Assembly (NCBI GenBank): GCA_965552055.1
Contig: CBEVQO010000005.1
Span: 13,373 to 77,372, forward strand
DNA length: 64,000 bases
Origin: an uncultured bacterium
GTDB taxonomy: Bacteria; Hydrothermota; UBA3073; NMUJ01; CBEVQO01
Direction: 5' to 3'
The position numbers were made by a program, and so were the translations under genes. Shown here piece by piece: positions 1-64,000 of this stretch. The notes under the pieces were generated by a model, which was given only the letters and a program-made list of their open reading frames with translations, was not told the DNA's origin and did not search any database. How positions within the stretch are numbered: position 1 is the stretch's first letter; the number at the start of each line of letters is the position of its first letter.

Positions 1-650
1 GAATGAGAAAGGGGCAAAAGATTAATTTCATCAATCACTCTGCCATATAGAGGAGCCTCTGGATTATGCACTTGTAAAAATTGATAAAGCAAACCAACTT
101 CAGAACCTGTCAGCACAACGCATAAATTTTTAAGATTATCATAGATGTATGCAAAAATTTTATCCATGCGATACTTAACAAAACGCCGTAGTTCCTGCGC
201 TTCGTCAAAAATCAATAAAAGGCGTGTAGCCTTTTTATTCGCAATGTCATTTAATTTTTCGAAAATATCGATGAAGTCGAGTTTTTTATCATCAAATTCT
301 ACAGAAATTCCATAAAAAGAAATTCCTTTCACTTTTTGCAAAATATCAATAAAAATTTTTCGCCAGCCTGCATTTCTCTTTATGAAGGTGTCTATTGAAT
401 TACAAAGTTCAAGTAAAAAACTCCTTTTGTCGATTAAGCCTTCAGATGGTAGCCTCCCGCAATCAAATACAATTCCTTTTAATTTATAAGAGTTTAAGGC
501 AGTAAGTAAAAGCGAAGTTTTACCAGTTCGCCTCAAACCTTTTATGATGAAAAGAGGAGAGGATAAAGCAAATTCCCTAAATTTTTTCAATTCATCTTCC
601 CTGTCAAAAAAATCTTTTCTATTTACCTTGGGTCTCGGGTCAAAATACAT
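1..650 (-). CDS. P-loop ATPase (archaeal-type AAA-like ATPase family), N-terminal 216 codons; gene continues past window start
   Basis: Minus-strand frame open from ATG at 648-650 (AGGGGG 4 nt upstream) to the window edge. Translation MYFDPRPKVNRKDFFDREDEL... has Walker A GLRRTGKTS and Walker B LLLIFDEAQ. Absent from the ORF track only because no stop lies inside the window. Confidence 0.6.
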   Translation of the reverse strand, partial: MYFDPRPKVNRKDFFDREDELKKFREFALSSPLFIIKGLRRTGKTSLLLTALNSYKLKGIVFDCGRLPSEGLIDKRSFLLELCNSIDTFIKRNAGWRKIFIDILQKVKGISFYGISVEFDDKKLDFIDIFEKLNDIANKKATRLLLIFDEAQELRRFVKYRMDKIFAYIYDNLKNLCVVLTGSEVGLLYQFLQVHNPEAPLYGRVIDEINLLPLSH

Positions 651-703
651 ACTACCCCCTGGTAGTTACTACCACCTGATAGTATATTCGAAATGTCATT
701 ATG

Positions 704-1051
704 TCAATAAATTTTAAACAAATGGGATTTACATCTACAATCAGATGAGCCAAAGTTTTCAACACAATCAAAATATTTTGCCAGATTTTGGGCAATTTTA
801 CATTCGAAAGATTTTTCATTTGTCTCAATACAAAAAGCACAGATAGGAACTGCTTTTCTCAAAAGGTAATCGATATGCCAGTGCAATTTCTTATCCCGTG
901 AAAAATGCCTTTTAATACGAGGAAATAAACCCTGTAATGCCGACCCCACATATACATAAAAACCTTTTTCAAAAAAGATTTCACCAAGTTTCCCTATTTT
1001 TATCCTCTGAGAGACAGGAAGCCAGATTAAAAGAGCATAAACGCCTTTTAT
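704..1051 (-). CDS. GIY-YIG nuclease-superfamily protein (DUF123-like); N-terminal boundary unresolved
   Basis: ORF-track entry 704..949 starts at GTG, but the same frame is open upstream to a stop at 1085-1087 and encodes ...KGVYALLIWLPVSQRIKIGKLGEIFFEKGFYVYVGSA... (GIY- and YIG-like strands). This is followed by HWHIDYL and a C-terminal Cys cluster (CVENFGSSDCRCKSH). No ATG/GTG/TTG lies upstream of the GVY motif. Confidence 0.45.
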   Translation of the reverse strand: MKGVYALLIWLPVSQRIKIGKLGEIFFEKGFYVYVGSALQGLFPRIKRHFSRDKKLHWHIDYLLRKAVPICAFCIETNEKSFECKIAQNLAKYFDCVENFGSSDCRCKSHLFKIY

Positions 1052-2364
1052 TTTTTCTCCTTTTTCCTCTTCATTATCACCGATTTACCGTATTTGAAAA
1101 GGTGTACAAGAGGACGATGGGCAGGACACTGGAAAGCACAGCATCCACATTCAATGCAGTCAAGCAAGCCCCATTCTTCTGCTTCATCAAATTTGCCTTT
1201 CTCAACAAAGTCAGCAATATAAACAGGAGTAAGATGCATCGGACAAACTTCAAGACAACATCCACATCTTATACAATTGGTTTCATGTGGTAGATATACA
1301 TTTTGAATACTTTGAACAAGAATACCAGATGTGCCTTTCACTACGGGTACTTCATCCGATGCCTGAGCTATACCCATCATGGGACCGCCCATTATCACTT
1401 TGCCCGGTGTGTCTATGTATCCTTCACAAAAATCAATCAAGTCTTTAAACAAAGTGCCAATTCTACAAATTAAATTTTTGGGATTTATAACATCACCTGT
1501 TACTGTGATAGCACGCTCGACAAGTGGCTTTCCATATTTGCATGCTTCATAAATCGCAATGCATGTGCCTACATTTTGCACATAACAGCCGATGTGAAAG
1601 GGAAGACCACCAGATGGCACCTCACGCCCAGTTATCGCTTTAATGAGCTGTTTTTCCGCACCCTGGGGATATTTTGTTTTCAAAACTTTTATTTCAAAGC
1701 CATCGTCTTCTTTCAATTCGTTTTCCATCACTTTTATTGCTTCTGGTTTATTATCTTCAATTGCTATGTAGCCTTTTTTTGCATTGAGAGCACGCATTAT
1801 GAGTTTGCCACCTTCGATGATTTCTCTTGGACGCTCAAGCATCAATCTGTAATCACAGGTAAGATAAGGCTCGCATTCACATCCATTTAAGATTACGATT
1901 TCAACGGGATATTCAGGTGGGGGAGAGAGTTTCACATGGGTGGGAAATGCAGCACCACCGAGACCAACGATACCTGCTTCTTTAACTGCCTCAACAATAT
2001 CTTTTGGCGAAAGTTTATCCGTATCTCTCTCTGTGAGGGAAATCCATTCATCTTTTTCATCGCTTTCGATTATGCACGATAAAACTTCCCGGCCAAGTAC
2101 GGGATGGGGATAGGGGGCAACATCTATCACTTTGCCAGATATTGTAGCGTGAATGTTAGCAGAGATAAATCCTTGCAGTTCACCTATTTTTTGACCTGTT
2201 TTAACTACATCGCCTTTTTTCACGAGTGGTTTGGCAGGTGCACCTGTATGCTGTGAGAATGGTATTACAACTTTCTTTGGCAGGGGTGCTTTCTCCAGTT
2301 TGCTGTCTTTTGTAATTTTACATTCTGGTGGATGGACACCTCCTTTAAATGATAGTTTACCCAT
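1048..2364 (-). CDS. RnfC-family FeS flavoprotein (SLBB / NADH-binding / two 4Fe-4S motifs), not in an rnf operon
   Basis: N-terminus MGKLSFKGGVHPPE and the block GAAFPTHVKL...ILNGCECEPYLTCDYRLM are RnfC-like. Two ferredoxin motifs CIRCGCCLEVCP and CIECGCCAFQCP. ORF track starts at GTG 2370; the ATG at 2362-2364 with GAGG 5 nt upstream is the more likely start. Confidence 0.7.
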   Translation of the reverse strand: MGKLSFKGGVHPPECKITKDSKLEKAPLPKKVVIPFSQHTGAPAKPLVKKGDVVKTGQKIGELQGFISANIHATISGKVIDVAPYPHPVLGREVLSCIIESDEKDEWISLTERDTDKLSPKDIVEAVKEAGIVGLGGAAFPTHVKLSPPPEYPVEIVILNGCECEPYLTCDYRLMLERPREIIEGGKLIMRALNAKKGYIAIEDNKPEAIKVMENELKEDDGFEIKVLKTKYPQGAEKQLIKAITGREVPSGGLPFHIGCYVQNVGTCIAIYEACKYGKPLVERAITVTGDVINPKNLICRIGTLFKDLIDFCEGYIDTPGKVIMGGPMMGIAQASDEVPVVKGTSGILVQSIQNVYLPHETNCIRCGCCLEVCPMHLTPVYIADFVEKGKFDEAEEWGLLDCIECGCCAFQCPAHRPLVHLFKYGKSVIMKRKKEKK

Positions 2365-2384
2365 CATCACCTCACATTTCTATA

Positions 2385-2411
2385 AACTTAATCAATATAC
2401 AGGTATGTCAA
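2385..2411 (-). promoter_or_regulatory. sigma70-like promoter (TTGACA-N15-TAAGTT) for the RnfC/GIY-YIG/ATPase genes
   Basis: Minus-strand TTGACA at 2411-2406 and TAAGTT at 2390-2385. Same ~45-nt block as the promoter upstream of the response-regulator gene at 11189-11215. Confidence 0.45.
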
Positions 2412-2413
2412 CA

Positions 2414-2521
2414 ATTTTTAGCCCCGCCTCCCTATCCCCACCGCCCTCGTGCACACCCCTCCTTTCAGTCGGGGTGTTGACTCACAACCCGTATGTAATA
2501 AGCTCGGCTACGCCTCGCATT
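2414..2521 (-). repeat. Intergenic GC/G-tract-rich repeat, copy 1
   Basis: Plus-strand text atttttagccccgcctccctatccccaccgccctcgtgcacacccctcctttcagtcggggtgttgactcacaacccgtatgtaataagctcggctacgcctcgca. Shares blocks with copies at ~11218-11296, ~15680-15846 and (reverse complement) ~24161-24266. Contains inverted repeat ACACCCC/GGGGTGT (2453-2459 / 2471-2477). Confidence 0.5.
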
Positions 2522-2539
2522 AAAAATTTTAAAGCCGCT

Positions 2540-3196
2540 CTAATATTCACCTTTGTGGTGTTTTATGACTTTGCCTTCTACCATAAATATCACATCTTCA
2601 CAGATGTTTGTAGATAAATCTCCTATGCGCTCTAATGCATGAGAAATTCTCAACAAATGCAGTGAGCGCTCGATGGTAGATGGGTCCGAACACATATAAG
2701 TAATTAGCTCTCTTAAAATCTGCTCACCTAAATTATCAACAATTTCATCACTCTGGCACACTATCCTGGCCTTCTCTGTATCTTCGTTTATAAAAGAATC
2801 TATGGCTTTCTTTAACATATTTGTGGCTTCTTCAGCCATCCTTGGAATATCAATTAATGGTTTGACAGGCGGTCTTTCTATCAAAAACATGGCACTTTGT
2901 GATATATTTACTGCTAAATCGCCGATCCTCTCTAAATCGTTATTCATTTTTAAAATCATAAGAATAGTTCTTAAATTTTTTGCCTCTGGCTGATACAGGG
3001 CGATTAAATTTGTGCATAATTCATCTAATTCTATCTCAAATTCATTCATCTTTGGTTCATATTCTTCTATTACTTCTTTTAAAATTTCTTTCCTTTTTTC
3101 AATAAGTCCTTTGATTGACTTTCTAACCATATCTTCAGCCAGTCCTGCCATCTCAATTAATTTCTTTTTTAATATATTGATTTTTTCTGCAAGCAT
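2540..3196 (-). CDS. phoU: Phosphate transport system regulator PhoU
   Basis: 218 aa with two repeated halves, each carrying LERIGD (LERIGDLAVNI, LERIGDLSTNI). Sits directly downstream of pstB. Confidence 0.85.
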   Translation of the reverse strand: MLAEKINILKKKLIEMAGLAEDMVRKSIKGLIEKRKEILKEVIEEYEPKMNEFEIELDELCTNLIALYQPEAKNLRTILMILKMNNDLERIGDLAVNISQSAMFLIERPPVKPLIDIPRMAEEATNMLKKAIDSFINEDTEKARIVCQSDEIVDNLGEQILRELITYMCSDPSTIERSLHLLRISHALERIGDLSTNICEDVIFMVEGKVIKHHKGEY

Positions 3197-3205
3197 ATCA
3201 CCTCC

Positions 3206-3961
3206 TTATCCAAATTTACCCATTAGATAATCTTCTGTACGCTTATCCCTGGGTCTTGTAAATACTTCTTCAGTTGGACCATATTCTATAAACTCTCCAT
3301 GCATAAGAAATGCTACATAGTCAGATACTCTTGCTGCTTGTTGAATATTGTGAGTTACGATAATTATTGTATATTTATTTTTCAAGTTTTCAAGTAATTC
3401 TTCGAGTTTCGCAGTAGCTATTGGGTCTAAAGCAGATGCAGGTTCATCAAGTAGTATTATTTCGGGCTCAACAGCCAGTGCCCTTGCTATACAAAGTCGT
3501 TGCTGCTGACCACCTGAAAGTGCGAGTGCAGAAGTATGTAATCTATCTTTAACTTCATCGAAAAGATTAGCATCTATCAGTGCCTTCTCAACCCTTTCCT
3601 GTAATTCTCTTTTATTTTTAACTCCATGAATTTTTAGTCCATATGCCACATTCTCAAATATTGATTTGGGTAAAGGATTGGGCTTCTGGAATACCATGCC
3701 TACTCGTTTGCGAAGCTCATACACATCGATGTCATCAGAATATATATCTTTGCCGTCAATAAGAATTTGTCCCTCTACTCTTGCATCATCAATTAAATCT
3801 ATCATTCGGTTGATGCATCTTAGAAAAGTAGATTTACCACAGCCAGATGGTCCCATTATCGCAGTTATCTTATTTTCCTTTATAGATATGTTATTATTAA
3901 CCAAAACATGTTTATCCCCGTACCATACATTTAAATTCTTAACGATTATTTTGTCTACCAT
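3206..3961 (-). CDS. pstB: Phosphate ABC transporter ATP-binding protein PstB
   Basis: Walker [13 protein letters not shown] signature [15 protein letters not shown], Walker [13 protein letters not shown]. Position within pstSCAB order. Confidence 0.9.
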
Positions 3962-4800
3962 TTCTTTCTTCTTCTTTTTATTCTTATTAGTATAGCTGTT
4001 AAGTTTATTCCCACAACGAGTATAAGGAGCACAAGAGCAGTTCCGTAAGCGATAGGCACCTGCAAATCGGGTTTCGTTCCTTCTGTCATCAATGCATAAA
4101 TATGGTAGGGTAATGCCATTACTTCATCGAATATTGACCTTGGTAATCTTCTTGTATAAAAAGTAGCGGCTGTGAATAAAATAGGTGCTGTTTCACCTGC
4201 TGCTCGCCCTATCCCGAGTATAACACCTGTTAATATACCGGGCATAGCATTGGGAAGGACAACATGGGTTATCGTTTGCCATTTTGTCGCACCCAGTGCA
4301 TAAGATGCCTCCATGAATGTTTGAGGCACAGTAAGAATAGCCTCTTCACTTGCTCTTATTATCGTGGGTAATATAAGCATCCCTAATGTCAGTGCTCCTG
4401 CAAGGATTGATACTCCAAATTTAAACAATTTTACAAAAACCGCAAGTCCAAAAAGCCCAAATACAACAGAAGGCGTACCGGCGAGTGTATTTATGCCTAT
4501 TCTTATAATTCTTGTTAGTTTAGATGATTTCGCGTATTCGGTTAGATAAACGGCACTCAAAACCCCTAAGGGTAAGGCAAAAAGTATCGCACCTACAGAA
4601 AGATAAAGTGTACCAATAATAGCAGGGAAAATGCCTCCTTTTGTCATGCCTTCTCTCGGGAAGTCAAAAATAAAATTTAAACTCAAAACTTTAAATCCAC
4701 GAATAAAGATAAAAAAGAGTATTATAAAAAGAGAAAGAACCGCTATCAAGCATGCAAACCTGCACATCAAAAAACCTATATTTTGTTTAAATCTTCTCAT
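3955..4800 (-). CDS. pstA: Phosphate ABC transporter permease PstA
   Basis: Multi-pass permease with ABC transmembrane-domain signature region; sits between pstC and pstB. Confidence 0.8.
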
Positions 4801-5656
4801 AACCTTTTTCTTTTATGTAATTTGCCAAAATATTTAATCCCAGAGTTATTAAAAACAGTATTATGCTGATAGCGAATAGTGCGTGATAATGGGGACTTCC
4901 TACGGGTGCTTCTCCCATTTCTGCTGCAATAGTCGCTGTCATAGGTCTAACGGGTTGTAAGAATGAATGCGGGATGACCGCTGCACCTCCTGCAACCATA
5001 AGCACAGTCATTGTCTCACCTATTGCCCTGCCAAGACCCAGAATAATGGCTCCTAAAATTCCTGATTTCGCAGAGGGTATGATTGCTCGCGTTAGCGTCT
5101 CCCATTTGGTTGCTCCCAATGCATATGATGCCTCTTTTATTTCTTTTGGAACAGATGCTATAGCATCTTCTGCTATGCTGGTAATCGTTGGTAGTGCCAT
5201 AATTCCAAGAAGACAAGACGCAGTAAAGGCGTTCAATCCCACAGGTATTTTAAAAAGCTTTTGTACAAATGGTGCAAAAACTACCATACCAAAGAAACCG
5301 TATATTACAGAAGGTATGCCCGCAAGAAGTTCTATCATCGGCTTTATAATTTCTCTAATTTTTGGATGACTCAATTCAGATATATATATTGCCGTGCCTA
5401 TTCCAAGTGGAACGGCTACCATCATTGCACCAAAAGTAACAATAAGTGAAGCCAGAATGAGTGGTAATATGCCGAACTCAGGTGGCTCATGGGTAGGATA
5501 CCAGAACTTACCGAAAATGAATTTTACAGGATTTACTATTTTAAAAATTGGGAGTCCTTCTTTGAACAAAGAAATAGCAATTCCAAATAGAAAGATAATT
5601 GATAAAGAGGCACAGAAGCGAAGCATATATTCGATGAATTTTTCCTTCTTCAACAT
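4787..5656 (-). CDS. pstC: Phosphate ABC transporter permease PstC
   Basis: Multi-pass permease following pstS. ORF track begins at 5713, overlapping pstS by 44 nt; the internal ATG at 5654-5656 (MLKKEKF...) avoids the overlap and has a weak AAGAG upstream. Confidence 0.75.
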   Translation of the reverse strand: MLKKEKFIEYMLRFCASLSIIFLFGIAISLFKEGLPIFKIVNPVKFIFGKFWYPTHEPPEFGILPLILASLIVTFGAMMVAVPLGIGTAIYISELSHPKIREIIKPMIELLAGIPSVIYGFFGMVVFAPFVQKLFKIPVGLNAFTASCLLGIMALPTITSIAEDAIASVPKEIKEASYALGATKWETLTRAIIPSAKSGILGAIILGLGRAIGETMTVLMVAGGAAVIPHSFLQPVRPMTATIAAEMGEAPVGSPHYHALFAISIILFLITLGLNILANYIKEKGYEKI

Positions 5657-5669
5657 TTTATCACTCTTA

Positions 5670-6506
5670 TCATTCATCTGTCGGCTTAACAGGAACAAAT
5701 CCAGCTTCTTCAACTATCTTTTGTCCTTCTGGGTTCAGAACGAAATCAATAAACTCCTTCGCTAAGCCCTTTGGTTTTCCGTCCGTATAAAAATAAAGCG
5801 GTCTTGAGAGTTTGTATTCCCCTGATGCTACTGTCTTTTTAGTAGGCTTTACTCCATCAACTGTGAGTGCTTTAACTTTTGATGAAACATATCCGAGTCC
5901 CACATATCCTATAGCGCCAGGTGTCTTTTCCACAGTTGTAGCAACTGCCTTATTTGATGCTAGCATAAGCGCATCTGCTCTCGTCTTTGCACCTTTTAAA
6001 ACCAGTTTTTTAAAAACTTCAAATGTGCCTGATGCTACATCTCTCGATATCACCACAATTCTGCCGGATTTACCGCCTACATCTTTCCAGTTGCTTATCT
6101 TACCGGTATAAATATCTCTTAATTGTGCCATAGTTATTTCTGACAGCGGGTTAGATGGATGCACGATAATAGCTATACCATCGCGTGCAATTACAGTAGC
6201 TACGGGATTTATACCTTTACTCCTTGCGGATTTAAGTTCTTTTGTTTTCATTGGTCTTGATGCCATAGCAATATCGCATGTTCCGTCAATAAGAGCAGCA
6301 ATACCAACACCAGAGCCACCTCCTCTTACACTTATATCCACATCAGGATGCTGTTCCATGAATTTTTCAGCGCATAATTGAGCGATTGGAAGTACTGTCG
6401 TTGAGCCAGTCAGCGTGAGAGTTTTTTTAGCGAATGCTGTCTCATACATGAGCACCTGTGCAGATATTACACCTGCACATACTATATTTTTGACCCATCC
6501 CTTCAT
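5670..6506 (-). CDS. pstS: Phosphate-binding protein PstS (periplasmic substrate-binding)
   Basis: Signal peptide, then TLTLTGSTTVLPIAQ...VRGGGSGVGIAALIDGTCDIAMASRPMK typical of PstS-family binding proteins. First gene of the pstSCAB block. Confidence 0.8.
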   Translation of the reverse strand: MKGWVKNIVCAGVISAQVLMYETAFAKKTLTLTGSTTVLPIAQLCAEKFMEQHPDVDISVRGGGSGVGIAALIDGTCDIAMASRPMKTKELKSARSKGINPVATVIARDGIAIIVHPSNPLSEITMAQLRDIYTGKISNWKDVGGKSGRIVVISRDVASGTFEVFKKLVLKGAKTRADALMLASNKAVATTVEKTPGAIGYVGLGYVSSKVKALTVDGVKPTKKTVASGEYKLSRPLYFYTDGKPKGLAKEFIDFVLNPEGQKIVEEAGFVPVKPTDE

Positions 6507-6518
6507 GCTACACCTCCC

Positions 6519-7526
6519 TTAAAAAGGATTTGTCGCAAATTCCCATCTTAATTGCATTAGAAATTCATTCTCAGCATCTTTATTCTGGTTTTCATATTGC
6601 TTTCGTTCGTAATTTACCTGTAGCATCACACCTGGTTTACCTTTTTTACGCCTAACAATGTAATAGTTAAAACCGCATATCATTCTGTAGTGCGCATCTT
6701 TTTCTTTATCAATATTTTCATCCCAGTAATCAACTCTGCCTACTAACTCAAGATTAGGGTTGAGTTTTAAAACCGGCATTATCATAGCACCTAATCCGGT
6801 AATTTCGGGTTTGCCCGTTTTTGTAAAAACGAGTTCACCCCAGCAATCAATCGGTCTGCGTGCAACTCTACAAACACCAGCCATTAAAAATCTTTTTGAT
6901 GCTTCTTTTTTCTCATAAAGGAGAGACCCACCGATAGTTAACCCGGGTATGGGTATAAATCTAACATTACCAACAAATGCAGGATACTTATCAACATTAC
7001 TTTTGCATTTCTTATAACCTTCTCCGTTATAGATTCCGAGTTGCCACTCTCCCATTCCTTTCGGAATATCCGCATTGAAAGTTACGCCGTAGTCAGCACT
7101 TGATACTAACTTCTCTTTATCTTCGAATGATTTTTCAATGGTTACATATTTCCAGTCATAAATAGTTCCCCAGTAAGTTTTCTGTAATCCTGCTGTAATC
7201 TTACCATAAGGGATGATACTCTTAAAATCGAGATACCCGTATTTAAGTTTGATACCAGCTCCATGTGGGTCTTTATCGCTTGAGAATATATCGACATTTA
7301 TTCTACATTTGATTTTATCGGTGAATGCATGTTCCCATCGCAAGTAGCATCTCTCCAGTGCAAAATAACTTTCATCCAGTCCTGTAGTTTCGCCTGCCTC
7401 TCTGGCTGTATATCTGAACCATGTATATGCTTTGAACTGAGATTCCCCCGGTATCAGCCCAGCGTACGAGCAATATGCATAAATCGTCCCCAAAAGCATC
7501 AGCACTTTTATAAATTTACACATCAC
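6519..7526 (-). CDS. Outer-membrane beta-barrel protein, putative phosphate-selective porin (OprO/P-like)
   Basis: Signal peptide MMCKFIKVLMLLGTIYAYCSYA, aromatic-rich alternating pattern, C-terminal Phe (..ATNPF). Lies immediately upstream of pstS in the same operon. Porin specificity is inferred from context only. Confidence 0.45.
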   Translation of the reverse strand: MMCKFIKVLMLLGTIYAYCSYAGLIPGESQFKAYTWFRYTAREAGETTGLDESYFALERCYLRWEHAFTDKIKCRINVDIFSSDKDPHGAGIKLKYGYLDFKSIIPYGKITAGLQKTYWGTIYDWKYVTIEKSFEDKEKLVSSADYGVTFNADIPKGMGEWQLGIYNGEGYKKCKSNVDKYPAFVGNVRFIPIPGLTIGGSLLYEKKEASKRFLMAGVCRVARRPIDCWGELVFTKTGKPEITGLGAMIMPVLKLNPNLELVGRVDYWDENIDKEKDAHYRMICGFNYYIVRRKKGKPGVMLQVNYERKQYENQNKDAENEFLMQLRWEFATNPF

Positions 7527-8026
7527 ACCTCCTTTTTGCTTTTCATATTAATCCTCATCTTCCTTATAAGCAGTTGCCTAATTTGTCTCACTTTCTCTCT
7601 CCGAATACCTAACTCCTCAGCTATCTGTGATAAAGTTTTTCCCTCTTGAAAATGCAATTCAAATATTTTTTGCTCAAGTTGAGATAAGTTTTTAGCAATA
7701 GAAGATATATCTAAATTCATTCCTCTATAATCTTCATTCCTGTTATTATCTTCTAAAATTTCTTCATTTAATTCTAAAAGTCTCATGGTTTGTATTTTTT
7801 CTCTCCTGACTGCTTCCACAATTTTTTTCTTTATCCAGTAAAATGCATAAGTTGAAAATTTTGAGCCATTGGATGGTTCAAATCTTTTTTCTGCTTCAAG
7901 TAGTCCCAGAAATCCTTCCTGTATTAAATCCTCGAGTGGCACACCATTTCCTTTGTATTTAGTAGCAATTGATTTTATCATAGGTAAATAATCCATGCAC
8001 AATTTTGTAAGTCTATCGCTTTTCAT
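7523..8026 (-). CDS. Small sigma-70-family sigma factor (ECF-like) embedded in the phosphate cluster
   Basis: Region 2-like DLIQEGFLGLLEAEKRFEPSNGSKFSTYAFYWIKKKI and region 4 HTH-like LSQIAEELGIRREKVRQIRQ. 167 aa. 4-nt overlap with the porin gene. Confidence 0.6.
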   Translation of the reverse strand: MKSDRLTKLCMDYLPMIKSIATKYKGNGVPLEDLIQEGFLGLLEAEKRFEPSNGSKFSTYAFYWIKKKIVEAVRREKIQTMRLLELNEEILEDNNRNEDYRGMNLDISSIAKNLSQLEQKIFELHFQEGKTLSQIAEELGIRREKVRQIRQLLIRKMRINMKSKKEV

Positions 8027-8741
8027 TTGTTTTCCTCATTAAGTAAATTGCAACATTTTCATTTTTTCTTATAGCATCTTTTATTGCTTCGATATTCTTT
8101 TCTGCTTTTATTAATGTCTTCCACGAATAAAGGTGCCAAGGTTCATGGAAATCAGAATTTGCAATATAATTGTATTTCTTTACTCCAATTGAATTAAACA
8201 AATCATCGCGATTGGCAACTTCCCAGGCATCAAACATTTCTTTGAATTTTTCCTGATTCTCCCATAAATACCATGATAGATGTTCTTTATCTTCTTTTTT
8301 CCTGTCCGGATGAGCAGCAATAACAATGGCATTTTGCTCTTTTACTTCTTTAATAATCTCTTCCACAGGTAAAGATGGTTCAACATATTCTTTTATATCT
8401 ATGGCAAGAATGTGATATAAATCACGATTATTGGTGATTTCTACTCCCGGAATTAACAGCATGTTGTATTCTTTCCATGCTCTTTTTGCTTCTTTCCATA
8501 ATGTTTTTAAATAATCCTTAAAATTTTCTTTTGTTATCGCATTTATTTGTTCTCCTTTCCTTATACGCTCTTCAAGGGTATACTTATCTAAAATATGGTC
8601 AGTTATTGAAATAACATCAAAACCATGTTTCCCGAATAGATCAACAACTTCTCTAAGTGGTAGTTTGCCGTCGCTAAATTTTGTGTGAATATGGAAATCG
8701 CAAAGCAACCAGTTCATCTCACTCACATAATTTATACACAA
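8013..8741 (-). CDS. PHP-domain metal-dependent phosphoesterase
   Basis: N-terminal CDFHIHTKFSDG (HxH metal motif), further His/Asp positions (ITDH, AAHPD, SDFHEP). Probable start at the internal Met MNWLLCDF. Confidence 0.6.
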   Translation of the reverse strand: MCINYVSEMNWLLCDFHIHTKFSDGKLPLREVVDLFGKHGFDVISITDHILDKYTLEERIRKGEQINAITKENFKDYLKTLWKEAKRAWKEYNMLLIPGVEITNNRDLYHILAIDIKEYVEPSLPVEEIIKEVKEQNAIVIAAHPDRKKEDKEHLSWYLWENQEKFKEMFDAWEVANRDDLFNSIGVKKYNYIANSDFHEPWHLYSWKTLIKAEKNIEAIKDAIRKNENVAIYLMRKTNEKR

Positions 8742-8780
8742 TAATTGTTAAGTGAGTATAAAGGAAATGTTAATTTTTGG

Positions 8781-10499
8781 TTAAGATGGGAATGTAATTA
8801 TGAATTCTGTTCCTTCACCTACTTTGCTTTTTACATCTATTTTTCCATTATGTAAAAGCACAACATGTTTTACAATAGAAAGACCAAGTCCTGTTCCACC
8901 AAGTTTCTTGGAGCGAGATTTATCAACAACATAAAATCTTTCAAATATTCGGGGAAGATGCTCATCAGGAATGCCAATCCCTGTATCCCTTACGCTCACA
9001 ATTACTTTTTTATCCACTCTCTTTAAGGAAACAGTCACTTCTCCTTTCTCTGTGTATTTAATAGCATTATCTATTAAATTGATAAACAGTTGCTCCAATT
9101 TAAAAGGGTCTCCCTTTATTACAGGTTCGCCTTCACATATCAAATTCAATTTTAGCCCCTTTTCTTTTGCTTTTTGTTCAAATATTTTAAATACATTTTC
9201 TACTATGCACCTTAAATTTGCATTTTCCTTTATTTGGGTTAATCCTTTTTCTTCAAGTTCCGATAAGAGAAGCAAATCGTTAACAATATTTATAAGCCGT
9301 TCTGTATGCCGTTTTATAACCTCTAAATAATGTTTAGCATTACCTTCTATTTCTTCCTCTAAAGTTTCAATATACCCTTTTATAGCTGTAAGAGGCGTTC
9401 TTAACTCATGAGAAACATTTATCACAAAATCTTTCTTTATCCTTTCAAGTTTTTTAAATTCGGTAATATCATGCAAAACAATTATCAGCTCTTCCTTAGA
9501 AGGTATAATGACAAAACTCGCTAAAAATACTTTTCCATTCAATTCTATCTCTTCAGAAGATATTCTTTTTTCTCTCTTTACCTTCTCTATCAATTCTGCT
9601 ATCTTTGGATTTCTTAAAATTTCCCACCAGAATTTTCCTTCGGGATTTGTCTGGACAACTTTTTTGAAAGATTCATTAAAAAGAATGATTTTTCCTTCTT
9701 TATCCAGAACTAAAAGCCCTTCTTCAAGAAAAGAGATGATGCTATTTAATTCCTCTTGCTTCAATGATAAATCATTAAACAGACGCTTTAATTCTTCTGA
9801 CATTCTGTTGAAACTGCGAGCTAATTCTCCTATCTCATCTTCCCTTCTAAACATTACCTTCGTAGAAAAATCACCACCAGACAATTTTTTAAATGCCAAG
9901 GCAAGTTCTTTTAAAGGATGAGAAATATTTCTTGAAAAAAGGAAAGCTCCTATTAAAGATAGAAGTGTCACAAAAATTACAATCGCAAAAATTTTAAGCC
10001 TGAGGTTATTGAGCAATTTATTTATGTCCTTTAAAAATAAACTTACTCTTAAGATGCCCACGAAGTTTCCTTTTGACTTAACAGGTATCGCGACATATAG
10101 CATCTCTTCTTTCACTGTGGTGCTGAATCTTAAAGATTTACCGAAGCCTTTCTCTCTGGCTTGCTTGACCTCAGGTCTGTTGCTGTGGTTCTCCATTTGT
10201 CGAGGGTCTTTCTCTGAATCTGCCCAAACTTCACCAGAAGGTGCAATAACTGTGATCCTTGTCTTTATTTTTTTACCTACATTTTTAACAAGAGAATCTA
10301 AACCATTGTAATCTTTCCTCTCTATAAAAGGTAAAACTTGAGGTTTAAGTGCGTAAGCTAAATTTTTAAGTTCTAAAGACAGGGTGTTTATGTAATGATG
10401 CCTTATCGTTTTAAAAGAAAAAACGAACACAAGGATTGAAATCAAAAAAATGATTAAACAGAAGCAATAAAAGATTTTAAAGAATATGGATTTTTTCAT
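8781..10499 (-). CDS. Sensor histidine kinase, PhoR-like (periplasmic sensor, HAMP, PAS, HisKA, HATPase)
   Basis: Two TM segments flank a ~150-aa extracytoplasmic domain. H-box HELRTPL, N-box NLIDNAIKYT, G-boxes DTGIGIP and GGTGLGLSIVK. 4-nt overlap with the upstream response regulator. Confidence 0.8.
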   Translation of the reverse strand: MKKSIFFKIFYCFCLIIFLISILVFVFSFKTIRHHYINTLSLELKNLAYALKPQVLPFIERKDYNGLDSLVKNVGKKIKTRITVIAPSGEVWADSEKDPRQMENHSNRPEVKQAREKGFGKSLRFSTTVKEEMLYVAIPVKSKGNFVGILRVSLFLKDINKLLNNLRLKIFAIVIFVTLLSLIGAFLFSRNISHPLKELALAFKKLSGGDFSTKVMFRREDEIGELARSFNRMSEELKRLFNDLSLKQEELNSIISFLEEGLLVLDKEGKIILFNESFKKVVQTNPEGKFWWEILRNPKIAELIEKVKREKRISSEEIELNGKVFLASFVIIPSKEELIIVLHDITEFKKLERIKKDFVINVSHELRTPLTAIKGYIETLEEEIEGNAKHYLEVIKRHTERLINIVNDLLLLSELEEKGLTQIKENANLRCIVENVFKIFEQKAKEKGLKLNLICEGEPVIKGDPFKLEQLFINLIDNAIKYTEKGEVTVSLKRVDKKVIVSVRDTGIGIPDEHLPRIFERFYVVDKSRSKKLGGTGLGLSIVKHVVLLHNGKIDVKSKVGEGTEFIITFPS

Positions 10500-11176
10500 T
10501 CTTCTATTTTGTAGCCTATTCCTCTTACGCTTTTTATAAATTTCTTGGCTTTGCCTAATTTTTCTCTTAAATTCTTAATATGGACATCTACTGTCCTATC
10601 CAGAACAACTTTATCAATTCCCCATAATTTATCCAGAATCTGGTCCCTTGTAAATACCCAGCCTTTTCTTTCTGCCAGTATTTTTAGAATCCTGAATTCC
10701 GTTGGAGTTAAGTCCACTTTTTTATTTTCAACAAAGACTTCATATTTATTGAGGTCTATTACGAGGATATCACCTATTTTAATCTTTTTGCAGGTATCAT
10801 GCGGTGCTTTCCTTCTTAAGACTGCTTTTACTCTGGCAACTAACTCCCTTGGTGAGAAGGGCTTTGTCACATAATCATCTGCTCCCAGTTCCAGACCCAA
10901 AACTTTATCTGCTTCGGTAGTGCGTGCGGTAAGCATAATGATAGGAATAGATTTAAATTCATCTTTTGATTTTAGATACTTACAAACCTCAAAGCCATCC
11001 ATATCAGGAAGCATGAGATCCAAAATTATAAGGTCAGGTATCTGTGAGGATAAAAATTCGAAGAAATCTTCAGCATTCTGAAAGCATTTAACTTTAAAAC
11101 CATGCTTAGTGAGATGTAAAGATACAAGCTCTAAAATATCAGGCTCATCATCTATCACAGCTATTAATTCATTCAT
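10496..11176 (-). CDS. OmpR/PhoB-family response regulator (PhoB-like)
   Basis: Receiver domain (DDEPDIL, LDLMLPDMDGFEV, conserved Lys in YVTKPF) plus winged-helix output (LTPTEFRILKILAERKGWVFTRDQI). First gene of the phosphate cluster. Confidence 0.85.
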   Translation of the reverse strand: MNELIAVIDDEPDILELVSLHLTKHGFKVKCFQNAEDFFEFLSSQIPDLIILDLMLPDMDGFEVCKYLKSKDEFKSIPIIMLTARTTEADKVLGLELGADDYVTKPFSPRELVARVKAVLRRKAPHDTCKKIKIGDILVIDLNKYEVFVENKKVDLTPTEFRILKILAERKGWVFTRDQILDKLWGIDKVVLDRTVDVHIKNLREKLGKAKKFIKSVRGIGYKIEE

Positions 11177-11188
11177 CGCATTTCTCTA

Positions 11189-11215
11189 AACTTATTCAAT
11201 ATACAGGTATGTCAA
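11189..11215 (-). promoter_or_regulatory. sigma70-like promoter (TTGACA-N15-TAAGTT) for the Pho cluster; near-leaderless
   Basis: Minus-strand TTGACA 11215-11210 and TAAGTT 11194-11189. The ATG at 11176 lies about 12 nt after the -10 with no SD. Block is near-identical to 2372-2416. Confidence 0.45.
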
Positions 11216-11217
11216 CA

Positions 11218-11296
11218 ATTTTTAGCCCACCTCCCTATCCCCACCTCCCTATCCCCACCCCACAACCCATTGGTAATTAGCTCGCTTACGCTCGCA
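11218..11296 (-). repeat. Intergenic GC/G-tract-rich repeat, copy 2 (internal 14-bp tandem duplication)
   Basis: atttttagcccacctccctatccccacctccctatccccaccccacaacccattggtaattagctcgcttacgctcgca. Tandem 14-mer acctccctatcccc at 11229-11242 and 11243-11256. Lacks the hairpin block seen in copies 1 and 4. Confidence 0.5.
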
Positions 11297-11303
11297 TTTT
11301 TAC

Positions 11304-11331
11304 TTGACATCCTTAAAGATAAAATTATAAT
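11304..11331 (+). promoter_or_regulatory. sigma70-like promoter (TTGACA-N16-TATAAT) for the restriction-modification operon
   Basis: TTGACA 11304-11309 and TATAAT 11326-11331. The ATG at 11340 lies about 8 nt after the -10, so the AGGAG directly abutting the ATG is probably not a functional SD and the mRNA is likely leaderless. Confidence 0.5.
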
Positions 11332-11339
11332 TAAAGGAG

Positions 11340-12041
11340 ATGAATCTAAAGGAAGTTCAAAATAGACTTCAAGAAATTAAAAATAAAGGATTTGTGCCAT
11401 CTTTAAGAAGAGGAACAACAGGAATTGGATACACCTTTGAGATACTTTTTGGAATAAAGGAAAACAATATCCCAATCCCAGACATCGGCGGAAGAGTTGA
11501 AATTAAAACAATAAGAAGAGATTCGCAATCTTTAATAACATTATTTACTTTTAATAGAGGCGTCTGGCATATAAAGCAAAAAGAACTAATCAAAAAATAT
11601 GGATATGTTGATAAAAAGGGTAGATATGCATTAAAAAATACGGTTTTTTATGGCAAATCCATTCCACAAGGAATATCATTAGAAGTAGATGAAGATAAAA
11701 ACACTATTCATTTAGTTGATACGAATACAAAGAAAGTCCTTGCAACATGGGATGTTTATGTCATTGTCGGTATATTTATGACAAAATTGAGCAAATTATT
11801 ACTCGTAATAGCTGATAGAAAGAAAGAGAAAGGTAAAGAATATTTTCACTACAATGAAGCTTACCTTTTGACAGATCCCAGTGCTCGAAATTTTATAAAA
11901 GCATTTAAAAATTCCCTAATAGGCATTGATATTAGAATGCATCTAAAAGAAAGCGGAGAAGTTAGAAATAGAGGAACTGCATTCCGTATAAAAGAAAAGG
12001 ATTTATTAGAACTTTATGAAAATCGCAAGAAACTTATTTAA
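11340..12041 (+). CDS. Putative type II restriction endonuclease, MutH/MvaI/BcnI-like PD-ExK fold
   Basis: 233 aa with a candidate PD...ExK active site (IPIPDIGGRVEIKT) in a MutH-like arrangement. Stop is 2 nt before the SPPY methyltransferase gene. Confidence 0.5.
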   Translation: MNLKEVQNRLQEIKNKGFVPSLRRGTTGIGYTFEILFGIKENNIPIPDIGGRVEIKTIRRDSQSLITLFTFNRGVWHIKQKELIKKYGYVDKKGRYALKNTVFYGKSIPQGISLEVDEDKNTIHLVDTNTKKVLATWDVYVIVGIFMTKLSKLLLVIADRKKEKGKEYFHYNEAYLLTDPSARNFIKAFKNSLIGIDIRMHLKESGEVRNRGTAFRIKEKDLLELYENRKKLI

Positions 12042-12043
12042 AA

Positions 12044-13312
12044 ATGCCTGCAATTATGCATAGATTTAAAAAATATAGAGACAAAACATGGGATTTTCGT
12101 ATGGCGAATACAAAGCAATATACTCATTGTTTTCATTCTTATCCTGCAATGATGATACCGCAAGTCGCAGGACGCATTTTGGATGAATTTGGAAAAAATT
12201 CTAAACTTTTATTCGATCCATATTGCGGTACAGGAACTTCTTTAGTAGAAGCAAATTTAAGAGGCATAAATGCTATCGGCACAGACATTAACCCATTGGC
12301 TAGATTAATAGCTAAAGTTAAAACAACCATTATTCCTTTAAAATCTTTGGATTTATATATAAAAGATTTCAACGATTTTGTTCTTTCAATACGATTAGGA
12401 GGGAGAAAAGTTTCTCCTAAAATTCCTAATTTTAAAAATATCGATTATTGGTTCAAAAAAGAAACACAATATTGGCTCGCTGTCATTAAAGAATATATTG
12501 AAAAAATTGATAACGAAGATATTAGGGACTTCTTTAAAGTAGCATTTAGTGAAACAGTAAGAGAAGTATCGTTGACCCGAAATAGTGAATTTAAACTATA
12601 TAGAATGAGTGAAAAGCAAATAGAGAAATTTAATCCCGATGTTTTCTTTATAATGATGGAGAAATTAATAAGAAATAGAAATGGAATGGCAGAATATATC
12701 AAAATAAAAAAGAACAAAGCATCTTCTAAAATCTACGATTTTAACACAGTCTATGAGATTCCATTCGATATAATTCCACCAGAAAGTATAGATATCGTGG
12801 TAACTTCTCCACCATATGGTGATTCTAGAACCACAGTAGCATATGGACAATTTTCTCGACTCGCTAACCAATGGTTGGAATTTGAAGAAACTAACGAAGT
12901 AGATAAAAAGTCAATAGGTGGAGTAAGAAAGAAAGAATATAGAAATTTTAATGTTGAAGTGTTAGACAAAGTGCTATTTAAAATTGCACGAATAGATGAA
13001 AAAAGATTATATGATGTGATTTCATTTTACATAGACTATGAAAAATCCATAAATAATGTTGCTAAAGTTGTTAAAAAGGGCGGTATTGTAGCGTATGTAG
13101 TGGGTAATCGCAAGGTAAAGGGCATAGAAATTCCAAATGATGAAATAACCAAAGAATTTTTTGAAAGAAATGGCTTTAAGCATATTAAAACCATAATAAG
13201 AGAAATTCCAAATAAAAGGATGCCTAAAAGAAATAGTCCGAGCAATATAGCAGGAATAACGGATACAACTATGAATTACGAATACATTGTTATCTTGAGA
13301 AAAGAAAAATAA
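12044..13312 (+). CDS. DNA methyltransferase with SPPY motif IV (N4-cytosine/N6-adenine class, alpha-like order)
   Basis: AdoMet motif I FDPYCGTGTSLVEA near the N-terminus and motif IV VVTSPPYGD near residue 255, with the intervening region as presumptive target-recognition domain. Confidence 0.75.
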   Translation: MPAIMHRFKKYRDKTWDFRMANTKQYTHCFHSYPAMMIPQVAGRILDEFGKNSKLLFDPYCGTGTSLVEANLRGINAIGTDINPLARLIAKVKTTIIPLKSLDLYIKDFNDFVLSIRLGGRKVSPKIPNFKNIDYWFKKETQYWLAVIKEYIEKIDNEDIRDFFKVAFSETVREVSLTRNSEFKLYRMSEKQIEKFNPDVFFIMMEKLIRNRNGMAEYIKIKKNKASSKIYDFNTVYEIPFDIIPPESIDIVVTSPPYGDSRTTVAYGQFSRLANQWLEFEETNEVDKKSIGGVRKKEYRNFNVEVLDKVLFKIARIDEKRLYDVISFYIDYEKSINNVAKVVKKGGIVAYVVGNRKVKGIEIPNDEITKEFFERNGFKHIKTIIREIPNKRMPKRNSPSNIAGITDTTMNYEYIVILRKEK

Positions 13313-13318
13313 TTCTTT

Positions 13319-15679
13319 TCACTCATGCTCCTCAAAGCCTTTGAGTAATTCTGCCATTTCTCTCAGTTTCTGGTCAACGAGGTAATTTACGGTATCAGGT
13401 TCATAAGTGCCATCGGGCAAAAGTTTTCCCGCTTTTACACCCGTTAGCAATTCAATGCCTTCATCAATGGTTTTTATCGCATAAATATGAAATTTGCCAT
13501 CTTCAACTGCTTTAACAACTTCTTTATTCAACATTAGATTTTTGATATTCTGATAGGGTATAATCACTCCCTGTGTGCCAGTAAGCCCTTTTGCCTTGCA
13601 TACTCTGAAAAAGCCCTCGATTTTTTCGTTAACACCTCCTATTGGCTGTATCTCACCCCATTGATTCACAGAACCTGTAACAGCGAGGTCCTGACGGATA
13701 GGCAGTCCAGATAGGCACGATAAAAGTGCGTAAAGCTCCGTGCTCGAAGCACTATCACCTTCTATTTCTTCATACATCTGCTCAAAGCATATACTCGCAG
13801 AAAGAGAAAGCGGTTTATTATGTGCATATTTGCCAGCAAGATAAGCACTCAAAATCAAAACTCCTTTGCTGTGAATAGGACCACTCATTTCAATTTCACG
13901 CTCAATGTTTAAAATGCCCTTCTTACCCATATAAACCCTGGCAGTAACACGAACAGGATAGCCAAAAGAATAATCACCGAGCTCAACAACAGTCAAACCA
14001 TTCACCTGACCTACTTTTTTGCCTTCAACATCTATAAGTAATCTGCCTCTTTTTATTTCTTCGTGTATTTTTTCTTCTATCAAATTTACCCTGTAGCGCT
14101 TTTTCTCAAGTGCCTTTTCAACATGCTCTGCCGTCACATATTTACTGCCATCCTGTTCTGCCCAGAAACTCGCTTCAGTTATCACATCAACAACTTCTAT
14201 AAATTTTGTGGATAATTTATCCTGGTCTCCCGTTAACTCCGAGCCATATTCAAGTATGCGTGCTACACCAGATGGGTCAAAATGCTTCAAATTTTTATCC
14301 CTGCATTGTTTCGCAATAAACGAAATATAAGCATCAATATGCTCCTTTGTTCTCGGCATCTCTGTATCAAAATCCGCTTTCACTTTAAACAATTTTCTGA
14401 AATCTTCATCAAATTCATGTAAAAGATGATAAAGCAAAGGTGTACCAATCAAAATAACTTTAACATTATGAGGGATGGGTTCTGGACGCAATGTAACAAC
14501 AGGTGTCTGACGCAATTCCTCACCTATATTCTCAATCCTCAACTCCTTTGTCCTTATCGCACGCTTTAAGGCATCCCATACAAATGGATTTAAAAGGGCT
14601 TCTTTCGCCGGTATTATCAAAAAGCCACCATTAGCCCTGTGAAAAGCTCCGGGTTTTATCAAAGTAAAATGAGTTACGAGATTGCCATCAACACTTTTAT
14701 ACTCAATTCTCCCAAAAAGATTATAATATGTCGGATTTGGTTCAAAAACAAGGGGTGCATGAGATAAATGTGAATTATCAACAAAAACATTAACTTTTAA
14801 GTTAAAAAGAAAATCAGGCTCCTCTTCTCCTGAAAGTGATTTTATCTTTTCAGTAAATTGTGCAAGGTATTCTTTGACACCATCAAAATATTCTTTCAAT
14901 TTCTTATATTTCTGATATTTCGCTTTAAGTTGTTTCACATATCTTCCGACCACATTTTTTACAATCCATTCATCGAGCTGTTTTATTTCTTCTCTCATTA
15001 CATCGTCAATTTCATGTAGCTTATGGAAGGTTTCGTCGAGTTTTTCCTTTATATATGCTCCTGCTTTTTCAATTTTTTCTTTTTCCTTTTTCGGAAGGGC
15101 TTCGAGTTCTTCAAGTGTATATTGTGTGCCATCTTCTTTCAGTGGCACTGCAAAAAGACCTGCAGGACGCCTTAAAACTTCAAAATTATATTTGCGGGCT
15201 TCTTTTTGTAATGATTCTAAAATTTCGGATTTCTTAGCTTCATATTTCTCTTTTATCGTATTGACTTCACGAAAATACTCATCGGATTTGAAAAAATGAG
15301 GCAATTTCTTTTTGCATGCGATTATTAATTTCTCCATATCTTCTGCAAGTTCTTTCCCTTTGCCTTTATCAAGTTCAACAAAAATAGGTTCTTCTGGCTT
15401 TTTAAAATTAAAAAGATAACAATAATCCTTTGGCGGTGGTAATTTTTTTGCGTATTCTTCTACAAATGCACGAACAGTGGAAGTCCTGCCGGTGCCAGGC
15501 AATCCCGATACAAATATGTTAAAGCCATCGGCTTTGGTCTGCAGACCAAATTTTATAGCTTCTACTGCACGCTCCTGACCAATGGTGCCGGTAAGTGGTT
15601 TGACTTCTTCAGTACTCTTAAATTTAAATTGCGAAATATCATATTTTAATCTAAGTTTATCAGCACTTAATTTTTCCAT
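13319..15679 (-). CDS. Lon-like protease (LonB/LonC-type) with degenerate P-loop
   Basis: P-loop-like GLPGTGRTS (Arg in place of the Walker A Lys) and no clear hhhhDE Walker B. C-terminal Lon protease domain with EGDSASST (Ser) and FFRVCKAKG (Lys). ORF track starts at TTG 15751, but the first 24 codons are the intergenic repeat; the likely start is ATG 15677-15679 (MEKLSADK...). Confidence 0.7.
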   Translation of the reverse strand: MEKLSADKLRLKYDISQFKFKSTEEVKPLTGTIGQERAVEAIKFGLQTKADGFNIFVSGLPGTGRTSTVRAFVEEYAKKLPPPKDYCYLFNFKKPEEPIFVELDKGKGKELAEDMEKLIIACKKKLPHFFKSDEYFREVNTIKEKYEAKKSEILESLQKEARKYNFEVLRRPAGLFAVPLKEDGTQYTLEELEALPKKEKEKIEKAGAYIKEKLDETFHKLHEIDDVMREEIKQLDEWIVKNVVGRYVKQLKAKYQKYKKLKEYFDGVKEYLAQFTEKIKSLSGEEEPDFLFNLKVNVFVDNSHLSHAPLVFEPNPTYYNLFGRIEYKSVDGNLVTHFTLIKPGAFHRANGGFLIIPAKEALLNPFVWDALKRAIRTKELRIENIGEELRQTPVVTLRPEPIPHNVKVILIGTPLLYHLLHEFDEDFRKLFKVKADFDTEMPRTKEHIDAYISFIAKQCRDKNLKHFDPSGVARILEYGSELTGDQDKLSTKFIEVVDVITEASFWAEQDGSKYVTAEHVEKALEKKRYRVNLIEEKIHEEIKRGRLLIDVEGKKVGQVNGLTVVELGDYSFGYPVRVTARVYMGKKGILNIEREIEMSGPIHSKGVLILSAYLAGKYAHNKPLSLSASICFEQMYEEIEGDSASSTELYALLSCLSGLPIRQDLAVTGSVNQWGEIQPIGGVNEKIEGFFRVCKAKGLTGTQGVIIPYQNIKNLMLNKEVVKAVEDGKFHIYAIKTIDEGIELLTGVKAGKLLPDGTYEPDTVNYLVDQKLREMAELLKGFEEHE

Positions 15680-15846
15680 TTTTAGCCCCGCCTCCGCTGT
15701 CCCCACCTTCCCGATTAAGTCAGCCCACTCCTTACCCTTCTTTAAACGCAATCAGAAGATAAAGCGTAAACAACCCGAATAACCCACATCCCCGTAATGG
15801 GCTGACATATCAACCCTTATGTAATGTGCTCGGCTGCGCCGAGCAA
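15680..15846 (-). repeat. Intergenic GC/G-tract-rich repeat, copy 3 (divergent middle, perfect 7-bp palindrome)
   Basis: tttttagccccgcctccgctgtccccacc ... caacccttatgtaatgtgctcggctgcgccgagca. Shares 5' and 3' blocks with copies 1, 2 and 4; the middle carries inverted repeat GTCAGCCCA/TGGGCTGAC. Abuts the Lon-like start codon directly (GGGGCTAAAAATG). Confidence 0.45.
15828..15844 (-). terminator. Hairpin GCTCGGC-tgc-GCCGAGC just downstream of the membrane-protein gene stop
   Basis: Perfect 7-bp stem, 3-nt loop, 4 nt after the stop at 15849. Only a weak U-rich tail follows, so terminator function is uncertain; it is also the conserved 3' block of the repeat. Confidence 0.3.
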
Positions 15847-15848
15847 TA

Positions 15849-17042
15849 TTACTCTTTCTTCTCTTCCTCTTTCTTCTCCTCTTTCTTTTCTTCTTCCTTC
15901 TTTTCCTCTTCCTCTATCGGCAATTCTTCTTCGGGCTTCTCTTCAAGCAGGTCTTTTTCATCTTTAATCTTAACAAGGACAACATAAAAGAGAGTTTGAC
16001 CGGCACTCCATGTTGCTAAACCATATCCCGCTACAAACATGCCAATGAAGTGGAAGGATAAACCAGCGAGAAAGCCACCAATCCAGTCAGCCCAGGTAAG
16101 AGGCTTCATCCACTCAACGCCCCACAGCAATACAGGAAGATGGAACACTTTTGCACAAAGTATCTCAGCCCATGGTACTCTCGGACAGCGCGGCAGATAC
16201 CACAAACCATTATTCCACATCACTTCCCACCATCTATAAGCACCGAGCTCCGTATATCTCGTGCCAGACCATAAGTTGAGTGCCCAGTGCATCAAAATGA
16301 GTGCCTTCTTAACCAGCCAGCCAAGAATATACACACCTGCAAACGCTGCAAATGCTATGAAAATCTGCCACAGAACTGTACGCCATGTCTGGTCATTCAA
16401 CACACTGAATACCTCAAAAAGAGTATCAAATGCATCGCTCTCCGTAGTAGCAGTAACAGCAGGAGATACTATAAGCGATAAAAACCATACTATCGCAAGG
16501 TAAACAACAAATAGCGCTCCAAATGCTATCGGGATAAAGAGCAAACCCGTTATTATCTGTCCAGCATAGGGAATCCTTCCAACGAGTCCACAGAGAAAAC
16601 CAACAAGAATCAGGAAGCCAATGAGAAATGTAAGCACAAGAGGAGCACCTATCGTGCCTTTCCACTGCTTCATCGCAAATCTTATAGCCTCTGTTACTTC
16701 GTAAAATTCATTGCCCTTTAACTGCTCAAAGGTCATCTTGCTGATAGCACAAACCGTAGTAAGCAGTATGAATACTCCAGCCGATACCCCTATAACCCAT
16801 ATCACCCAGCTCCATGGTCGAAGATGAGTGCCAACTCCCTTTACAGGTATTATCACCCACGGAATATACCTGAACTCACGCCAGACCTCTTTCCATGTCC
16901 AGCCCGAGGTAACATACGCTACATAGGCCAGTATAGAGTACACAACCGTCGCACTCAGTATCCCCAGGAACGCGATCCAGATTTTTTTAGCAGAGAACCC
17001 AAGACGAGGCGCCCTGACTACATCTGCAAAACCCCACTTCAT
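15849..17042 (-). CDS. Trp-rich polytopic membrane protein with acidic/basic (EEKK)n C-terminal tail
   Basis: Multiple hydrophobic helices; 26 Trp in 397 aa; tail ...EEKKEEEKKEEKKEEEKKE. Begins 12 nt after the trpS stop, so probably co-transcribed. Confidence 0.5.
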   Translation of the reverse strand: MKWGFADVVRAPRLGFSAKKIWIAFLGILSATVVYSILAYVAYVTSGWTWKEVWREFRYIPWVIIPVKGVGTHLRPWSWVIWVIGVSAGVFILLTTVCAISKMTFEQLKGNEFYEVTEAIRFAMKQWKGTIGAPLVLTFLIGFLILVGFLCGLVGRIPYAGQIITGLLFIPIAFGALFVVYLAIVWFLSLIVSPAVTATTESDAFDTLFEVFSVLNDQTWRTVLWQIFIAFAAFAGVYILGWLVKKALILMHWALNLWSGTRYTELGAYRWWEVMWNNGLWYLPRCPRVPWAEILCAKVFHLPVLLWGVEWMKPLTWADWIGGFLAGLSFHFIGMFVAGYGLATWSAGQTLFYVVLVKIKDEKDLLEEKPEEELPIEEEEKKEEEKKEEKKEEEKKE

Positions 17043-17054
17043 AATACCTCCTTT

Positions 17055-18029
17055 TTACCACATTCCTATTGCTTCCTTAACTTCCTTTAAAACCTCAGAT
17101 GCAACACTCCTTGCACGCTTCGAACCTTCAAAAATTATATCCTTAACATCTTCATCTTTTAAACTTTTAGCCCTCTCTCTAATCTCTCTGAAAAACTCCG
17201 ATAACTTTTGGGATGCCTCTTCCTTACACGCTACACAACCTCTTTTACCCTCCCTGCATTCCTTCTCAATGATACTTAAATTCTCTGCATTAACAAGGTT
17301 GTGATAGGCGAAAACAACACAACCTTCGGGATGACCAGGGTCATTTTTTCTTATCTTCTGAGGGTCTGTAAAAGCCTGCATAACTTTTTCTTTTATAACT
17401 TCAGGCTCATCTCTCACCAGTATATAATTTTTCAGCGATTTTGACATCTTTTTACCGTCAATCCCCGGTACTTTCGGTGACCTCGATAGAAGTGGCTGTG
17501 GCTCAGGGAATATCTTTTTATAAAGCGAGTTAAACCAGCGAGCAATTTGACGGGTTAATTCAAGATGAGCAAGCTGGTCTTCACCCACAGGTACTTTATT
17601 CGGCTTATACATCAAAATATCAACCGCCTGTAAAACAGGATACCCCAGTAACCCATAATTAACTTTTTCCCTCAAACCATAATCCCTTATCATCTCTTTG
17701 AGTGTTGGATTTCTTTCGAGCCAAGGCACAGGTACAAACATCGAAAAAATTAAATGCAATTCACAATGCTCGGGAACAAGCGATTGCAAAAAAATTACAG
17801 ATTTTTCAGGAGATATACCGGCAGAAAGCCAGTCCTTAGTCATTTCAATTATATTTTCCTTCAATTTAGATGTATCTTTATAATCTGTTGTCAATGCATG
17901 ATAATCTGCCAGCAAAAAATAACATTTATATTCATCCTGAAGTTTCAGCCAGTTACTTAAAGCACCAAAATAATTACCAATGTGAAGCTTGCCTGTTGTA
18001 CGCATACCAGATAAAATATTCTCTTTCAT
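17055..18029 (-). CDS. trpS: Tryptophan--tRNA ligase
   Basis: Class I signature HIGN (GKLHIGNYFG) and KMSKS (KKMSKSLKN); length 324 aa. Confidence 0.9.
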   Translation of the reverse strand: MKENILSGMRTTGKLHIGNYFGALSNWLKLQDEYKCYFLLADYHALTTDYKDTSKLKENIIEMTKDWLSAGISPEKSVIFLQSLVPEHCELHLIFSMFVPVPWLERNPTLKEMIRDYGLREKVNYGLLGYPVLQAVDILMYKPNKVPVGEDQLAHLELTRQIARWFNSLYKKIFPEPQPLLSRSPKVPGIDGKKMSKSLKNYILVRDEPEVIKEKVMQAFTDPQKIRKNDPGHPEGCVVFAYHNLVNAENLSIIEKECREGKRGCVACKEEASQKLSEFFREIRERAKSLKDEDVKDIIFEGSKRARSVASEVLKEVKEAIGMW

Positions 18030-18264
18030 TTCAATAAGATTTCGAGTTTTTTAGCAAGATATAAGAGCATTAAAAACAAAGCAAGCAGAATTATCAATAA
18101 TTTGTAGTTGGGCGAAGGACTTTTTCTTTCTGAAAATAATCTTCTCATTATCATACTATAAATTATCGTCAAATTACAAGGATGTCAAGAATAAAATGAA
18201 AAATTTGAATTGACATTTTTGTGAAATAAACATAATGGTTAGTGCGTTATATTAAAAAGGGGGT

Positions 18265-19107
18265 GTGATGAGGTATGTATTGTTAGGAGTGATATGTTTG
18301 GGACTGGTGGTAGGATGTGCTCGTAAGTGGATTTCGGATGAAGAAGCGATAAGGGAACTCATAGATGAGCTCGGCTATCTGCTGGGTGCGGGCGAATATT
18401 ACGGTAAGGAAACAGGGGATACCACTGTTACTCAAGGTAAGGGATATGCCGGGGTGTTCTGGTACAGAAGTGTCGATAGTGTGAGCGTAGATCTTAAAGT
18501 GAATATAAATGGCGATTCCGCATGGGTTGAAATAGAAAGAATGATTTACGGAGTATTCCACAGGTTTCCTTTCGATACGATGCCAGCAGGTACTCTGGTT
18601 GATAAGCCAAAAGACCTAAAAGATAAAATCACAAGATATGCTATTTTCAGGAAGACAGGTAAGCCGAGGCGTCATCGTGGATGGTGTTTGCATAAATTGT
18701 CGGGAGCTATGGCAAAATCACAACTTGGAGGTCCCGATATAAAGATTGATAGTGTGAAGTTGATATTGAAAGGCGATACGATAACGATAAGAGAGCCCTT
18801 TGAGTTTACAGATACTGTGAATATTATTGAATGCCAGCAAAATGAAGAAATTGAAGTTTATGCCTATGTATCTCCCGATACTGTTCCTGTTCTTGTATTT
18901 TTACATTTTCCAGGTAATCAGCGCCACATAAGGAGGAGATGCATGATAATAAGTGATGGGGTATTTTATGGTGAGTGCAAGGTAGGCAGGAAGGGTTATG
19001 GAAGATTGGGAGTAGATGTGATATGGAGTCCAACATTGTTTGAAGATGATGAGAGTACTTATCCTTACTGTTCGAGGGCATGGATTATAAATATAAGGTG
19101 CAAGTGA
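18265..19107 (+). CDS. Hypothetical lipoprotein
   Basis: Signal peptide with lipobox LVVGC (MMRYVLLGVICLGLVVGCAR); no recognisable catalytic motif. Confidence 0.5.
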   Translation: MMRYVLLGVICLGLVVGCARKWISDEEAIRELIDELGYLLGAGEYYGKETGDTTVTQGKGYAGVFWYRSVDSVSVDLKVNINGDSAWVEIERMIYGVFHRFPFDTMPAGTLVDKPKDLKDKITRYAIFRKTGKPRRHRGWCLHKLSGAMAKSQLGGPDIKIDSVKLILKGDTITIREPFEFTDTVNIIECQQNEEIEVYAYVSPDTVPVLVFLHFPGNQRHIRRRCMIISDGVFYGECKVGRKGYGRLGVDVIWSPTLFEDDESTYPYCSRAWIINIRCK

Positions 19108-19140
19108 GGAATAAAATTTTGAGATTTTTAAAATTTTAGC

Positions 19141-19169
19141 TTGACAAATTGATATTTTGAATATTATAT
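19141..19169 (+). promoter_or_regulatory. rRNA operon promoter P1
   Basis: agcTTGACAaattgatattttgaatattatat: -35 TTGACA at 19141-19146 with a TAtnaT-like -10 15-17 nt downstream. Confidence 0.5.
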
Positions 19170-19207
19170 AAGTGGGTTCTTTGGATTGAAAAAGTGAAAA
19201 AAGAAGC

Positions 19208-19237
19208 TTGACAAATTGGGATTTTTGATAATATAAT
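19208..19237 (+). promoter_or_regulatory. rRNA operon promoter P2 (tandem duplicate of P1)
   Basis: agcTTGACAaattgggatttttgataatataat: TTGACA 19208-19213, TATAAT-like 19231-19237. The ~67-bp unit agcttgacaaattg...ttctttg is repeated from P1. Confidence 0.55.
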
Positions 19238-19261
19238 AAGAGAGTTCTTTGAAAATAAAGT

Positions 19262-20818
<1,557 letters not shown>

Positions 20819-20851
20819 TTTCTCTCCGGGCAGCACACTTTATTTTTTTAT

Positions 20852-20923
<72 letters not shown>

Positions 20924-20924
20924 T

Positions 20925-20996
20925 GGGGATGTAGCTCAGTGGGAGAGCGCCTGCTTTGCAAGCAGGAGGTCAGGGGTTCGAATCCCCTCATCTCCA
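20925..20996 (+). tRNA. tRNA-Ala (anticodon TGC)
   Basis: Acceptor GGGGAUG/CAUCUCC with G3:U70, anticodon loop UUUGCAA, T-loop GGTTCGAAT. Separated from tRNA-Ile by 1 nt. CCA not encoded. Confidence 0.9.
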
Positions 20997-21040
20997 TGGG
21001 AAGCGATTTAGTTCTTTGACAATCAAGGCAGATGAGCATC

Positions 21041-24047
<3,007 letters not shown>

Positions 24048-24087
24048 GATGCTCATCTGCCTACTTTGTAATTAACCTGTTTTTAAC

Positions 24088-24157
24088 GCCCCGACCGCCT
24101 TCTTAATATTGTCCCTTAGAGGACCTGTGTAAGAATAAGGGGTCGGGGCTTTTTTTT
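24088..24157 (+). terminator. Rho-independent terminator of the rRNA operon (long nested hairpin plus T8)
   Basis: gccccgacc (24088-24096) pairs with ggtcggggc (24141-24149), with inner complementary segments ttctta/taagaa and gtcc/ggac, followed by 8 T at 24150-24157. Confidence 0.6.
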
Positions 24158-24160
24158 ATT

Positions 24161-24266
24161 ACGAGCGATAGCGAGTTTATTACATAAGGGTCTTTTGTCA
24201 CACCCCGACCGAAGGGAGGGGTGTGCACATGGGAAGGTGGGGACTGGGAGGAGGGGCTAAAAATAA
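24161..24266 (+). repeat. Intergenic GC/G-tract-rich repeat, copy 4 (opposite genomic orientation)
   Basis: Reverse complement reads tttttagcccctcctcccagtccccaccttcccatgtgcacacccctcccttcggtcggggtgtgacaaaagacccttatgtaataaactcgctatcgctcgt, colinear with copy 1. Oriented toward the downstream plus-strand promoter. Confidence 0.5.
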
Positions 24267-24273
24267 TTTTTAC

Positions 24274-24300
24274 TTGACTTTGTGACTTTCCTGTTATAAT
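24274..24300 (+). promoter_or_regulatory. sigma70-like promoter (TTGACT-N15-TATAAT) for the downstream envelope gene cluster
   Basis: TTGACT 24274-24279, TATAAT 24295-24300. The first ORF start (GTG 24307) lies 7 nt after the -10. Confidence 0.45.
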
Positions 24301-24306
24301 AAATAG

Positions 24307-24678
24307 GTGTTGCAAATTCTTTTAATATCTGTAACTATTGAATGTTATGTATGGGGTCAGGTTCGTAATCCCGGTGCTTATGAATTATCTCCCTCTTCTA
24401 ATTTAATTGAGTTAATATCGCGTGCAGGTGGTCCCACAGATTATGCTGACCTTTCTCGTATAAAGGTACTGAGACACGATAAAGTTTATAAAATCAATTT
24501 GAAAAAATTTTCCCGTGATGCTTTTTTTATTCTTGAACAGGGTGATGTGGTAATAGTCCCCCCTAACAGGACATATAAAATTAAAAAATATCTCGAGAAT
24601 ATGATGATACTTATATCTTTTCTTGACATCTTGAGATTTGGTTTAGAACTTTACTGGAGGTTATATGTCGCTAAATGA
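24307..24678 (+). CDS. SLBB-domain protein related to polysaccharide export (Wza-like); possibly 5'-truncated
   Basis: VWGQVRNPGAYELSPSSNLIELISRAGGPTDYADLSRIKVLR...GDVVIVPP matches the SLBB/polysaccharide-export motif. No signal peptide or lipobox; GTG start abuts the promoter. Confidence 0.45.
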   Translation: MLQILLISVTIECYVWGQVRNPGAYELSPSSNLIELISRAGGPTDYADLSRIKVLRHDKVYKINLKKFSRDAFFILEQGDVVIVPPNRTYKIKKYLENMMILISFLDILRFGLELYWRLYVAK

Positions 24679-26575
24679 TTTATATTTACTTTTGAAATCG
24701 CGTTATAAACTTTTTATCCTATTTTTTTCATTGGTTATTATTGTTTGTATTGTTTATTATGAAGTATCTGAGCGTATTTATGAAGCTAAAGGTACTTTGT
24801 TAATAGAGACGACTCCCCGTCCTATTTCTATTTTTACCGAGATAACGGCTTATTATTTACCGACCATGCGAGTTGAAAATCAAATAAACATTATGAAGAG
24901 TTTACAATTGCTGGAGGAACTGGTTGATAGTTTGCCATCCGAGATAAAGAGCAAAATTATAAAAGGTAATCCTTCTCCTTCCCGTTTAAAATTGGTGAAG
25001 TATATAAGGAAGAGGCTCAATATTTGTCCCCGTCGTAATACAGACATAATAGATGTGAGATTTGCTTCTCATTATCCCGAGGTAGCGCGTGAGATAGTGA
25101 ATACTCTGATGAGGTTGTATATTGCATTTGATTTGAGGGAGAAAAGGCGTGCAGCCCGTGAGTTTAAGAATTTTATAAAGCAAGAACTGGAACATGCTCA
25201 GAAGCAGTTAACAATTATTGAAGAATCTTTAAGAGTTTATAAAGAGAGATATAAAATTTATGAACTGAGTACTTATGCGAAGGGTTTAGTTTCAACGATA
25301 GAAGCTTTTGAGCGTCAATTAAATAAGGCACTTATAGATAAAGCTGAGATAAAGAGCAAACTGGATTATTTGGAGTCACAGATAGTAAAGCTTGCTGATA
25401 CTTCGCTTACTTCTGATTTTAACACTCCTGTTCTTCAGGAGTTACAGTCATCTCTTGCCGAGCTTGAGCGTAAGCGTCTCGAATTATTATTGAAAGGATA
25501 TAGTGAAGCTGATCCAAAGTATCGTAGCATTTTGAAGCAGATAGAAGAGACGAAGGGAGAAATAAATAAGCGTTTAAGAGAGATAGCAGAGAATGTGTAC
25601 AGTACGGTGCCTGTGGAACAGGTTAGTGATTTACTCAGTAGTTCTCTTGAGTTGCGTGGTGAATTGATAAGTGAGGAAGCGAAGATTTCAGCTTTGCGTT
25701 CTGTTATTTCAGTTTATTCTAGGAAATTGCTGTCTTTACCTCGTCATGAGATGGAGTTAGCGCGTCTTGAGCGTGCTCGTCAATCTTATGAAAATGTTTA
25801 TCTTTTATTGTTGAAAAAATATCAGGAAGCTATGATTAGCGAAAGAGAGAAAGTTTCAAATATAAGGGTTCTGGAATGGGCGGAGCTTCCCCGTTCACCT
25901 GTTCGTCCGAAGTTTTCTTCTGTTTTTGGTTTTGGGATAATAGGCGGTGTTATTTTATCTGTTGCACTTACTTTGTTGATTGCCATTACTGATGTAAAAG
26001 TTCGTCAGGATATTGATTTGCGTAAAATAGGTGAGAGCGGTCTTCCTTTGAATGAAATTTTATATAATGTTTACCTTCAGAAGGGTAAAGTCAAAAGGTT
26101 ACTCATATCTTCTGCTGATGAGAAATTTTCTTCTTTGAAGATCATTTCTTCTTTGCTTTCTGAATTGAAGGTGAAAGATTTGCGTGCGGTTATAATAGAT
26201 GCTGATTATCTTAGTTTTTCTCTTACGCGTATTTACTCAAAAAATGAGACGAATTTTCTTTCGTTGTTGCGGGGAGATGAATTTAAATTTGATGAGATTT
26301 TTTCAAATGTTCATTTTATAGGCATTAAGGATACACATTCTCTATTTTTACCGAGTTATGAAGATAGATTAAAGGATGTATTTCTGGAGCTTGATAAAAA
26401 ATATGACTGTATTATAATGCATTGTGCTCCGTTATGTAAGAGTAAAGACTTTTATTACTTATCTAAATTTTTTGATGTTGCTATAATAGGGATAAAGAAA
26501 GGAGAGGTTAATTTAAACTTTTTGAGAGAAGTGAAATCTAATGTTGAAAATAGTTTGTTTGTACTTGTTGATTAG
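24665..26575 (+). CDS. Polysaccharide chain-length determinant (Wzz/Wzc-like) with degenerate C-terminal kinase-like domain
   Basis: N-terminal TM plus Wzz-like region, long coiled-coil, second TM (GFGIIGGVILSVALTLLIAITD). C-terminal domain has Walker A'-like AVIIDADY and Walker B-like DCIIMHCAP, but no GKS/T P-loop. Confidence 0.6.
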   Translation: MSLNDLYLLLKSRYKLFILFFSLVIIVCIVYYEVSERIYEAKGTLLIETTPRPISIFTEITAYYLPTMRVENQINIMKSLQLLEELVDSLPSEIKSKIIKGNPSPSRLKLVKYIRKRLNICPRRNTDIIDVRFASHYPEVAREIVNTLMRLYIAFDLREKRRAAREFKNFIKQELEHAQKQLTIIEESLRVYKERYKIYELSTYAKGLVSTIEAFERQLNKALIDKAEIKSKLDYLESQIVKLADTSLTSDFNTPVLQELQSSLAELERKRLELLLKGYSEADPKYRSILKQIEETKGEINKRLREIAENVYSTVPVEQVSDLLSSSLELRGELISEEAKISALRSVISVYSRKLLSLPRHEMELARLERARQSYENVYLLLLKKYQEAMISEREKVSNIRVLEWAELPRSPVRPKFSSVFGFGIIGGVILSVALTLLIAITDVKVRQDIDLRKIGESGLPLNEILYNVYLQKGKVKRLLISSADEKFSSLKIISSLLSELKVKDLRAVIIDADYLSFSLTRIYSKNETNFLSLLRGDEFKFDEIFSNVHFIGIKDTHSLFLPSYEDRLKDVFLELDKKYDCIIMHCAPLCKSKDFYYLSKFFDVAIIGIKKGEVNLNFLREVKSNVENSLFVLVD

Positions 26576-28295
26576 TCTTGGTGATGCTTTTCTTTTTGAG
26601 GAATCCGGTAATTACTCTGTTGCTATAGAAGAATACAGGAAATTTTTGAAAGATGATTTAATATCTGATTTTGCTCATTACAGAATAGGTTTTTGTTTTC
26701 AAAAGCTGGGAATTTATGATTCTTCTTTGAAGTATTACAAGATAGTTGTAGATAGTTTTCCTTTCAGTTCTTTTTATATTGATGCTTTGTTAAACATTGC
26801 AGAATGTTATTATGCACTTTCCATTTCTGATAGTGCTGTTTCTTATTTTGTTAAGTTGATGAATTTTTCTGATGATTATAAAGATTTATGCTTGTTTCGT
26901 TTGGGCACAATCTTTTATCGTCGTAAAGAACCCGTGTATTTAAATTTTTATCTCGAACTTGCTCGAGAATATCCAACATCTCCTTATTGCCTTTATATAC
27001 TTGATAAATTACCAAGGGACAGTGCATATTTAAAAGCATTGATTTTGTATAATCATAGAAAATATTATGAAGCTCTTAGATTTTTGCGAGGCACCAGTAA
27101 AAGAGAGCTTTTGTTGAAAGCCAAATGTTATTTTGGTTTGAAAAATTACAGAAGTGCGCTTAAGTTTTTTGAACTCGCTGGAGATTTTTATAATGCCGGA
27201 GAATGCTGTTATAAGTTAAAAGATTATGATAAGGCTTTATCTTTTTATTTGAAATCCGGGACAAAATGTGGTTATGCGAAAGCGGGTGAGCTTTTTGAGA
27301 AAAAGGGAGATATTGCATCTGCCATAGAGTATTATGGTAGGAGTGGTCTATCCTATTACCTGATAAGGGCAGGAGTTTTATGTTTGAGGTTGAAAAAATA
27401 TGAAAAAGCTCTTCTTTATTTTAAGCGTGTAAAAGGCGATGCCGGACTATACTGGCGATATAGGGTTTATAGTGAGATGAAAAAAAGGCGAGCCAGAGCA
27501 TTGGTTAAAGAGCTAAAGAGAAAATATCCTGTGTCGTATTATACATATCTTTTATGTAATGGTGAATCTCATTTTGATTTGCCGTCGTCTTATAAATTTT
27601 CCGGTAGTTCTAATGGTTTGACGCGTAGTGATTATTTTCATTACAAAAGGATGGAAATTTTTCTGCGAGAGGGGCTTCGTTTTTTTGCTTATCGTGAGTT
27701 AAATTATATAAAGACGGATGCAGGTAAATTCTGGCTCAAGGTAGCGAAACTTTTGCACCGATATGGCGAAGATAAAAAAGCAATTATGATAGTTGAGAGA
27801 AAGGTATATAATGGTGGTATTCCATCGAAGGAAATAGCTGAGATTTTGTATCCATTGAGGTATAATGATGTTATAGATGAGCTCTCTGTTGATAAGTATC
27901 TTTTGCTTGCTCTCATAAGGGAGGAGAGTCATTTTGACCCTGTTGCTGTATCTCCTGCGAATGCCATAGGTTTGACGCAAATAATTCCCTCTACCGGTAA
28001 ACAAATCGCAAAAGAGATGGGTTTAAGATTTTCCATGAGTTTATTATTTGACCCTGTTATGAATATTAAGATGGGTGCGTATTATTTGAAAAAATGTCTG
28101 AAAATTTTTGGCGGAGAGAAAATTTTAGCACTTGCTGCTTATAATGCTGGTCCTTTTGCTGTGCAAATATGGCTTTCGAAGTATGGAGGTAGATTGGATG
28201 AATTTGTAGAGTTAATCCCTAATTCACAGGCTCGTAACTATGTTAAAAAGGTTTTGAAAAGTTATTGGGGATATAAAATAACTTATGGAGGGTGA
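26541..28295 (+). CDS. Soluble lytic murein transglycosylase (Slt-like; TPR-like superhelical N-domain plus SLT domain)
   Basis: C-terminal SLT motifs LLALIREESHFDPVAVSPANAIGLTQIIP and AAYNAGP; N-terminal Tyr/Leu-rich helical repeats. Confidence 0.7.
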   Translation: MLKIVCLYLLISLGDAFLFEESGNYSVAIEEYRKFLKDDLISDFAHYRIGFCFQKLGIYDSSLKYYKIVVDSFPFSSFYIDALLNIAECYYALSISDSAVSYFVKLMNFSDDYKDLCLFRLGTIFYRRKEPVYLNFYLELAREYPTSPYCLYILDKLPRDSAYLKALILYNHRKYYEALRFLRGTSKRELLLKAKCYFGLKNYRSALKFFELAGDFYNAGECCYKLKDYDKALSFYLKSGTKCGYAKAGELFEKKGDIASAIEYYGRSGLSYYLIRAGVLCLRLKKYEKALLYFKRVKGDAGLYWRYRVYSEMKKRRARALVKELKRKYPVSYYTYLLCNGESHFDLPSSYKFSGSSNGLTRSDYFHYKRMEIFLREGLRFFAYRELNYIKTDAGKFWLKVAKLLHRYGEDKKAIMIVERKVYNGGIPSKEIAEILYPLRYNDVIDELSVDKYLLLALIREESHFDPVAVSPANAIGLTQIIPSTGKQIAKEMGLRFSMSLLFDPVMNIKMGAYYLKKCLKIFGGEKILALAAYNAGPFAVQIWLSKYGGRLDEFVELIPNSQARNYVKKVLKSYWGYKITYGG

Positions 28296-29445
28296 TATGA
28301 AAGCGTTAATTGTTTTGCTTGATGGCGTAGGTGTCGGCGAGCTTCCTGATGCTGCTGAATACAATGATGCTGGTAGCAATACTTTGGGTAATCTTTCGCG
28401 AGTGGTTGACCTTCATCTGCCCAATTTCACAAAACTTGGTCTCGGTAATATAATTGATATAAAGGGGGTGCCTCCTGTTTCTTCGCCTCTCTGTTGTTAT
28501 GGTAAAATGGCAGAAAAATCAAAAGGCAAGGACAGCACCACCGGTCACTGGGAGATAATGGGTGTAATACTTGAAAAGCCTTTTCCTACTTTTCCTCAGG
28601 GTTTTCCTCGCGAAATGCTTGAAAAATTTGAAAGAGCAATAGGCAGAAAAGTGCTGGGTGGCTATCCTGCATCGGGTACAGAAATTATAAAAGAGTTAGG
28701 AGAAGAACATATGAGGACAGGATATCCCATTGTTTACACATCTGCAGATAGTGTCTTTCAGATAGCAGCACATAAAGATGTTATACCTTTAGAGGAGCTG
28801 TACAAAATGTGCGAGATAGCGCGTAAACTTTTTCCGGATATAGGGAGGGTGATAGCGCGTCCTTTTGTTGGCGAGCCGGGAAACTTTACTCGCACACCGG
28901 AGCGCAAAGATTATGCCTTACCACCGCCAGAAAAAACAGTTCTCGAAATCTTAAAGGAAAATGGAATAAAAGTAATTACAATTGGAAAGGTTGATCAGAT
29001 CTTTTGTGAAAGAGGAGTTAGCAAAGCGATTCATACAAAGAATAATCGTGATGGAATGGAGAAAATTTTGAAAGTTTTAGATGAAGAAGAAAATTGTCTA
29101 ATTTTTGCTAATCTAATAGATTTTGATATGTTGTGGGGGCATCGCAACGATTGTGAGGGCTTTGCGCGTGGTCTTGAAGAAGTAGACAGATGGCTTCCGG
29201 ATTTATTGTCAGCCCTTAAAGAAGGTGATTTACTTATAATAACATCTGACCATGGAAATGACCCCACTACTCCATCTACCGACCATTCCCGTGAATATGC
29301 CTTGTTGCTCGCTATGGTAAAGGGAAAGACAAAAGGAAAAAGTTTGGGAGTTAGGGAATGTTTTTGTGATGTAGGAGCCACAATTTGCAAATATTTTGAT
29401 ATAGAGCCAAAGAGGGGCAAGAGTTTTCTCGATTTATTGCTATGA
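28285..29445 (+). CDS. deoB: Phosphopentomutase
   Basis: Collinear with DeoB blocks: LLDGVGVGELPDA, TGHWEIMGV, LGEEHMRTGYPIVYTSADSVFQIAAH, RVIARPF, ITSDHGNDPTTPSTDHSREY. Likely start at the internal Met MKALIV. Confidence 0.85.
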   Translation: MEGDMKALIVLLDGVGVGELPDAAEYNDAGSNTLGNLSRVVDLHLPNFTKLGLGNIIDIKGVPPVSSPLCCYGKMAEKSKGKDSTTGHWEIMGVILEKPFPTFPQGFPREMLEKFERAIGRKVLGGYPASGTEIIKELGEEHMRTGYPIVYTSADSVFQIAAHKDVIPLEELYKMCEIARKLFPDIGRVIARPFVGEPGNFTRTPERKDYALPPPEKTVLEILKENGIKVITIGKVDQIFCERGVSKAIHTKNNRDGMEKILKVLDEEENCLIFANLIDFDMLWGHRNDCEGFARGLEEVDRWLPDLLSALKEGDLLIITSDHGNDPTTPSTDHSREYALLLAMVKGKTKGKSLGVRECFCDVGATICKYFDIEPKRGKSFLDLLL

Positions 29446-30122
29446 GTGAGATAAAAAATTATGAGAATTTGAAAAAACTTGCGTTAAATTATGGCATAAA
29501 GCTTTTTGGTGTATGTGAGATAACGGAGGATATGCGAAAGGAGTTTCATCCAGAGATTTTAGAAATTTCCAAAAATTTAAAATTCGGGATAGCACTTGGT
29601 TATCCACTTGATAAGAAAGTAATTAAAGGGATTAAAGATAAGCCAACTTTGATTTATAAGCATCATTATAAAACGGTAAACTGGCTTCTTGACCAGGCAT
29701 CTGAATTGATATCTTTATATATTCGAGAACAAGGTTTTAGTGCGCTTTCGATTCCCGCGTCCCAGGTTGTCGATTTTGAAAAACAATTGGGTCATTTGTC
29801 TCATAAAATGATTGCAAAGAAAGCGGGATTGGGTTTTATTGGAAGGTCGGGTCTGCTTATAAATCCACATTATGGACCTGCTGTAAGATATGCTACAATA
29901 TTAACAAATTTTCCATTAAAAATTGATGAAGAATATAAGGGCGATTGCGGAGATTGCATGCTTTGTGCAGATGCATGTCCTGCTGGTGCAATAACAAAAG
30001 AAGGTTATGACCGCTGGAAATGCTATCAAAAATTAAAAGAATTTGCTGGAATGAGGGGAATAGGTGTTTGTATTTGCGGTATCTGTATAAAAGTTTGTCC
30101 GTATTCAAAGATTGAGGAGTAA
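29442..30122 (+). CDS. QueG-like 4Fe-4S protein (epoxyqueuosine-reductase family core, short form)
   Basis: GLGFIGRSGLLINPHYGPAVRYATILTNFPL followed by CGDCMLCADACPAGAI and CICGICIKVCP. 226 aa, shorter than canonical QueG. Confidence 0.45.
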   Translation: MSEIKNYENLKKLALNYGIKLFGVCEITEDMRKEFHPEILEISKNLKFGIALGYPLDKKVIKGIKDKPTLIYKHHYKTVNWLLDQASELISLYIREQGFSALSIPASQVVDFEKQLGHLSHKMIAKKAGLGFIGRSGLLINPHYGPAVRYATILTNFPLKIDEEYKGDCGDCMLCADACPAGAITKEGYDRWKCYQKLKEFAGMRGIGVCICGICIKVCPYSKIEE

Positions 30123-30820
30123 GAAAGAGATAAGAGAATACATTTGGGATTTATTGTATAAGAAAGGGGTATGGGATTTTCCTCCGCCTTATGGTCGCAT
30201 TCCGAATTTTAAAAACGCAAAGAAATGTGCGGATTTAATTAGAAAAATGGAAATATGGAAAAATGCAAAAGTTTTAAAGATAAATCCTGACAGTCCACAA
30301 TACTGGGTTAGATATTATTGCTTATGTGATAGGAAGATTTTAGTAATGCCGACTCCCCGTCTCAGGGAAGGTTTTTTATTGCTTGAACCACAGACTATAC
30401 CTGAAAGCGAGTACAGATATGCAGCGAAGATAAAAGGTGCGTTTATGTGGGGTAAAAAAAGTGAAACCCTGGGATTTACCCGAGATAGACCTTATTGTTG
30501 AGGGTTCAGTTGCTGTTACGCTAAAAGGTGCGCGTATAGGCAAGGGCGAGGGCTACGGCGAAATAGAATACGCTATTCTAAGACAATTTGGCAAGGTTAA
30601 AGAGGAAACACCCATTGTGACAACGATTCACAATTTACAAATAGTTGATGATTTTGAAATAGATGAATGGGATGTTCCCGTTGATTACATAGTTTTGCCA
30701 GATAAAATAATAGAAACCAGGACAAAAATAAAGAGACCTGAAGGAATTTTATGGGATAAATTGAAAAAAGAGAAACTAGAAGAAATACCTTTGTTGCGTG
30801 AGATAAGGAAATTAAAGTAA
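30112..30820 (+). CDS. 5-formyltetrahydrofolate cyclo-ligase-like family protein, interrupted by a frameshift in an A7 run
   Basis: Two overlapping ORFs (30112..30501, 30437..30820) in different frames. The second carries GARIGKGEGYGEIEY and DEWDVPVDYIVLPDKII, resembling the 5-FCL G-rich and C-terminal blocks. Removing one A from the run at 30454-30460 fuses them into a single ~235-aa protein. Confidence 0.45.
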
Positions 30821-32578
30821 TTTTTTGACTGCATATACTTTTACTGGTAGTTCTTTTCCTCTTATTTTCACATAACCCAAATCTTCTGCTTCTACAAATC
30901 CTCTAACTTCTTTATATGTCATTTCGCTTATTATTATTTCTTTTTTAAACTCTTTTGTTAGGGGTTCTAATCTTGCAGCCAGGTTTACATTATCGCCTAT
31001 GACTGTGTAATCGAGGCGTTTTTCCGAGCCAACAAATCCGCATACCATTTCGCCAGTATTTATTCCGACTCCTATTCTTATTCCGAGTCTCATTTCCTTT
31101 ACTGTTTCTACCATTTTGATAGCGGTTCTGACTGCTCTAAGTGCGTGGTCGTGATAGTAGATGGGTGCTCCAAATATTGCCATGATGCCATCACCAATAA
31201 ATTTATCAACGGTTCCTCCTTCGGAAAAGATGATATCTGTCATTTTAGAATGATAAATGTTTAACATTTTTAAAACTTCTTCGGGTGGCAATTTCTCCGA
31301 AAGCGAAGTAAATCCTCTGATATCTGCGAACATTACGGTTAATACTTTTCTTTCTGCTGTCTTTTCGTCTATTTCTCTTTTTTCTGTAAGAATTTGAATA
31401 ACAGGTTCGTCCACAAATCTTCTAAATAGCCCTCTTATTTTATTTTTTTCTCTTTGTTCCGTTAAAAACTTTTGCAAAGCAGTGATTGCAAATCCAAAAA
31501 ATATGCAGTAAGTTGGTCTTACTACTTCAATCCATAAATTATATTTTGCGAAGAATAAATATGATATGTAAAAAAATAAGAATCCGAATAATAGGGCAAA
31601 AATTCCCCCTCCCAATGGCGGTAGGTTCATTACACAGAAAATAGTTATAAATCCACATAATAAGGATAGTAAAAAGATAAAAGGATTCGAGATTTTTTTG
31701 ATCATCGAATTTTTAAGTAGAGAATAAAGTGCAGAGGCATGTATTTTGACACCGGGATATCTTCCACCTGAGGCAACCGGTTTTATGTCGAACAGTCCTT
31801 TGGCACTACCCCCTATAAAAATGATTTTATCTTTAAAAAATTCTGCAGGTAATCTTCTTTTCAACACATCATAAAATGAGATATCACGGAACTTAAAGAA
31901 TTTTATAAAAATTGATTTCGATTTTAAAATCTTCAGTGAATCTTTCATTAAATCAATGGCTACTCTTGCTGCTAAAGTTAAATAAGTTGAATCTCTGGTA
32001 GAAAAAATTAAAGGATATCTCCTTACTATTCCATCAGCTTCTGGCATTATTAAACCGACTCCTATTCCTTTTGCATTTTCTCGTAACATAGATATGGGTA
32101 ATTTAACGGCATTTGGCAAAGGTAAGGCTGCCAAGTAAACTTTTCCACTTCTTTTGATAGCGTCTGCAAGAACTTTATCGAAACTAATTTTTCTAAGGAT
32201 TTGAGAAATTCGCAGTGAATCTGTAAAGTCCGTGTTAGTTAGAAATTCATGAATTATAATTTCCGGAAAGCTATCGGGTTCGGTAAAGAAAACATCGAAA
32301 ACTATAGCTTTTGCTTTGCCCTGAGATAAGAAATCAATTACTTTTGCGTAAAAAGACCTTGGCCAGTGTCTGAAATTGCCGAGTTTTTCTATGCTTTTTT
32401 CATCAACATCAACGATTACAATTTCTTCTATTTGCTTTTTAGGAGCGTTCAAATAGTGGAAGAGGTCAAATATCCTTAATTCAAATTCTTGATATGAAGA
32501 ACGCCAAAATGTTACAAAAGATAAAATTAAAATTATCGCTATTGAAGGTGTTAAAATATCTTTCTTCAAATAGCCCAT
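30812..32578 (-). CDS. CHASE2-domain sensor adenylate/guanylate cyclase (class III)
   Basis: N-terminal CHASE2-like extracytoplasmic domain, four TM helices, C-terminal cyclase domain (VLTVMFADIRGFTSLSEKL, KFIGDGIMAIFGAP, IGVGINTGEMVCGFVGS, GDNVNLAARLE). Confidence 0.75.
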   Translation of the reverse strand: MGYLKKDILTPSIAIILILSFVTFWRSSYQEFELRIFDLFHYLNAPKKQIEEIVIVDVDEKSIEKLGNFRHWPRSFYAKVIDFLSQGKAKAIVFDVFFTEPDSFPEIIIHEFLTNTDFTDSLRISQILRKISFDKVLADAIKRSGKVYLAALPLPNAVKLPISMLRENAKGIGVGLIMPEADGIVRRYPLIFSTRDSTYLTLAARVAIDLMKDSLKILKSKSIFIKFFKFRDISFYDVLKRRLPAEFFKDKIIFIGGSAKGLFDIKPVASGGRYPGVKIHASALYSLLKNSMIKKISNPFIFLLSLLCGFITIFCVMNLPPLGGGIFALLFGFLFFYISYLFFAKYNLWIEVVRPTYCIFFGFAITALQKFLTEQREKNKIRGLFRRFVDEPVIQILTEKREIDEKTAERKVLTVMFADIRGFTSLSEKLPPEEVLKMLNIYHSKMTDIIFSEGGTVDKFIGDGIMAIFGAPIYYHDHALRAVRTAIKMVETVKEMRLGIRIGVGINTGEMVCGFVGSEKRLDYTVIGDNVNLAARLEPLTKEFKKEIIISEMTYKEVRGFVEAEDLGYVKIRGKELPVKVYAVKKLL

Positions 32579-33645
32579 ATTTTTAGTGATATGGCAAGAA
32601 AGATAAAAATAAATCCAAGTGCTAATTTTATCCAGAAATTATTTTTTCTCAGGAATTTTGAAATTTTTTCAATAGAATAAATTTTTGTAAGGCATGCTAT
32701 TGCTATTAAAGGTGTTATGAAACACACATTATAAAGGACAAGGTAAGAGTATGCTTTGAACTTCAGGGAGGGTACTGCTGTCATATAAATTATAGTCGGC
32801 AAGTAAATTTGTCCTGTGCAACCAAATTCCAATCCTCCTATTAATATTCCTGTGATAAATCCAAGAGAAATATTACTTATTTTGCTTTTTATAAGCATAT
32901 GCATTATTCTGTGTAATTTTCCCGGTAATTTTAAAATTTGCTGACTTATGTTTTTGCGTGAGATATAAGCATCATAAAAACTAAAACCAGCAAAAATTAT
33001 TAAAATTATAATTGTGATAGGATAAATGTATTTTTTGATAATCTGGTAATTAAGAAGTAAAACTGTTTCGAAAAATCCTATGCCTATTAAGAAATAAATT
33101 GTGAAAATTCCGATAATGAAAGAAAGAGCAATAAAAATTATTTTCTTTTCTTCGGTCTGTCTATAGGTTAAAAATGATAATAGAAAGATGAGAGTAGCGA
33201 ATGCACAGGGGTTAATTCCGTCGATAAGTCCTGCTGAGATTATGTTTATGATTTTTATTTTTTCGAAGACAGCTCTAATTTTCAATCGTGCGGTGTCAAG
33301 AAAAGGTGCTGCCTGTTTCCATGGAGGTTCTACTTTCCTATCGGCATATTTTTCGATATAATGTTTTATCCATTTTTCTGATATCTGGAAATAAGGTATA
33401 TAATTGTATCCCACAAAAATAATTGGCACGACACACATTCTTGGATGCACTTTATATTTTTCGCAAAGAGCATACAACATTTCAATTCCTTCTCTTTCTT
33501 TTACATTGTATCTTCTTACTCTGATAAAGGGATATTTTTTCTCAAATTTTTTAAGCATTTTATCAACTTCTGAACAATGTTTGCATCCTGGTTTGTAAAA
33601 AAATGCAAAATAGATAACGGATAGTAATAAGAGCAGCTGCATCAT
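32566..33645 (-). CDS. Thiol:disulfide interchange protein (thioredoxin-like CxxC domain fused to CcdA/DsbD-like membrane domain)
   Basis: N-terminal YKPGCKHCSEV (CxxC), then polytopic domain with GLIDGINPCAF and LEFGCTGQ Cys-containing helices. Confidence 0.6.
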   Translation of the reverse strand: MMQLLLLLSVIYFAFFYKPGCKHCSEVDKMLKKFEKKYPFIRVRRYNVKEREGIEMLYALCEKYKVHPRMCVVPIIFVGYNYIPYFQISEKWIKHYIEKYADRKVEPPWKQAAPFLDTARLKIRAVFEKIKIINIISAGLIDGINPCAFATLIFLLSFLTYRQTEEKKIIFIALSFIIGIFTIYFLIGIGFFETVLLLNYQIIKKYIYPITIIILIIFAGFSFYDAYISRKNISQQILKLPGKLHRIMHMLIKSKISNISLGFITGILIGGLEFGCTGQIYLPTIIYMTAVPSLKFKAYSYLVLYNVCFITPLIAIACLTKIYSIEKISKFLRKNNFWIKLALGFIFIFLAISLKIWAI

Positions 33646-33719
33646 ATAATTTTAATTGGGATATGTAAAAGTCAATAAATAATAAATGTTGACATACTTT
33701 TTATTTCATTAAAATATGG

Positions 33720-34832
33720 GTGTTTGTTTTACTGCGATTATATTTTCTGGCGTTTTGTGGTAATACTATTTTCTGGATTTTGCGACCACTTCTTACGGTA
33801 TATGTGAGGGACCTTGGTTTTTCTGCTTTACTTGTTGGTGCTTTATCTTCTGCTTTTATGTCTGGCAGGGGTTTATTTTCTGTGCTTATCGGCATTTTAT
33901 CTGACAGGCTCAAGAATCGCAAGTTATTTGTTATTGCTGGTTTCTTCATTTTTTCTCTTGCTTCTTATCTTATTTCGGTTTCTAAAAAGAGCTATGAGTT
34001 TTTATTGTCTTCTTTTCTACTGGGTGTTGCGTCTGGCAGTGTATGGCCTGTGGTTCAGACGATGGTTGTTGAGAGTGTCGATAGCGTCAAAGCTGGCAGG
34101 TCTTTAAGTATTTATTTTAATTGCGGAGCAATGGGAAGAATTCTGGGTAATTTTCTTCTCGCACAGCTGAGTGCACTTTTCTCCAGCAATCGCATTTTCT
34201 TCTTTTGTGCATTATTCTATGTTTTGCCATTTTGTATTTCCTGTTTTATAAGTGATACTTATAAAGAGAAGGTGAAGCCGGAATCTTCTTTTGCTTCCGG
34301 TAGTTTTTTATGGTTTTTCATTATAATATTCCTTGTGGGATGGATAATGGGGAGGGCTATGATAATTCTTTATTTAAAAGAAAGATTTTTGATGAGCACA
34401 TCGGATATTGCTTATGTTCTGATGATTTTATCTGTTGTTACAATTCCTTTGAGTTATATTATTTCATGGGTTTTTGACAGGAATATGAGAGCGGGCTTTT
34501 TACTGCTGTCATCTTTGCTTTTCCTTGGTGTGTTTTTACCTTTAGCCGGGACTAAATATTTATTCGTAATTTTACTTTCTTTGTGGTTCTCCGGGACATC
34601 TTCTTTCTTTTCTATTTCCCGTGCTTATATTTCTCGTATGTCAAAGAATGTTGGTAGTGCGATAGGTGTATTGAATACGGTTTCGAATGCAGGTACTGCG
34701 ATAGGTCCGCTTTTCCTTGGTTATATTTATGATTTGTTCCCAAAAGGTTCTCCACTTACCATGATAGGTTATTCTATTTTATCGTTCGTTGTATGTGCAG
34801 GAATATGGTTGACAATTTTAAAAAAGAGATAA
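33720..34832 (+). CDS. MFS transporter
   Basis: About 12 TM helices; MFS loop motif GILSDRLKNRKL between TM2 and TM3. Confidence 0.7.
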   Translation: MFVLLRLYFLAFCGNTIFWILRPLLTVYVRDLGFSALLVGALSSAFMSGRGLFSVLIGILSDRLKNRKLFVIAGFFIFSLASYLISVSKKSYEFLLSSFLLGVASGSVWPVVQTMVVESVDSVKAGRSLSIYFNCGAMGRILGNFLLAQLSALFSSNRIFFFCALFYVLPFCISCFISDTYKEKVKPESSFASGSFLWFFIIIFLVGWIMGRAMIILYLKERFLMSTSDIAYVLMILSVVTIPLSYIISWVFDRNMRAGFLLLSSLLFLGVFLPLAGTKYLFVILLSLWFSGTSSFFSISRAYISRMSKNVGSAIGVLNTVSNAGTAIGPLFLGYIYDLFPKGSPLTMIGYSILSFVVCAGIWLTILKKR

Positions 34833-34840
34833 ATTAACAG

Positions 34841-35860
34841 ATGAAAGTAGGGGTACTTGCAGGTGGTAACAGTCCTGAATACGATATTTCTTTGATGTCA
34901 GCAAGGGAAGTTGTTTCACATGCTCCTTCTGGGTATCTTATAAAGCCAATAATTTTGACAAAAGAAGGTAAATGGAAGATACCTGTTAATTTTACCAGAG
35001 AATTTGAAGAAGTACTTAATTTGAAGGAAGTTTCCACAGATGAAGCAATACCATTACTTAAAGAGCTTTCTGTTATTTTCATTGCGATGCACGGCCCCCA
35101 GGGAGAAGATGGCAAGATACAGGGTTTTTTTGAAATACTGGGAATTCCCTATACGGGTCCGGATGTGCTCGGTGCATCAATTACCATGAGTAAATCAAAG
35201 ACACACGAAATATTAAAATTACACGGAATAAAAACTCCTGAATTCATGGTGATTAAAAAATGGGATTATAACAGGGATAAAAATATTTTTTTGAAATTGA
35301 TAGAGGAGAAAATGGGTTTTCCCTGCGTAATAAAGCCAGATAATCAGGGTTCGAGTATAGGCACATCGATACCTGAATCTGCGAATGAGCTGAAAGAAGC
35401 TCTTTCTGATTGTTTTAAATACTCTGATATTTGTGTATGTGAGAAATATATTGGAGGCGAAGAATTTACCTGTTCTGTTTTACAGGCTAAAAAATCGGAT
35501 AAACCTGTGGCACTTGCTGTTACCAAAATCGTTCCGAAAAGGGGCAAATTTTTTGAATTTTCTGTTAAATATGAAGAAGGAGCGACAGAAGAGTTGACAC
35601 CAGCACCGATAAGTAAGGATTTAGAGGATAAGATAAAGGAAATTAGTATAAAGGCACATGAGGTATTGCGGGCAGGACAGATGTCACGCACAGATATTAA
35701 AATTTTTAGAGAAGAAATATATGTGCTGGAGACAAATTCGATACCAGGTTTAACAAGGTATAGTATTTATCCTAAAGCCGCTGAATATTATGGTATAAGT
35801 TTTGAGAAATTGATAAAGATTTTAGTTGAAGGAGCTTTGGAAAATTTTCAAAATTTTTAA
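34841..35860 (+). CDS. ddl: D-alanine--D-alanine ligase
   Basis: N-terminal GGNSPEYDISLMSA, HGPQGEDGKIQGFFEILGIPYTG, and an ATP-grasp C-terminal half. Confidence 0.85.
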   Translation: MKVGVLAGGNSPEYDISLMSAREVVSHAPSGYLIKPIILTKEGKWKIPVNFTREFEEVLNLKEVSTDEAIPLLKELSVIFIAMHGPQGEDGKIQGFFEILGIPYTGPDVLGASITMSKSKTHEILKLHGIKTPEFMVIKKWDYNRDKNIFLKLIEEKMGFPCVIKPDNQGSSIGTSIPESANELKEALSDCFKYSDICVCEKYIGGEEFTCSVLQAKKSDKPVALAVTKIVPKRGKFFEFSVKYEEGATEELTPAPISKDLEDKIKEISIKAHEVLRAGQMSRTDIKIFREEIYVLETNSIPGLTRYSIYPKAAEYYGISFEKLIKILVEGALENFQNF

Positions 35861-35863
35861 CAT

Positions 35864-37081
35864 TTAGAGATTTAAGAATTCTCTAATAGCACTACAAATT
35901 CTTCGTGCTCCTTCTTTAGTTCTCTCTTCAGGATAATAAGGAAAGTTAATTCTCAAAGCTTTTTGTATTTCTATATCGCAATCCGGTGGATAAAAGTCAT
36001 AACTTGGTATGAAAGCAACTCCTTTTTTAATTGCGAATTCCAAAAACTTATCAAGGTCGATATCTTGAGGCAAAGTAAGCCAGATGTAGGTGCCTCCTTC
36101 AGGTTCATTATAGGTTATCTCAGGGTGTTTTGGAAGTTCTTTTTTCAAAACTTCAAGCATCGCAAGTAATCTTGGATAATGAACATTTTTTATTCTTTTT
36201 ATTTGTTCATCCCACAATCCTCTTTCTATAAATTCTTTTATTATGTATTGATTTAATCTGGGAGTATTATAATCGCAGAGCTGTTTTATTGGTTTCATTT
36301 TCTTTATAAAATCTTTTTGTGCGAGCACATATCCTACTCTGAGACCTGTTGAAAGAACTTTTGAAAAGCTATTGCAATGTATAACGATATCTTTTGCGAG
36401 TTCAAATAGCGAAGGGATGCTTTTGCCTTTATATCTCATATATCTGTAAGGTGTGTCTTCGAATACTGGTAATTCATATTTTTTAGCGATTTCAATTATT
36501 TCTTTTCTCCTTTGAAGGGGCAAAGTTCTGCCTGTGGGATTTTGAAAATCCGGAATCGTATATAAAAACTTTGGTTTAATTCCTTTCTTTTTCAGTTCGA
36601 ATAATCTTTTTTCTAAGTCTTCGGGTATCAATCCGTTTTCGTCCATTTTTACGCTTACGATGTTTGCCTGGAACATCCTGAAATTTTGCAGATGAAGTGA
36701 ATAAAATGGAGTTTCAGCGAGTATGTAATCACCGGGATTCAAAAGAGTTTGGCAGGTAAGAAATCCACCCTGAAGAGCGCCAGTCAAAATTATCACTTCG
36801 TCTTCCTCTACCTCTATAGTGTCGTATTTTTTAAGAAAATCTACTATTGTTGGGATTATATCACCGCATGTAGCACCATATTGAAGCACTTTTGTGCCAT
36901 ATTTTGAGAGGACATCTTCTGTAATTTCTTTTATCTTTTCTGTTGGTATTATTTCAGGTGCAGGTTCTCCGACTGTGAATGCAATGAGGTCTTTGACTTC
37001 CTTTGCAAGTTCAGTGAGCTTTACGATTGAAGTGAGGGTAGATGTTTCAGCAAATTTCGAATATCTAAAAACTTCTTTCAT
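35864..37081 (-). CDS. PLP-dependent aminotransferase (class I/II fold)
   Basis: Candidate PLP-lysine motif NSFSKVLSTGLRVGY; overall aminotransferase layout; 405 aa. Confidence 0.7.
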   Translation of the reverse strand: MKEVFRYSKFAETSTLTSIVKLTELAKEVKDLIAFTVGEPAPEIIPTEKIKEITEDVLSKYGTKVLQYGATCGDIIPTIVDFLKKYDTIEVEEDEVIILTGALQGGFLTCQTLLNPGDYILAETPFYSLHLQNFRMFQANIVSVKMDENGLIPEDLEKRLFELKKKGIKPKFLYTIPDFQNPTGRTLPLQRRKEIIEIAKKYELPVFEDTPYRYMRYKGKSIPSLFELAKDIVIHCNSFSKVLSTGLRVGYVLAQKDFIKKMKPIKQLCDYNTPRLNQYIIKEFIERGLWDEQIKRIKNVHYPRLLAMLEVLKKELPKHPEITYNEPEGGTYIWLTLPQDIDLDKFLEFAIKKGVAFIPSYDFYPPDCDIEIQKALRINFPYYPEERTKEGARRICSAIREFLNL

Positions 37082-38007
37082 ACTTCAGGAATAGCCAAAT
37101 CTTGTGGTGTTTTTTCAGAGCATTTTATATCTGGATTCTGTTTCTGTATCAATTCTATAATTATTTCTGCGTATTTTACTTTTTCTCGAGCAAACCATGC
37201 TAAAAATTCTGGCGATACCCAGGGTTTATAAAGTGCACTTACGCTTACACCGGGTTCTATTTTGAAATAACAGGGCGAAGCAATTCTGGCTATTTCTGCA
37301 CATTCATAAAAACGATTAAATCCTCCCCATTGATCAAAAAGATAAACATGGATATCCATTGGGATGTCGATTACCTTTCTTATAGCTGCGAGTGTTGGCA
37401 AACTAATATCGCCGATTGGATTGAAAGTATTTGCTCCCAGGTCCTGTAAGACCTTCGCAGAAAAAGGTGTGCCATGACCCGTATAAATCGAAACTTTGAA
37501 AACAGTATTTTTGGGAATAATTCCTTCTTCCCTGAGTTTGTTCATAAGCCATAGGACGCCTTCATCCCACACCAGAAAGCCTCTAAATCCAGCATCACAA
37601 CATCTGAGCACATCTTCGACATAATATTTGACCCAGCGAGTACTGCGAAAGCGCGGACCACAGACCATTCCCTCTGGAGTAACAATTTGACGCCCTGTAT
37701 CCCAGAAGGCACGGGGTCCAGGGGTTAATATCGCTTCAACACCGTAATCTTTGCATAATTTTGCAAACCTTTTGAGTTCTTCTTTCGATAAAAGAGTAGC
37801 TCCCATTACAGTTGATATCAAACGATGCACAGGTACTCCTCTTTTATCAGCTTCGTCGAGCACGGCTTCGCAAACTTCCGGTCTTTCGATACCCGAGATT
37901 TCTATCCTGTAATGTGCACCATCCGGAAAGCGCTTATCAGAGGAAGGTAGTCCCCATTCATCGTCTTCAGGCATACCAATTTTTTTAAAAAAATCAGACA
38001 AATTCAT
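37078..38007 (-). CDS. Hypothetical protein (possible TIM-barrel-like enzyme) co-transcribed with the aminotransferase
   Basis: 309-aa ORF with alternating hydrophobic-strand/helix pattern, 4-nt overlap with the aminotransferase gene. No family recognised by eye. Confidence 0.3.
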   Translation of the reverse strand: MNLSDFFKKIGMPEDDEWGLPSSDKRFPDGAHYRIEISGIERPEVCEAVLDEADKRGVPVHRLISTVMGATLLSKEELKRFAKLCKDYGVEAILTPGPRAFWDTGRQIVTPEGMVCGPRFRSTRWVKYYVEDVLRCCDAGFRGFLVWDEGVLWLMNKLREEGIIPKNTVFKVSIYTGHGTPFSAKVLQDLGANTFNPIGDISLPTLAAIRKVIDIPMDIHVYLFDQWGGFNRFYECAEIARIASPCYFKIEPGVSVSALYKPWVSPEFLAWFAREKVKYAEIIIELIQKQNPDIKCSEKTPQDLAIPEV

Positions 38008-38086
38008 AACCCCTCCTTACAAATTATAGAGGAAATATGGATTAGTCAACATTTTTCTTGACAAGGGAAAATATAATTTAAAATTT

Positions 38087-40768
38087 ATGATGGTGATTTT
38101 AATTTTCATACTGGGAACATTAATTGACTCTGCAGGTGGCAAATGTATAATTTCGCCGAAAGAGGATTTTGTAATTAAGGTGACACCCTTTTTATGGATA
38201 AAAATAGAAGATTTACCCGAAATTGTAAAGGAAGCCATAGATTCTGCTCCTTCCTGGCTTCGAGGTCGCTTAACTTTGAATTTTATGAAAATGTACGGTC
38301 AATGTCAAGAAGTTTATGCTGGACTTATTCTTTCTGTTGATAAAAGTTATCGTGATGAAATTGCTTTTCAGATAGCAACGCTTGACCCCCTTATCCTTTA
38401 TCATTATGTAGGTGACCCTTCGCTCTTTGTAGAAAATGTGAAGTTGATTTATAAAAGCGATAGTTTACTCGATTATGTTGAGCTTGTGGAGTATCCAGAA
38501 TATACAACCTGCAGATATAGAATATCTGACCATGGGAAAGATACTTTTGAGATTGAGATTCCGAAAGAGATTTATTACTGGGATATTGTTCATCCTGTAA
38601 TTGGCTGGGAGGCTCCTCTTTATATTGACCCGAAGGTACCTGACCCTTATCATACAGGTGCAGGGGAAGCGCCTCCGCCCCGTGGACATTTCTGGCGCGA
38701 ATATTATCTCTTTTATCCTGATACCGTTGAAAGTACAGTGATATCGGATAATGGTAAAGATACAGTTAAAGAAGGATATGTTTGCACTCCTTTAAAAGAC
38801 CTGTTAAAGGATGAAAAAATATTATGGGCGATGAAGAAAGATACAATAGAAGGTAACGGTGCAATAGGTAAACTTACTCAATGGGTTAAAGATGTTATGG
38901 TTTTTAACTCTGGTAGTGAGCGTCCCTGGCAGCCTGTTCGTGTTTATCACATGCATATGGGGAGGTGTGGTGAGCATGGGCATATTACTGGAGCAGCTGC
39001 AAGAGCAGCTCTTATACCTGCAACTTATATTTTGACACTTTGCAATGACCATGTATGGAATGAATTTTATGACGAAGAATGGCATACATGGGAGCCTGTA
39101 AACACTTATATAAATCATCCTGAAAGCTATGATAACTGGTGGAGCGGAAAGGCAGTGTTACCCTTTGCTTTCAGAGGCGACGGATGCATTATCGATGTTA
39201 CACAAAGATACACCCCGCATTGTACTCTTACCGTGTTTGTTGCAGATAGCGTGGGTAATCCGGTTGATGGTGCATGTGTAAAACTTTATGCAACACATAT
39301 TTATGGTGGGACTTATATATGCGGATGGCATTACACAAATACAGATGGATTGGCAAGATTTATAATCGGTGATAATGTAAGTTATTACATAAAAATAGAA
39401 TCAGACATTGGTAACTATCCTTCAAGTGGAAGTATGCAGATAATAACGATTTCGCAACCAGATACTCATTATTATTATGAGCATTATTTTGATGAATTTT
39501 TACCGCAATTAAATGCAGAAAGTACCCAAATAACAGAACCTGTAGAATATCGAGTTGAGATAACATTTAAACTTGAGGATGAATATACAGAAGCACAAAC
39601 TTTGTTTTCGAATGAACTGGGAGTTGCGCAAAAGTGGTTTAAAAAAGGGTTGCCAAAAATAAACTTTTTCATTTGTGATGAGGAGAATTATAAAAAATAT
39701 CTTGAAGGTGAAAATTTTGATGCTGTTTACATTGCAAAAAATGTAGATTCGGGATATGTGTCTTTTCAATTTCCAGTGCCTCATCTTACAAATTGGTACA
39801 TTGTTTTTATGAATAAAAATAAATGCAAGACTTATGAACTTCTTGAATTTGAAGTGAAGAGCTATCAATTAACTTCAGTAGCACATATTAAAGTTGAGAA
39901 AGCAGTTTATGATTTTGGGACAGTTATAGCAGGTAAATTTTCACAGGATACAATGTGGATTTATAACATTGGACTTGGTGACTTAAAAGTTGATAGTATA
40001 AAATTAATTTCAAATGTTTTTGATTTTGATGATAATTTGCCTTATATGCTTTCCTCGCATGATAGTGTGGGTGTTTTATTATATTTTGCTCCAGAAGATA
40101 CAGGTATTTTTTGTGATACTTTGTTTATTTATTCAGATGACATTGATGCCCAAGAGTTACCGGTAGTTTTGGTTGGTGAGAGTAGAGTGCCCGATATTGA
40201 GTTTGCAGATAGTGTGTGTGATTTTGGTACGGTATCCATAGGCCAAACTGTTTATAAAAGAGAAAAAGTGTGGAATTGCGGGAGTTATCCTTTAAAAATT
40301 GACAGTGTTATCTCGACGAGCAATTCATTTGGTGTTTACTCTCCTTCTTTTCCACAACAGTTAGAAGAGGGTGATACTCTCGAGATGATAATTTATTGTT
40401 CGCCACGGGATACGGGAATTCTTGAAGGCGAGTTTTTGTTCTATTCAAATGATCCCGATGAAAATCCAGCTGTGTTAAAATTAACGGCAAGGGGATATGG
40501 TCTTCAGGAAAAGTTAGGCAGTTTTTATGTGAAATACAATCCAAATCCCTGTAAGGATTTCTGTGTTATTACTTATTATTTGCCAAGAGAAGAAAAAGTT
40601 AGTTTAAAGATATATGATGTATGTGGCAGATGTGTTGAAAAAATTAATTCTTTTGAGAAAACAGGCATTCACAAAATTTTTATTAAAGATTTGCCATCGG
40701 GAGTGTATTTCTGCGAGTTTAAAGCAATGAAAAAATTGCATAGATTTAAGATAATCTTTATAAGATGA
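38087..40768 (+). CDS. Secreted transglutaminase-like domain protein with Ig-like domains and T9SS C-terminal sorting domain
   Basis: Transglutaminase-like core GRCGEHGHITGAAARAALIPATYILTLCNDHVWNEFYDEEWHTWEP (Cys/His). DUF1573-like Ig modules (YDFGTV...NIGLGDLKVDSI). C-terminal tail KIYDVCGRCV...GVYFCEF...FKIIFIR typical of T9SS sorting domains. Confidence 0.6.
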   Translation: MMVILIFILGTLIDSAGGKCIISPKEDFVIKVTPFLWIKIEDLPEIVKEAIDSAPSWLRGRLTLNFMKMYGQCQEVYAGLILSVDKSYRDEIAFQIATLDPLILYHYVGDPSLFVENVKLIYKSDSLLDYVELVEYPEYTTCRYRISDHGKDTFEIEIPKEIYYWDIVHPVIGWEAPLYIDPKVPDPYHTGAGEAPPPRGHFWREYYLFYPDTVESTVISDNGKDTVKEGYVCTPLKDLLKDEKILWAMKKDTIEGNGAIGKLTQWVKDVMVFNSGSERPWQPVRVYHMHMGRCGEHGHITGAAARAALIPATYILTLCNDHVWNEFYDEEWHTWEPVNTYINHPESYDNWWSGKAVLPFAFRGDGCIIDVTQRYTPHCTLTVFVADSVGNPVDGACVKLYATHIYGGTYICGWHYTNTDGLARFIIGDNVSYYIKIESDIGNYPSSGSMQIITISQPDTHYYYEHYFDEFLPQLNAESTQITEPVEYRVEITFKLEDEYTEAQTLFSNELGVAQKWFKKGLPKINFFICDEENYKKYLEGENFDAVYIAKNVDSGYVSFQFPVPHLTNWYIVFMNKNKCKTYELLEFEVKSYQLTSVAHIKVEKAVYDFGTVIAGKFSQDTMWIYNIGLGDLKVDSIKLISNVFDFDDNLPYMLSSHDSVGVLLYFAPEDTGIFCDTLFIYSDDIDAQELPVVLVGESRVPDIEFADSVCDFGTVSIGQTVYKREKVWNCGSYPLKIDSVISTSNSFGVYSPSFPQQLEEGDTLEMIIYCSPRDTGILEGEFLFYSNDPDENPAVLKLTARGYGLQEKLGSFYVKYNPNPCKDFCVITYYLPREEKVSLKIYDVCGRCVEKINSFEKTGIHKIFIKDLPSGVYFCEFKAMKKLHRFKIIFIR

Positions 40769-40798
40769 GATTTAATTCAGAAAGAGAAAGGGAGTGTT

Positions 40799-43141
40799 AT
40801 GAAGAAGTGTGTTTTAATACTATGTGTATTTTGGGGTCTATTAATGGCTAATGCCGATGCTGAGAAATGGGTTGTGGATACTTCTGGTGTAGAGGGCGAA
40901 TCTTTACAGGTGGCGATAGATAAAGCATGGAATGACCCTGGAATTGATACTGTAGTGGTTAAAAACGGGAAATATCATCTTGCTATAAATGGCGATACGG
41001 GTTTAATAATGCGAGATTCTGTTGTATTGATAAGCGAAGGTGGTGCGTACAAATGCACACTTACAGCAATAAAAGAAGATTTCAGTGACACTGCATGGCA
41101 TGTGATTTTTTGTGATACAAGTGGCTTCAAAGATACTGCATCTCATGCAGCACTGATAAAAGGTTTTACAATAAAAGATGGCAAGACAGAGTTCGGTTCT
41201 CCACCGCACAACCAAGGTGGAGGCATTTTCTTATACAGGGCTTCTCCTGTTATTGAATCATGCAATATTGTTTACAATACCGCCTACAATGGAGCAGGCA
41301 TTTACATTGAATATGCTTCACCTATATTGAGGGATAACATAATAGCGCATAATTATGCTTACTATTTTTGCGGAGGCGTTCATATTGCTGACCATTCCTC
41401 ACCTTATTTAAGCGGTAACATTATAAAAGATAACTCGGGATATTATGCAGGTGGTATTTGCATTATAGGTTATTCAAGACCTGAATTGTGCAATAATATT
41501 ATAGAAAAGAATTGGGCGGGTGCTCTTGGTGCGGGCATTTATATCCTTGCTTCTTCTTCAGCAACTCTAAATAATAACATTATTAAAAACAATCATGCCG
41601 ATTATAAAGGAGGCGGTATTTGCATTTTGCAAAATTCTTCCGCGATATTAAGGGCTAGCATTATAAAGGGCAATAGTGTTTATCACCATGGTGGTGCTTT
41701 ATGCATAGGTAAAAATTCTTGGTGTGTGCTTTCGAATAATGTTATTATCGATAATAAAGCTCGTGATTATGGTGGATGTGTTTTTATTTGTGATAATGCT
41801 TCTCTTTTGATGAAAAATTGTGTTATTGCGATGAACAAAGCACTGGAAGGCGGGGTAATATTTGAAAGTTGTTCAAGCAAAACTGTAATTGATTCGTGTT
41901 TTATAATTGATAATGGCAGTCATTCTTCGCGCACGGGTCTTGCATTCATTGATAGCACTGCGGATTCAGGTGTGACATTTAAAATTTCAAATTCAAATGT
42001 TTATTATAATACCTATCAGCCCGATACCGAGATTTATAACTTATCGAGTGTTATGATAGATTTAAAGAACAATTTCTGGTGGGATACAACCGATAGTGAA
42101 ATATCATCATTGATTTACGGCTTAAATGACCATTCTAACTGGCGAAAAGATTTTGTGTCTGGTGTGCCAGGTGAGCCTCTTCAAGTTGATTCTGTAAAAG
42201 TGTATATTGATTCGATGTATTCTGAATTAGCCGATAACATATGGGAACCATGCACCCTTTATTTGAGATTATTCGGCAGAGATAGATTAAGGAATGTGAA
42301 AGAAATAGCCATTGCCATCGTTAAGACATCCATTTACCAGGTAGGGATTGCTGTTAGTTTGTTAGAAACGGATACTTCATCTGGAATATACGAGGGTGAA
42401 ATTTATGTGAAGGAAGTTACAGGAAAGGATACCATTCAAACTGATGATATTTATCAAAGAATAAAGGTTGATTCAATATGGGATACGATAATTGTTTTTC
42501 CTAACATTGATGTTACAAAGAGATACCGTGTAATTTACAAAGGTCCTGATATTGATGTATCTTATAAGAATTATGATTTTGGAAGTATAAATGTTGGAGA
42601 TAGTGCTGATTTTGAATTTTACTGCATGAATAAAGGTATTGCGAATCTTATAATTGATAGTGCAAAAGTAGATTCACCTTTCTTTGTAGTTTCTCCTGTA
42701 TTACCTTGCAGTATCGGGAGTGGTGATAGTGTAAAAATGGTTGTAAGATTTATCCCGCGTGATACGGGCAACTATACGGATACACTTAAAATTTATTCCA
42801 ATGACCCGAATGAACAGGTGATTTATATTTTGCTATCAGGTAGCGCTGTTTCGCCTTTTGTAAAAGAAATAAAACCTGTTAGATTCGAATTTAAAGGCGT
42901 GACCCCCAATCCTTTATGCAATCACGGTAAAATTCATTATGCTGTTCCTGAGAAATCGCACATTAATATAAGAATATATGATGTCACCGGTAGATTCATC
43001 AAAGAAATTATCAATGAAGAAAGTTCACCTGGCTTTTATGATGTTGAATTCAAAATTAATTTACCGGAAGGCGTTTACTTCATCGTAATGGAAGCTGACA
43101 AATTCAAATCGATTCGCAAATTTCTGGTAATAAAATGGTGA
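40799..43141 (+). CDS. Secreted right-handed parallel beta-helix repeat protein with T9SS C-terminal sorting domain
   Basis: Signal peptide; more than 8 repeats of ~23 aa of the form NNII.(D/N)N...GGGI.I.; Ig-like module (YDFGSINVGDSADFEF); tail RIYDVTGRFIKEI...GVYFIVMEADKFKSIRKFLVIKW. Confidence 0.6.
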   Translation: MKKCVLILCVFWGLLMANADAEKWVVDTSGVEGESLQVAIDKAWNDPGIDTVVVKNGKYHLAINGDTGLIMRDSVVLISEGGAYKCTLTAIKEDFSDTAWHVIFCDTSGFKDTASHAALIKGFTIKDGKTEFGSPPHNQGGGIFLYRASPVIESCNIVYNTAYNGAGIYIEYASPILRDNIIAHNYAYYFCGGVHIADHSSPYLSGNIIKDNSGYYAGGICIIGYSRPELCNNIIEKNWAGALGAGIYILASSSATLNNNIIKNNHADYKGGGICILQNSSAILRASIIKGNSVYHHGGALCIGKNSWCVLSNNVIIDNKARDYGGCVFICDNASLLMKNCVIAMNKALEGGVIFESCSSKTVIDSCFIIDNGSHSSRTGLAFIDSTADSGVTFKISNSNVYYNTYQPDTEIYNLSSVMIDLKNNFWWDTTDSEISSLIYGLNDHSNWRKDFVSGVPGEPLQVDSVKVYIDSMYSELADNIWEPCTLYLRLFGRDRLRNVKEIAIAIVKTSIYQVGIAVSLLETDTSSGIYEGEIYVKEVTGKDTIQTDDIYQRIKVDSIWDTIIVFPNIDVTKRYRVIYKGPDIDVSYKNYDFGSINVGDSADFEFYCMNKGIANLIIDSAKVDSPFFVVSPVLPCSIGSGDSVKMVVRFIPRDTGNYTDTLKIYSNDPNEQVIYILLSGSAVSPFVKEIKPVRFEFKGVTPNPLCNHGKIHYAVPEKSHINIRIYDVTGRFIKEIINEESSPGFYDVEFKINLPEGVYFIVMEADKFKSIRKFLVIKW

Positions 43142-43172
43142 TAAAAATTGATAAAAATTTTTAATTTTTAGC

Positions 43173-43199
43173 TTGACAAAGTCAAAATTTGATTAAAAT
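43173..43199 (+). promoter_or_regulatory. sigma70-like promoter (TTGACA-N15-TAAAAT) for the giant surface-protein gene
   Basis: agcTTGACAaagtcaaaatttgatTAAAAT, then SD AGGAGG at 43206-43211 and ATG at 43217. Confidence 0.5.
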
Positions 43200-43216
43200 A
43201 GATAAAGGAGGTTGTT

Positions 43217-46200
43217 ATGAGGTGGTTAATTTTTATGTTTTTAACTGCAAATCTGTGGGGGGCTGAATACTGGTGGAGGATTGAGGTCGTTGATTCTGGG
43301 GTTCAGCGTGGTCAATATACAAGTGTTGTTCTTGATGATAGTGGTAGACCCTGGATTTCTTATTATGATGCCAATAATGGGTGGTTGATGTGTGCGCACT
43401 GGACAGGGACTGCATGGGATATTGATACGGTTGATGATAGTGGCAATGTTGGTATGTATTCGAATATTGCTCTTGATAAAGCAGGTTATCCTCATATCGT
43501 TTACTTTGATGATGGGAATACAAGGTTAAAGCATGCGTGGTGGACTGGTGCTTTTTGGAAAACAGAGACCGTGAATGACCCTAACTCAAATGATTATGGA
43601 TACTGGTGCGATATTGCTATAGATTCTTTAAATCGCATCTGGGTATCGTACTATGATGCTGATAACAAAAGGCTTATGTGTGCACGCAAAGTAGGAGCTG
43701 TGTGGGATACTATTTATATCGTAGTTGAAGCATTTGGACCTCCGGTCGGGGAATACTCATCAATTTGTATTGATACATCTAATAATCCCCATATATCCTA
43801 TTATCATCAGATTAATGGGTTATCTCATGCATGGTGGGATGGTTCAAAATGGCAGGCTCAGCAGGTTGATTTTGCAGGCGGTTATTACACAAGCATAATT
43901 GCAAGCGAATGTGATACACTGCATATATCTTATTACAATCCTTCTTCGCGGGATTTAAAATATGCGAAAGGTTATTATTCTTCGGGTAGCTGGGGATGGA
44001 CGACGCAGGTAGTTGATACACAGGGAGATGTTGGCAAATGGACGAGCATAGCTGTCTGTGGAAATTCACCTCATATATCCTATTATGATGCTACAAATTT
44101 ATGTCTCAAATATGCACATTTTGAGAATGGTAGCTGGGAGATAGAAGTTGTTGATTCGCCGAAAGTCGGTGAATACACATCAATTGCACTTGATACAAAT
44201 GGCTTACCCTGTATATCCTATTATGACGGAGGTAGTGAATGGCTTAAATTTGCAAGATTGCTTATAAGACCAGAGGTTGATTCAACTTCACCTCTTCATA
44301 ATGAAGTTAATGTATCGCGTGCAACTCAGATAAATGTCTGGTTCTCAAAGGATATTGAATCTGCAACAATAAATAGTGCGAGTTTTAAAGTAATTGGTTC
44401 ACAATCGGGTGAAAGGAAGGGCACGATAACTTACGATTCTAATGAACGCAAAGCAACTTTTACATTGAATGCAGGTGAAACTTTCTATACCGGTGAGAAG
44501 GTGACAGTAATTTTAACAGATTCTATTAAGTCAGTGGATGGTGCACCACTTGTGCCTTATGTGTTTGAATTTACGATAAAGGCAGCCGAAGGGATTGCAG
44601 AGTTTAGTAATGAGGTAAGGTATAGTGTATTGGGTACGCCTGTTGATATAGAGGTTTGTGACCTTGACCTTGATGGTGACCCAGACATTGTTACGCTTTC
44701 ACAGGATACGATAATGATATGGCGTAATGATGTTGATAGTCTGGTACCTGTGGATACTATTCCCTCGCCTTCTTCACAGTACTGCATTGCGATATTAGAC
44801 CTTGATTTGGATGGTTTACCTGATATTGTGGTTGATTCAACTCCATCGAGTGCTCCTTATAGTATAAAGTTTTACAAAAATCAAGGTGGATTGAATTTCG
44901 CCTGGGGTTTTCGTTGTCAAACTGCTTATGGTGTAACAGATATGTTTGTGTCTGACTTTGATGGAGATGGCGACTTTGATATTGCTGCACTGGAATTAAC
45001 TCAGGTTGAGATTCTTTTAAATGAAGGATTTTTTAATTTTACATCGAGTGATACGATTGACCTTACATTTTCGCACAATAAATTATATGGTGCTGATTAT
45101 AATAATGATGGGTTGATTGACCTTGCTGTTACTGCCGCAGCGGGCACTCCCGGTTATGATGTTCTTGCAAATGAAGGTGAAGGCAAATTTAAGCACATTG
45201 GAACAATAACTTTAAGTCAGGGTGTTAAGGATATTATTGCATCTGATTTCGACAATGATTACAATGCGGATAATGCTTTGACGGGCGATGATACACTTAT
45301 TATTTCAGAAGGCAATGGTGATTTTAGTTTTGCACCGGAAGATGATTATGTTGCTACTGGTTCAAATTTTCTTACTTCCGGTGATTTTGATGCAGATGGT
45401 GATATAGACCTTGCGGTTAGTGGGAATGTTACAGGTGGTGATACTTTATTTATATTTTTGAATGATAATGCTAGTTTTGATTCTGTTCACAAATTTTCTG
45501 CAACTGCGATAGAAAGAATTGTGAGTGCAGATTTTAACCTTGATAGCACAATTGATATTGCATCTATTCATTCTGGTGGAATATTATCAATATTTTACAA
45601 TACGCCCGATACATTTCCACCTCCGCCTCCTGAAAGTTTAACTGCAAATGGTGGTTCTCCCTCTCCATGGGATTCCAGTGCTCGATTTGTAATTGACTGG
45701 ATAAATCCTAATGACCCATCGGGGATACTTTTTGCCAATTATAAGATAGGTTCGAGACCTGTGAGTGACTGGGATACAACAGGTCATATGTCTGCACCGT
45801 ATACTCATCCCAAAGATACGATTTACTGGAAAGGGGAAGGGATAGATACATTGTGGGTGTGGCTTGTTGATGGTAACCTTAACACCTCGAAAGATTCTGT
45901 TTCATTTGTGCTTTTAAGAAGGGATACAACACCTCCTCCTGAGCCACAAAAGATTTCTCCATCTGATGGAATATGGGTTGATAGTGCAAGGATAAAATTT
46001 ATGTGGCATTCTGTTGTTGATTCTCTATCAGGGACAATGAGTTATGGGATAGTGCTTGAATATGATGATGTAATAGGTCCTCCTTATATTAGAACAGCGG
46101 GCGATTTGAGTGGCACAACTTACTTTTATACATGTCCTGAGACTGCTGTTTACTGGAGAGTATTTGCAAAGGATTCGGCAACAAACAGGAGTCCGCAATC

Positions 46201-49200
46201 ATTCTGGTGTGTAAAAATAGACACAACTCCTCCAAATAAATTTTATGTTATTTCTCCCGATGGTGTATGGTTGAGGAAACCTCCTTATACATTTATCTGG
46301 CATAGTGCAAAAGACCACTGGTCAGGTGTTGAAAGTTATAAATTGAGAGTGTGGAGAGAAGGTTTTGCTGCTAGCAATTGGTCCGGTATAACTGATACCT
46401 CTTACATTGTGTTTGGTTTGCCTGGTTTTGCCGAAACTACATACTGGTGGTGTGTTATAGCGTATGATTCTGCTGGAAATTATGTGTATAGTGATACAGG
46501 GATTTTCTGGACAGATACTACAATTTTGCCGCCTTCTAATCTCACGATAAATGGTAAAAATCCGAACGACTGGACCAATGATAGTGTATTTACATTGAAC
46601 TGGACAAATCCTTCTGATTATTCCGGTATCGTTAGAGCATTATATAAGATTGGCAATAGACCTTCTTCTGATTATGATACAACTGGTTCTCTCACAGGAA
46701 TTCCTCCTGTAAGTATTATCTGGCGGGATGAAGGTGTAGAAACATTATGGCTGTGGCTCGAAGATAAGGCAGGTAATGTTGATTACACAAAAAATGCATT
46801 TGCAATAATAAGAAGGGATATAACTCCGCCTCAATCTTTTACTCAGATTTCACCTGTAAATAATTTCTGGCTAAATACCATTAATCCTCGCCTTATATGG
46901 CACAGCACTATGGATACTTTGTCGGGCTTGGCTTATTATACGATAAATGTTGATACAGTTCAAACATTTTCAACGAAAATAATTTGTGATACTGTTTCGG
47001 ATACCATTTACAATGCAAATCTATTTGAAGACGCGTTTTACTGGTATGTTGAGGCATGGGATTCTGCTGGTAATGTATGTTCTACTTTTGTGTGGAATTT
47101 CAAAATAGATACAACCCATCCTCCCAAACCTGTTTTAATATCTCCTCCTGATGGCTCATGGAACGGCAAATATGCTCATTTTGTATGGCATAAAGTTGAA
47201 GATTACTGGTCTGGTCTAGCTGCTTATCGCTTAAACATTGATACGAATGCTTTGATGCCAAATCCTCTGACATTTTCACTTACAGATACAGAGACAACAA
47301 TTGTGCTTACTCATGAAGGCAAAACTTATTACTGGATGGTGGAAGCTGAAGATTCGGCATTTAATATATCGCAAAGTTTGGTATGGACTTTCAAACTTGA
47401 CACAACAGTTCTTGCACCGATTAATTTAATTGCAAATGATAGTTCTCCGTCACCGTGGCAAAGGAGTTCTATGTTTGTTATTAACTGGCAAAATCCATCT
47501 GATTCCGCTGGAATAAAGTTTGCATTATACAAACTTGGCACAGGACCCAGTAATAACTGGGATACCACAGGTACGATGCATTTACCACCCGATACGATTT
47601 ACTGGCAGGGCGAGGGCAAAGAAACTTTATGGGTATGGCTTTGCGATAGTGCAGGCAATGTTAATTACCATAATCGCTCTTTTGTGTTGTTAAGAAGAGA
47701 TACAACTCCTCCTTTTGCATTTTCAAAAATAAGACCCCAGGATAATGCGTGGATAAGGGTTGTTAAGCCTTCTCTTATCTGGCATAGCACTCAAGATTCT
47801 CTATCGGGTCTGAGGATTTATCGTGTTGCTGTAGATAAAGATATGACTCCTCCTTTTATGATTGATTTTGTTTTGCGAGGTACTCTATATGTTACACCCC
47901 ATTTACCTGAGACGATACTTTACTGGGCAGTCGTAGCAGTTGATTCTGCAGGTAACTTTAAAGAAGCTGATGCGGATACAAAAGTATGGTGGAAGATGAA
48001 AATAGATACAACTCCTCCTGATACAGTCCATCCAGTTTATCCTGTATCTAATCAATGGACGAGAGGTGGATTTATGTGGCGTAGTGCTAAAGATTACTGG
48101 TCAGGGATTAGATTTTATCATTTTGTGATAGATACAGTTTATCCATTCACTCCCAGTCCCATAAAGGATACAGTTTGCAGGGATACCGTGATATTTATCA
48201 AAGGACTTTCTGAGCGGAATTATTACTGGAAAGTTGTAGCATTAGATTCTGCTTTTAATGGAGGTGCTGGTGTTGTTCATCAATGTCGAGTTGATACCAC
48301 GCCACCGGATAGCGTTAAATTAATCTCTCCTGAGAACCTTTCTTACACGAATGATATACATTCTGTATTTACATGGGATACAGGCTATGATGCGCGTTCA
48401 GGTGTTATGGGCTATATTTTCTGGGATTCTTCACTTGCATATGGTGAAAAAATTGATACTCTTATCTTAGGCGTATTTAACACATCTTATAAGCCTTTAA
48501 AAGGTTTAAAGGAGGGCTGGCATTGCTGGGCAGTTGTAGCAATGGATTCAGCCTACAATGTTAGTGATGGTCATTATCCTTATTCTGTGCATTTGTTATG
48601 TGTGGATACTACTCCTCCTGAGTCCGCAATTGCAACTTCGCCTCTTTATGTTGATAGCCTTGTATTTGTTGTGCAATGGAGTAAAGGTAAAGATACTTTA
48701 TCGGGCATCACAGATACTTATAAATTGAGATATTCTACAGATTTAGTTTCATGGTATGATACGGCTGTTACGGGTACCGCATTTATTTTCAAAGGAGAAG
48801 ACCAGACAAAATATTACTTTGAGGTGCTTTCTCGGGATTATGCTGGCAATTTTGAGCGCATCACAGGAGTGCCTGAATGCTCAACCTATGTTGATACTAC
48901 ACCGCCTCAGCAGGTTCAGTTAATCTCACCTGAAGGCTGGATTAAAGAATTATCACCTGTTTTAATATGGCACAAAGCAAATGACTTTACAGGGATAGCA
49001 GAATATTATGTGCAGCTAAGTAAAGATATGGGTTTCGATACCATTATTTTTTCGGATACCGTTGCAGATACATTTGCGGTGGTAGGTTTAAATTTAATGG
49101 AAAATGTTAAGTACTACTGGCGAGTTAGGGCAAAAGACAACGCAGGCAATGTAAACATGTGGTCAGGTTATAATATGTTTAAAGTGGATACATCATCGCC

Positions 49201-51430
49201 GCAAATACCTGAACTTGTAAGTCCTCTAAATGATACTCCAGTAACAACGGTTGATGATACTTTGACACTTATATGGAGGGCATCTTACGATGAGCTTTCT
49301 GGTATTTATGCTTATCAGGTGCAGATAAGCGAAGTTCCTGATTTCTCATCGCTTATACTTGATACTATTTTGTATCATCCTGATACTATATTGAGGTATC
49401 CAAGAGAATTAAATGAAATTAAGCATTATTGGCGAGTATTTGCGATAGATAGTGTCTGGAATGTTAGCGATGGACATAAAGGGACATTTATGGTTGACAA
49501 TACCGCGCCTGTACTTGTTCATAAGTATCCTGACCTGAATGACACGGTTGACCCGCGTATAAAAATAGAAATTGCATTTTCTGAAAAAGTAGACCCCAAA
49601 ACGGTTGATACTCTCTCCTTCTGTTTATATATGGAAGCAGAAAAAGTGAGAGGAAATGTTTATCAACATCCAGCTATAGAGACATTGTTTTACTTTGAGC
49701 CTAAAGAAAATCTTGAACCCAACACCAAATATCTTGTTGTTGTTTCAACAAAAGATAAAAAAGTTAAAGATATTGCAGGTAATAAGATGTCGATGGTGAG
49801 CTGGAGTTTTTACACTGCAGGCAGTGCTGATAATATGCCTCCGGATGTTAAGGAAATAAAAACTTATCCCGAAGTTACTTATGGTGCGCCTTATGTAGTT
49901 ATAAAAGCATTGCTAAAGGATGATATTTCGCGCATTAAATATGCTGAATATTTCGTTGATTCAGTGGGTTCACCTGGTACGGGCGATGCAATGATGCCAC
50001 TCGATGGTGCGTTTGATAGCAAAGAAGAGTGGGTGATAGATACTCTATTCACTAAAGATTATAGTGGCACTTTGAGGATATTTATTCAGGGTAAGGATGA
50101 ATGGGACAACTGGAGTGATGCAGTTAAATCGAAGATAATAGTATGTCCTCCCGATACAATACCTCCGCTTTTTGATATAATGGTTAATGGAAGCCGAGAA
50201 GATACACTTCAGGTGACAGATACTATTGTAGTGAGAACTAAATCTTCGGAAATTATAAATCCCGATTATCCCGTAGTATGCACTTTGAAATACAATTCCA
50301 CAGTTATTGCACAAACTATGAAGAGAGAAGATAGTGTTACCTATACTGTGCAATTTGTAATTACACATCCTCCTTTGACAGAATATGATGTTAAAGTGCT
50401 TGGTTACGATTATGGATGGCATTGGGATACTTTGAAGGATAGCATTGTAAGTATGCCAAATCTCGGTGTCAACGAAAAGCATTTTATACTTTATGACTTT
50501 GAATCACCCAGTATAATCTCATTTACATTAAAACCAGAGACCCTTGAAATAACGGATAAACTAAATGTGGAGATTACAATAAAAGATAATTATGAGCTTA
50601 AAGAAGTTAGATTTTATTTTGACTCCGACACCGTACCTGTGGAAACGATTTCATTGAGTGGCAGGGATACTTCTTTAACAACGAACATACCTGTTAGTGG
50701 TTTGACTCCTGCCTCTTCCCATATATTGCGTGCCCTTGCATCTGATATATGTGATAATATTAGCCCTGAAGTTTCTGCTGGCTTTTATATCAGAGAACTC
50801 GATGTCATACCACCTGTTTTGATGCTTCAGAGACCGGATACATTTTATCTTGGAGATTCCGTTTTAATAGTAGCAATCGCGAGCGAGAAATTGTCAAGAG
50901 ATTCAATTCCGGTTTGTTTGATAAAAGGCTTAAGAGGTAATGATACTTTGATAGATACTTTAAAGATGACTTTTGTGGATGATTCTACCTGTCAGACGAA
51001 ATACAGGGTTCAGGGTTTAAATCTGGGAGTTGCTTACATTGATGTATATGCTTATGATGAAGCAGGCAACCTTGGACTCGTTGAAGATTCGGTTTACATC
51101 AGTAAGAGAGGAAGATTATTTGACCCAAGGAGAGATGTGTTCCCGTTTCCTAATCCTGTTAGAAAATCCAACGAGGTGTATTTCCATATTTATGTGAATC
51201 AAAATGCCTATGTTGATATAAGAATTTATACGATAGAAGGTCGTCTTGTTAAGAGATTAGAAAGAATATTTGTAGAAGGAGGTCGTCCGAAATACAGCTG
51301 GGAGGCAAATGTAATTAAGGTTGACATTTCTAAATTAAAAACAGGATTATATTATGCCAAGATTACGATAAGGAGTCTGGATGGGAAAGAAAAACAGAGT
51401 TGCACCAAGAGATTTGTGGTGATAAAGTAA
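43217..51430 (+). CDS. Giant (2737 aa) modular secreted surface protein: N-terminal propeller-like repeats, FG-GAP/VCBS-like repeats, at least ten Ig/FN3-like modules, T9SS C-terminal sorting domain
   Basis: Signal peptide; about seven ~45-aa repeats (G.YTSIALD..G.PHISYYD....LKYA); DxDxDG repeats (DLDLDGDPDIV, DFDGDGDFDIA, DFDADGDIDLA); ~100-aa modules separated by (K/R)(I/V)DTTPP linkers, each with YW.V.A.D.AGN; tail FPFPNPV...IRIYTIEGRLV...KRFVVIK. Confidence 0.75.
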   Translation: MRWLIFMFLTANLWGAEYWWRIEVVDSGVQRGQYTSVVLDDSGRPWISYYDANNGWLMCAHWTGTAWDIDTVDDSGNVGMYSNIALDKAGYPHIVYFDDGNTRLKHAWWTGAFWKTETVNDPNSNDYGYWCDIAIDSLNRIWVSYYDADNKRLMCARKVGAVWDTIYIVVEAFGPPVGEYSSICIDTSNNPHISYYHQINGLSHAWWDGSKWQAQQVDFAGGYYTSIIASECDTLHISYYNPSSRDLKYAKGYYSSGSWGWTTQVVDTQGDVGKWTSIAVCGNSPHISYYDATNLCLKYAHFENGSWEIEVVDSPKVGEYTSIALDTNGLPCISYYDGGSEWLKFARLLIRPEVDSTSPLHNEVNVSRATQINVWFSKDIESATINSASFKVIGSQSGERKGTITYDSNERKATFTLNAGETFYTGEKVTVILTDSIKSVDGAPLVPYVFEFTIKAAEGIAEFSNEVRYSVLGTPVDIEVCDLDLDGDPDIVTLSQDTIMIWRNDVDSLVPVDTIPSPSSQYCIAILDLDLDGLPDIVVDSTPSSAPYSIKFYKNQGGLNFAWGFRCQTAYGVTDMFVSDFDGDGDFDIAALELTQVEILLNEGFFNFTSSDTIDLTFSHNKLYGADYNNDGLIDLAVTAAAGTPGYDVLANEGEGKFKHIGTITLSQGVKDIIASDFDNDYNADNALTGDDTLIISEGNGDFSFAPEDDYVATGSNFLTSGDFDADGDIDLAVSGNVTGGDTLFIFLNDNASFDSVHKFSATAIERIVSADFNLDSTIDIASIHSGGILSIFYNTPDTFPPPPPESLTANGGSPSPWDSSARFVIDWINPNDPSGILFANYKIGSRPVSDWDTTGHMSAPYTHPKDTIYWKGEGIDTLWVWLVDGNLNTSKDSVSFVLLRRDTTPPPEPQKISPSDGIWVDSARIKFMWHSVVDSLSGTMSYGIVLEYDDVIGPPYIRTAGDLSGTTYFYTCPETAVYWRVFAKDSATNRSPQSFWCVKIDTTPPNKFYVISPDGVWLRKPPYTFIWHSAKDHWSGVESYKLRVWREGFAASNWSGITDTSYIVFGLPGFAETTYWWCVIAYDSAGNYVYSDTGIFWTDTTILPPSNLTINGKNPNDWTNDSVFTLNWTNPSDYSGIVRALYKIGNRPSSDYDTTGSLTGIPPVSIIWRDEGVETLWLWLEDKAGNVDYTKNAFAIIRRDITPPQSFTQISPVNNFWLNTINPRLIWHSTMDTLSGLAYYTINVDTVQTFSTKIICDTVSDTIYNANLFEDAFYWYVEAWDSAGNVCSTFVWNFKIDTTHPPKPVLISPPDGSWNGKYAHFVWHKVEDYWSGLAAYRLNIDTNALMPNPLTFSLTDTETTIVLTHEGKTYYWMVEAEDSAFNISQSLVWTFKLDTTVLAPINLIANDSSPSPWQRSSMFVINWQNPSDSAGIKFALYKLGTGPSNNWDTTGTMHLPPDTIYWQGEGKETLWVWLCDSAGNVNYHNRSFVLLRRDTTPPFAFSKIRPQDNAWIRVVKPSLIWHSTQDSLSGLRIYRVAVDKDMTPPFMIDFVLRGTLYVTPHLPETILYWAVVAVDSAGNFKEADADTKVWWKMKIDTTPPDTVHPVYPVSNQWTRGGFMWRSAKDYWSGIRFYHFVIDTVYPFTPSPIKDTVCRDTVIFIKGLSERNYYWKVVALDSAFNGGAGVVHQCRVDTTPPDSVKLISPENLSYTNDIHSVFTWDTGYDARSGVMGYIFWDSSLAYGEKIDTLILGVFNTSYKPLKGLKEGWHCWAVVAMDSAYNVSDGHYPYSVHLLCVDTTPPESAIATSPLYVDSLVFVVQWSKGKDTLSGITDTYKLRYSTDLVSWYDTAVTGTAFIFKGEDQTKYYFEVLSRDYAGNFERITGVPECSTYVDTTPPQQVQLISPEGWIKELSPVLIWHKANDFTGIAEYYVQLSKDMGFDTIIFSDTVADTFAVVGLNLMENVKYYWRVRAKDNAGNVNMWSGYNMFKVDTSSPQIPELVSPLNDTPVTTVDDTLTLIWRASYDELSGIYAYQVQISEVPDFSSLILDTILYHPDTILRYPRELNEIKHYWRVFAIDSVWNVSDGHKGTFMVDNTAPVLVHKYPDLNDTVDPRIKIEIAFSEKVDPKTVDTLSFCLYMEAEKVRGNVYQHPAIETLFYFEPKENLEPNTKYLVVVSTKDKKVKDIAGNKMSMVSWSFYTAGSADNMPPDVKEIKTYPEVTYGAPYVVIKALLKDDISRIKYAEYFVDSVGSPGTGDAMMPLDGAFDSKEEWVIDTLFTKDYSGTLRIFIQGKDEWDNWSDAVKSKIIVCPPDTIPPLFDIMVNGSREDTLQVTDTIVVRTKSSEIINPDYPVVCTLKYNSTVIAQTMKREDSVTYTVQFVITHPPLTEYDVKVLGYDYGWHWDTLKDSIVSMPNLGVNEKHFILYDFESPSIISFTLKPETLEITDKLNVEITIKDNYELKEVRFYFDSDTVPVETISLSGRDTSLTTNIPVSGLTPASSHILRALASDICDNISPEVSAGFYIRELDVIPPVLMLQRPDTFYLGDSVLIVAIASEKLSRDSIPVCLIKGLRGNDTLIDTLKMTFVDDSTCQTKYRVQGLNLGVAYIDVYAYDEAGNLGLVEDSVYISKRGRLFDPRRDVFPFPNPVRKSNEVYFHIYVNQNAYVDIRIYTIEGRLVKRLERIFVEGGRPKYSWEANVIKVDISKLKTGLYYAKITIRSLDGKEKQSCTKRFVVIK

Positions 51431-52428
51431 TGTTGAAGCAATTAGAGTACTGGATAAGAAAGGTGATAAGAGAAACAAAAGACCTTGAATTTGACACTCA
51501 CCTGATCGGTGTAAGGACTAAAAAAGAGGATTATCCGAAAGCCATTTTTAATAGGACTTTAAGTGAAGCTGTAAAAAGGAAATATGGTTCAAGGTTTGAC
51601 CCCAAGAATCCCGATGTTCAGATAATATGCGATATTGATAAAGATGAGATAGAATTTTACATAAAGCCTGTCTTCCTTTATGGTAGATACAGAAAACTTG
51701 TGCGTGGTATTCCTCAAACTCGCTGGGATTGTAAGGAATGCGGAGGAAAAGGATGTGAAAAATGTAATTACACAGGCAAAATGTATCCTGAATCTGTAGA
51801 GGAGATAATAGGTGATAAGGTTAAAGAATATTTTAAAGCAGAAGAAATAATTTTGCATGGTTGTGGCAGAGAAGATGTAGATGCGAGGATGCTTGGAAAT
51901 GGCAGACCATTTGTGCTCGAAATAAGAAAACCATGGAAAAGAAGAGTTGATTTGAACAAACTTACAGAAGAAATAAATGATAGTGCAAAAGGGAAAATTG
52001 AAGTTTTATTTTTGCGTTATACTGAGAGGCATGCCGTTAGATTGATAAAAGCGGTTCGTCCAAAGAAAGTTTATCTTGTAAATGTGAAGTTCGAGGAGCG
52101 GGTTGACAAAAGTAAGCTTCTGATGGCACTGGATGAATTAAAAGGTAAGGAGATAGTGCAAAGGACACCGATAAGGGTTCTGCATCGCAGAGCCAATTTA
52201 AAAAGGATAAGAAAAGTTTATGATTGTAAATTGATAGAGTTTAACGATTCTACTGCAAAGATAGAGTTTACATGTGAAAGCGGTATGTATGTTAAAGAGA
52301 TGATTTCAGGTGACTTTGGCAGGACGAAGCCCAGTTTAAGCGAAATACTCGGCGTGCAATGTGAGGTGCAGGAGCTCGATGTAATAGGTGTTGAGAAGAT
52401 TCCGTTAGAAGAATTTGGGTTCCTCTAA
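51430..52428 (+). CDS. tRNA pseudouridine synthase Pus10-like (archaeal/eukaryotic type)
   Basis: Zinc ribbon CKECGGKGCEKCNYTG and block HGCGREDVDARMLGNGRPF resembling the Pus10 catalytic-Asp region. ORF track starts at 51400; the ATG at 51430 (MLKQLEYW) overlaps the giant gene stop as TAATG. Confidence 0.55.
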   Translation: MLKQLEYWIRKVIRETKDLEFDTHLIGVRTKKEDYPKAIFNRTLSEAVKRKYGSRFDPKNPDVQIICDIDKDEIEFYIKPVFLYGRYRKLVRGIPQTRWDCKECGGKGCEKCNYTGKMYPESVEEIIGDKVKEYFKAEEIILHGCGREDVDARMLGNGRPFVLEIRKPWKRRVDLNKLTEEINDSAKGKIEVLFLRYTERHAVRLIKAVRPKKVYLVNVKFEERVDKSKLLMALDELKGKEIVQRTPIRVLHRRANLKRIRKVYDCKLIEFNDSTAKIEFTCESGMYVKEMISGDFGRTKPSLSEILGVQCEVQELDVIGVEKIPLEEFGFL

Positions 52429-53217
52429 AACATAATCCAGTGGATTTTTTGGTACACCGTCATATAAAATTTCATAATGGAGGACAGGTCCCACTGTTAA
52501 TCCTGTTTTGCCGACATATCCGATAATTTGTCCTCTTTTTACTTTATCTCCTTTTTTAACGATAATTTCTTTTAAATGTGAATATTTTGTTTTAAAGCCA
52601 TTGCCGTGATCAATAACAATTGTTTTTCCGAAGAATCTTTTATAACCTGCGAATTCCACTTCTCCTGATGCTGTGGCTATAACAGCTGCCCCTTCTTTAC
52701 ACGCAATATCTATGCCCGTTGAAATACGCGTTTGGTCTGTAAAAATATCCCTTTGATAGCCATAAGTCTTTATAATCCAGCCATCTACAGGTAGAATCGA
52801 TGGAACAGTTTCTGAAAGTTTTTTATCTTTACTGATAATATCTTCAATATGACTTAACAAAAATGAACTTAATCTTACATCCTGATACATTTTGTTAATA
52901 TCCATTGTGAAGACTTCTTTTTTCTTTTTATAATTTGTATAAAAGGATTTTCTTACTTTTTTCGCAAGCGAGAATAATGCTTCCGTTTTTTCCTTTAAGG
53001 AATCAAGTTTCACTTTTAAATTTTGCAGTTTTTCTCTTTTAATTTTTAAATCTTCAATAACTTTTTGCGGTGATTTTCTTACAAACTGTATTTTAAACCC
53101 AATAATAGGCGTCGCAATCATCGCAGATAAAAATATGATCAGTAATATGAAAAGAGGTAGAGGTATCTTTATTTGTCTTATTTTACCTGAATGATGGGGA
53201 ATTATTTTTATAACCAT
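52405..53217 (-). CDS. M23/LytM-domain protein with coiled-coil N-terminus and degenerate active site (EnvC/NlpD-like activator candidate)
   Basis: TM/signal segment, coiled-coil (LKIKREKLQNLKVKLDSLKEKTEAL), M23 domain with VIDHGNGFKTKYSHL but GPVLHYEI where catalytic M23 enzymes have an HxH motif (first His missing). Confidence 0.6.
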   Translation of the reverse strand: MVIKIIPHHSGKIRQIKIPLPLFILLIIFLSAMIATPIIGFKIQFVRKSPQKVIEDLKIKREKLQNLKVKLDSLKEKTEALFSLAKKVRKSFYTNYKKKKEVFTMDINKMYQDVRLSSFLLSHIEDIISKDKKLSETVPSILPVDGWIIKTYGYQRDIFTDQTRISTGIDIACKEGAAVIATASGEVEFAGYKRFFGKTIVIDHGNGFKTKYSHLKEIIVKKGDKVKRGQIIGYVGKTGLTVGPVLHYEILYDGVPKNPLDYVLEEPKFF

Positions 53218-54026
53218 TTAGACATTTTTCTGAGCTTCTCGATTGCTCTGTTTTTAATTTGTCTTACTCTTTCTCTTGTGAGTCCCAGCATTTCTCCTAT
53301 TTCCTTCAAAGTATGAGGTCTATTATCTCCGAGTCCGAAATATTTTTCGAGAACGAATCTTTCCTTATCGGACAATTCTTTTATTTTTTCTTGAATTTCC
53401 TCGCGTACCATTTCTTTCAGTGCAACATCTTCCAGTGGCTCTGTATGTTCTTCTATTACTTCCAGCATCTGTAATCCATCTCTTACCGATGCATCTAGTG
53501 AGATATCTTTTTGTGCAAGTTCCATGGCATAGAGAACTTCTTTTTCTCTCAATCCAAGTGCTTTTGCTATTTCTTTGACACCCGGTTGCTTTCCTTCTTC
53601 TGCCATTATTTTCTCTTCATGTTCTCTTACCGCTTTTGAGCTTATCATTTTGTGTGTCGGATAGCGTACTACTTTCATTTGACTGCATATTAGTTTCAGC
53701 ATTCTTTGTCTTATCCACCATGCAGCATAGGATATAAACCTCACTCCTTTGTTGGGGTCAAAACTCTGGAAAGCTCTAACCAGTCCCCAGTTACCTTCAT
53801 TTATCAATTCGGCAAAAGGTATACCTTCTCTCTTATAGAGCTTCGCAAGATTTATTACGAATTTCAGATGAGCGCTTAAGAATCTCTCCATCGCTTTTCT
53901 ATCTCCTGCTTTGGCTCGTTTCAATAATTCTTTCTCCTCTTCAGGCGTTAAATCAGGGATTCTGGCTATTTCTTTCATATATATGCTTAAAGGATCGTCC
54001 CTCATTTTGGCTCCACTGTTAACCAA
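53208..54026 (-). CDS. Sigma-70-family RNA polymerase sigma factor (group 2/3-like, 272 aa)
   Basis: Region 2 LINEGNWGLVRAFQSFDPNKGVRFISYAAWWIRQRM, region 3, and region 4.2 HTH LKEIGEMLGLTRERVRQIKNRAIEKLR. Confidence 0.75.
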   Translation of the reverse strand: MVNSGAKMRDDPLSIYMKEIARIPDLTPEEEKELLKRAKAGDRKAMERFLSAHLKFVINLAKLYKREGIPFAELINEGNWGLVRAFQSFDPNKGVRFISYAAWWIRQRMLKLICSQMKVVRYPTHKMISSKAVREHEEKIMAEEGKQPGVKEIAKALGLREKEVLYAMELAQKDISLDASVRDGLQMLEVIEEHTEPLEDVALKEMVREEIQEKIKELSDKERFVLEKYFGLGDNRPHTLKEIGEMLGLTRERVRQIKNRAIEKLRKMSKWL

Positions 54027-55300
54027 ACTTTCATTTCACCTCTTTTCAAAACAAACAAAATTGGCTTCTCTGAATCTTTATATTGATTGATAGCTTCTTT
54101 ATAATCTTTAATGTCTTTTATTCTTTTATCTCCTATTCTTATGATTATGTCATCTTTTTCAATCCCTGCTTTTTCTGCTTTGCTTCTTGGTGCTACTTCA
54201 ACGACTTTCACACCTTCTTCTGTCTGCTTGACTTTGATTCCAAGCCATTCTGTCTCTGCTACTTCTAACTTCTCTGGTCTTTCACCCAATTTTACTTTTA
54301 TGGTTTTTTCTTTCTTTTCTCTCAAGATTTTGAGTGTTATTTCTGTTCCCGGTTTTGTATACATTATTTTCCACTGGAAGTTATCAGGATTCACTTTTTC
54401 TCCGTCTATTTCCAGTATTATGTCTCCTGCTTCGAGACCTGCTTTTTCCGCAGGACTTCCTTTTATTACATCCTGAACAAGTATTCCGTCTTCTTTAACT
54501 CCGAGTGCCTCTTTTAAGCTTTTTGTAAGCGGTCGCCAGTAAATTCCGAGGTATCCGTATTTTATCCCTCCTGCAATCAATTCTCCAAGAAATCTTTTCA
54601 CAAGATTTATAGGAATTGCAAAGCCTATCCCCACATTTCCGCCACTTGGAGTCGCTATAGCAGTATTTACACCTATGACCCTTCCGTAAATGTCACAGAG
54701 AGGACCTCCTGAATTCCCCGGATTTATAGCTGCGTCTGTTTGAATAAAGTTCTGATAACGGGGACCCCCGGGTAGTGGCACATGAGAGCGTCCTTTTGCA
54801 CTTACTACTCCAACGGTAACAGTATATTCGAAACCAAAAGGATTACCGATGGCGATAACCCAGTCACCCACTTCTATTGAATCAGAATTACCAAGTTCAG
54901 CACATGGTAAATTTTTTGCATCAATCTTTAGTAATGCGATATCAATGTTTGCATCTTTGCTGACAATCTTTGCATCATATTCTTTTTCTCCCACTTTTAC
55001 TTTAATTTTTTGCGCTCCCTTAACAACATGATAATTTGTGATGATATAACCATCTTCCCTGATGATAAATCCTGAACCCAAACTTCTTCTTGGTATTTCA
55101 TACTCTCTGAACAGTTCAGGGAACAATTGTTTTAGCCATTCATCAGCAAAGAAAGGTTCGAAAGGCGACTTATATTTTATCACACTTTCAGCGCTTATGT
55201 TCACAACTGCTGGCTTTATCTTTTTAACCGCTTTCGTAAAAGGACTGTGATAGGTAAATACATTCTGCGACACTATTAAGAGTGCCAGCAATACACCCAT
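54002..55300 (-). CDS. HtrA/DegP-family periplasmic serine endopeptidase with PDZ domains
   Basis: Signal peptide; catalytic triad context (ITNYHVV His, DIALLKI Asp, GNSGGPL Ser); two PDZ-like regions (GSPAEKAGLEAGDIILEIDG, APRSKAEKAGIEKDDIIIRIG). Confidence 0.85.
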   Translation of the reverse strand: MGVLLALLIVSQNVFTYHSPFTKAVKKIKPAVVNISAESVIKYKSPFEPFFADEWLKQLFPELFREYEIPRRSLGSGFIIREDGYIITNYHVVKGAQKIKVKVGEKEYDAKIVSKDANIDIALLKIDAKNLPCAELGNSDSIEVGDWVIAIGNPFGFEYTVTVGVVSAKGRSHVPLPGGPRYQNFIQTDAAINPGNSGGPLCDIYGRVIGVNTAIATPSGGNVGIGFAIPINLVKRFLGELIAGGIKYGYLGIYWRPLTKSLKEALGVKEDGILVQDVIKGSPAEKAGLEAGDIILEIDGEKVNPDNFQWKIMYTKPGTEITLKILREKKEKTIKVKLGERPEKLEVAETEWLGIKVKQTEEGVKVVEVAPRSKAEKAGIEKDDIIIRIGDKRIKDIKDYKEAINQYKDSEKPILFVLKRGEMKVWLTVEPK

Positions 55301-55309
55301 TTTGCCCTC

Positions 55310-55888
55310 CTATTCATAACGCTTAACTTCCCCATTATATTTCTTATATTTTTTTCCACATTTCTTACATACTGCTTTGCCATTTTCAAAATATAATTTT
55401 TCTCCACATTCACACATGTAACCTATTATCTTTGCAGGCACTCCTACAACGATTGCGTAATCTGGCACATCTTTCGTTACAACCGCACCAGCACCAACAA
55501 ATGCCCATCTCCCAATAGTTATTCCGCAAACTATAGTAGCATTTGCACCAATAGTGGCACCCTCTTTCACAAGAGTTGGCACCCAATTACCATGTTTCGG
55601 ATAAGGGGCACGCGGATTAATATCATTCGTGAAAACGGCAGAAGGTCCTACAAAAACATTATCTTCGAGGGTGACAAGGTCATAAACAGATACATTATTT
55701 TGTATTTTTACACCGTTTCCAATCACGGCTCTTCTTCCTATAAAGCAATTTTGTCCTATTACACAGTTTTTACCTATTTTCGCACCGCCCATTACATGAG
55801 TGAAATGCCAGATCTTTGTGCCATCGCCAATCTCTGCACCTTCATCAACAACAGCCGTCGGATGAATAAAATAATCTCCCATATCCAA
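55310..55888 (-). CDS. Left-handed beta-helix (hexapeptide-repeat) acyltransferase with C-terminal Cys4 zinc ribbon
   Basis: Tandem hexapeptide repeats ([43 protein letters not shown]...); C-terminal CECGEK...CKKCGKK. Confidence 0.65.
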
Positions 55889-55914
55889 AAATTTATTATA
55901 TTCATATTTTCAAT

Positions 55915-56889
55915 TTGTCAAGTAGAAATTTCTTTATTGCCATTTTAATATTCCGAATAAATTTAATGGTGAAAAGATTTTTATTCATGATAATTATTTT
56001 GCTAACCTGTTCGCCACCCAGGGACAACCCCTTTGACCCCAATTCTCCCATTTTTAAATTTGGTTTCTTAAAGGGAAGTGTTAAAAATCATTATCATATT
56101 CCTGTTCCTTATCCCGAAATCTATATTTTAGGTTCACAGAAAGGTTGTGGAGATTCTACGGGTAACTTCTTTTTTAAACTCGAAGAGGATTCCTATAAAG
56201 TCATTTTTTCAAAAAGCGGATATACATCGTCAACTTTATCTGTATGGATTGCATCTAAAGATACTCTTGAGGTCTTTCCCGTTATTGCAGGGATACCTTA
56301 TTTTGAAGAAGTCGGTGTTGCTTCTGAATTTTACAAAGGTACAGCGATTCAACCTGATAGATGTTATCTCACTATAAGAGCGGAAGTCAAAGACCCCGAT
56401 GGATTACAGGATATAGATAGTGTGAAGTGCCTTATACCTGCTGATAATCCATATTATGTAACTCTTTTTCCTTCTGCAGGATACTATGAGGCTACAATAA
56501 AGGGCACGAGTATTGTGACGATAGAAAACTGGGTTGGCAGGACTTTTCGCGCTTATGCAGTAGATAAATGGGGGATTAGGGGTTTTTCTCGTGATTTTAC
56601 ACTTGTAAGAGTTATAAAGGAGACAGCGAATCCTTTATATCCCCAAAATGGTGATTCGGTGGAATCTCCCGTGACCTTTGTGTGGAGAAAGCCGGATGTG
56701 AATTTTAGCATTCATTATCAGCTGATATTATACGAAGAAAACGGTGCAGAGAGAATTTTCGATACAGAAGATACCACAATTACGCTTTCACTTAATCCTT
56801 CACGCTATAGCTATTACATAAGAGCAATAGACGAATTCGGTAATTTCTCACAATCCACTTACACTGTCTTTTATGTTATCTCAAAATGA
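55915..56889 (+). CDS. Hypothetical lipoprotein with Ig-like beta-sandwich regions
   Basis: Probable start at internal Met MVKRFLFMIIILLTCSPP (lipobox LLTC); beta-rich sequence. Confidence 0.45.
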   Translation: MSSRNFFIAILIFRINLMVKRFLFMIIILLTCSPPRDNPFDPNSPIFKFGFLKGSVKNHYHIPVPYPEIYILGSQKGCGDSTGNFFFKLEEDSYKVIFSKSGYTSSTLSVWIASKDTLEVFPVIAGIPYFEEVGVASEFYKGTAIQPDRCYLTIRAEVKDPDGLQDIDSVKCLIPADNPYYVTLFPSAGYYEATIKGTSIVTIENWVGRTFRAYAVDKWGIRGFSRDFTLVRVIKETANPLYPQNGDSVESPVTFVWRKPDVNFSIHYQLILYEENGAERIFDTEDTTITLSLNPSRYSYYIRAIDEFGNFSQSTYTVFYVISK

Positions 56890-58438
56890 TGAGCTTTTCT
56901 ACTCTATTATCCTGAGTTCTTACAAAGTAAATTCCCTCTTTAAGATTTGAAATACGAATAATCCCTGACTCATTTTTCAAAGAGCATATTTTTCTGCCTG
57001 TTATGTCGAATATTTCAATATTGCCTTTATAATTTATTTTTATGTAATCTTTTGCGGGATTTGGTATTAATTTTAATTTTGAAATCTTATTTTTATTTTC
57101 ATAGGTTGCTACTACTCCTTCGTTTATAACAACAGGTATCGATTCGTCGAAAGTTGCTGCGAAAACAGTATCACTGATAAAATCAGGTGTATTCCCGTAA
57201 ATTTTGTATAAGCCCGGAGTTAAACCGGTGAGATAAAAATTACCATAGGGGTCAGAGAGCGTAGTTTTCACACTTTTAGAGTTTCTGGCGATTATAATGC
57301 CTATCTTCTGTATCTTACAATAAGAAAGTTTTCCGTAAAGTGTAAAATACCCTGTTTTGCTTCTATTAAGTTTAAAGTTAATGTTCGAAGCCGATGATGA
57401 GAATTTAATCGCTTCCTGAAAATTAAAAGTGGATGGATAAAGTACACCTGTATGATTTTTTGCGAAGCAATAAAGATAAACTTCACCATGTAATCCGCTT
57501 AATCTGTAAAATCCATCACGATTTGTGATCGCACAATAGAACTTTGAGTTTTCATCAAATGCAAATACAAAAGCAGGATAAATTGGTGCACTGTCTTCTA
57601 CATAGCCTTCGATTGAAAAGCCTGTATTAACACTATCAAAAGTAAGTATAAGTGATGTATCGTTTTTGAGAAAAATGCTATCTATCGATGGTAGATAACC
57701 ATTTGCTACCGCTAATATCTTGTAGTTACCCTCAGGTAATAATAGAGTGTCCGTTATATCAACTTTTTTAATGGTGCAATATGTTTTTGATGCTATAAAA
57801 ACATAAGCTGAGCAATTTGTTGTTAGAGTTAAATTCAATAAGTTTGAAGGTTGCCTATATATTTCGATGTAGTAGTTTTCATCGGGTGCGAGATGTAAGT
57901 TTTCTATTTTGTTGATTATAAGGCCTTTGTAAAATGCTTCGAGTGTATAATGTGAGATTTTGCTTGTGTCCGGTGGTATATTATCGATGATGAACTCACC
58001 ATTTTCATCCGTTGATGCTGTTCCTACCGTATAAAGGTCGTTAAATTTTAATATTAAAGTTGCATCTTTTAAAGGTGTGGAATCCGTGTCCATTACTTTT
58101 CCGCTTATAGTAGCCGGATGCCAGTCGGGATTAGGCGATAGATTAAAATTTACATCTGTTATTTCACCTGTGATGATTATTTCAACGGCATCCTCAGGGA
58201 AATCCGCATTATACCACCACTGGGGGAAATATCCTCCTTTTTCTGCGTAAACATAAACGGTTTCCCCTGCTCTTAGACCGCTGAATTTATATCTCCCATC
58301 AGGAAAAGTATATGTCCATTTGTAAGGATATAAAGGTGCATCGAAAGCATTTTTTAATAGCAGTACGATAGAAAAATTCAAAGGTTCTCCATTACTTTCT
58401 ACTCTGCCAGTAAGTAATATTCCGATTAAAAAAATCAT
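56876..58438 (-). CDS. Secreted protein with carboxypeptidase-regulatory-like domains and T9SS C-terminal sorting domain
   Basis: Signal peptide; repeated CarboxypepD_reg-like modules (ISGKVMDTDSTPLKDATLIL...TDENGEFIID; GYVEDSAPIYPAFVFAFDENS...TNRDGFYRLSGL); tail LIPNPAKDYIKINYKGNIEIFDITGRKI...GIYFVRTQDNRVEKLIILR. Confidence 0.55.
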   Translation of the reverse strand: MIFLIGILLTGRVESNGEPLNFSIVLLLKNAFDAPLYPYKWTYTFPDGRYKFSGLRAGETVYVYAEKGGYFPQWWYNADFPEDAVEIIITGEITDVNFNLSPNPDWHPATISGKVMDTDSTPLKDATLILKFNDLYTVGTASTDENGEFIIDNIPPDTSKISHYTLEAFYKGLIINKIENLHLAPDENYYIEIYRQPSNLLNLTLTTNCSAYVFIASKTYCTIKKVDITDTLLLPEGNYKILAVANGYLPSIDSIFLKNDTSLILTFDSVNTGFSIEGYVEDSAPIYPAFVFAFDENSKFYCAITNRDGFYRLSGLHGEVYLYCFAKNHTGVLYPSTFNFQEAIKFSSSASNINFKLNRSKTGYFTLYGKLSYCKIQKIGIIIARNSKSVKTTLSDPYGNFYLTGLTPGLYKIYGNTPDFISDTVFAATFDESIPVVINEGVVATYENKNKISKLKLIPNPAKDYIKINYKGNIEIFDITGRKICSLKNESGIIRISNLKEGIYFVRTQDNRVEKLIILR

Positions 58439-58516
58439 CTCATTTGTTTTTTAGCAAATTTCATATCTACAGAATTTTGTAAAATTTAACCAATTTCATG
58501 CTTTATAAAGATAAAG

Positions 58517-58537
58517 TTAATGCAAATTTTGCATTAA
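58517..58537. promoter_or_regulatory. Perfect 10-bp inverted repeat TTAATGCAAA-t-TTTGCATTAA (operator or AT-rich terminator candidate)
   Basis: Located 15 nt downstream of the stop of gene 58553..59188 and ~80 nt upstream of the start of gene 56876..58438. A U-rich tract follows on the minus strand. Confidence 0.3.
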
Positions 58538-58552
58538 AATTGCAATTTTTGC

Positions 58553-59188
58553 TTACTTTAACAAAAAAATAAGATTTATAATGGGAAAGCAAAATGCAAG
58601 TGTAAAAGAGATATTACGCACATTATACCATAATTTGTATTTTTTATAAAATCTTTCAATTTCGCTTTCTTCCTTTGCACTTAAATATTTAAGATGAGCT
58701 TCTTCGTATTCTTTTTGCGAAAAATAAGAAAATCCAATCAAAAATAATTGTGTTCCCAGCAAAATAAATCCCTTTTTTCTTTTCCCGTTTTGTATGTCGT
58801 AAACACCCGGAATTATATGAATTGGTTTCAATACTTTTTTTCTCACAAAAACGGTTTCGATTTTTATTTTTTCGATAACAGGAATTTTAAATTCTTCTTT
58901 TGCTTTTTTAAACACTTTTATTACTTTTGGGGGAGTTACTGTGGGGTCGAGTTCGAGTTCAGGATTCAGAATAAGAGCCTCTCCGAACTCCAGCATTGCA
59001 AGATTTTCTTTGGATAAAGCAATATAAGAATATGCGAGGATTAAATGTAAATCTATTTTTTCACTTTTTTTCAACTTTTCTTCTTTCAAAATTTTTTTGG
59101 CAAGTTCTATTGTTGTTAAAAAATCGCCTTCTTCAAAATGTTTTTTTACTTCACTTAAATCGACCAAAATCAAAAAAATGAAAATCAT
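58553..59188 (-). CDS. Hypothetical membrane-anchored protein (TPR-like helical N-region, two C-terminal TM helices)
   Basis: 211-aa ORF, 4-nt overlap with the upstream Ser/Thr kinase gene; hydrophobic segments LLGTQLFLIGFSYF and FTLAFCFPIINLIFLL. Confidence 0.4.
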   Translation of the reverse strand: MIFIFLILVDLSEVKKHFEEGDFLTTIELAKKILKEEKLKKSEKIDLHLILAYSYIALSKENLAMLEFGEALILNPELELDPTVTPPKVIKVFKKAKEEFKIPVIEKIKIETVFVRKKVLKPIHIIPGVYDIQNGKRKKGFILLGTQLFLIGFSYFSQKEYEEAHLKYLSAKEESEIERFYKKYKLWYNVRNISFTLAFCFPIINLIFLLK

Positions 59189-60576
59189 TTTAGTTTGACT
59201 TTTATTCTTACGGTATCTCCTGCTTTAAAATTTATCTCCTTTTCCCACGGTTCAAAGTATGGATTTTGTAATCTTACTTTATGTTTTCCCGGTTTTATCT
59301 TAATAGCTTCTGCAATGGGTGTTTGGGTTATATATTCACCGTCTATGAAAACTTCTGCCCATGGTTTCACATTTAAAAATAGATAAGAAACTTCATTAAA
59401 TAAATTTACTGCAATTTTTTTATTTCCATTTATCTCAACTATTTTTGCAATTTCAGGAAAAGCCGGGTTCTTGAATTTAAGAGTATATTTTCCTTCTTTT
59501 AGCCCAAGTTTACAATAATTCGTATTTTTTGCGATTAACTTTTCGTTAAGGTAAATATCGCATTTGGGCTTGCATTCCACTTCTATTTCGTAAATTTTTA
59601 TCCGCTCTCTTATGATTTCAACTTTTCTTACAGTATCAACTTTTATTATAGTTTCTTTTGTTATTTTTTCCTCTGCTATTTTTCCTTTCCCCTTCTGTTC
59701 TTTTAAAAAGAGAATTAAAAATGCGAGCAAAACCGGGATTATATAAAACCATGATAATCTTTTTACTTTTTTCTTTGGGAGTTCTACTTTTAAATCTCTC
59801 AAAACTTCATCTGCGGATTTATATCTTTTTTCTGGCTCTTTTTCTATCATTTTCAATATCACATTTGCAAAGTCTTCGGGTGTTTGTTCCTGTAATTCTT
59901 TAATTCCTTCTGGTTTTTCTGTTAATATTTTTTTTAAAATCTCTGTAAATGTTTTTCCTGAATAAGGTGGTTTTCCTGTTATCATTTCGAGTGCGCATAT
60001 TCCCAGTGAATAGATGTCGGATGATGGTGTATAATCACGCCCTTGTAGCACTTCAAAGGGCAGGTAAGCTGGAGTGCCGGGTAATGTATCTTCTGATGTT
60101 ATTCTTAAAGCTTCCTTTGAGACAGCGAGACCGAAATCGGTTAAAACAGCTCTTTCTTCTGTTAGAATTATATTTTCGGGCTTAATATCTCTATGCACTA
60201 TTCCACGCGAATGAATATAAGATAATGCAGATAAAATATCTATTAAAATTTTTCTGGCTTCATTTAAAGGAATTCTTCCACGATTTATCCTTTGCCTTAA
60301 AGTTTCACCTTTTATGTATTCGAGACAGATGAAATAAGAGTCATCCATTTTTCCGAAATCTATAACCTTGACAATAGAAGGATGATTTAATTTTGATAAA
60401 ATTCTCGCTTCTCTGTGGAATCTTTTAATCATTTCTTCATTTTTTGAGATGGAATGATGTAAAACTTTTAAAATTACTTCTCTATCAAGTGATTTCTGTT
60501 TAGCGAGGTAGCATACGGATAAACCACCTCTTGCTATTTCTTTTATTATTTCAAATCCACAGATGATATTCCCCAT
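59185..60576 (-). CDS. Hanks-type serine/threonine protein kinase with TM segment and C-terminal beta-rich domain
   Basis: ATP-site Lys (VILKVL), catalytic loop HRDIKPENIIL, DFGLA, GTPAYLPFEVL; TM segment WFYIIPVLLAFLILFL; C-terminal ~170-aa extracytoplasmic region. Confidence 0.8.
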   Translation of the reverse strand: MGNIICGFEIIKEIARGGLSVCYLAKQKSLDREVILKVLHHSISKNEEMIKRFHREARILSKLNHPSIVKVIDFGKMDDSYFICLEYIKGETLRQRINRGRIPLNEARKILIDILSALSYIHSRGIVHRDIKPENIILTEERAVLTDFGLAVSKEALRITSEDTLPGTPAYLPFEVLQGRDYTPSSDIYSLGICALEMITGKPPYSGKTFTEILKKILTEKPEGIKELQEQTPEDFANVILKMIEKEPEKRYKSADEVLRDLKVELPKKKVKRLSWFYIIPVLLAFLILFLKEQKGKGKIAEEKITKETIIKVDTVRKVEIIRERIKIYEIEVECKPKCDIYLNEKLIAKNTNYCKLGLKEGKYTLKFKNPAFPEIAKIVEINGNKKIAVNLFNEVSYLFLNVKPWAEVFIDGEYITQTPIAEAIKIKPGKHKVRLQNPYFEPWEKEINFKAGDTVRIKVKLK

Positions 60577-61997
60577 TGTTTTAATTTATGATATAAAGTG
60601 CGTACGGGAATACCGAGGCTTTCTGCTGCTTTCTTCTTATTACCACCAAATTCTTTAATCCTTTCGAGAATTACTTTTTTCTCAATTTCTTCGAGGGTTC
60701 TGGGTTTTAATTCTTTTTTCTCTTCCCATTGTATATGTTCGGGTTTTATAACTGTTCCCTGGCATAATAAAACGGCTTTTTGTATTATATTTTCAAGTTC
60801 TCTTACATTCCCGGGGTAATGCCATTCCATCAGTTTTTTGATGGCAGCATCGGATAAAACTAAATTTTCTTTTCCCCATTTTTTACCATATTTTTTAACA
60901 AAATAAGACGCCAAAGCGGGTATGTCTTCTTTTCTTTCCCTTAAAGGTGGAATTCTTATGGTTATAACATTCAGCCTGTAATAAAGGTCTTCTCTGAATC
61001 TTTTTTCTTTAATTTCTTCTTCGACATCTTTGTTAGTTGCGGATATTATTCTTACATTAACCTTTTTAATTTTTGTATCGCCCACTCTTCTTATTTCTCC
61101 AAGTTCTATTGCTCTTAGCAATTTTGCTTGAGTTTCTATTGGTATATCGCATACTTCATCCAAAAAGAGTGTTCCTTCGTGCGCTACTTCGAATAATCCT
61201 TTTTTATCTTCGTGTGCACCTGTAAAAGCTCCTTTTTTGTGTCCAAATAATTCTGATTCTATTAAAGTTTCGGGTAATCCGCCGCAATAAAGCGGTACAA
61301 ATTCTTTGTTCTTTCTCGCGCTGTTAAAATGAATTGCTCTTGCTACGAGTTCCTTTCCTGTTCCACTTTCGCCTAATATTAGCACAGGGCAGTCAACTGC
61401 TGCTGTTTTCTTGATAAGGTCAAAAATATGCTGCATCTTCTCACTTACTCCAATCAGGTCACCAAATTGGGTTATTCTTTTTAATCTTTCGTGTTCTTTT
61501 TTCAAAGAAGAATAAAGCAAAGCATTTTTAAGAGCTATCGAAACAATGTTTGTGAAAAGTTCGAGAAAGTTAAGAGTATCTTTTGTGAAAAGACCCGATT
61601 TAAGACTTGAATCAAGATAAATTATCCCTCTTAACTCTTCATCAATAAAAATCGGAGCAGATATTACAGATGAAATTGATTGGGTTAAAACGGTTTCTGA
61701 ATCTTTAAATCGTGGGTCTTCTCTTGCATTTACGGACAATATGGGTTTTCTTTCCTTTTCTACTTCCTTTATTATTTTTGTGGAAATATCTTCTGTTACA
61801 TCTTCTTTCTGTATGTTTCTTCCGATTTTGAATTCAAAAGGAGCATTTTTCTCTTCGCGTAAGAGGAAAAAACCCCTTTCAGCGCCCGTGTGTTCGAGAA
61901 GAACATCCATCACTCTGCGTAGCAATTCTTCTATGTCAAGTGTGGAGTTTAGAATCTGCGAAATCCTGTAAAGTGCTTCAAATTGATTCCGCATCAA
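60546..61997 (-). CDS. Sigma-54-dependent transcriptional activator (GAF sensor, AAA+ domain with GAFTGA, Fis-type HTH)
   Basis: Walker A GESGTGKELVARAIH, GAFTGA loop (KKGAFTGAHEDKKG), Walker B LFLDEV, arginine-finger region, C-terminal HTH GGNKKKAAESLGIPVRTLYHKLK; N-terminal GAF-like domain. Confidence 0.85.
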   Translation of the reverse strand: MMRNQFEALYRISQILNSTLDIEELLRRVMDVLLEHTGAERGFFLLREEKNAPFEFKIGRNIQKEDVTEDISTKIIKEVEKERKPILSVNAREDPRFKDSETVLTQSISSVISAPIFIDEELRGIIYLDSSLKSGLFTKDTLNFLELFTNIVSIALKNALLYSSLKKEHERLKRITQFGDLIGVSEKMQHIFDLIKKTAAVDCPVLILGESGTGKELVARAIHFNSARKNKEFVPLYCGGLPETLIESELFGHKKGAFTGAHEDKKGLFEVAHEGTLFLDEVCDIPIETQAKLLRAIELGEIRRVGDTKIKKVNVRIISATNKDVEEEIKEKRFREDLYYRLNVITIRIPPLRERKEDIPALASYFVKKYGKKWGKENLVLSDAAIKKLMEWHYPGNVRELENIIQKAVLLCQGTVIKPEHIQWEEKKELKPRTLEEIEKKVILERIKEFGGNKKKAAESLGIPVRTLYHKLKQWGISSVDLK

Positions 61998-62056
61998 TAA
62001 TTATAATGCATTTTACGAATTTGTCAATAATTTTCTACATTTATCAAATTTTATCC

Positions 62057-62083
62057 TTGACATTGTGACTTTTTCATTAAAAT
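62057..62083 (+). promoter_or_regulatory. sigma70-like promoter (TTGACA-N15-TAAAAT) for dxs; likely leaderless
   Basis: TTGACA 62057-62062, TAAAAT 62078-62083, ATG 62089 only ~6 nt after the -10. The ORF-track GTG start at 62065 lies inside the promoter spacer. Confidence 0.45.
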
Positions 62084-62088
62084 GTTTG

Positions 62089-63945
62089 ATGATAGAAAAG
62101 ATAAAATCTCCGGAGGATATAAAAAGATTATCCATTGGTGAACTTTATGAACTTGCTGGAGAAATAAGGAAAGTGATTATTGAAACTGTTGCGAAAAATG
62201 GGGGACATCTTGCACCGAATTTGGGAGCAGTTGAGCTGACGCTTGCACTCCATTATGTTTTTAACAGCCCAAAGGACAAGATAATATGGGATGTGGGTCA
62301 TCAGTGTTATACTCATAAATTGATAACAGGGAGGTATGGGGTTTTTCACACTTTAAGGCAATATGGTGGGATAAGTGGTTTTCCGAGGCTTGAAGAAAGT
62401 CCGCACGATGTTTTTGGTACAGGACATGCCAGCACTTCTATTTCTGCTGCTCTTGGCTTTGCCTGTGCTCGCGACATTAAAGGAGAAGATTATAAAGTAA
62501 TAGCCGTAATAGGTGATGGCGCCTTAACAGGGGGAATGGCATTCGAAGGTTTAAATAATGCAGCATATTTGAAGAAAAATTTGATAGTTGTTTTGAACGA
62601 TAATAAAATGTCAATATCAGAAAATGTCGGAGGCTTATCACAGTATTTACGAAAAATATCTCTGTCTCCTGTTTACAATGAATTGAAAAAAGATGTATGG
62701 GAGCTTCTTGGCAGGTTGCCCGATAATCTTGGTTCGAGGGCACGCGGTCTTGTACGCAAAATAAAAGAATCTTTAAAAAGTTTTATAGTGCCTACCGTTC
62801 TATTTGAAGAACTCGGTTTTCGTTATATAGGTCCTGTTGATGGTCATAATTTAAAGGTTTTGATCGATACTTTTGAAGCTGTGAAAAGGATGAAAGGTCC
62901 CATTTTAGTACATGTACTTACAGAGAAAGGAAGGGGCTACACTCCTGCGGAGAGAGCTCCATCGAAGTTCCATGGTATAGGTAAATTCGACCCAAGTACA
63001 GGTGAGCCTGTTTCATCTGGTAAATCTTATTCCCGGGTATTTGGAGAAAAGATGGTCGAGCTTGGTAAGAGATACAAGGACCTTGTTGCTATTACTGCTG
63101 CTATGGCGGAGGGCACGGGTCTAATTCTTTTTGCTCGAGAGTTTCCCGAAAGATTTTTCGATGTGGGGATATGTGAACAGCATGCTGTTACATTTGCAGC
63201 TGGACTTGCTTTACAGGGTCTCAGGGTAGTTTGTGCGATTTACTCTACATTTCTACAAAGGGCATTTGACCAGATAATACATGATGTATGTCTTCAAAAA
63301 ATACCCGTTGTGTTTTGTCTTGATAGAGCAGGGATTGTAGGTGAAGATGGTCCGACACATCACGGATGTTTTGATTTGTCGTATTTGCGTATGATTCCGA
63401 ATATAGTGGTTTGTGCACCGAAGGATGCACCTGAACTTTGTGCTATGCTAGATTTCGCAGTGGAATATAAAAAATCGGCAATAGCAATAAGGTATCCAAG
63501 AGATAGAGCCATAGAAATTGAGAAAACGCCAAAAGAAGTAAAATTAGGAAAATGGGAAATTTTAAAAGAGGGAAAAGAGGGTTATATAATCGCTGTTGGT
63601 AGCATGGTTGCAGAGGCATTGAAGGCTGTAGAAGATATTCCAGAATTTGGAGTTATAAATGCCCGTTTTGTAAAACCTCTGGATGAAGATATGCTTCTTG
63701 CTATTATAAATCGAGTGAAAAAGATAGTTACTTGTGAAGAAAATGTTTTACAGGGAGGATTTGGCAGTGCGGTTCTGGAATTCTATGAAGAAAAAGGGCT
63801 AAAAGCAGATGTTTTGCGAATAGGGATACCCGACAGATTTATAGAACATGGAGAGAGACATTTTCTACTCGAGAAATATGGCTTAAAGGCAAAGTGCATT
63901 CGTGAAAAAATTTTGAAGTATTTTGGAAGGAGGGGCAATGCGTAA
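62089..63945 (+). CDS. dxs: 1-deoxy-D-xylulose-5-phosphate synthase
   Basis: N-terminal GGHLAPNLGAVELTLALHYVFNSPKDKIIWDVGHQCYTHKLITGR, ThDP motif GDGALTGGMAFEGLNNA...NDN, transketolase-like C-terminal domains. Confidence 0.9.
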   Translation: MIEKIKSPEDIKRLSIGELYELAGEIRKVIIETVAKNGGHLAPNLGAVELTLALHYVFNSPKDKIIWDVGHQCYTHKLITGRYGVFHTLRQYGGISGFPRLEESPHDVFGTGHASTSISAALGFACARDIKGEDYKVIAVIGDGALTGGMAFEGLNNAAYLKKNLIVVLNDNKMSISENVGGLSQYLRKISLSPVYNELKKDVWELLGRLPDNLGSRARGLVRKIKESLKSFIVPTVLFEELGFRYIGPVDGHNLKVLIDTFEAVKRMKGPILVHVLTEKGRGYTPAERAPSKFHGIGKFDPSTGEPVSSGKSYSRVFGEKMVELGKRYKDLVAITAAMAEGTGLILFAREFPERFFDVGICEQHAVTFAAGLALQGLRVVCAIYSTFLQRAFDQIIHDVCLQKIPVVFCLDRAGIVGEDGPTHHGCFDLSYLRMIPNIVVCAPKDAPELCAMLDFAVEYKKSAIAIRYPRDRAIEIEKTPKEVKLGKWEILKEGKEGYIIAVGSMVAEALKAVEDIPEFGVINARFVKPLDEDMLLAIINRVKKIVTCEENVLQGGFGSAVLEFYEEKGLKADVLRIGIPDRFIEHGERHFLLEKYGLKAKCIREKILKYFGRRGNA

Positions 63946-64000
63946 GTATGTGTTTTTATTCTTATTTTCAGCAAATCTATTTGCAGAGACATTTGTGGTG
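63938..64000 (+). CDS. Start of a secreted/membrane protein gene (N-terminal 21 codons only; runs off window end)
   Basis: ATG at 63938 overlapping the dxs stop; MRKYVFLFLFSANLFAETFVV looks like a signal peptide. Too short to classify. Confidence 0.3.
   Translation, partial: MRKYVFLFLFSANLFAETFVV

Follow-up and report, generated by a model that had tools for sequence, protein, structure and literature searches.

The question raised by this locus is whether a Hanks-type Ser/Thr kinase and a sigma-54 activator encoded by overlapping genes form one signaling pathway, and which gene such a pathway would control. In the window, by which we mean the whole 64 kb stretch of DNA analyzed here, the ORF list contains three overlapping minus-strand ORFs (60546-61997, 59185-60576 and 58553-59188). 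A preliminary description had assigned them to a GAF-containing sigma-54 activator, a membrane-anchored kinase and a small TPR-like membrane protein (hereafter P3), with overlaps of 31 nt and 4 nt. Direct reading of the sequence revealed both overlaps, at 60546-60576 (activator/kinase) and at 59185-59188 (kinase/P3, ATGA), and all three domain assignments held in the Pfam and NCBIfam searches, the P3 family profile and the AlphaFold model. A copy of the region showing 99% identity is present in GCA_964419125.1 and in two other assemblies. The features discussed below are the following.

62000..62027, minus strand: sigma-70-type promoter, TTGACA-N16-TATAAT, 12/12 consensus matches
60546..61994, minus strand: sigma-54 enhancer-binding protein with GAF, AAA+ and HTH_8 domains, 482 aa (Pfam, NCBIfam, motifs)
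59185..60576, minus strand: Hanks-type Ser/Thr kinase, 463 aa (ORF list, Pfam, internal repeat in tblastn, motifs)
58553..59188, minus strand: P3, membrane protein with TPR and helical hairpin, 211 aa (family profile, AlphaFold)
58521..58553, no strand assigned: tandem palindromes, AGCAAAAATTGCA-N7-TGCAAAATTTGCA on the minus strand (layout recurring in relatives)
58478-58492: alternative weak sigma-54-like site, TGGTTAAATTTTACA
58453..58468, minus strand: weak -24/-12-like box, AGATAT-N5-TTGCT, score 5.3
56876..58438, minus strand: T9SS cargo with CarboxypepD_reg and Por_Secre_tail, 520 aa (Pfam, NCBIfam)
55966..56889, plus strand: CarboxypepD_reg-like lipoprotein, lipobox LLTC followed by PPRDNPFDPNSP (homology in relatives)

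The operon and its three proteins

The promoter at 62000..62027 was the best sigma-70-type promoter in the 6.4 kb scanned, and because its -10 box ends 5 nt ahead of the activator ATG, the operon mRNA is probably leaderless. The activator ORF encodes 483 aa if read from TTG; since the database copy has 482 aa, the ATG at 61994 is likely the start. An Rfam scan of the window found only rRNA and tRNA genes, and none of the translated ORFs in the 64 kb looked like rpoN.

The activator showed Pfam matches to Sigma54_activat (PF00158; 234.8 bits against a cut-off of 20.2), GAF (52.8 bits), AAA_lid_14 (81.4 bits) and HTH_8 (51.4 bits), all far above the curated cut-offs, with the GAF domain at residues ~20-158, the AAA+ domain at 181-347 and a C-terminal Fis-type HTH at 434-475. 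The Walker A motif (GESGTGKE) lies at residue 208, Walker B (LFLDEV) was seen in the orthologue alignment, and the GAFTGA loop is intact at residue 255 (nt 61215-61232); in the alignment this loop was unchanged in five of the seven orthologues and read GSFTGA in L005 and GAFTDA in L019. The protein thus combines the Walker A/B motifs of an AAA+ domain with the GAFTGA loop, which according to a review (PMC12316311) is a defining feature of sigma-54-specific activators, as a bacterial enhancer-binding protein should. NifA was the best NCBIfam match (TIGR01817, residues 4-437), but its score of 405.5 fell below the equivalog cut-off of 528.85 and the window holds no nif genes; identity with NorR was likewise rejected (350 against an equivalog cut-off of 476). 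Pfam revealed no FHA domain in the window protein, which excludes it from the class of activators with an N-terminal FHA, although such a domain is present in homologues including P0202 (41% identical to the window protein), P0213 and others. From the orthologue alignment, no phospho-acceptor residue can be named in the window activator.

The kinase matched Pkinase (PF00069) with 184.5 bits against a cut-off of 31.7 and PEGA with 62.0 bits. All of the catalytic motifs expected of a Hanks-type Ser/Thr kinase are kept (VILK with the catalytic lysine at 34, HRD at 128 and DFG at 147), and the enzyme looks active on this basis. A cytoplasmic kinase domain (8-259) is followed by a single transmembrane helix (~275-292) and an extracytoplasmic region of two PEGA-like repeats (~320-463), which appeared as an internal repeat in tblastn. 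Assignment to the PASTA kinases (NF033483) was rejected, because the match reached 274.6 against a cut-off of 450 and covered only residues 8-272, the C terminus being PEGA. When the PEGA region was aligned by hhalign with the CarboxypepD_reg domains of the neighboring proteins, a probability of 4% was obtained, so that homology between sensor and cargo domains is unsupported at the sequence level; as their Pfam clan suggests, the two domains may share a transthyretin-like fold.

P3 starts with a short hydrophobic stretch; a TPR-like domain (helices 11-99) comes next, and then a helical hairpin (137-210) that has a relationship to DUF5683. In the Pfam search P3 gave nothing above cut-off, the family profile matched TPR proteins and structures, and in the AlphaFold model (pLDDT 91) a long helical hairpin comes after five helices at the N-terminus; the profile and the model together support the description of P3 as a TPR-like membrane protein. 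Foldseek matches of the model covered the TPR part only (best E = 0.06). Homologues were obtained by neighborhood inspection and by an exhaustive HMMER search, a word-index search having found P3 alone, and the family comprises 579 representative clusters without functional annotation. Members would be expected to carry TPR repeats at the N-terminus and, after them, a membrane hairpin with PG-x-GQ...KG; among 55 members, DUF5683 was detected in 28 and TPR_2 in 21, the window P3 itself lying below the Pfam cut-offs. Genome and metagenome scans with P3 alignments returned 3 and 5 loci, respectively, which sufficed to bring out the FHA-GAF-cyclase architecture but is too few for a census. The TssQ lipoprotein family associated with T6SS (NF038027) was considered for P3 and rejected (25.1 against a cut-off of 65; no T6SS genes).

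Conservation of the trio and exchange of its putative GAF outputs

Synteny of the trio in relatives had been proposed as a check on the preliminary description, which would have been refuted had the three genes not been conserved as a unit; this refuting condition did not hold. The activator, the PEGA kinase and P3 occurred together in all eight further distant FCB-group lineages examined, among them L005-7/L010 (Bacteroidota MAG), the P0020 context, L016, L017, L018, L019 (Stahlbacteria-like) and L020, with identities of 44-58% for the activator and 27-46% for the kinase. The trio was usually accompanied by genes for a CarboxypepD_reg T9SS cargo and a CarboxypepD_reg lipoprotein. In addition, WOR-3-type loci contain the kinase, P3, a lipoprotein and an FHA-GAF-nucleotidyl cyclase whose GAF domain is 31-34% identical to that of the window activator, and in L021 and L022 the kinase and P3 stand beside an FHA-GAF-sigma-54 activator with 41% identity to the window protein. 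FHA domains bind phosphothreonine. The presence of the kinase and P3 next to either of these FHA-GAF proteins argues that the GAF protein is the output of the kinase, and it lends comparative support to the suggestion, made earlier for this locus, that the kinase controls sigma-54 transcription. The FHA-carrying and cyclase-output variants also suggest that the GAF domain may be the common receiver.

The reading that we favor, with somewhat better than even confidence, is that of a conserved envelope-to-transcription signaling module in which the kinase and P3 would sense, the GAF activator would be the output, the palindromes would be its binding site and the cargo gene its target. Judging from their architecture, the sensing part would consist of the PEGA-repeat membrane kinase, P3 and probably the CarboxypepD_reg lipoprotein. 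In the cytoplasm, as comparative genomics suggests, the kinase would signal to the GAF domain of the co-translated activator, by phosphotransfer to this domain or by docking on it, and the GAF domain would otherwise keep the AAA+ ATPase inactive. The GAF domain of NorR keeps its AAA+ domain repressed as long as no signal has arrived (PMC2941729). Several observations count against the module: the cluster has no PP2C phosphatase gene, the window activator offers neither an FHA domain nor a phospho-acceptor residue that can be named, rpoN is absent from the window, and, as described below, a canonical -24/-12 element is missing ahead of the cargo gene, the boxes of some relatives are imperfect, read-through could express the cargo, and the cargo has an unusual N-terminus.

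Two other relationships between the kinase and the activator were weighed. First, a partner switch like that of NifL-NifA could operate, in which the kinase, or kinase and P3, would bind the GAF/AAA+ region stoichiometrically without phosphorylation, and translational coupling would ensure matched amounts of activator and kinase. Such a switch would fit with the overlap of 14-31 nt between the activator and kinase genes in four lineages (the window, L005, L018 and L019) and with a window activator that has neither an FHA domain nor an identifiable phosphosite. However, the retention of every catalytic motif in the kinase indicates that catalysis is under selection, and in related architectures the GAF output is joined to an FHA domain that reads phosphothreonine, which implies phospho-dependent signaling in the wider family. 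We regard a partner switch as unlikely. Second, the genes could be co-transcribed and functionally separate, the GAF domain sensing a small ligand as in NorR or FhlA and the kinase and P3 acting on other substrates, such as components of the envelope or of the T9SS. A Hanks kinase usually acts on many substrates. Sensing of small molecules by GAF activators is well established (NorR, PMC2941729). Yet the linkage persists across very distant lineages, and a homologous GAF domain stays beside the kinase and P3 as the outputs swap among activator, FHA-cyclase and FHA-activator; this combination is hard to explain without functional coupling, and we hold separate functions to be improbable.

Palindromes, promoters and the cargo gene

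The gene downstream of P3 encodes a protein with a C-terminal T9SS sorting region, recognized by both Por_Secre_tail (PF18962; 45.1 against a cut-off of 27) and TIGR04183 (33 against 23), and shares ~26% identity over ~550 aa with the cargo genes located after P3 in L019 and L020. No canonical signal peptide was present at the N-terminus of the window cargo, although one was seen in homologues. We found no terminator between P3 and the cargo gene, and read-through from the sigma-70 operon promoter could therefore also express the cargo; in an Rfam scan of the related loci, the cargo leaders matched no known riboswitch or sRNA. The cargo and lipoprotein genes are convergently oriented. Homologues of the lipoprotein in L005, L017, L018, L019 and L020 show 23-34% identity, and in relatives they stand at an end of the module, as either its first or its last gene. 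Lipoproteins of types A and B have in common only a lipobox-proximal motif (E = 0.002), and for this reason orthology between them is not claimed.

The first base of the tandem palindromes is also the final base of the P3 stop codon. The palindromes lie just upstream of the cargo gene, and the 64 kb window contains no other pair of this kind. The 13+7+13 arrangement directly after the P3 stop is shared by the window and L005, and a pair after P3 was also found in L019 (13+6+13) and L020. In L018 the pair has been relocated and precedes a large S8-peptidase/BNR-repeat gene, and L016 and L017 carry analogous ACGAAA-type palindromes at the post-P3 position. With the exception of the relocated L018 copy, exact matches in the loci were confined to the position after P3, and none was found in the loci that lack the activator. 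Because this layout recurs after P3 in relatives and almost nowhere else, the palindromes at 58521-58553 are a candidate binding site (UAS) for the activator, pointing at the cargo gene. The cargo gene had been named earlier as one candidate target, and the conserved palindromes immediately upstream strengthen its case. Under the proposed signaling module, the activated protein would bind the palindromes through its Fis-type HTH and drive transcription of the adjacent CarboxypepD_reg T9SS-cargo gene, as the position and conservation of both suggest.

We also observed that the HTH recognition helix reads RTL/RWI...Y where the palindromes are of the TGCAAA type and RWI/RWV...M/L where they are of the ACGAAA type, a link that is suggestive across lineages too few to count as evidence.

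Scans of the window for TGGCAC-N5-TTGC, both strict and with two mismatches, gave hits near the cluster only in ORFs or on the wrong strand; a canonical sigma-54 promoter was thus not found, in agreement with the absence of such a box before the cargo gene in the preliminary description. The weak box AGATAT-N5-TTGCT starts 85 nt past the first palindrome base, its -12 element lies ~15 nt before the cargo ATG, and the GG of the -24 element is absent. Under a scoring matrix that approximates the published consensus, its score of 5.3 was equalled or exceeded in 42% of random 300-nt windows, so that the box alone is not significant. It sits where the boxes of relatives sit, which are 85-141 nt downstream of the palindromes; those in L016, L019, L005 and L017 rank in the top 1-4% of 300-nt windows. 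Good boxes occur in L016 (TGGTAT-N5-TTGCT) and L019 (TGGTAT-N5-TTGCC), and imperfect ones in L005 and L017 (GT for GC in the -12 element) and in L020 (GA for GG in the -24 element).

These boxes bear on a third alternative, that in this genome the protein does not act through sigma-54 at the adjacent gene and is instead a repressor or sigma-70-type regulator at the palindromes, or has its sigma-54 targets elsewhere. The lack of a canonical -24/-12 box in the window points in this direction, as do a TTGACA-N17-GATAAT promoter downstream of the palindromes in L018 and a TATAAT that overlaps the putative sigma-54 box in L020. Against it stand the intact GAFTGA loop of the activator and the good -24/-12 boxes at the expected distance in L016 and L019. 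We consider this alternative quite unlikely, and the cargo promoter of this genome may depend on sigma-54. Finally, an anti-phage kinase of the PD-T4-6, MADS or BREX kind is a highly improbable reading that we rejected, since the matches to PADLOC PD-T4-6 and mad6 and to NCBIfam MAD6 (182.5 against 460) and PglW (100 against 990) are limited to the generic catalytic domain (residues 4-272) of a membrane-anchored protein whose chromosomal operon is stable and shared across phyla, no other defense genes lie nearby, and PADLOC gave no match for P3, the cargo or the lipoprotein.

Significance and comparison with known systems

Sigma-54 activators normally take their input from histidine-kinase phosphorelays or small ligands, and to our knowledge Hanks-kinase input to them is known mainly from FHA-type activators in myxobacteria. 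A literature search found no paper on this gene cluster and, among the results listed, none linking sigma-54 or a Hanks kinase to the expression of T9SS cargo, and the WOR-3 papers that we checked mention neither sigma factors nor T9SS. We tentatively suggest, as possible rather than probable, that FCB bacteria (WOR-3/Stahlbacteria, Bacteroidota and relatives) possess a widespread and undescribed system in which a PEGA kinase and a TPR/DUF5683-type partner replace the histidine kinase, the GAF-gated outputs (sigma-54 activator, FHA-sigma-54 activator or FHA-nucleotidyl cyclase) are interchangeable, and the version with the activator turns on T9SS surface proteins of the CarboxypepD_reg type directly via a tandem-palindrome enhancer. 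If true, T9SS cargo expression would for the first time be tied to sigma-54 and to Ser/Thr phosphorylation. The locus also gives a first handle on cargo regulation outside a few model Bacteroidota, in organisms that are largely uncultured (WOR-3/Stahlbacteria-like). It offers a compact, conserved and experimentally tractable case, in which the kinase, the membrane partner family and the activator are defined and there are candidates for a 33-bp operator and for the target gene, and the GAF domain as common receiver is a testable idea on how GAF modules can be coupled to Ser/Thr phosphorylation.

In its architecture, the window activator is identical to NifA, NorR and FhlA, which also have an N-terminal GAF domain, an AAA+ domain with GAFTGA and a Fis-type HTH. 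However, no nif, nor or hyc genes are found near it, its gene partner is a Hanks kinase rather than NifL or a small-molecule pathway, and its neighbors encode secreted or surface proteins. FHA-domain sigma-54 activators are reported by Jelsbak, Givskov and Kaiser (PNAS 2005) to be coupled to Ser/Thr kinases in Myxococcus xanthus, where the proposed input is, as here, a eukaryote-like rather than a histidine kinase; the window activator differs in having a GAF and no FHA domain and a kinase in the same operon, and the module adds a TPR/DUF5683-like membrane partner and CarboxypepD_reg surface proteins. The PASTA kinases PknB/Stk1 share with the window kinase a cytoplasmic kinase domain, one transmembrane helix and extracellular repeats, and PknB_PASTA_kin was its best NCBIfam match over the kinase domain, but the repeats are PEGA instead of PASTA, the host is a diderm organism, and a transcription activator takes the place of cell-wall enzymes as the output.

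The threonine-phosphorylation pathway of the T6SS comprises PpkA/PppA/Fha1 together with the TagQRST lipoprotein and periplasmic accessories. The likeness lies in a Hanks kinase with a periplasmic domain, accessory envelope proteins, an FHA reader and a secretion-related output, and P3 weakly matches the TssQ lipoprotein family (25 bits against a cut-off of 65); in contrast, the window contains no T6SS genes, the proposed control acts at the level of transcription, and it concerns the T9SS. The known regulators of the T9SS are the PorXY two-component system with the ECF sigma factor SigP, which, like the proposed module, regulate genes of T9SS-related proteins in the FCB group, but the components of the window module are entirely different.

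The three-gene cluster and its conservation

The ORF listing and the sequence agree with the preliminary description in placing three overlapping genes on the minus strand, with overlaps of 31 nt between the activator and kinase genes and 4 nt (ATGA) between the kinase and P3 genes.

Gene cluster and neighbouring features (window coordinates)
62027-62000, minus strand: perfect TTGACA-N16-TATAAT promoter upstream of the activator
60546-61997, minus strand: gene 1, activator, 483 aa when read from TTG
59185-60576, minus strand: gene 2, kinase, 463 aa
58553-59188, minus strand: gene 3, P3, 211 aa
56876-58438, minus strand: T9SS cargo gene
55966-56889, plus strand: lipoprotein gene (CarboxypepD_reg)

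Because the public protein record of the activator has 482 aa, its start was placed at the ATG at 61994. Pfam domains and retained functional motifs bear out a GAF-containing sigma-54 activator and a Hanks-type kinase with an extracytoplasmic C-terminal domain. The activator possesses GAF, Sigma54_activat (234.8 bits), AAA_lid_14 and HTH_8 domains, with the Walker A motif GESGTGKE and the GAFTGA loop, while the kinase possesses a Pkinase domain (184.5 bits) with the VILK lysine, HRD and DFG motifs, a single TM helix (residues ~275-292) and a C-terminal PEGA domain (62 bits). P3 fell below all cut-offs in the Pfam scan, and a DUF5683 match was found in 28 of 55 P3 relatives. Its family profile agrees with TPR proteins, and an AlphaFold model with 55 homologues as input (pLDDT 91) joins five TPR-like helices through a disordered linker to a long helical hairpin; small TPR domains were the only Foldseek matches. 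The profile and the model agree with its original description as a TPR-like membrane protein, and the preliminary description of the three genes is right throughout.

Copies of the region with 99% identity are present in GCA_964419125.1 and two other assemblies; these are uninformative because they come from the same species. Kinase homologues with only 27-46% identity were found in the same arrangement at loci L005-L007 and L010 (Bacteroidota MAGs), L016 (on a 3.36-Mb contig), L017, L018, L019 (whose activator carries the NCBI name 'Candidatus Stahlbacteria') and L020, and on the contig of the homologue P0020. Activator identity across these distant loci is 44-58% along the entire protein, including the GAF domain, and P3 identity is 26-41%; the activator and kinase genes overlap by 14 nt in L005, 19 nt in L018 and 16 nt in L019. 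Genes encoding Kelch-repeat (L005, P0020, L016), rRNA-IVP (L018) or T9SS cargo (L020) proteins have been inserted into the cluster, and all three genes are kept despite these insertions. The preliminary description had named non-conservation of the trio as something that would refute it; because the activator, kinase and P3 stay together in distant lineages, the trio stands as a conserved unit. The three-gene feature is genuine, has clear limits and is conserved. In addition, cargo homologues lie directly 3' of P3 in L019 and L020, with a looser match in L005, and lipoprotein homologues (23-34% identity) occur in L005, L017, L018, L019 and L020. Both genes are part of the conserved neighbourhood.

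At L018, several copies of a ~115-nt repeat (10420-11290 and 7375-7440; …GGGTGACGAAGCCCGTATCGTCAAATGG…CCGTAACCGAGATTG…) flank the 23S_rRNA_IVP-family gene sitting between the kinase and P3 genes, and one copy lies upstream of the activator; this suggests that a mobile or repeat element rearranged the cluster.

Several other genes of the window were noted. A Pus10-type pseudouridine synthase (51400-52428, plus strand; Pus10_C 236.6 bits and an archaeal Pus10 THUMP domain) is unusual in a bacterial genome, because archaea and eukaryotes are the usual carriers of this family. The rRNA operon (19266-24049, plus strand) consists of 16S, two tRNAs and 23S; past the 23S gene, the Rfam scan gave no 5S rRNA match at the gathering score. 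The operon has a G+C content of ~60% vs roughly 36% for the genome, as is typical in thermophiles. At 38087-51430 (plus strand), three large T9SS cargo genes in a row encode a transglutaminase-like protein of 893 aa, a beta-helix protein of 780 aa and a protein of 2737 aa with FG-GAP and Big domains, and very many secreted surface proteins are encoded around them. A type II restriction-modification pair (11340-13312, plus strand) consists of an MvaI/BcnI-family restriction endonuclease and, after it, an N6/N4 DNA methyltransferase, and a LonB/LonC-like AAA+ protease lies at 13319-15751 (minus strand).

Effector proteins next to the kinase and P3

Searches with P3 alignments also revealed WOR-3-type loci (L008, L009 and L011-L015). 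The gene order in L008, L011, L013 and L015 is PEGA kinase, P3, lipoprotein and FHA-GAF-adenylate/guanylate cyclase; the L009 and L012 contigs end inside the lipoprotein gene, and that of L014 directly after P3. The cyclase GAF domain is 31-34% identical to that of the window activator. An N-terminal FHA domain was found in many of the more distant activator homologues, and P0202, an FHA-GAF-sigma-54 activator 41% identical to the window activator, lies in a locus with the order PEGA kinase, P3 homologue, P0202, 224-aa protein and CarboxypepD_reg-rich protein. Thus, the combination of kinase and P3 with a homologous GAF domain is constant across loci, while loci differ in the effector (AAA+/HTH or cyclase) and in whether an FHA phosphothreonine reader is present. 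Biochemistry aside, it is this pattern that argues most strongly for the GAF protein as the kinase's signalling output. The signal may reach the FHA-less window activator via direct phosphorylation or docking.

The window also contains a CHASE2-domain adenylate/guanylate cyclase (30812-32578, minus strand), which is noteworthy because relatives pair the kinase and P3 with a GAF-cyclase; nothing ties it to the module. C-terminal extensions were observed in the P3 homologues of L008 (3996-4820), L009 (2372-3199), L005 (11394-12068) and L021 (8035-8940), the last being a locus with an FHA-GAF-sigma-54 activator. In P3 of the B and C architectures and of L005, the extension has an aromatic-rich, strand-like end with a terminal F (…VQVGYKLSF, …LRMGYYVKF, …IGFHF, …LRLRF), reminiscent of outer-membrane-protein C-termini; the window P3 is without it.

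Tandem palindromes and the candidate cargo promoter

In the intergenic DNA of the loci, a tandem palindrome of the general form WGCAAAWWTTTGCW-N6-7-WGCAAAWWTTTGCW starts at or just past the P3 stop codon.

Palindrome pairs
Window, 58553-58521, minus strand: AGCAAAAATTGCA-N7-TGCAAAATTTGCA
L005: TGCAAATTTTGCA-N7-AGCAAATTTTGCA
L019: TGCAAAAATTGCA-N6-TGCAATTTTTGCA
L020: TGTAAAAATTGCA-N7-TGCAATAATTACA

Palindromes of the ACGAAATATTTTCGT type occur at the corresponding place in L016 and L017, and in L018, where repeats disrupt the cluster, the pair instead fronts a large gene for an S8-peptidase/BNR protein, which lies on the opposite strand. Among the fetched loci, the exact motif TGCAAWWWTTGCA occurs only at these positions, with no occurrence in those that are activator-less. 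With one mismatch allowed, it was found in the 64-kb window at 58521-58533, at 58541-58553 and at one unrelated site, for a chance expectation of ~1.3 matches, and perfect palindromes of the same class are similarly rare. Fis-type HTH activators are expected on two dyads about two helical turns apart, as in NtrC-type sites. Because the palindromes fit this expectation, we propose them as the activator's candidate enhancer, and the CarboxypepD_reg T9SS cargo gene that they face as the candidate target.

We scanned up to 300 nt downstream of the palindromes for the best -24/-12 box, using a matrix based on the published consensus.

Best -24/-12 boxes, with the percentage of 300-nt windows that reach at least that score
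L016: TGGTAT-AATGA-TTGCT, 0.9%
L017: TGGCAT-AATAA-TGGTA, 1.9%
L005: TGGCAT-TAGAT-TTGTA, 2.6%
L019: TGGTAT-AAATC-TTGCC, 4%
L018: weak box, 12%
L020: TGACAT-ATAAT-TTGCT, 14%
Window, 58468-58453, minus strand: AGATAT-GAAAT-TTGCT, 42%

The box lies 85-141 nt from the palindrome start at all loci. That of the window is at the right distance; its -24 element is missing the GG, and the box alone does not reach significance. This degenerate best match is in line with the earlier observation of no sigma-54 promoter at the cargo gene. At 114 nt, the window intergenic region is short against the 166-730 nt of L005, L019 and L020, and the cargo protein, which begins MIFLIGILLTGRVES…, has neither the charged n-region nor the cleavage site of the homologues in L019 and L020. 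Truncation at the 5' end or an unusual signal may account for this. Because of the short intergenic region and missing signal peptide, the 5' end of this gene may have been remodelled. Sigma-54 dependence of the cargo gene is likely for the family as a whole and may also apply in the window genome. No rpoN was found within the 64-kb window.

Between the sigma-70 -10 box and the activator ATG lie 5 nt (61992-62027, minus strand), so the operon mRNA is probably leaderless, and the weak -12 element lies ~15 nt before the cargo ATG (58438-58468, minus strand), which would make the cargo message near-leaderless too. No Shine-Dalgarno sequence is visible ahead of the kinase or P3 start, and no terminator-like hairpin was found after P3 on the minus strand. 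The organism may make wide use of leaderless or SD-independent initiation.

At L016 (11818-11925), the palindrome precedes an excellent sigma-54 box (TGGTATAATGATTGCT) and a CA-rich stretch; after these, ~100 nt before the next gene, which encodes a STAS-domain protein, comes a stable hairpin (-22.3 kcal/mol, z = -3.2) with a T-tract. This hairpin region, which has no Rfam match, may represent an attenuator or a small RNA dependent on the activator.

Proposed signalling route and known systems

In the proposed scheme, the strong sigma-70 promoter would express the entire operon at a basal level, leaving the system poised. The extracytoplasmic PEGA repeats of the kinase together with P3 would form the sensor, probably with the lipoprotein as a further component; the TPR domain of P3 should face the periplasm, because its type B and C homologues have clear signal peptides. 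The cytoplasmic kinase domain would act on the GAF domain of the activator, whose repression would be relieved so that the AAA+ ring could assemble on the tandem palindromes, and the sigma-54 holoenzyme would then form an open complex at the cargo promoter. That all conserved neighbours are surface or secreted proteins suggests an envelope or surface-state cue.

A role as a defence kinase was rejected, as the PADLOC and NCBIfam matches are restricted to the generic catalytic domain. The P3 match to TssQ is weak and below the cut-off, and no T6SS genes are present. The window kinase shares its topology with PASTA kinases but has PEGA instead of PASTA. In Myxococcus, FHA-type activators are coupled to Pkn kinases; the window system resembles them, although its activator has no FHA domain. 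The activator works like the GAF-gated activators of the NorR/NifA type, but it does not reach the NifA and NorR equivalog cut-offs and its partner differs. Full-text literature searches returned no description of this cluster and no link of sigma-54 or Hanks kinases to T9SS cargo. A Hanks kinase feeding a sigma-54 activator is a known kind of system, and the novel elements are the new partner family, the candidate operator and the candidate target.
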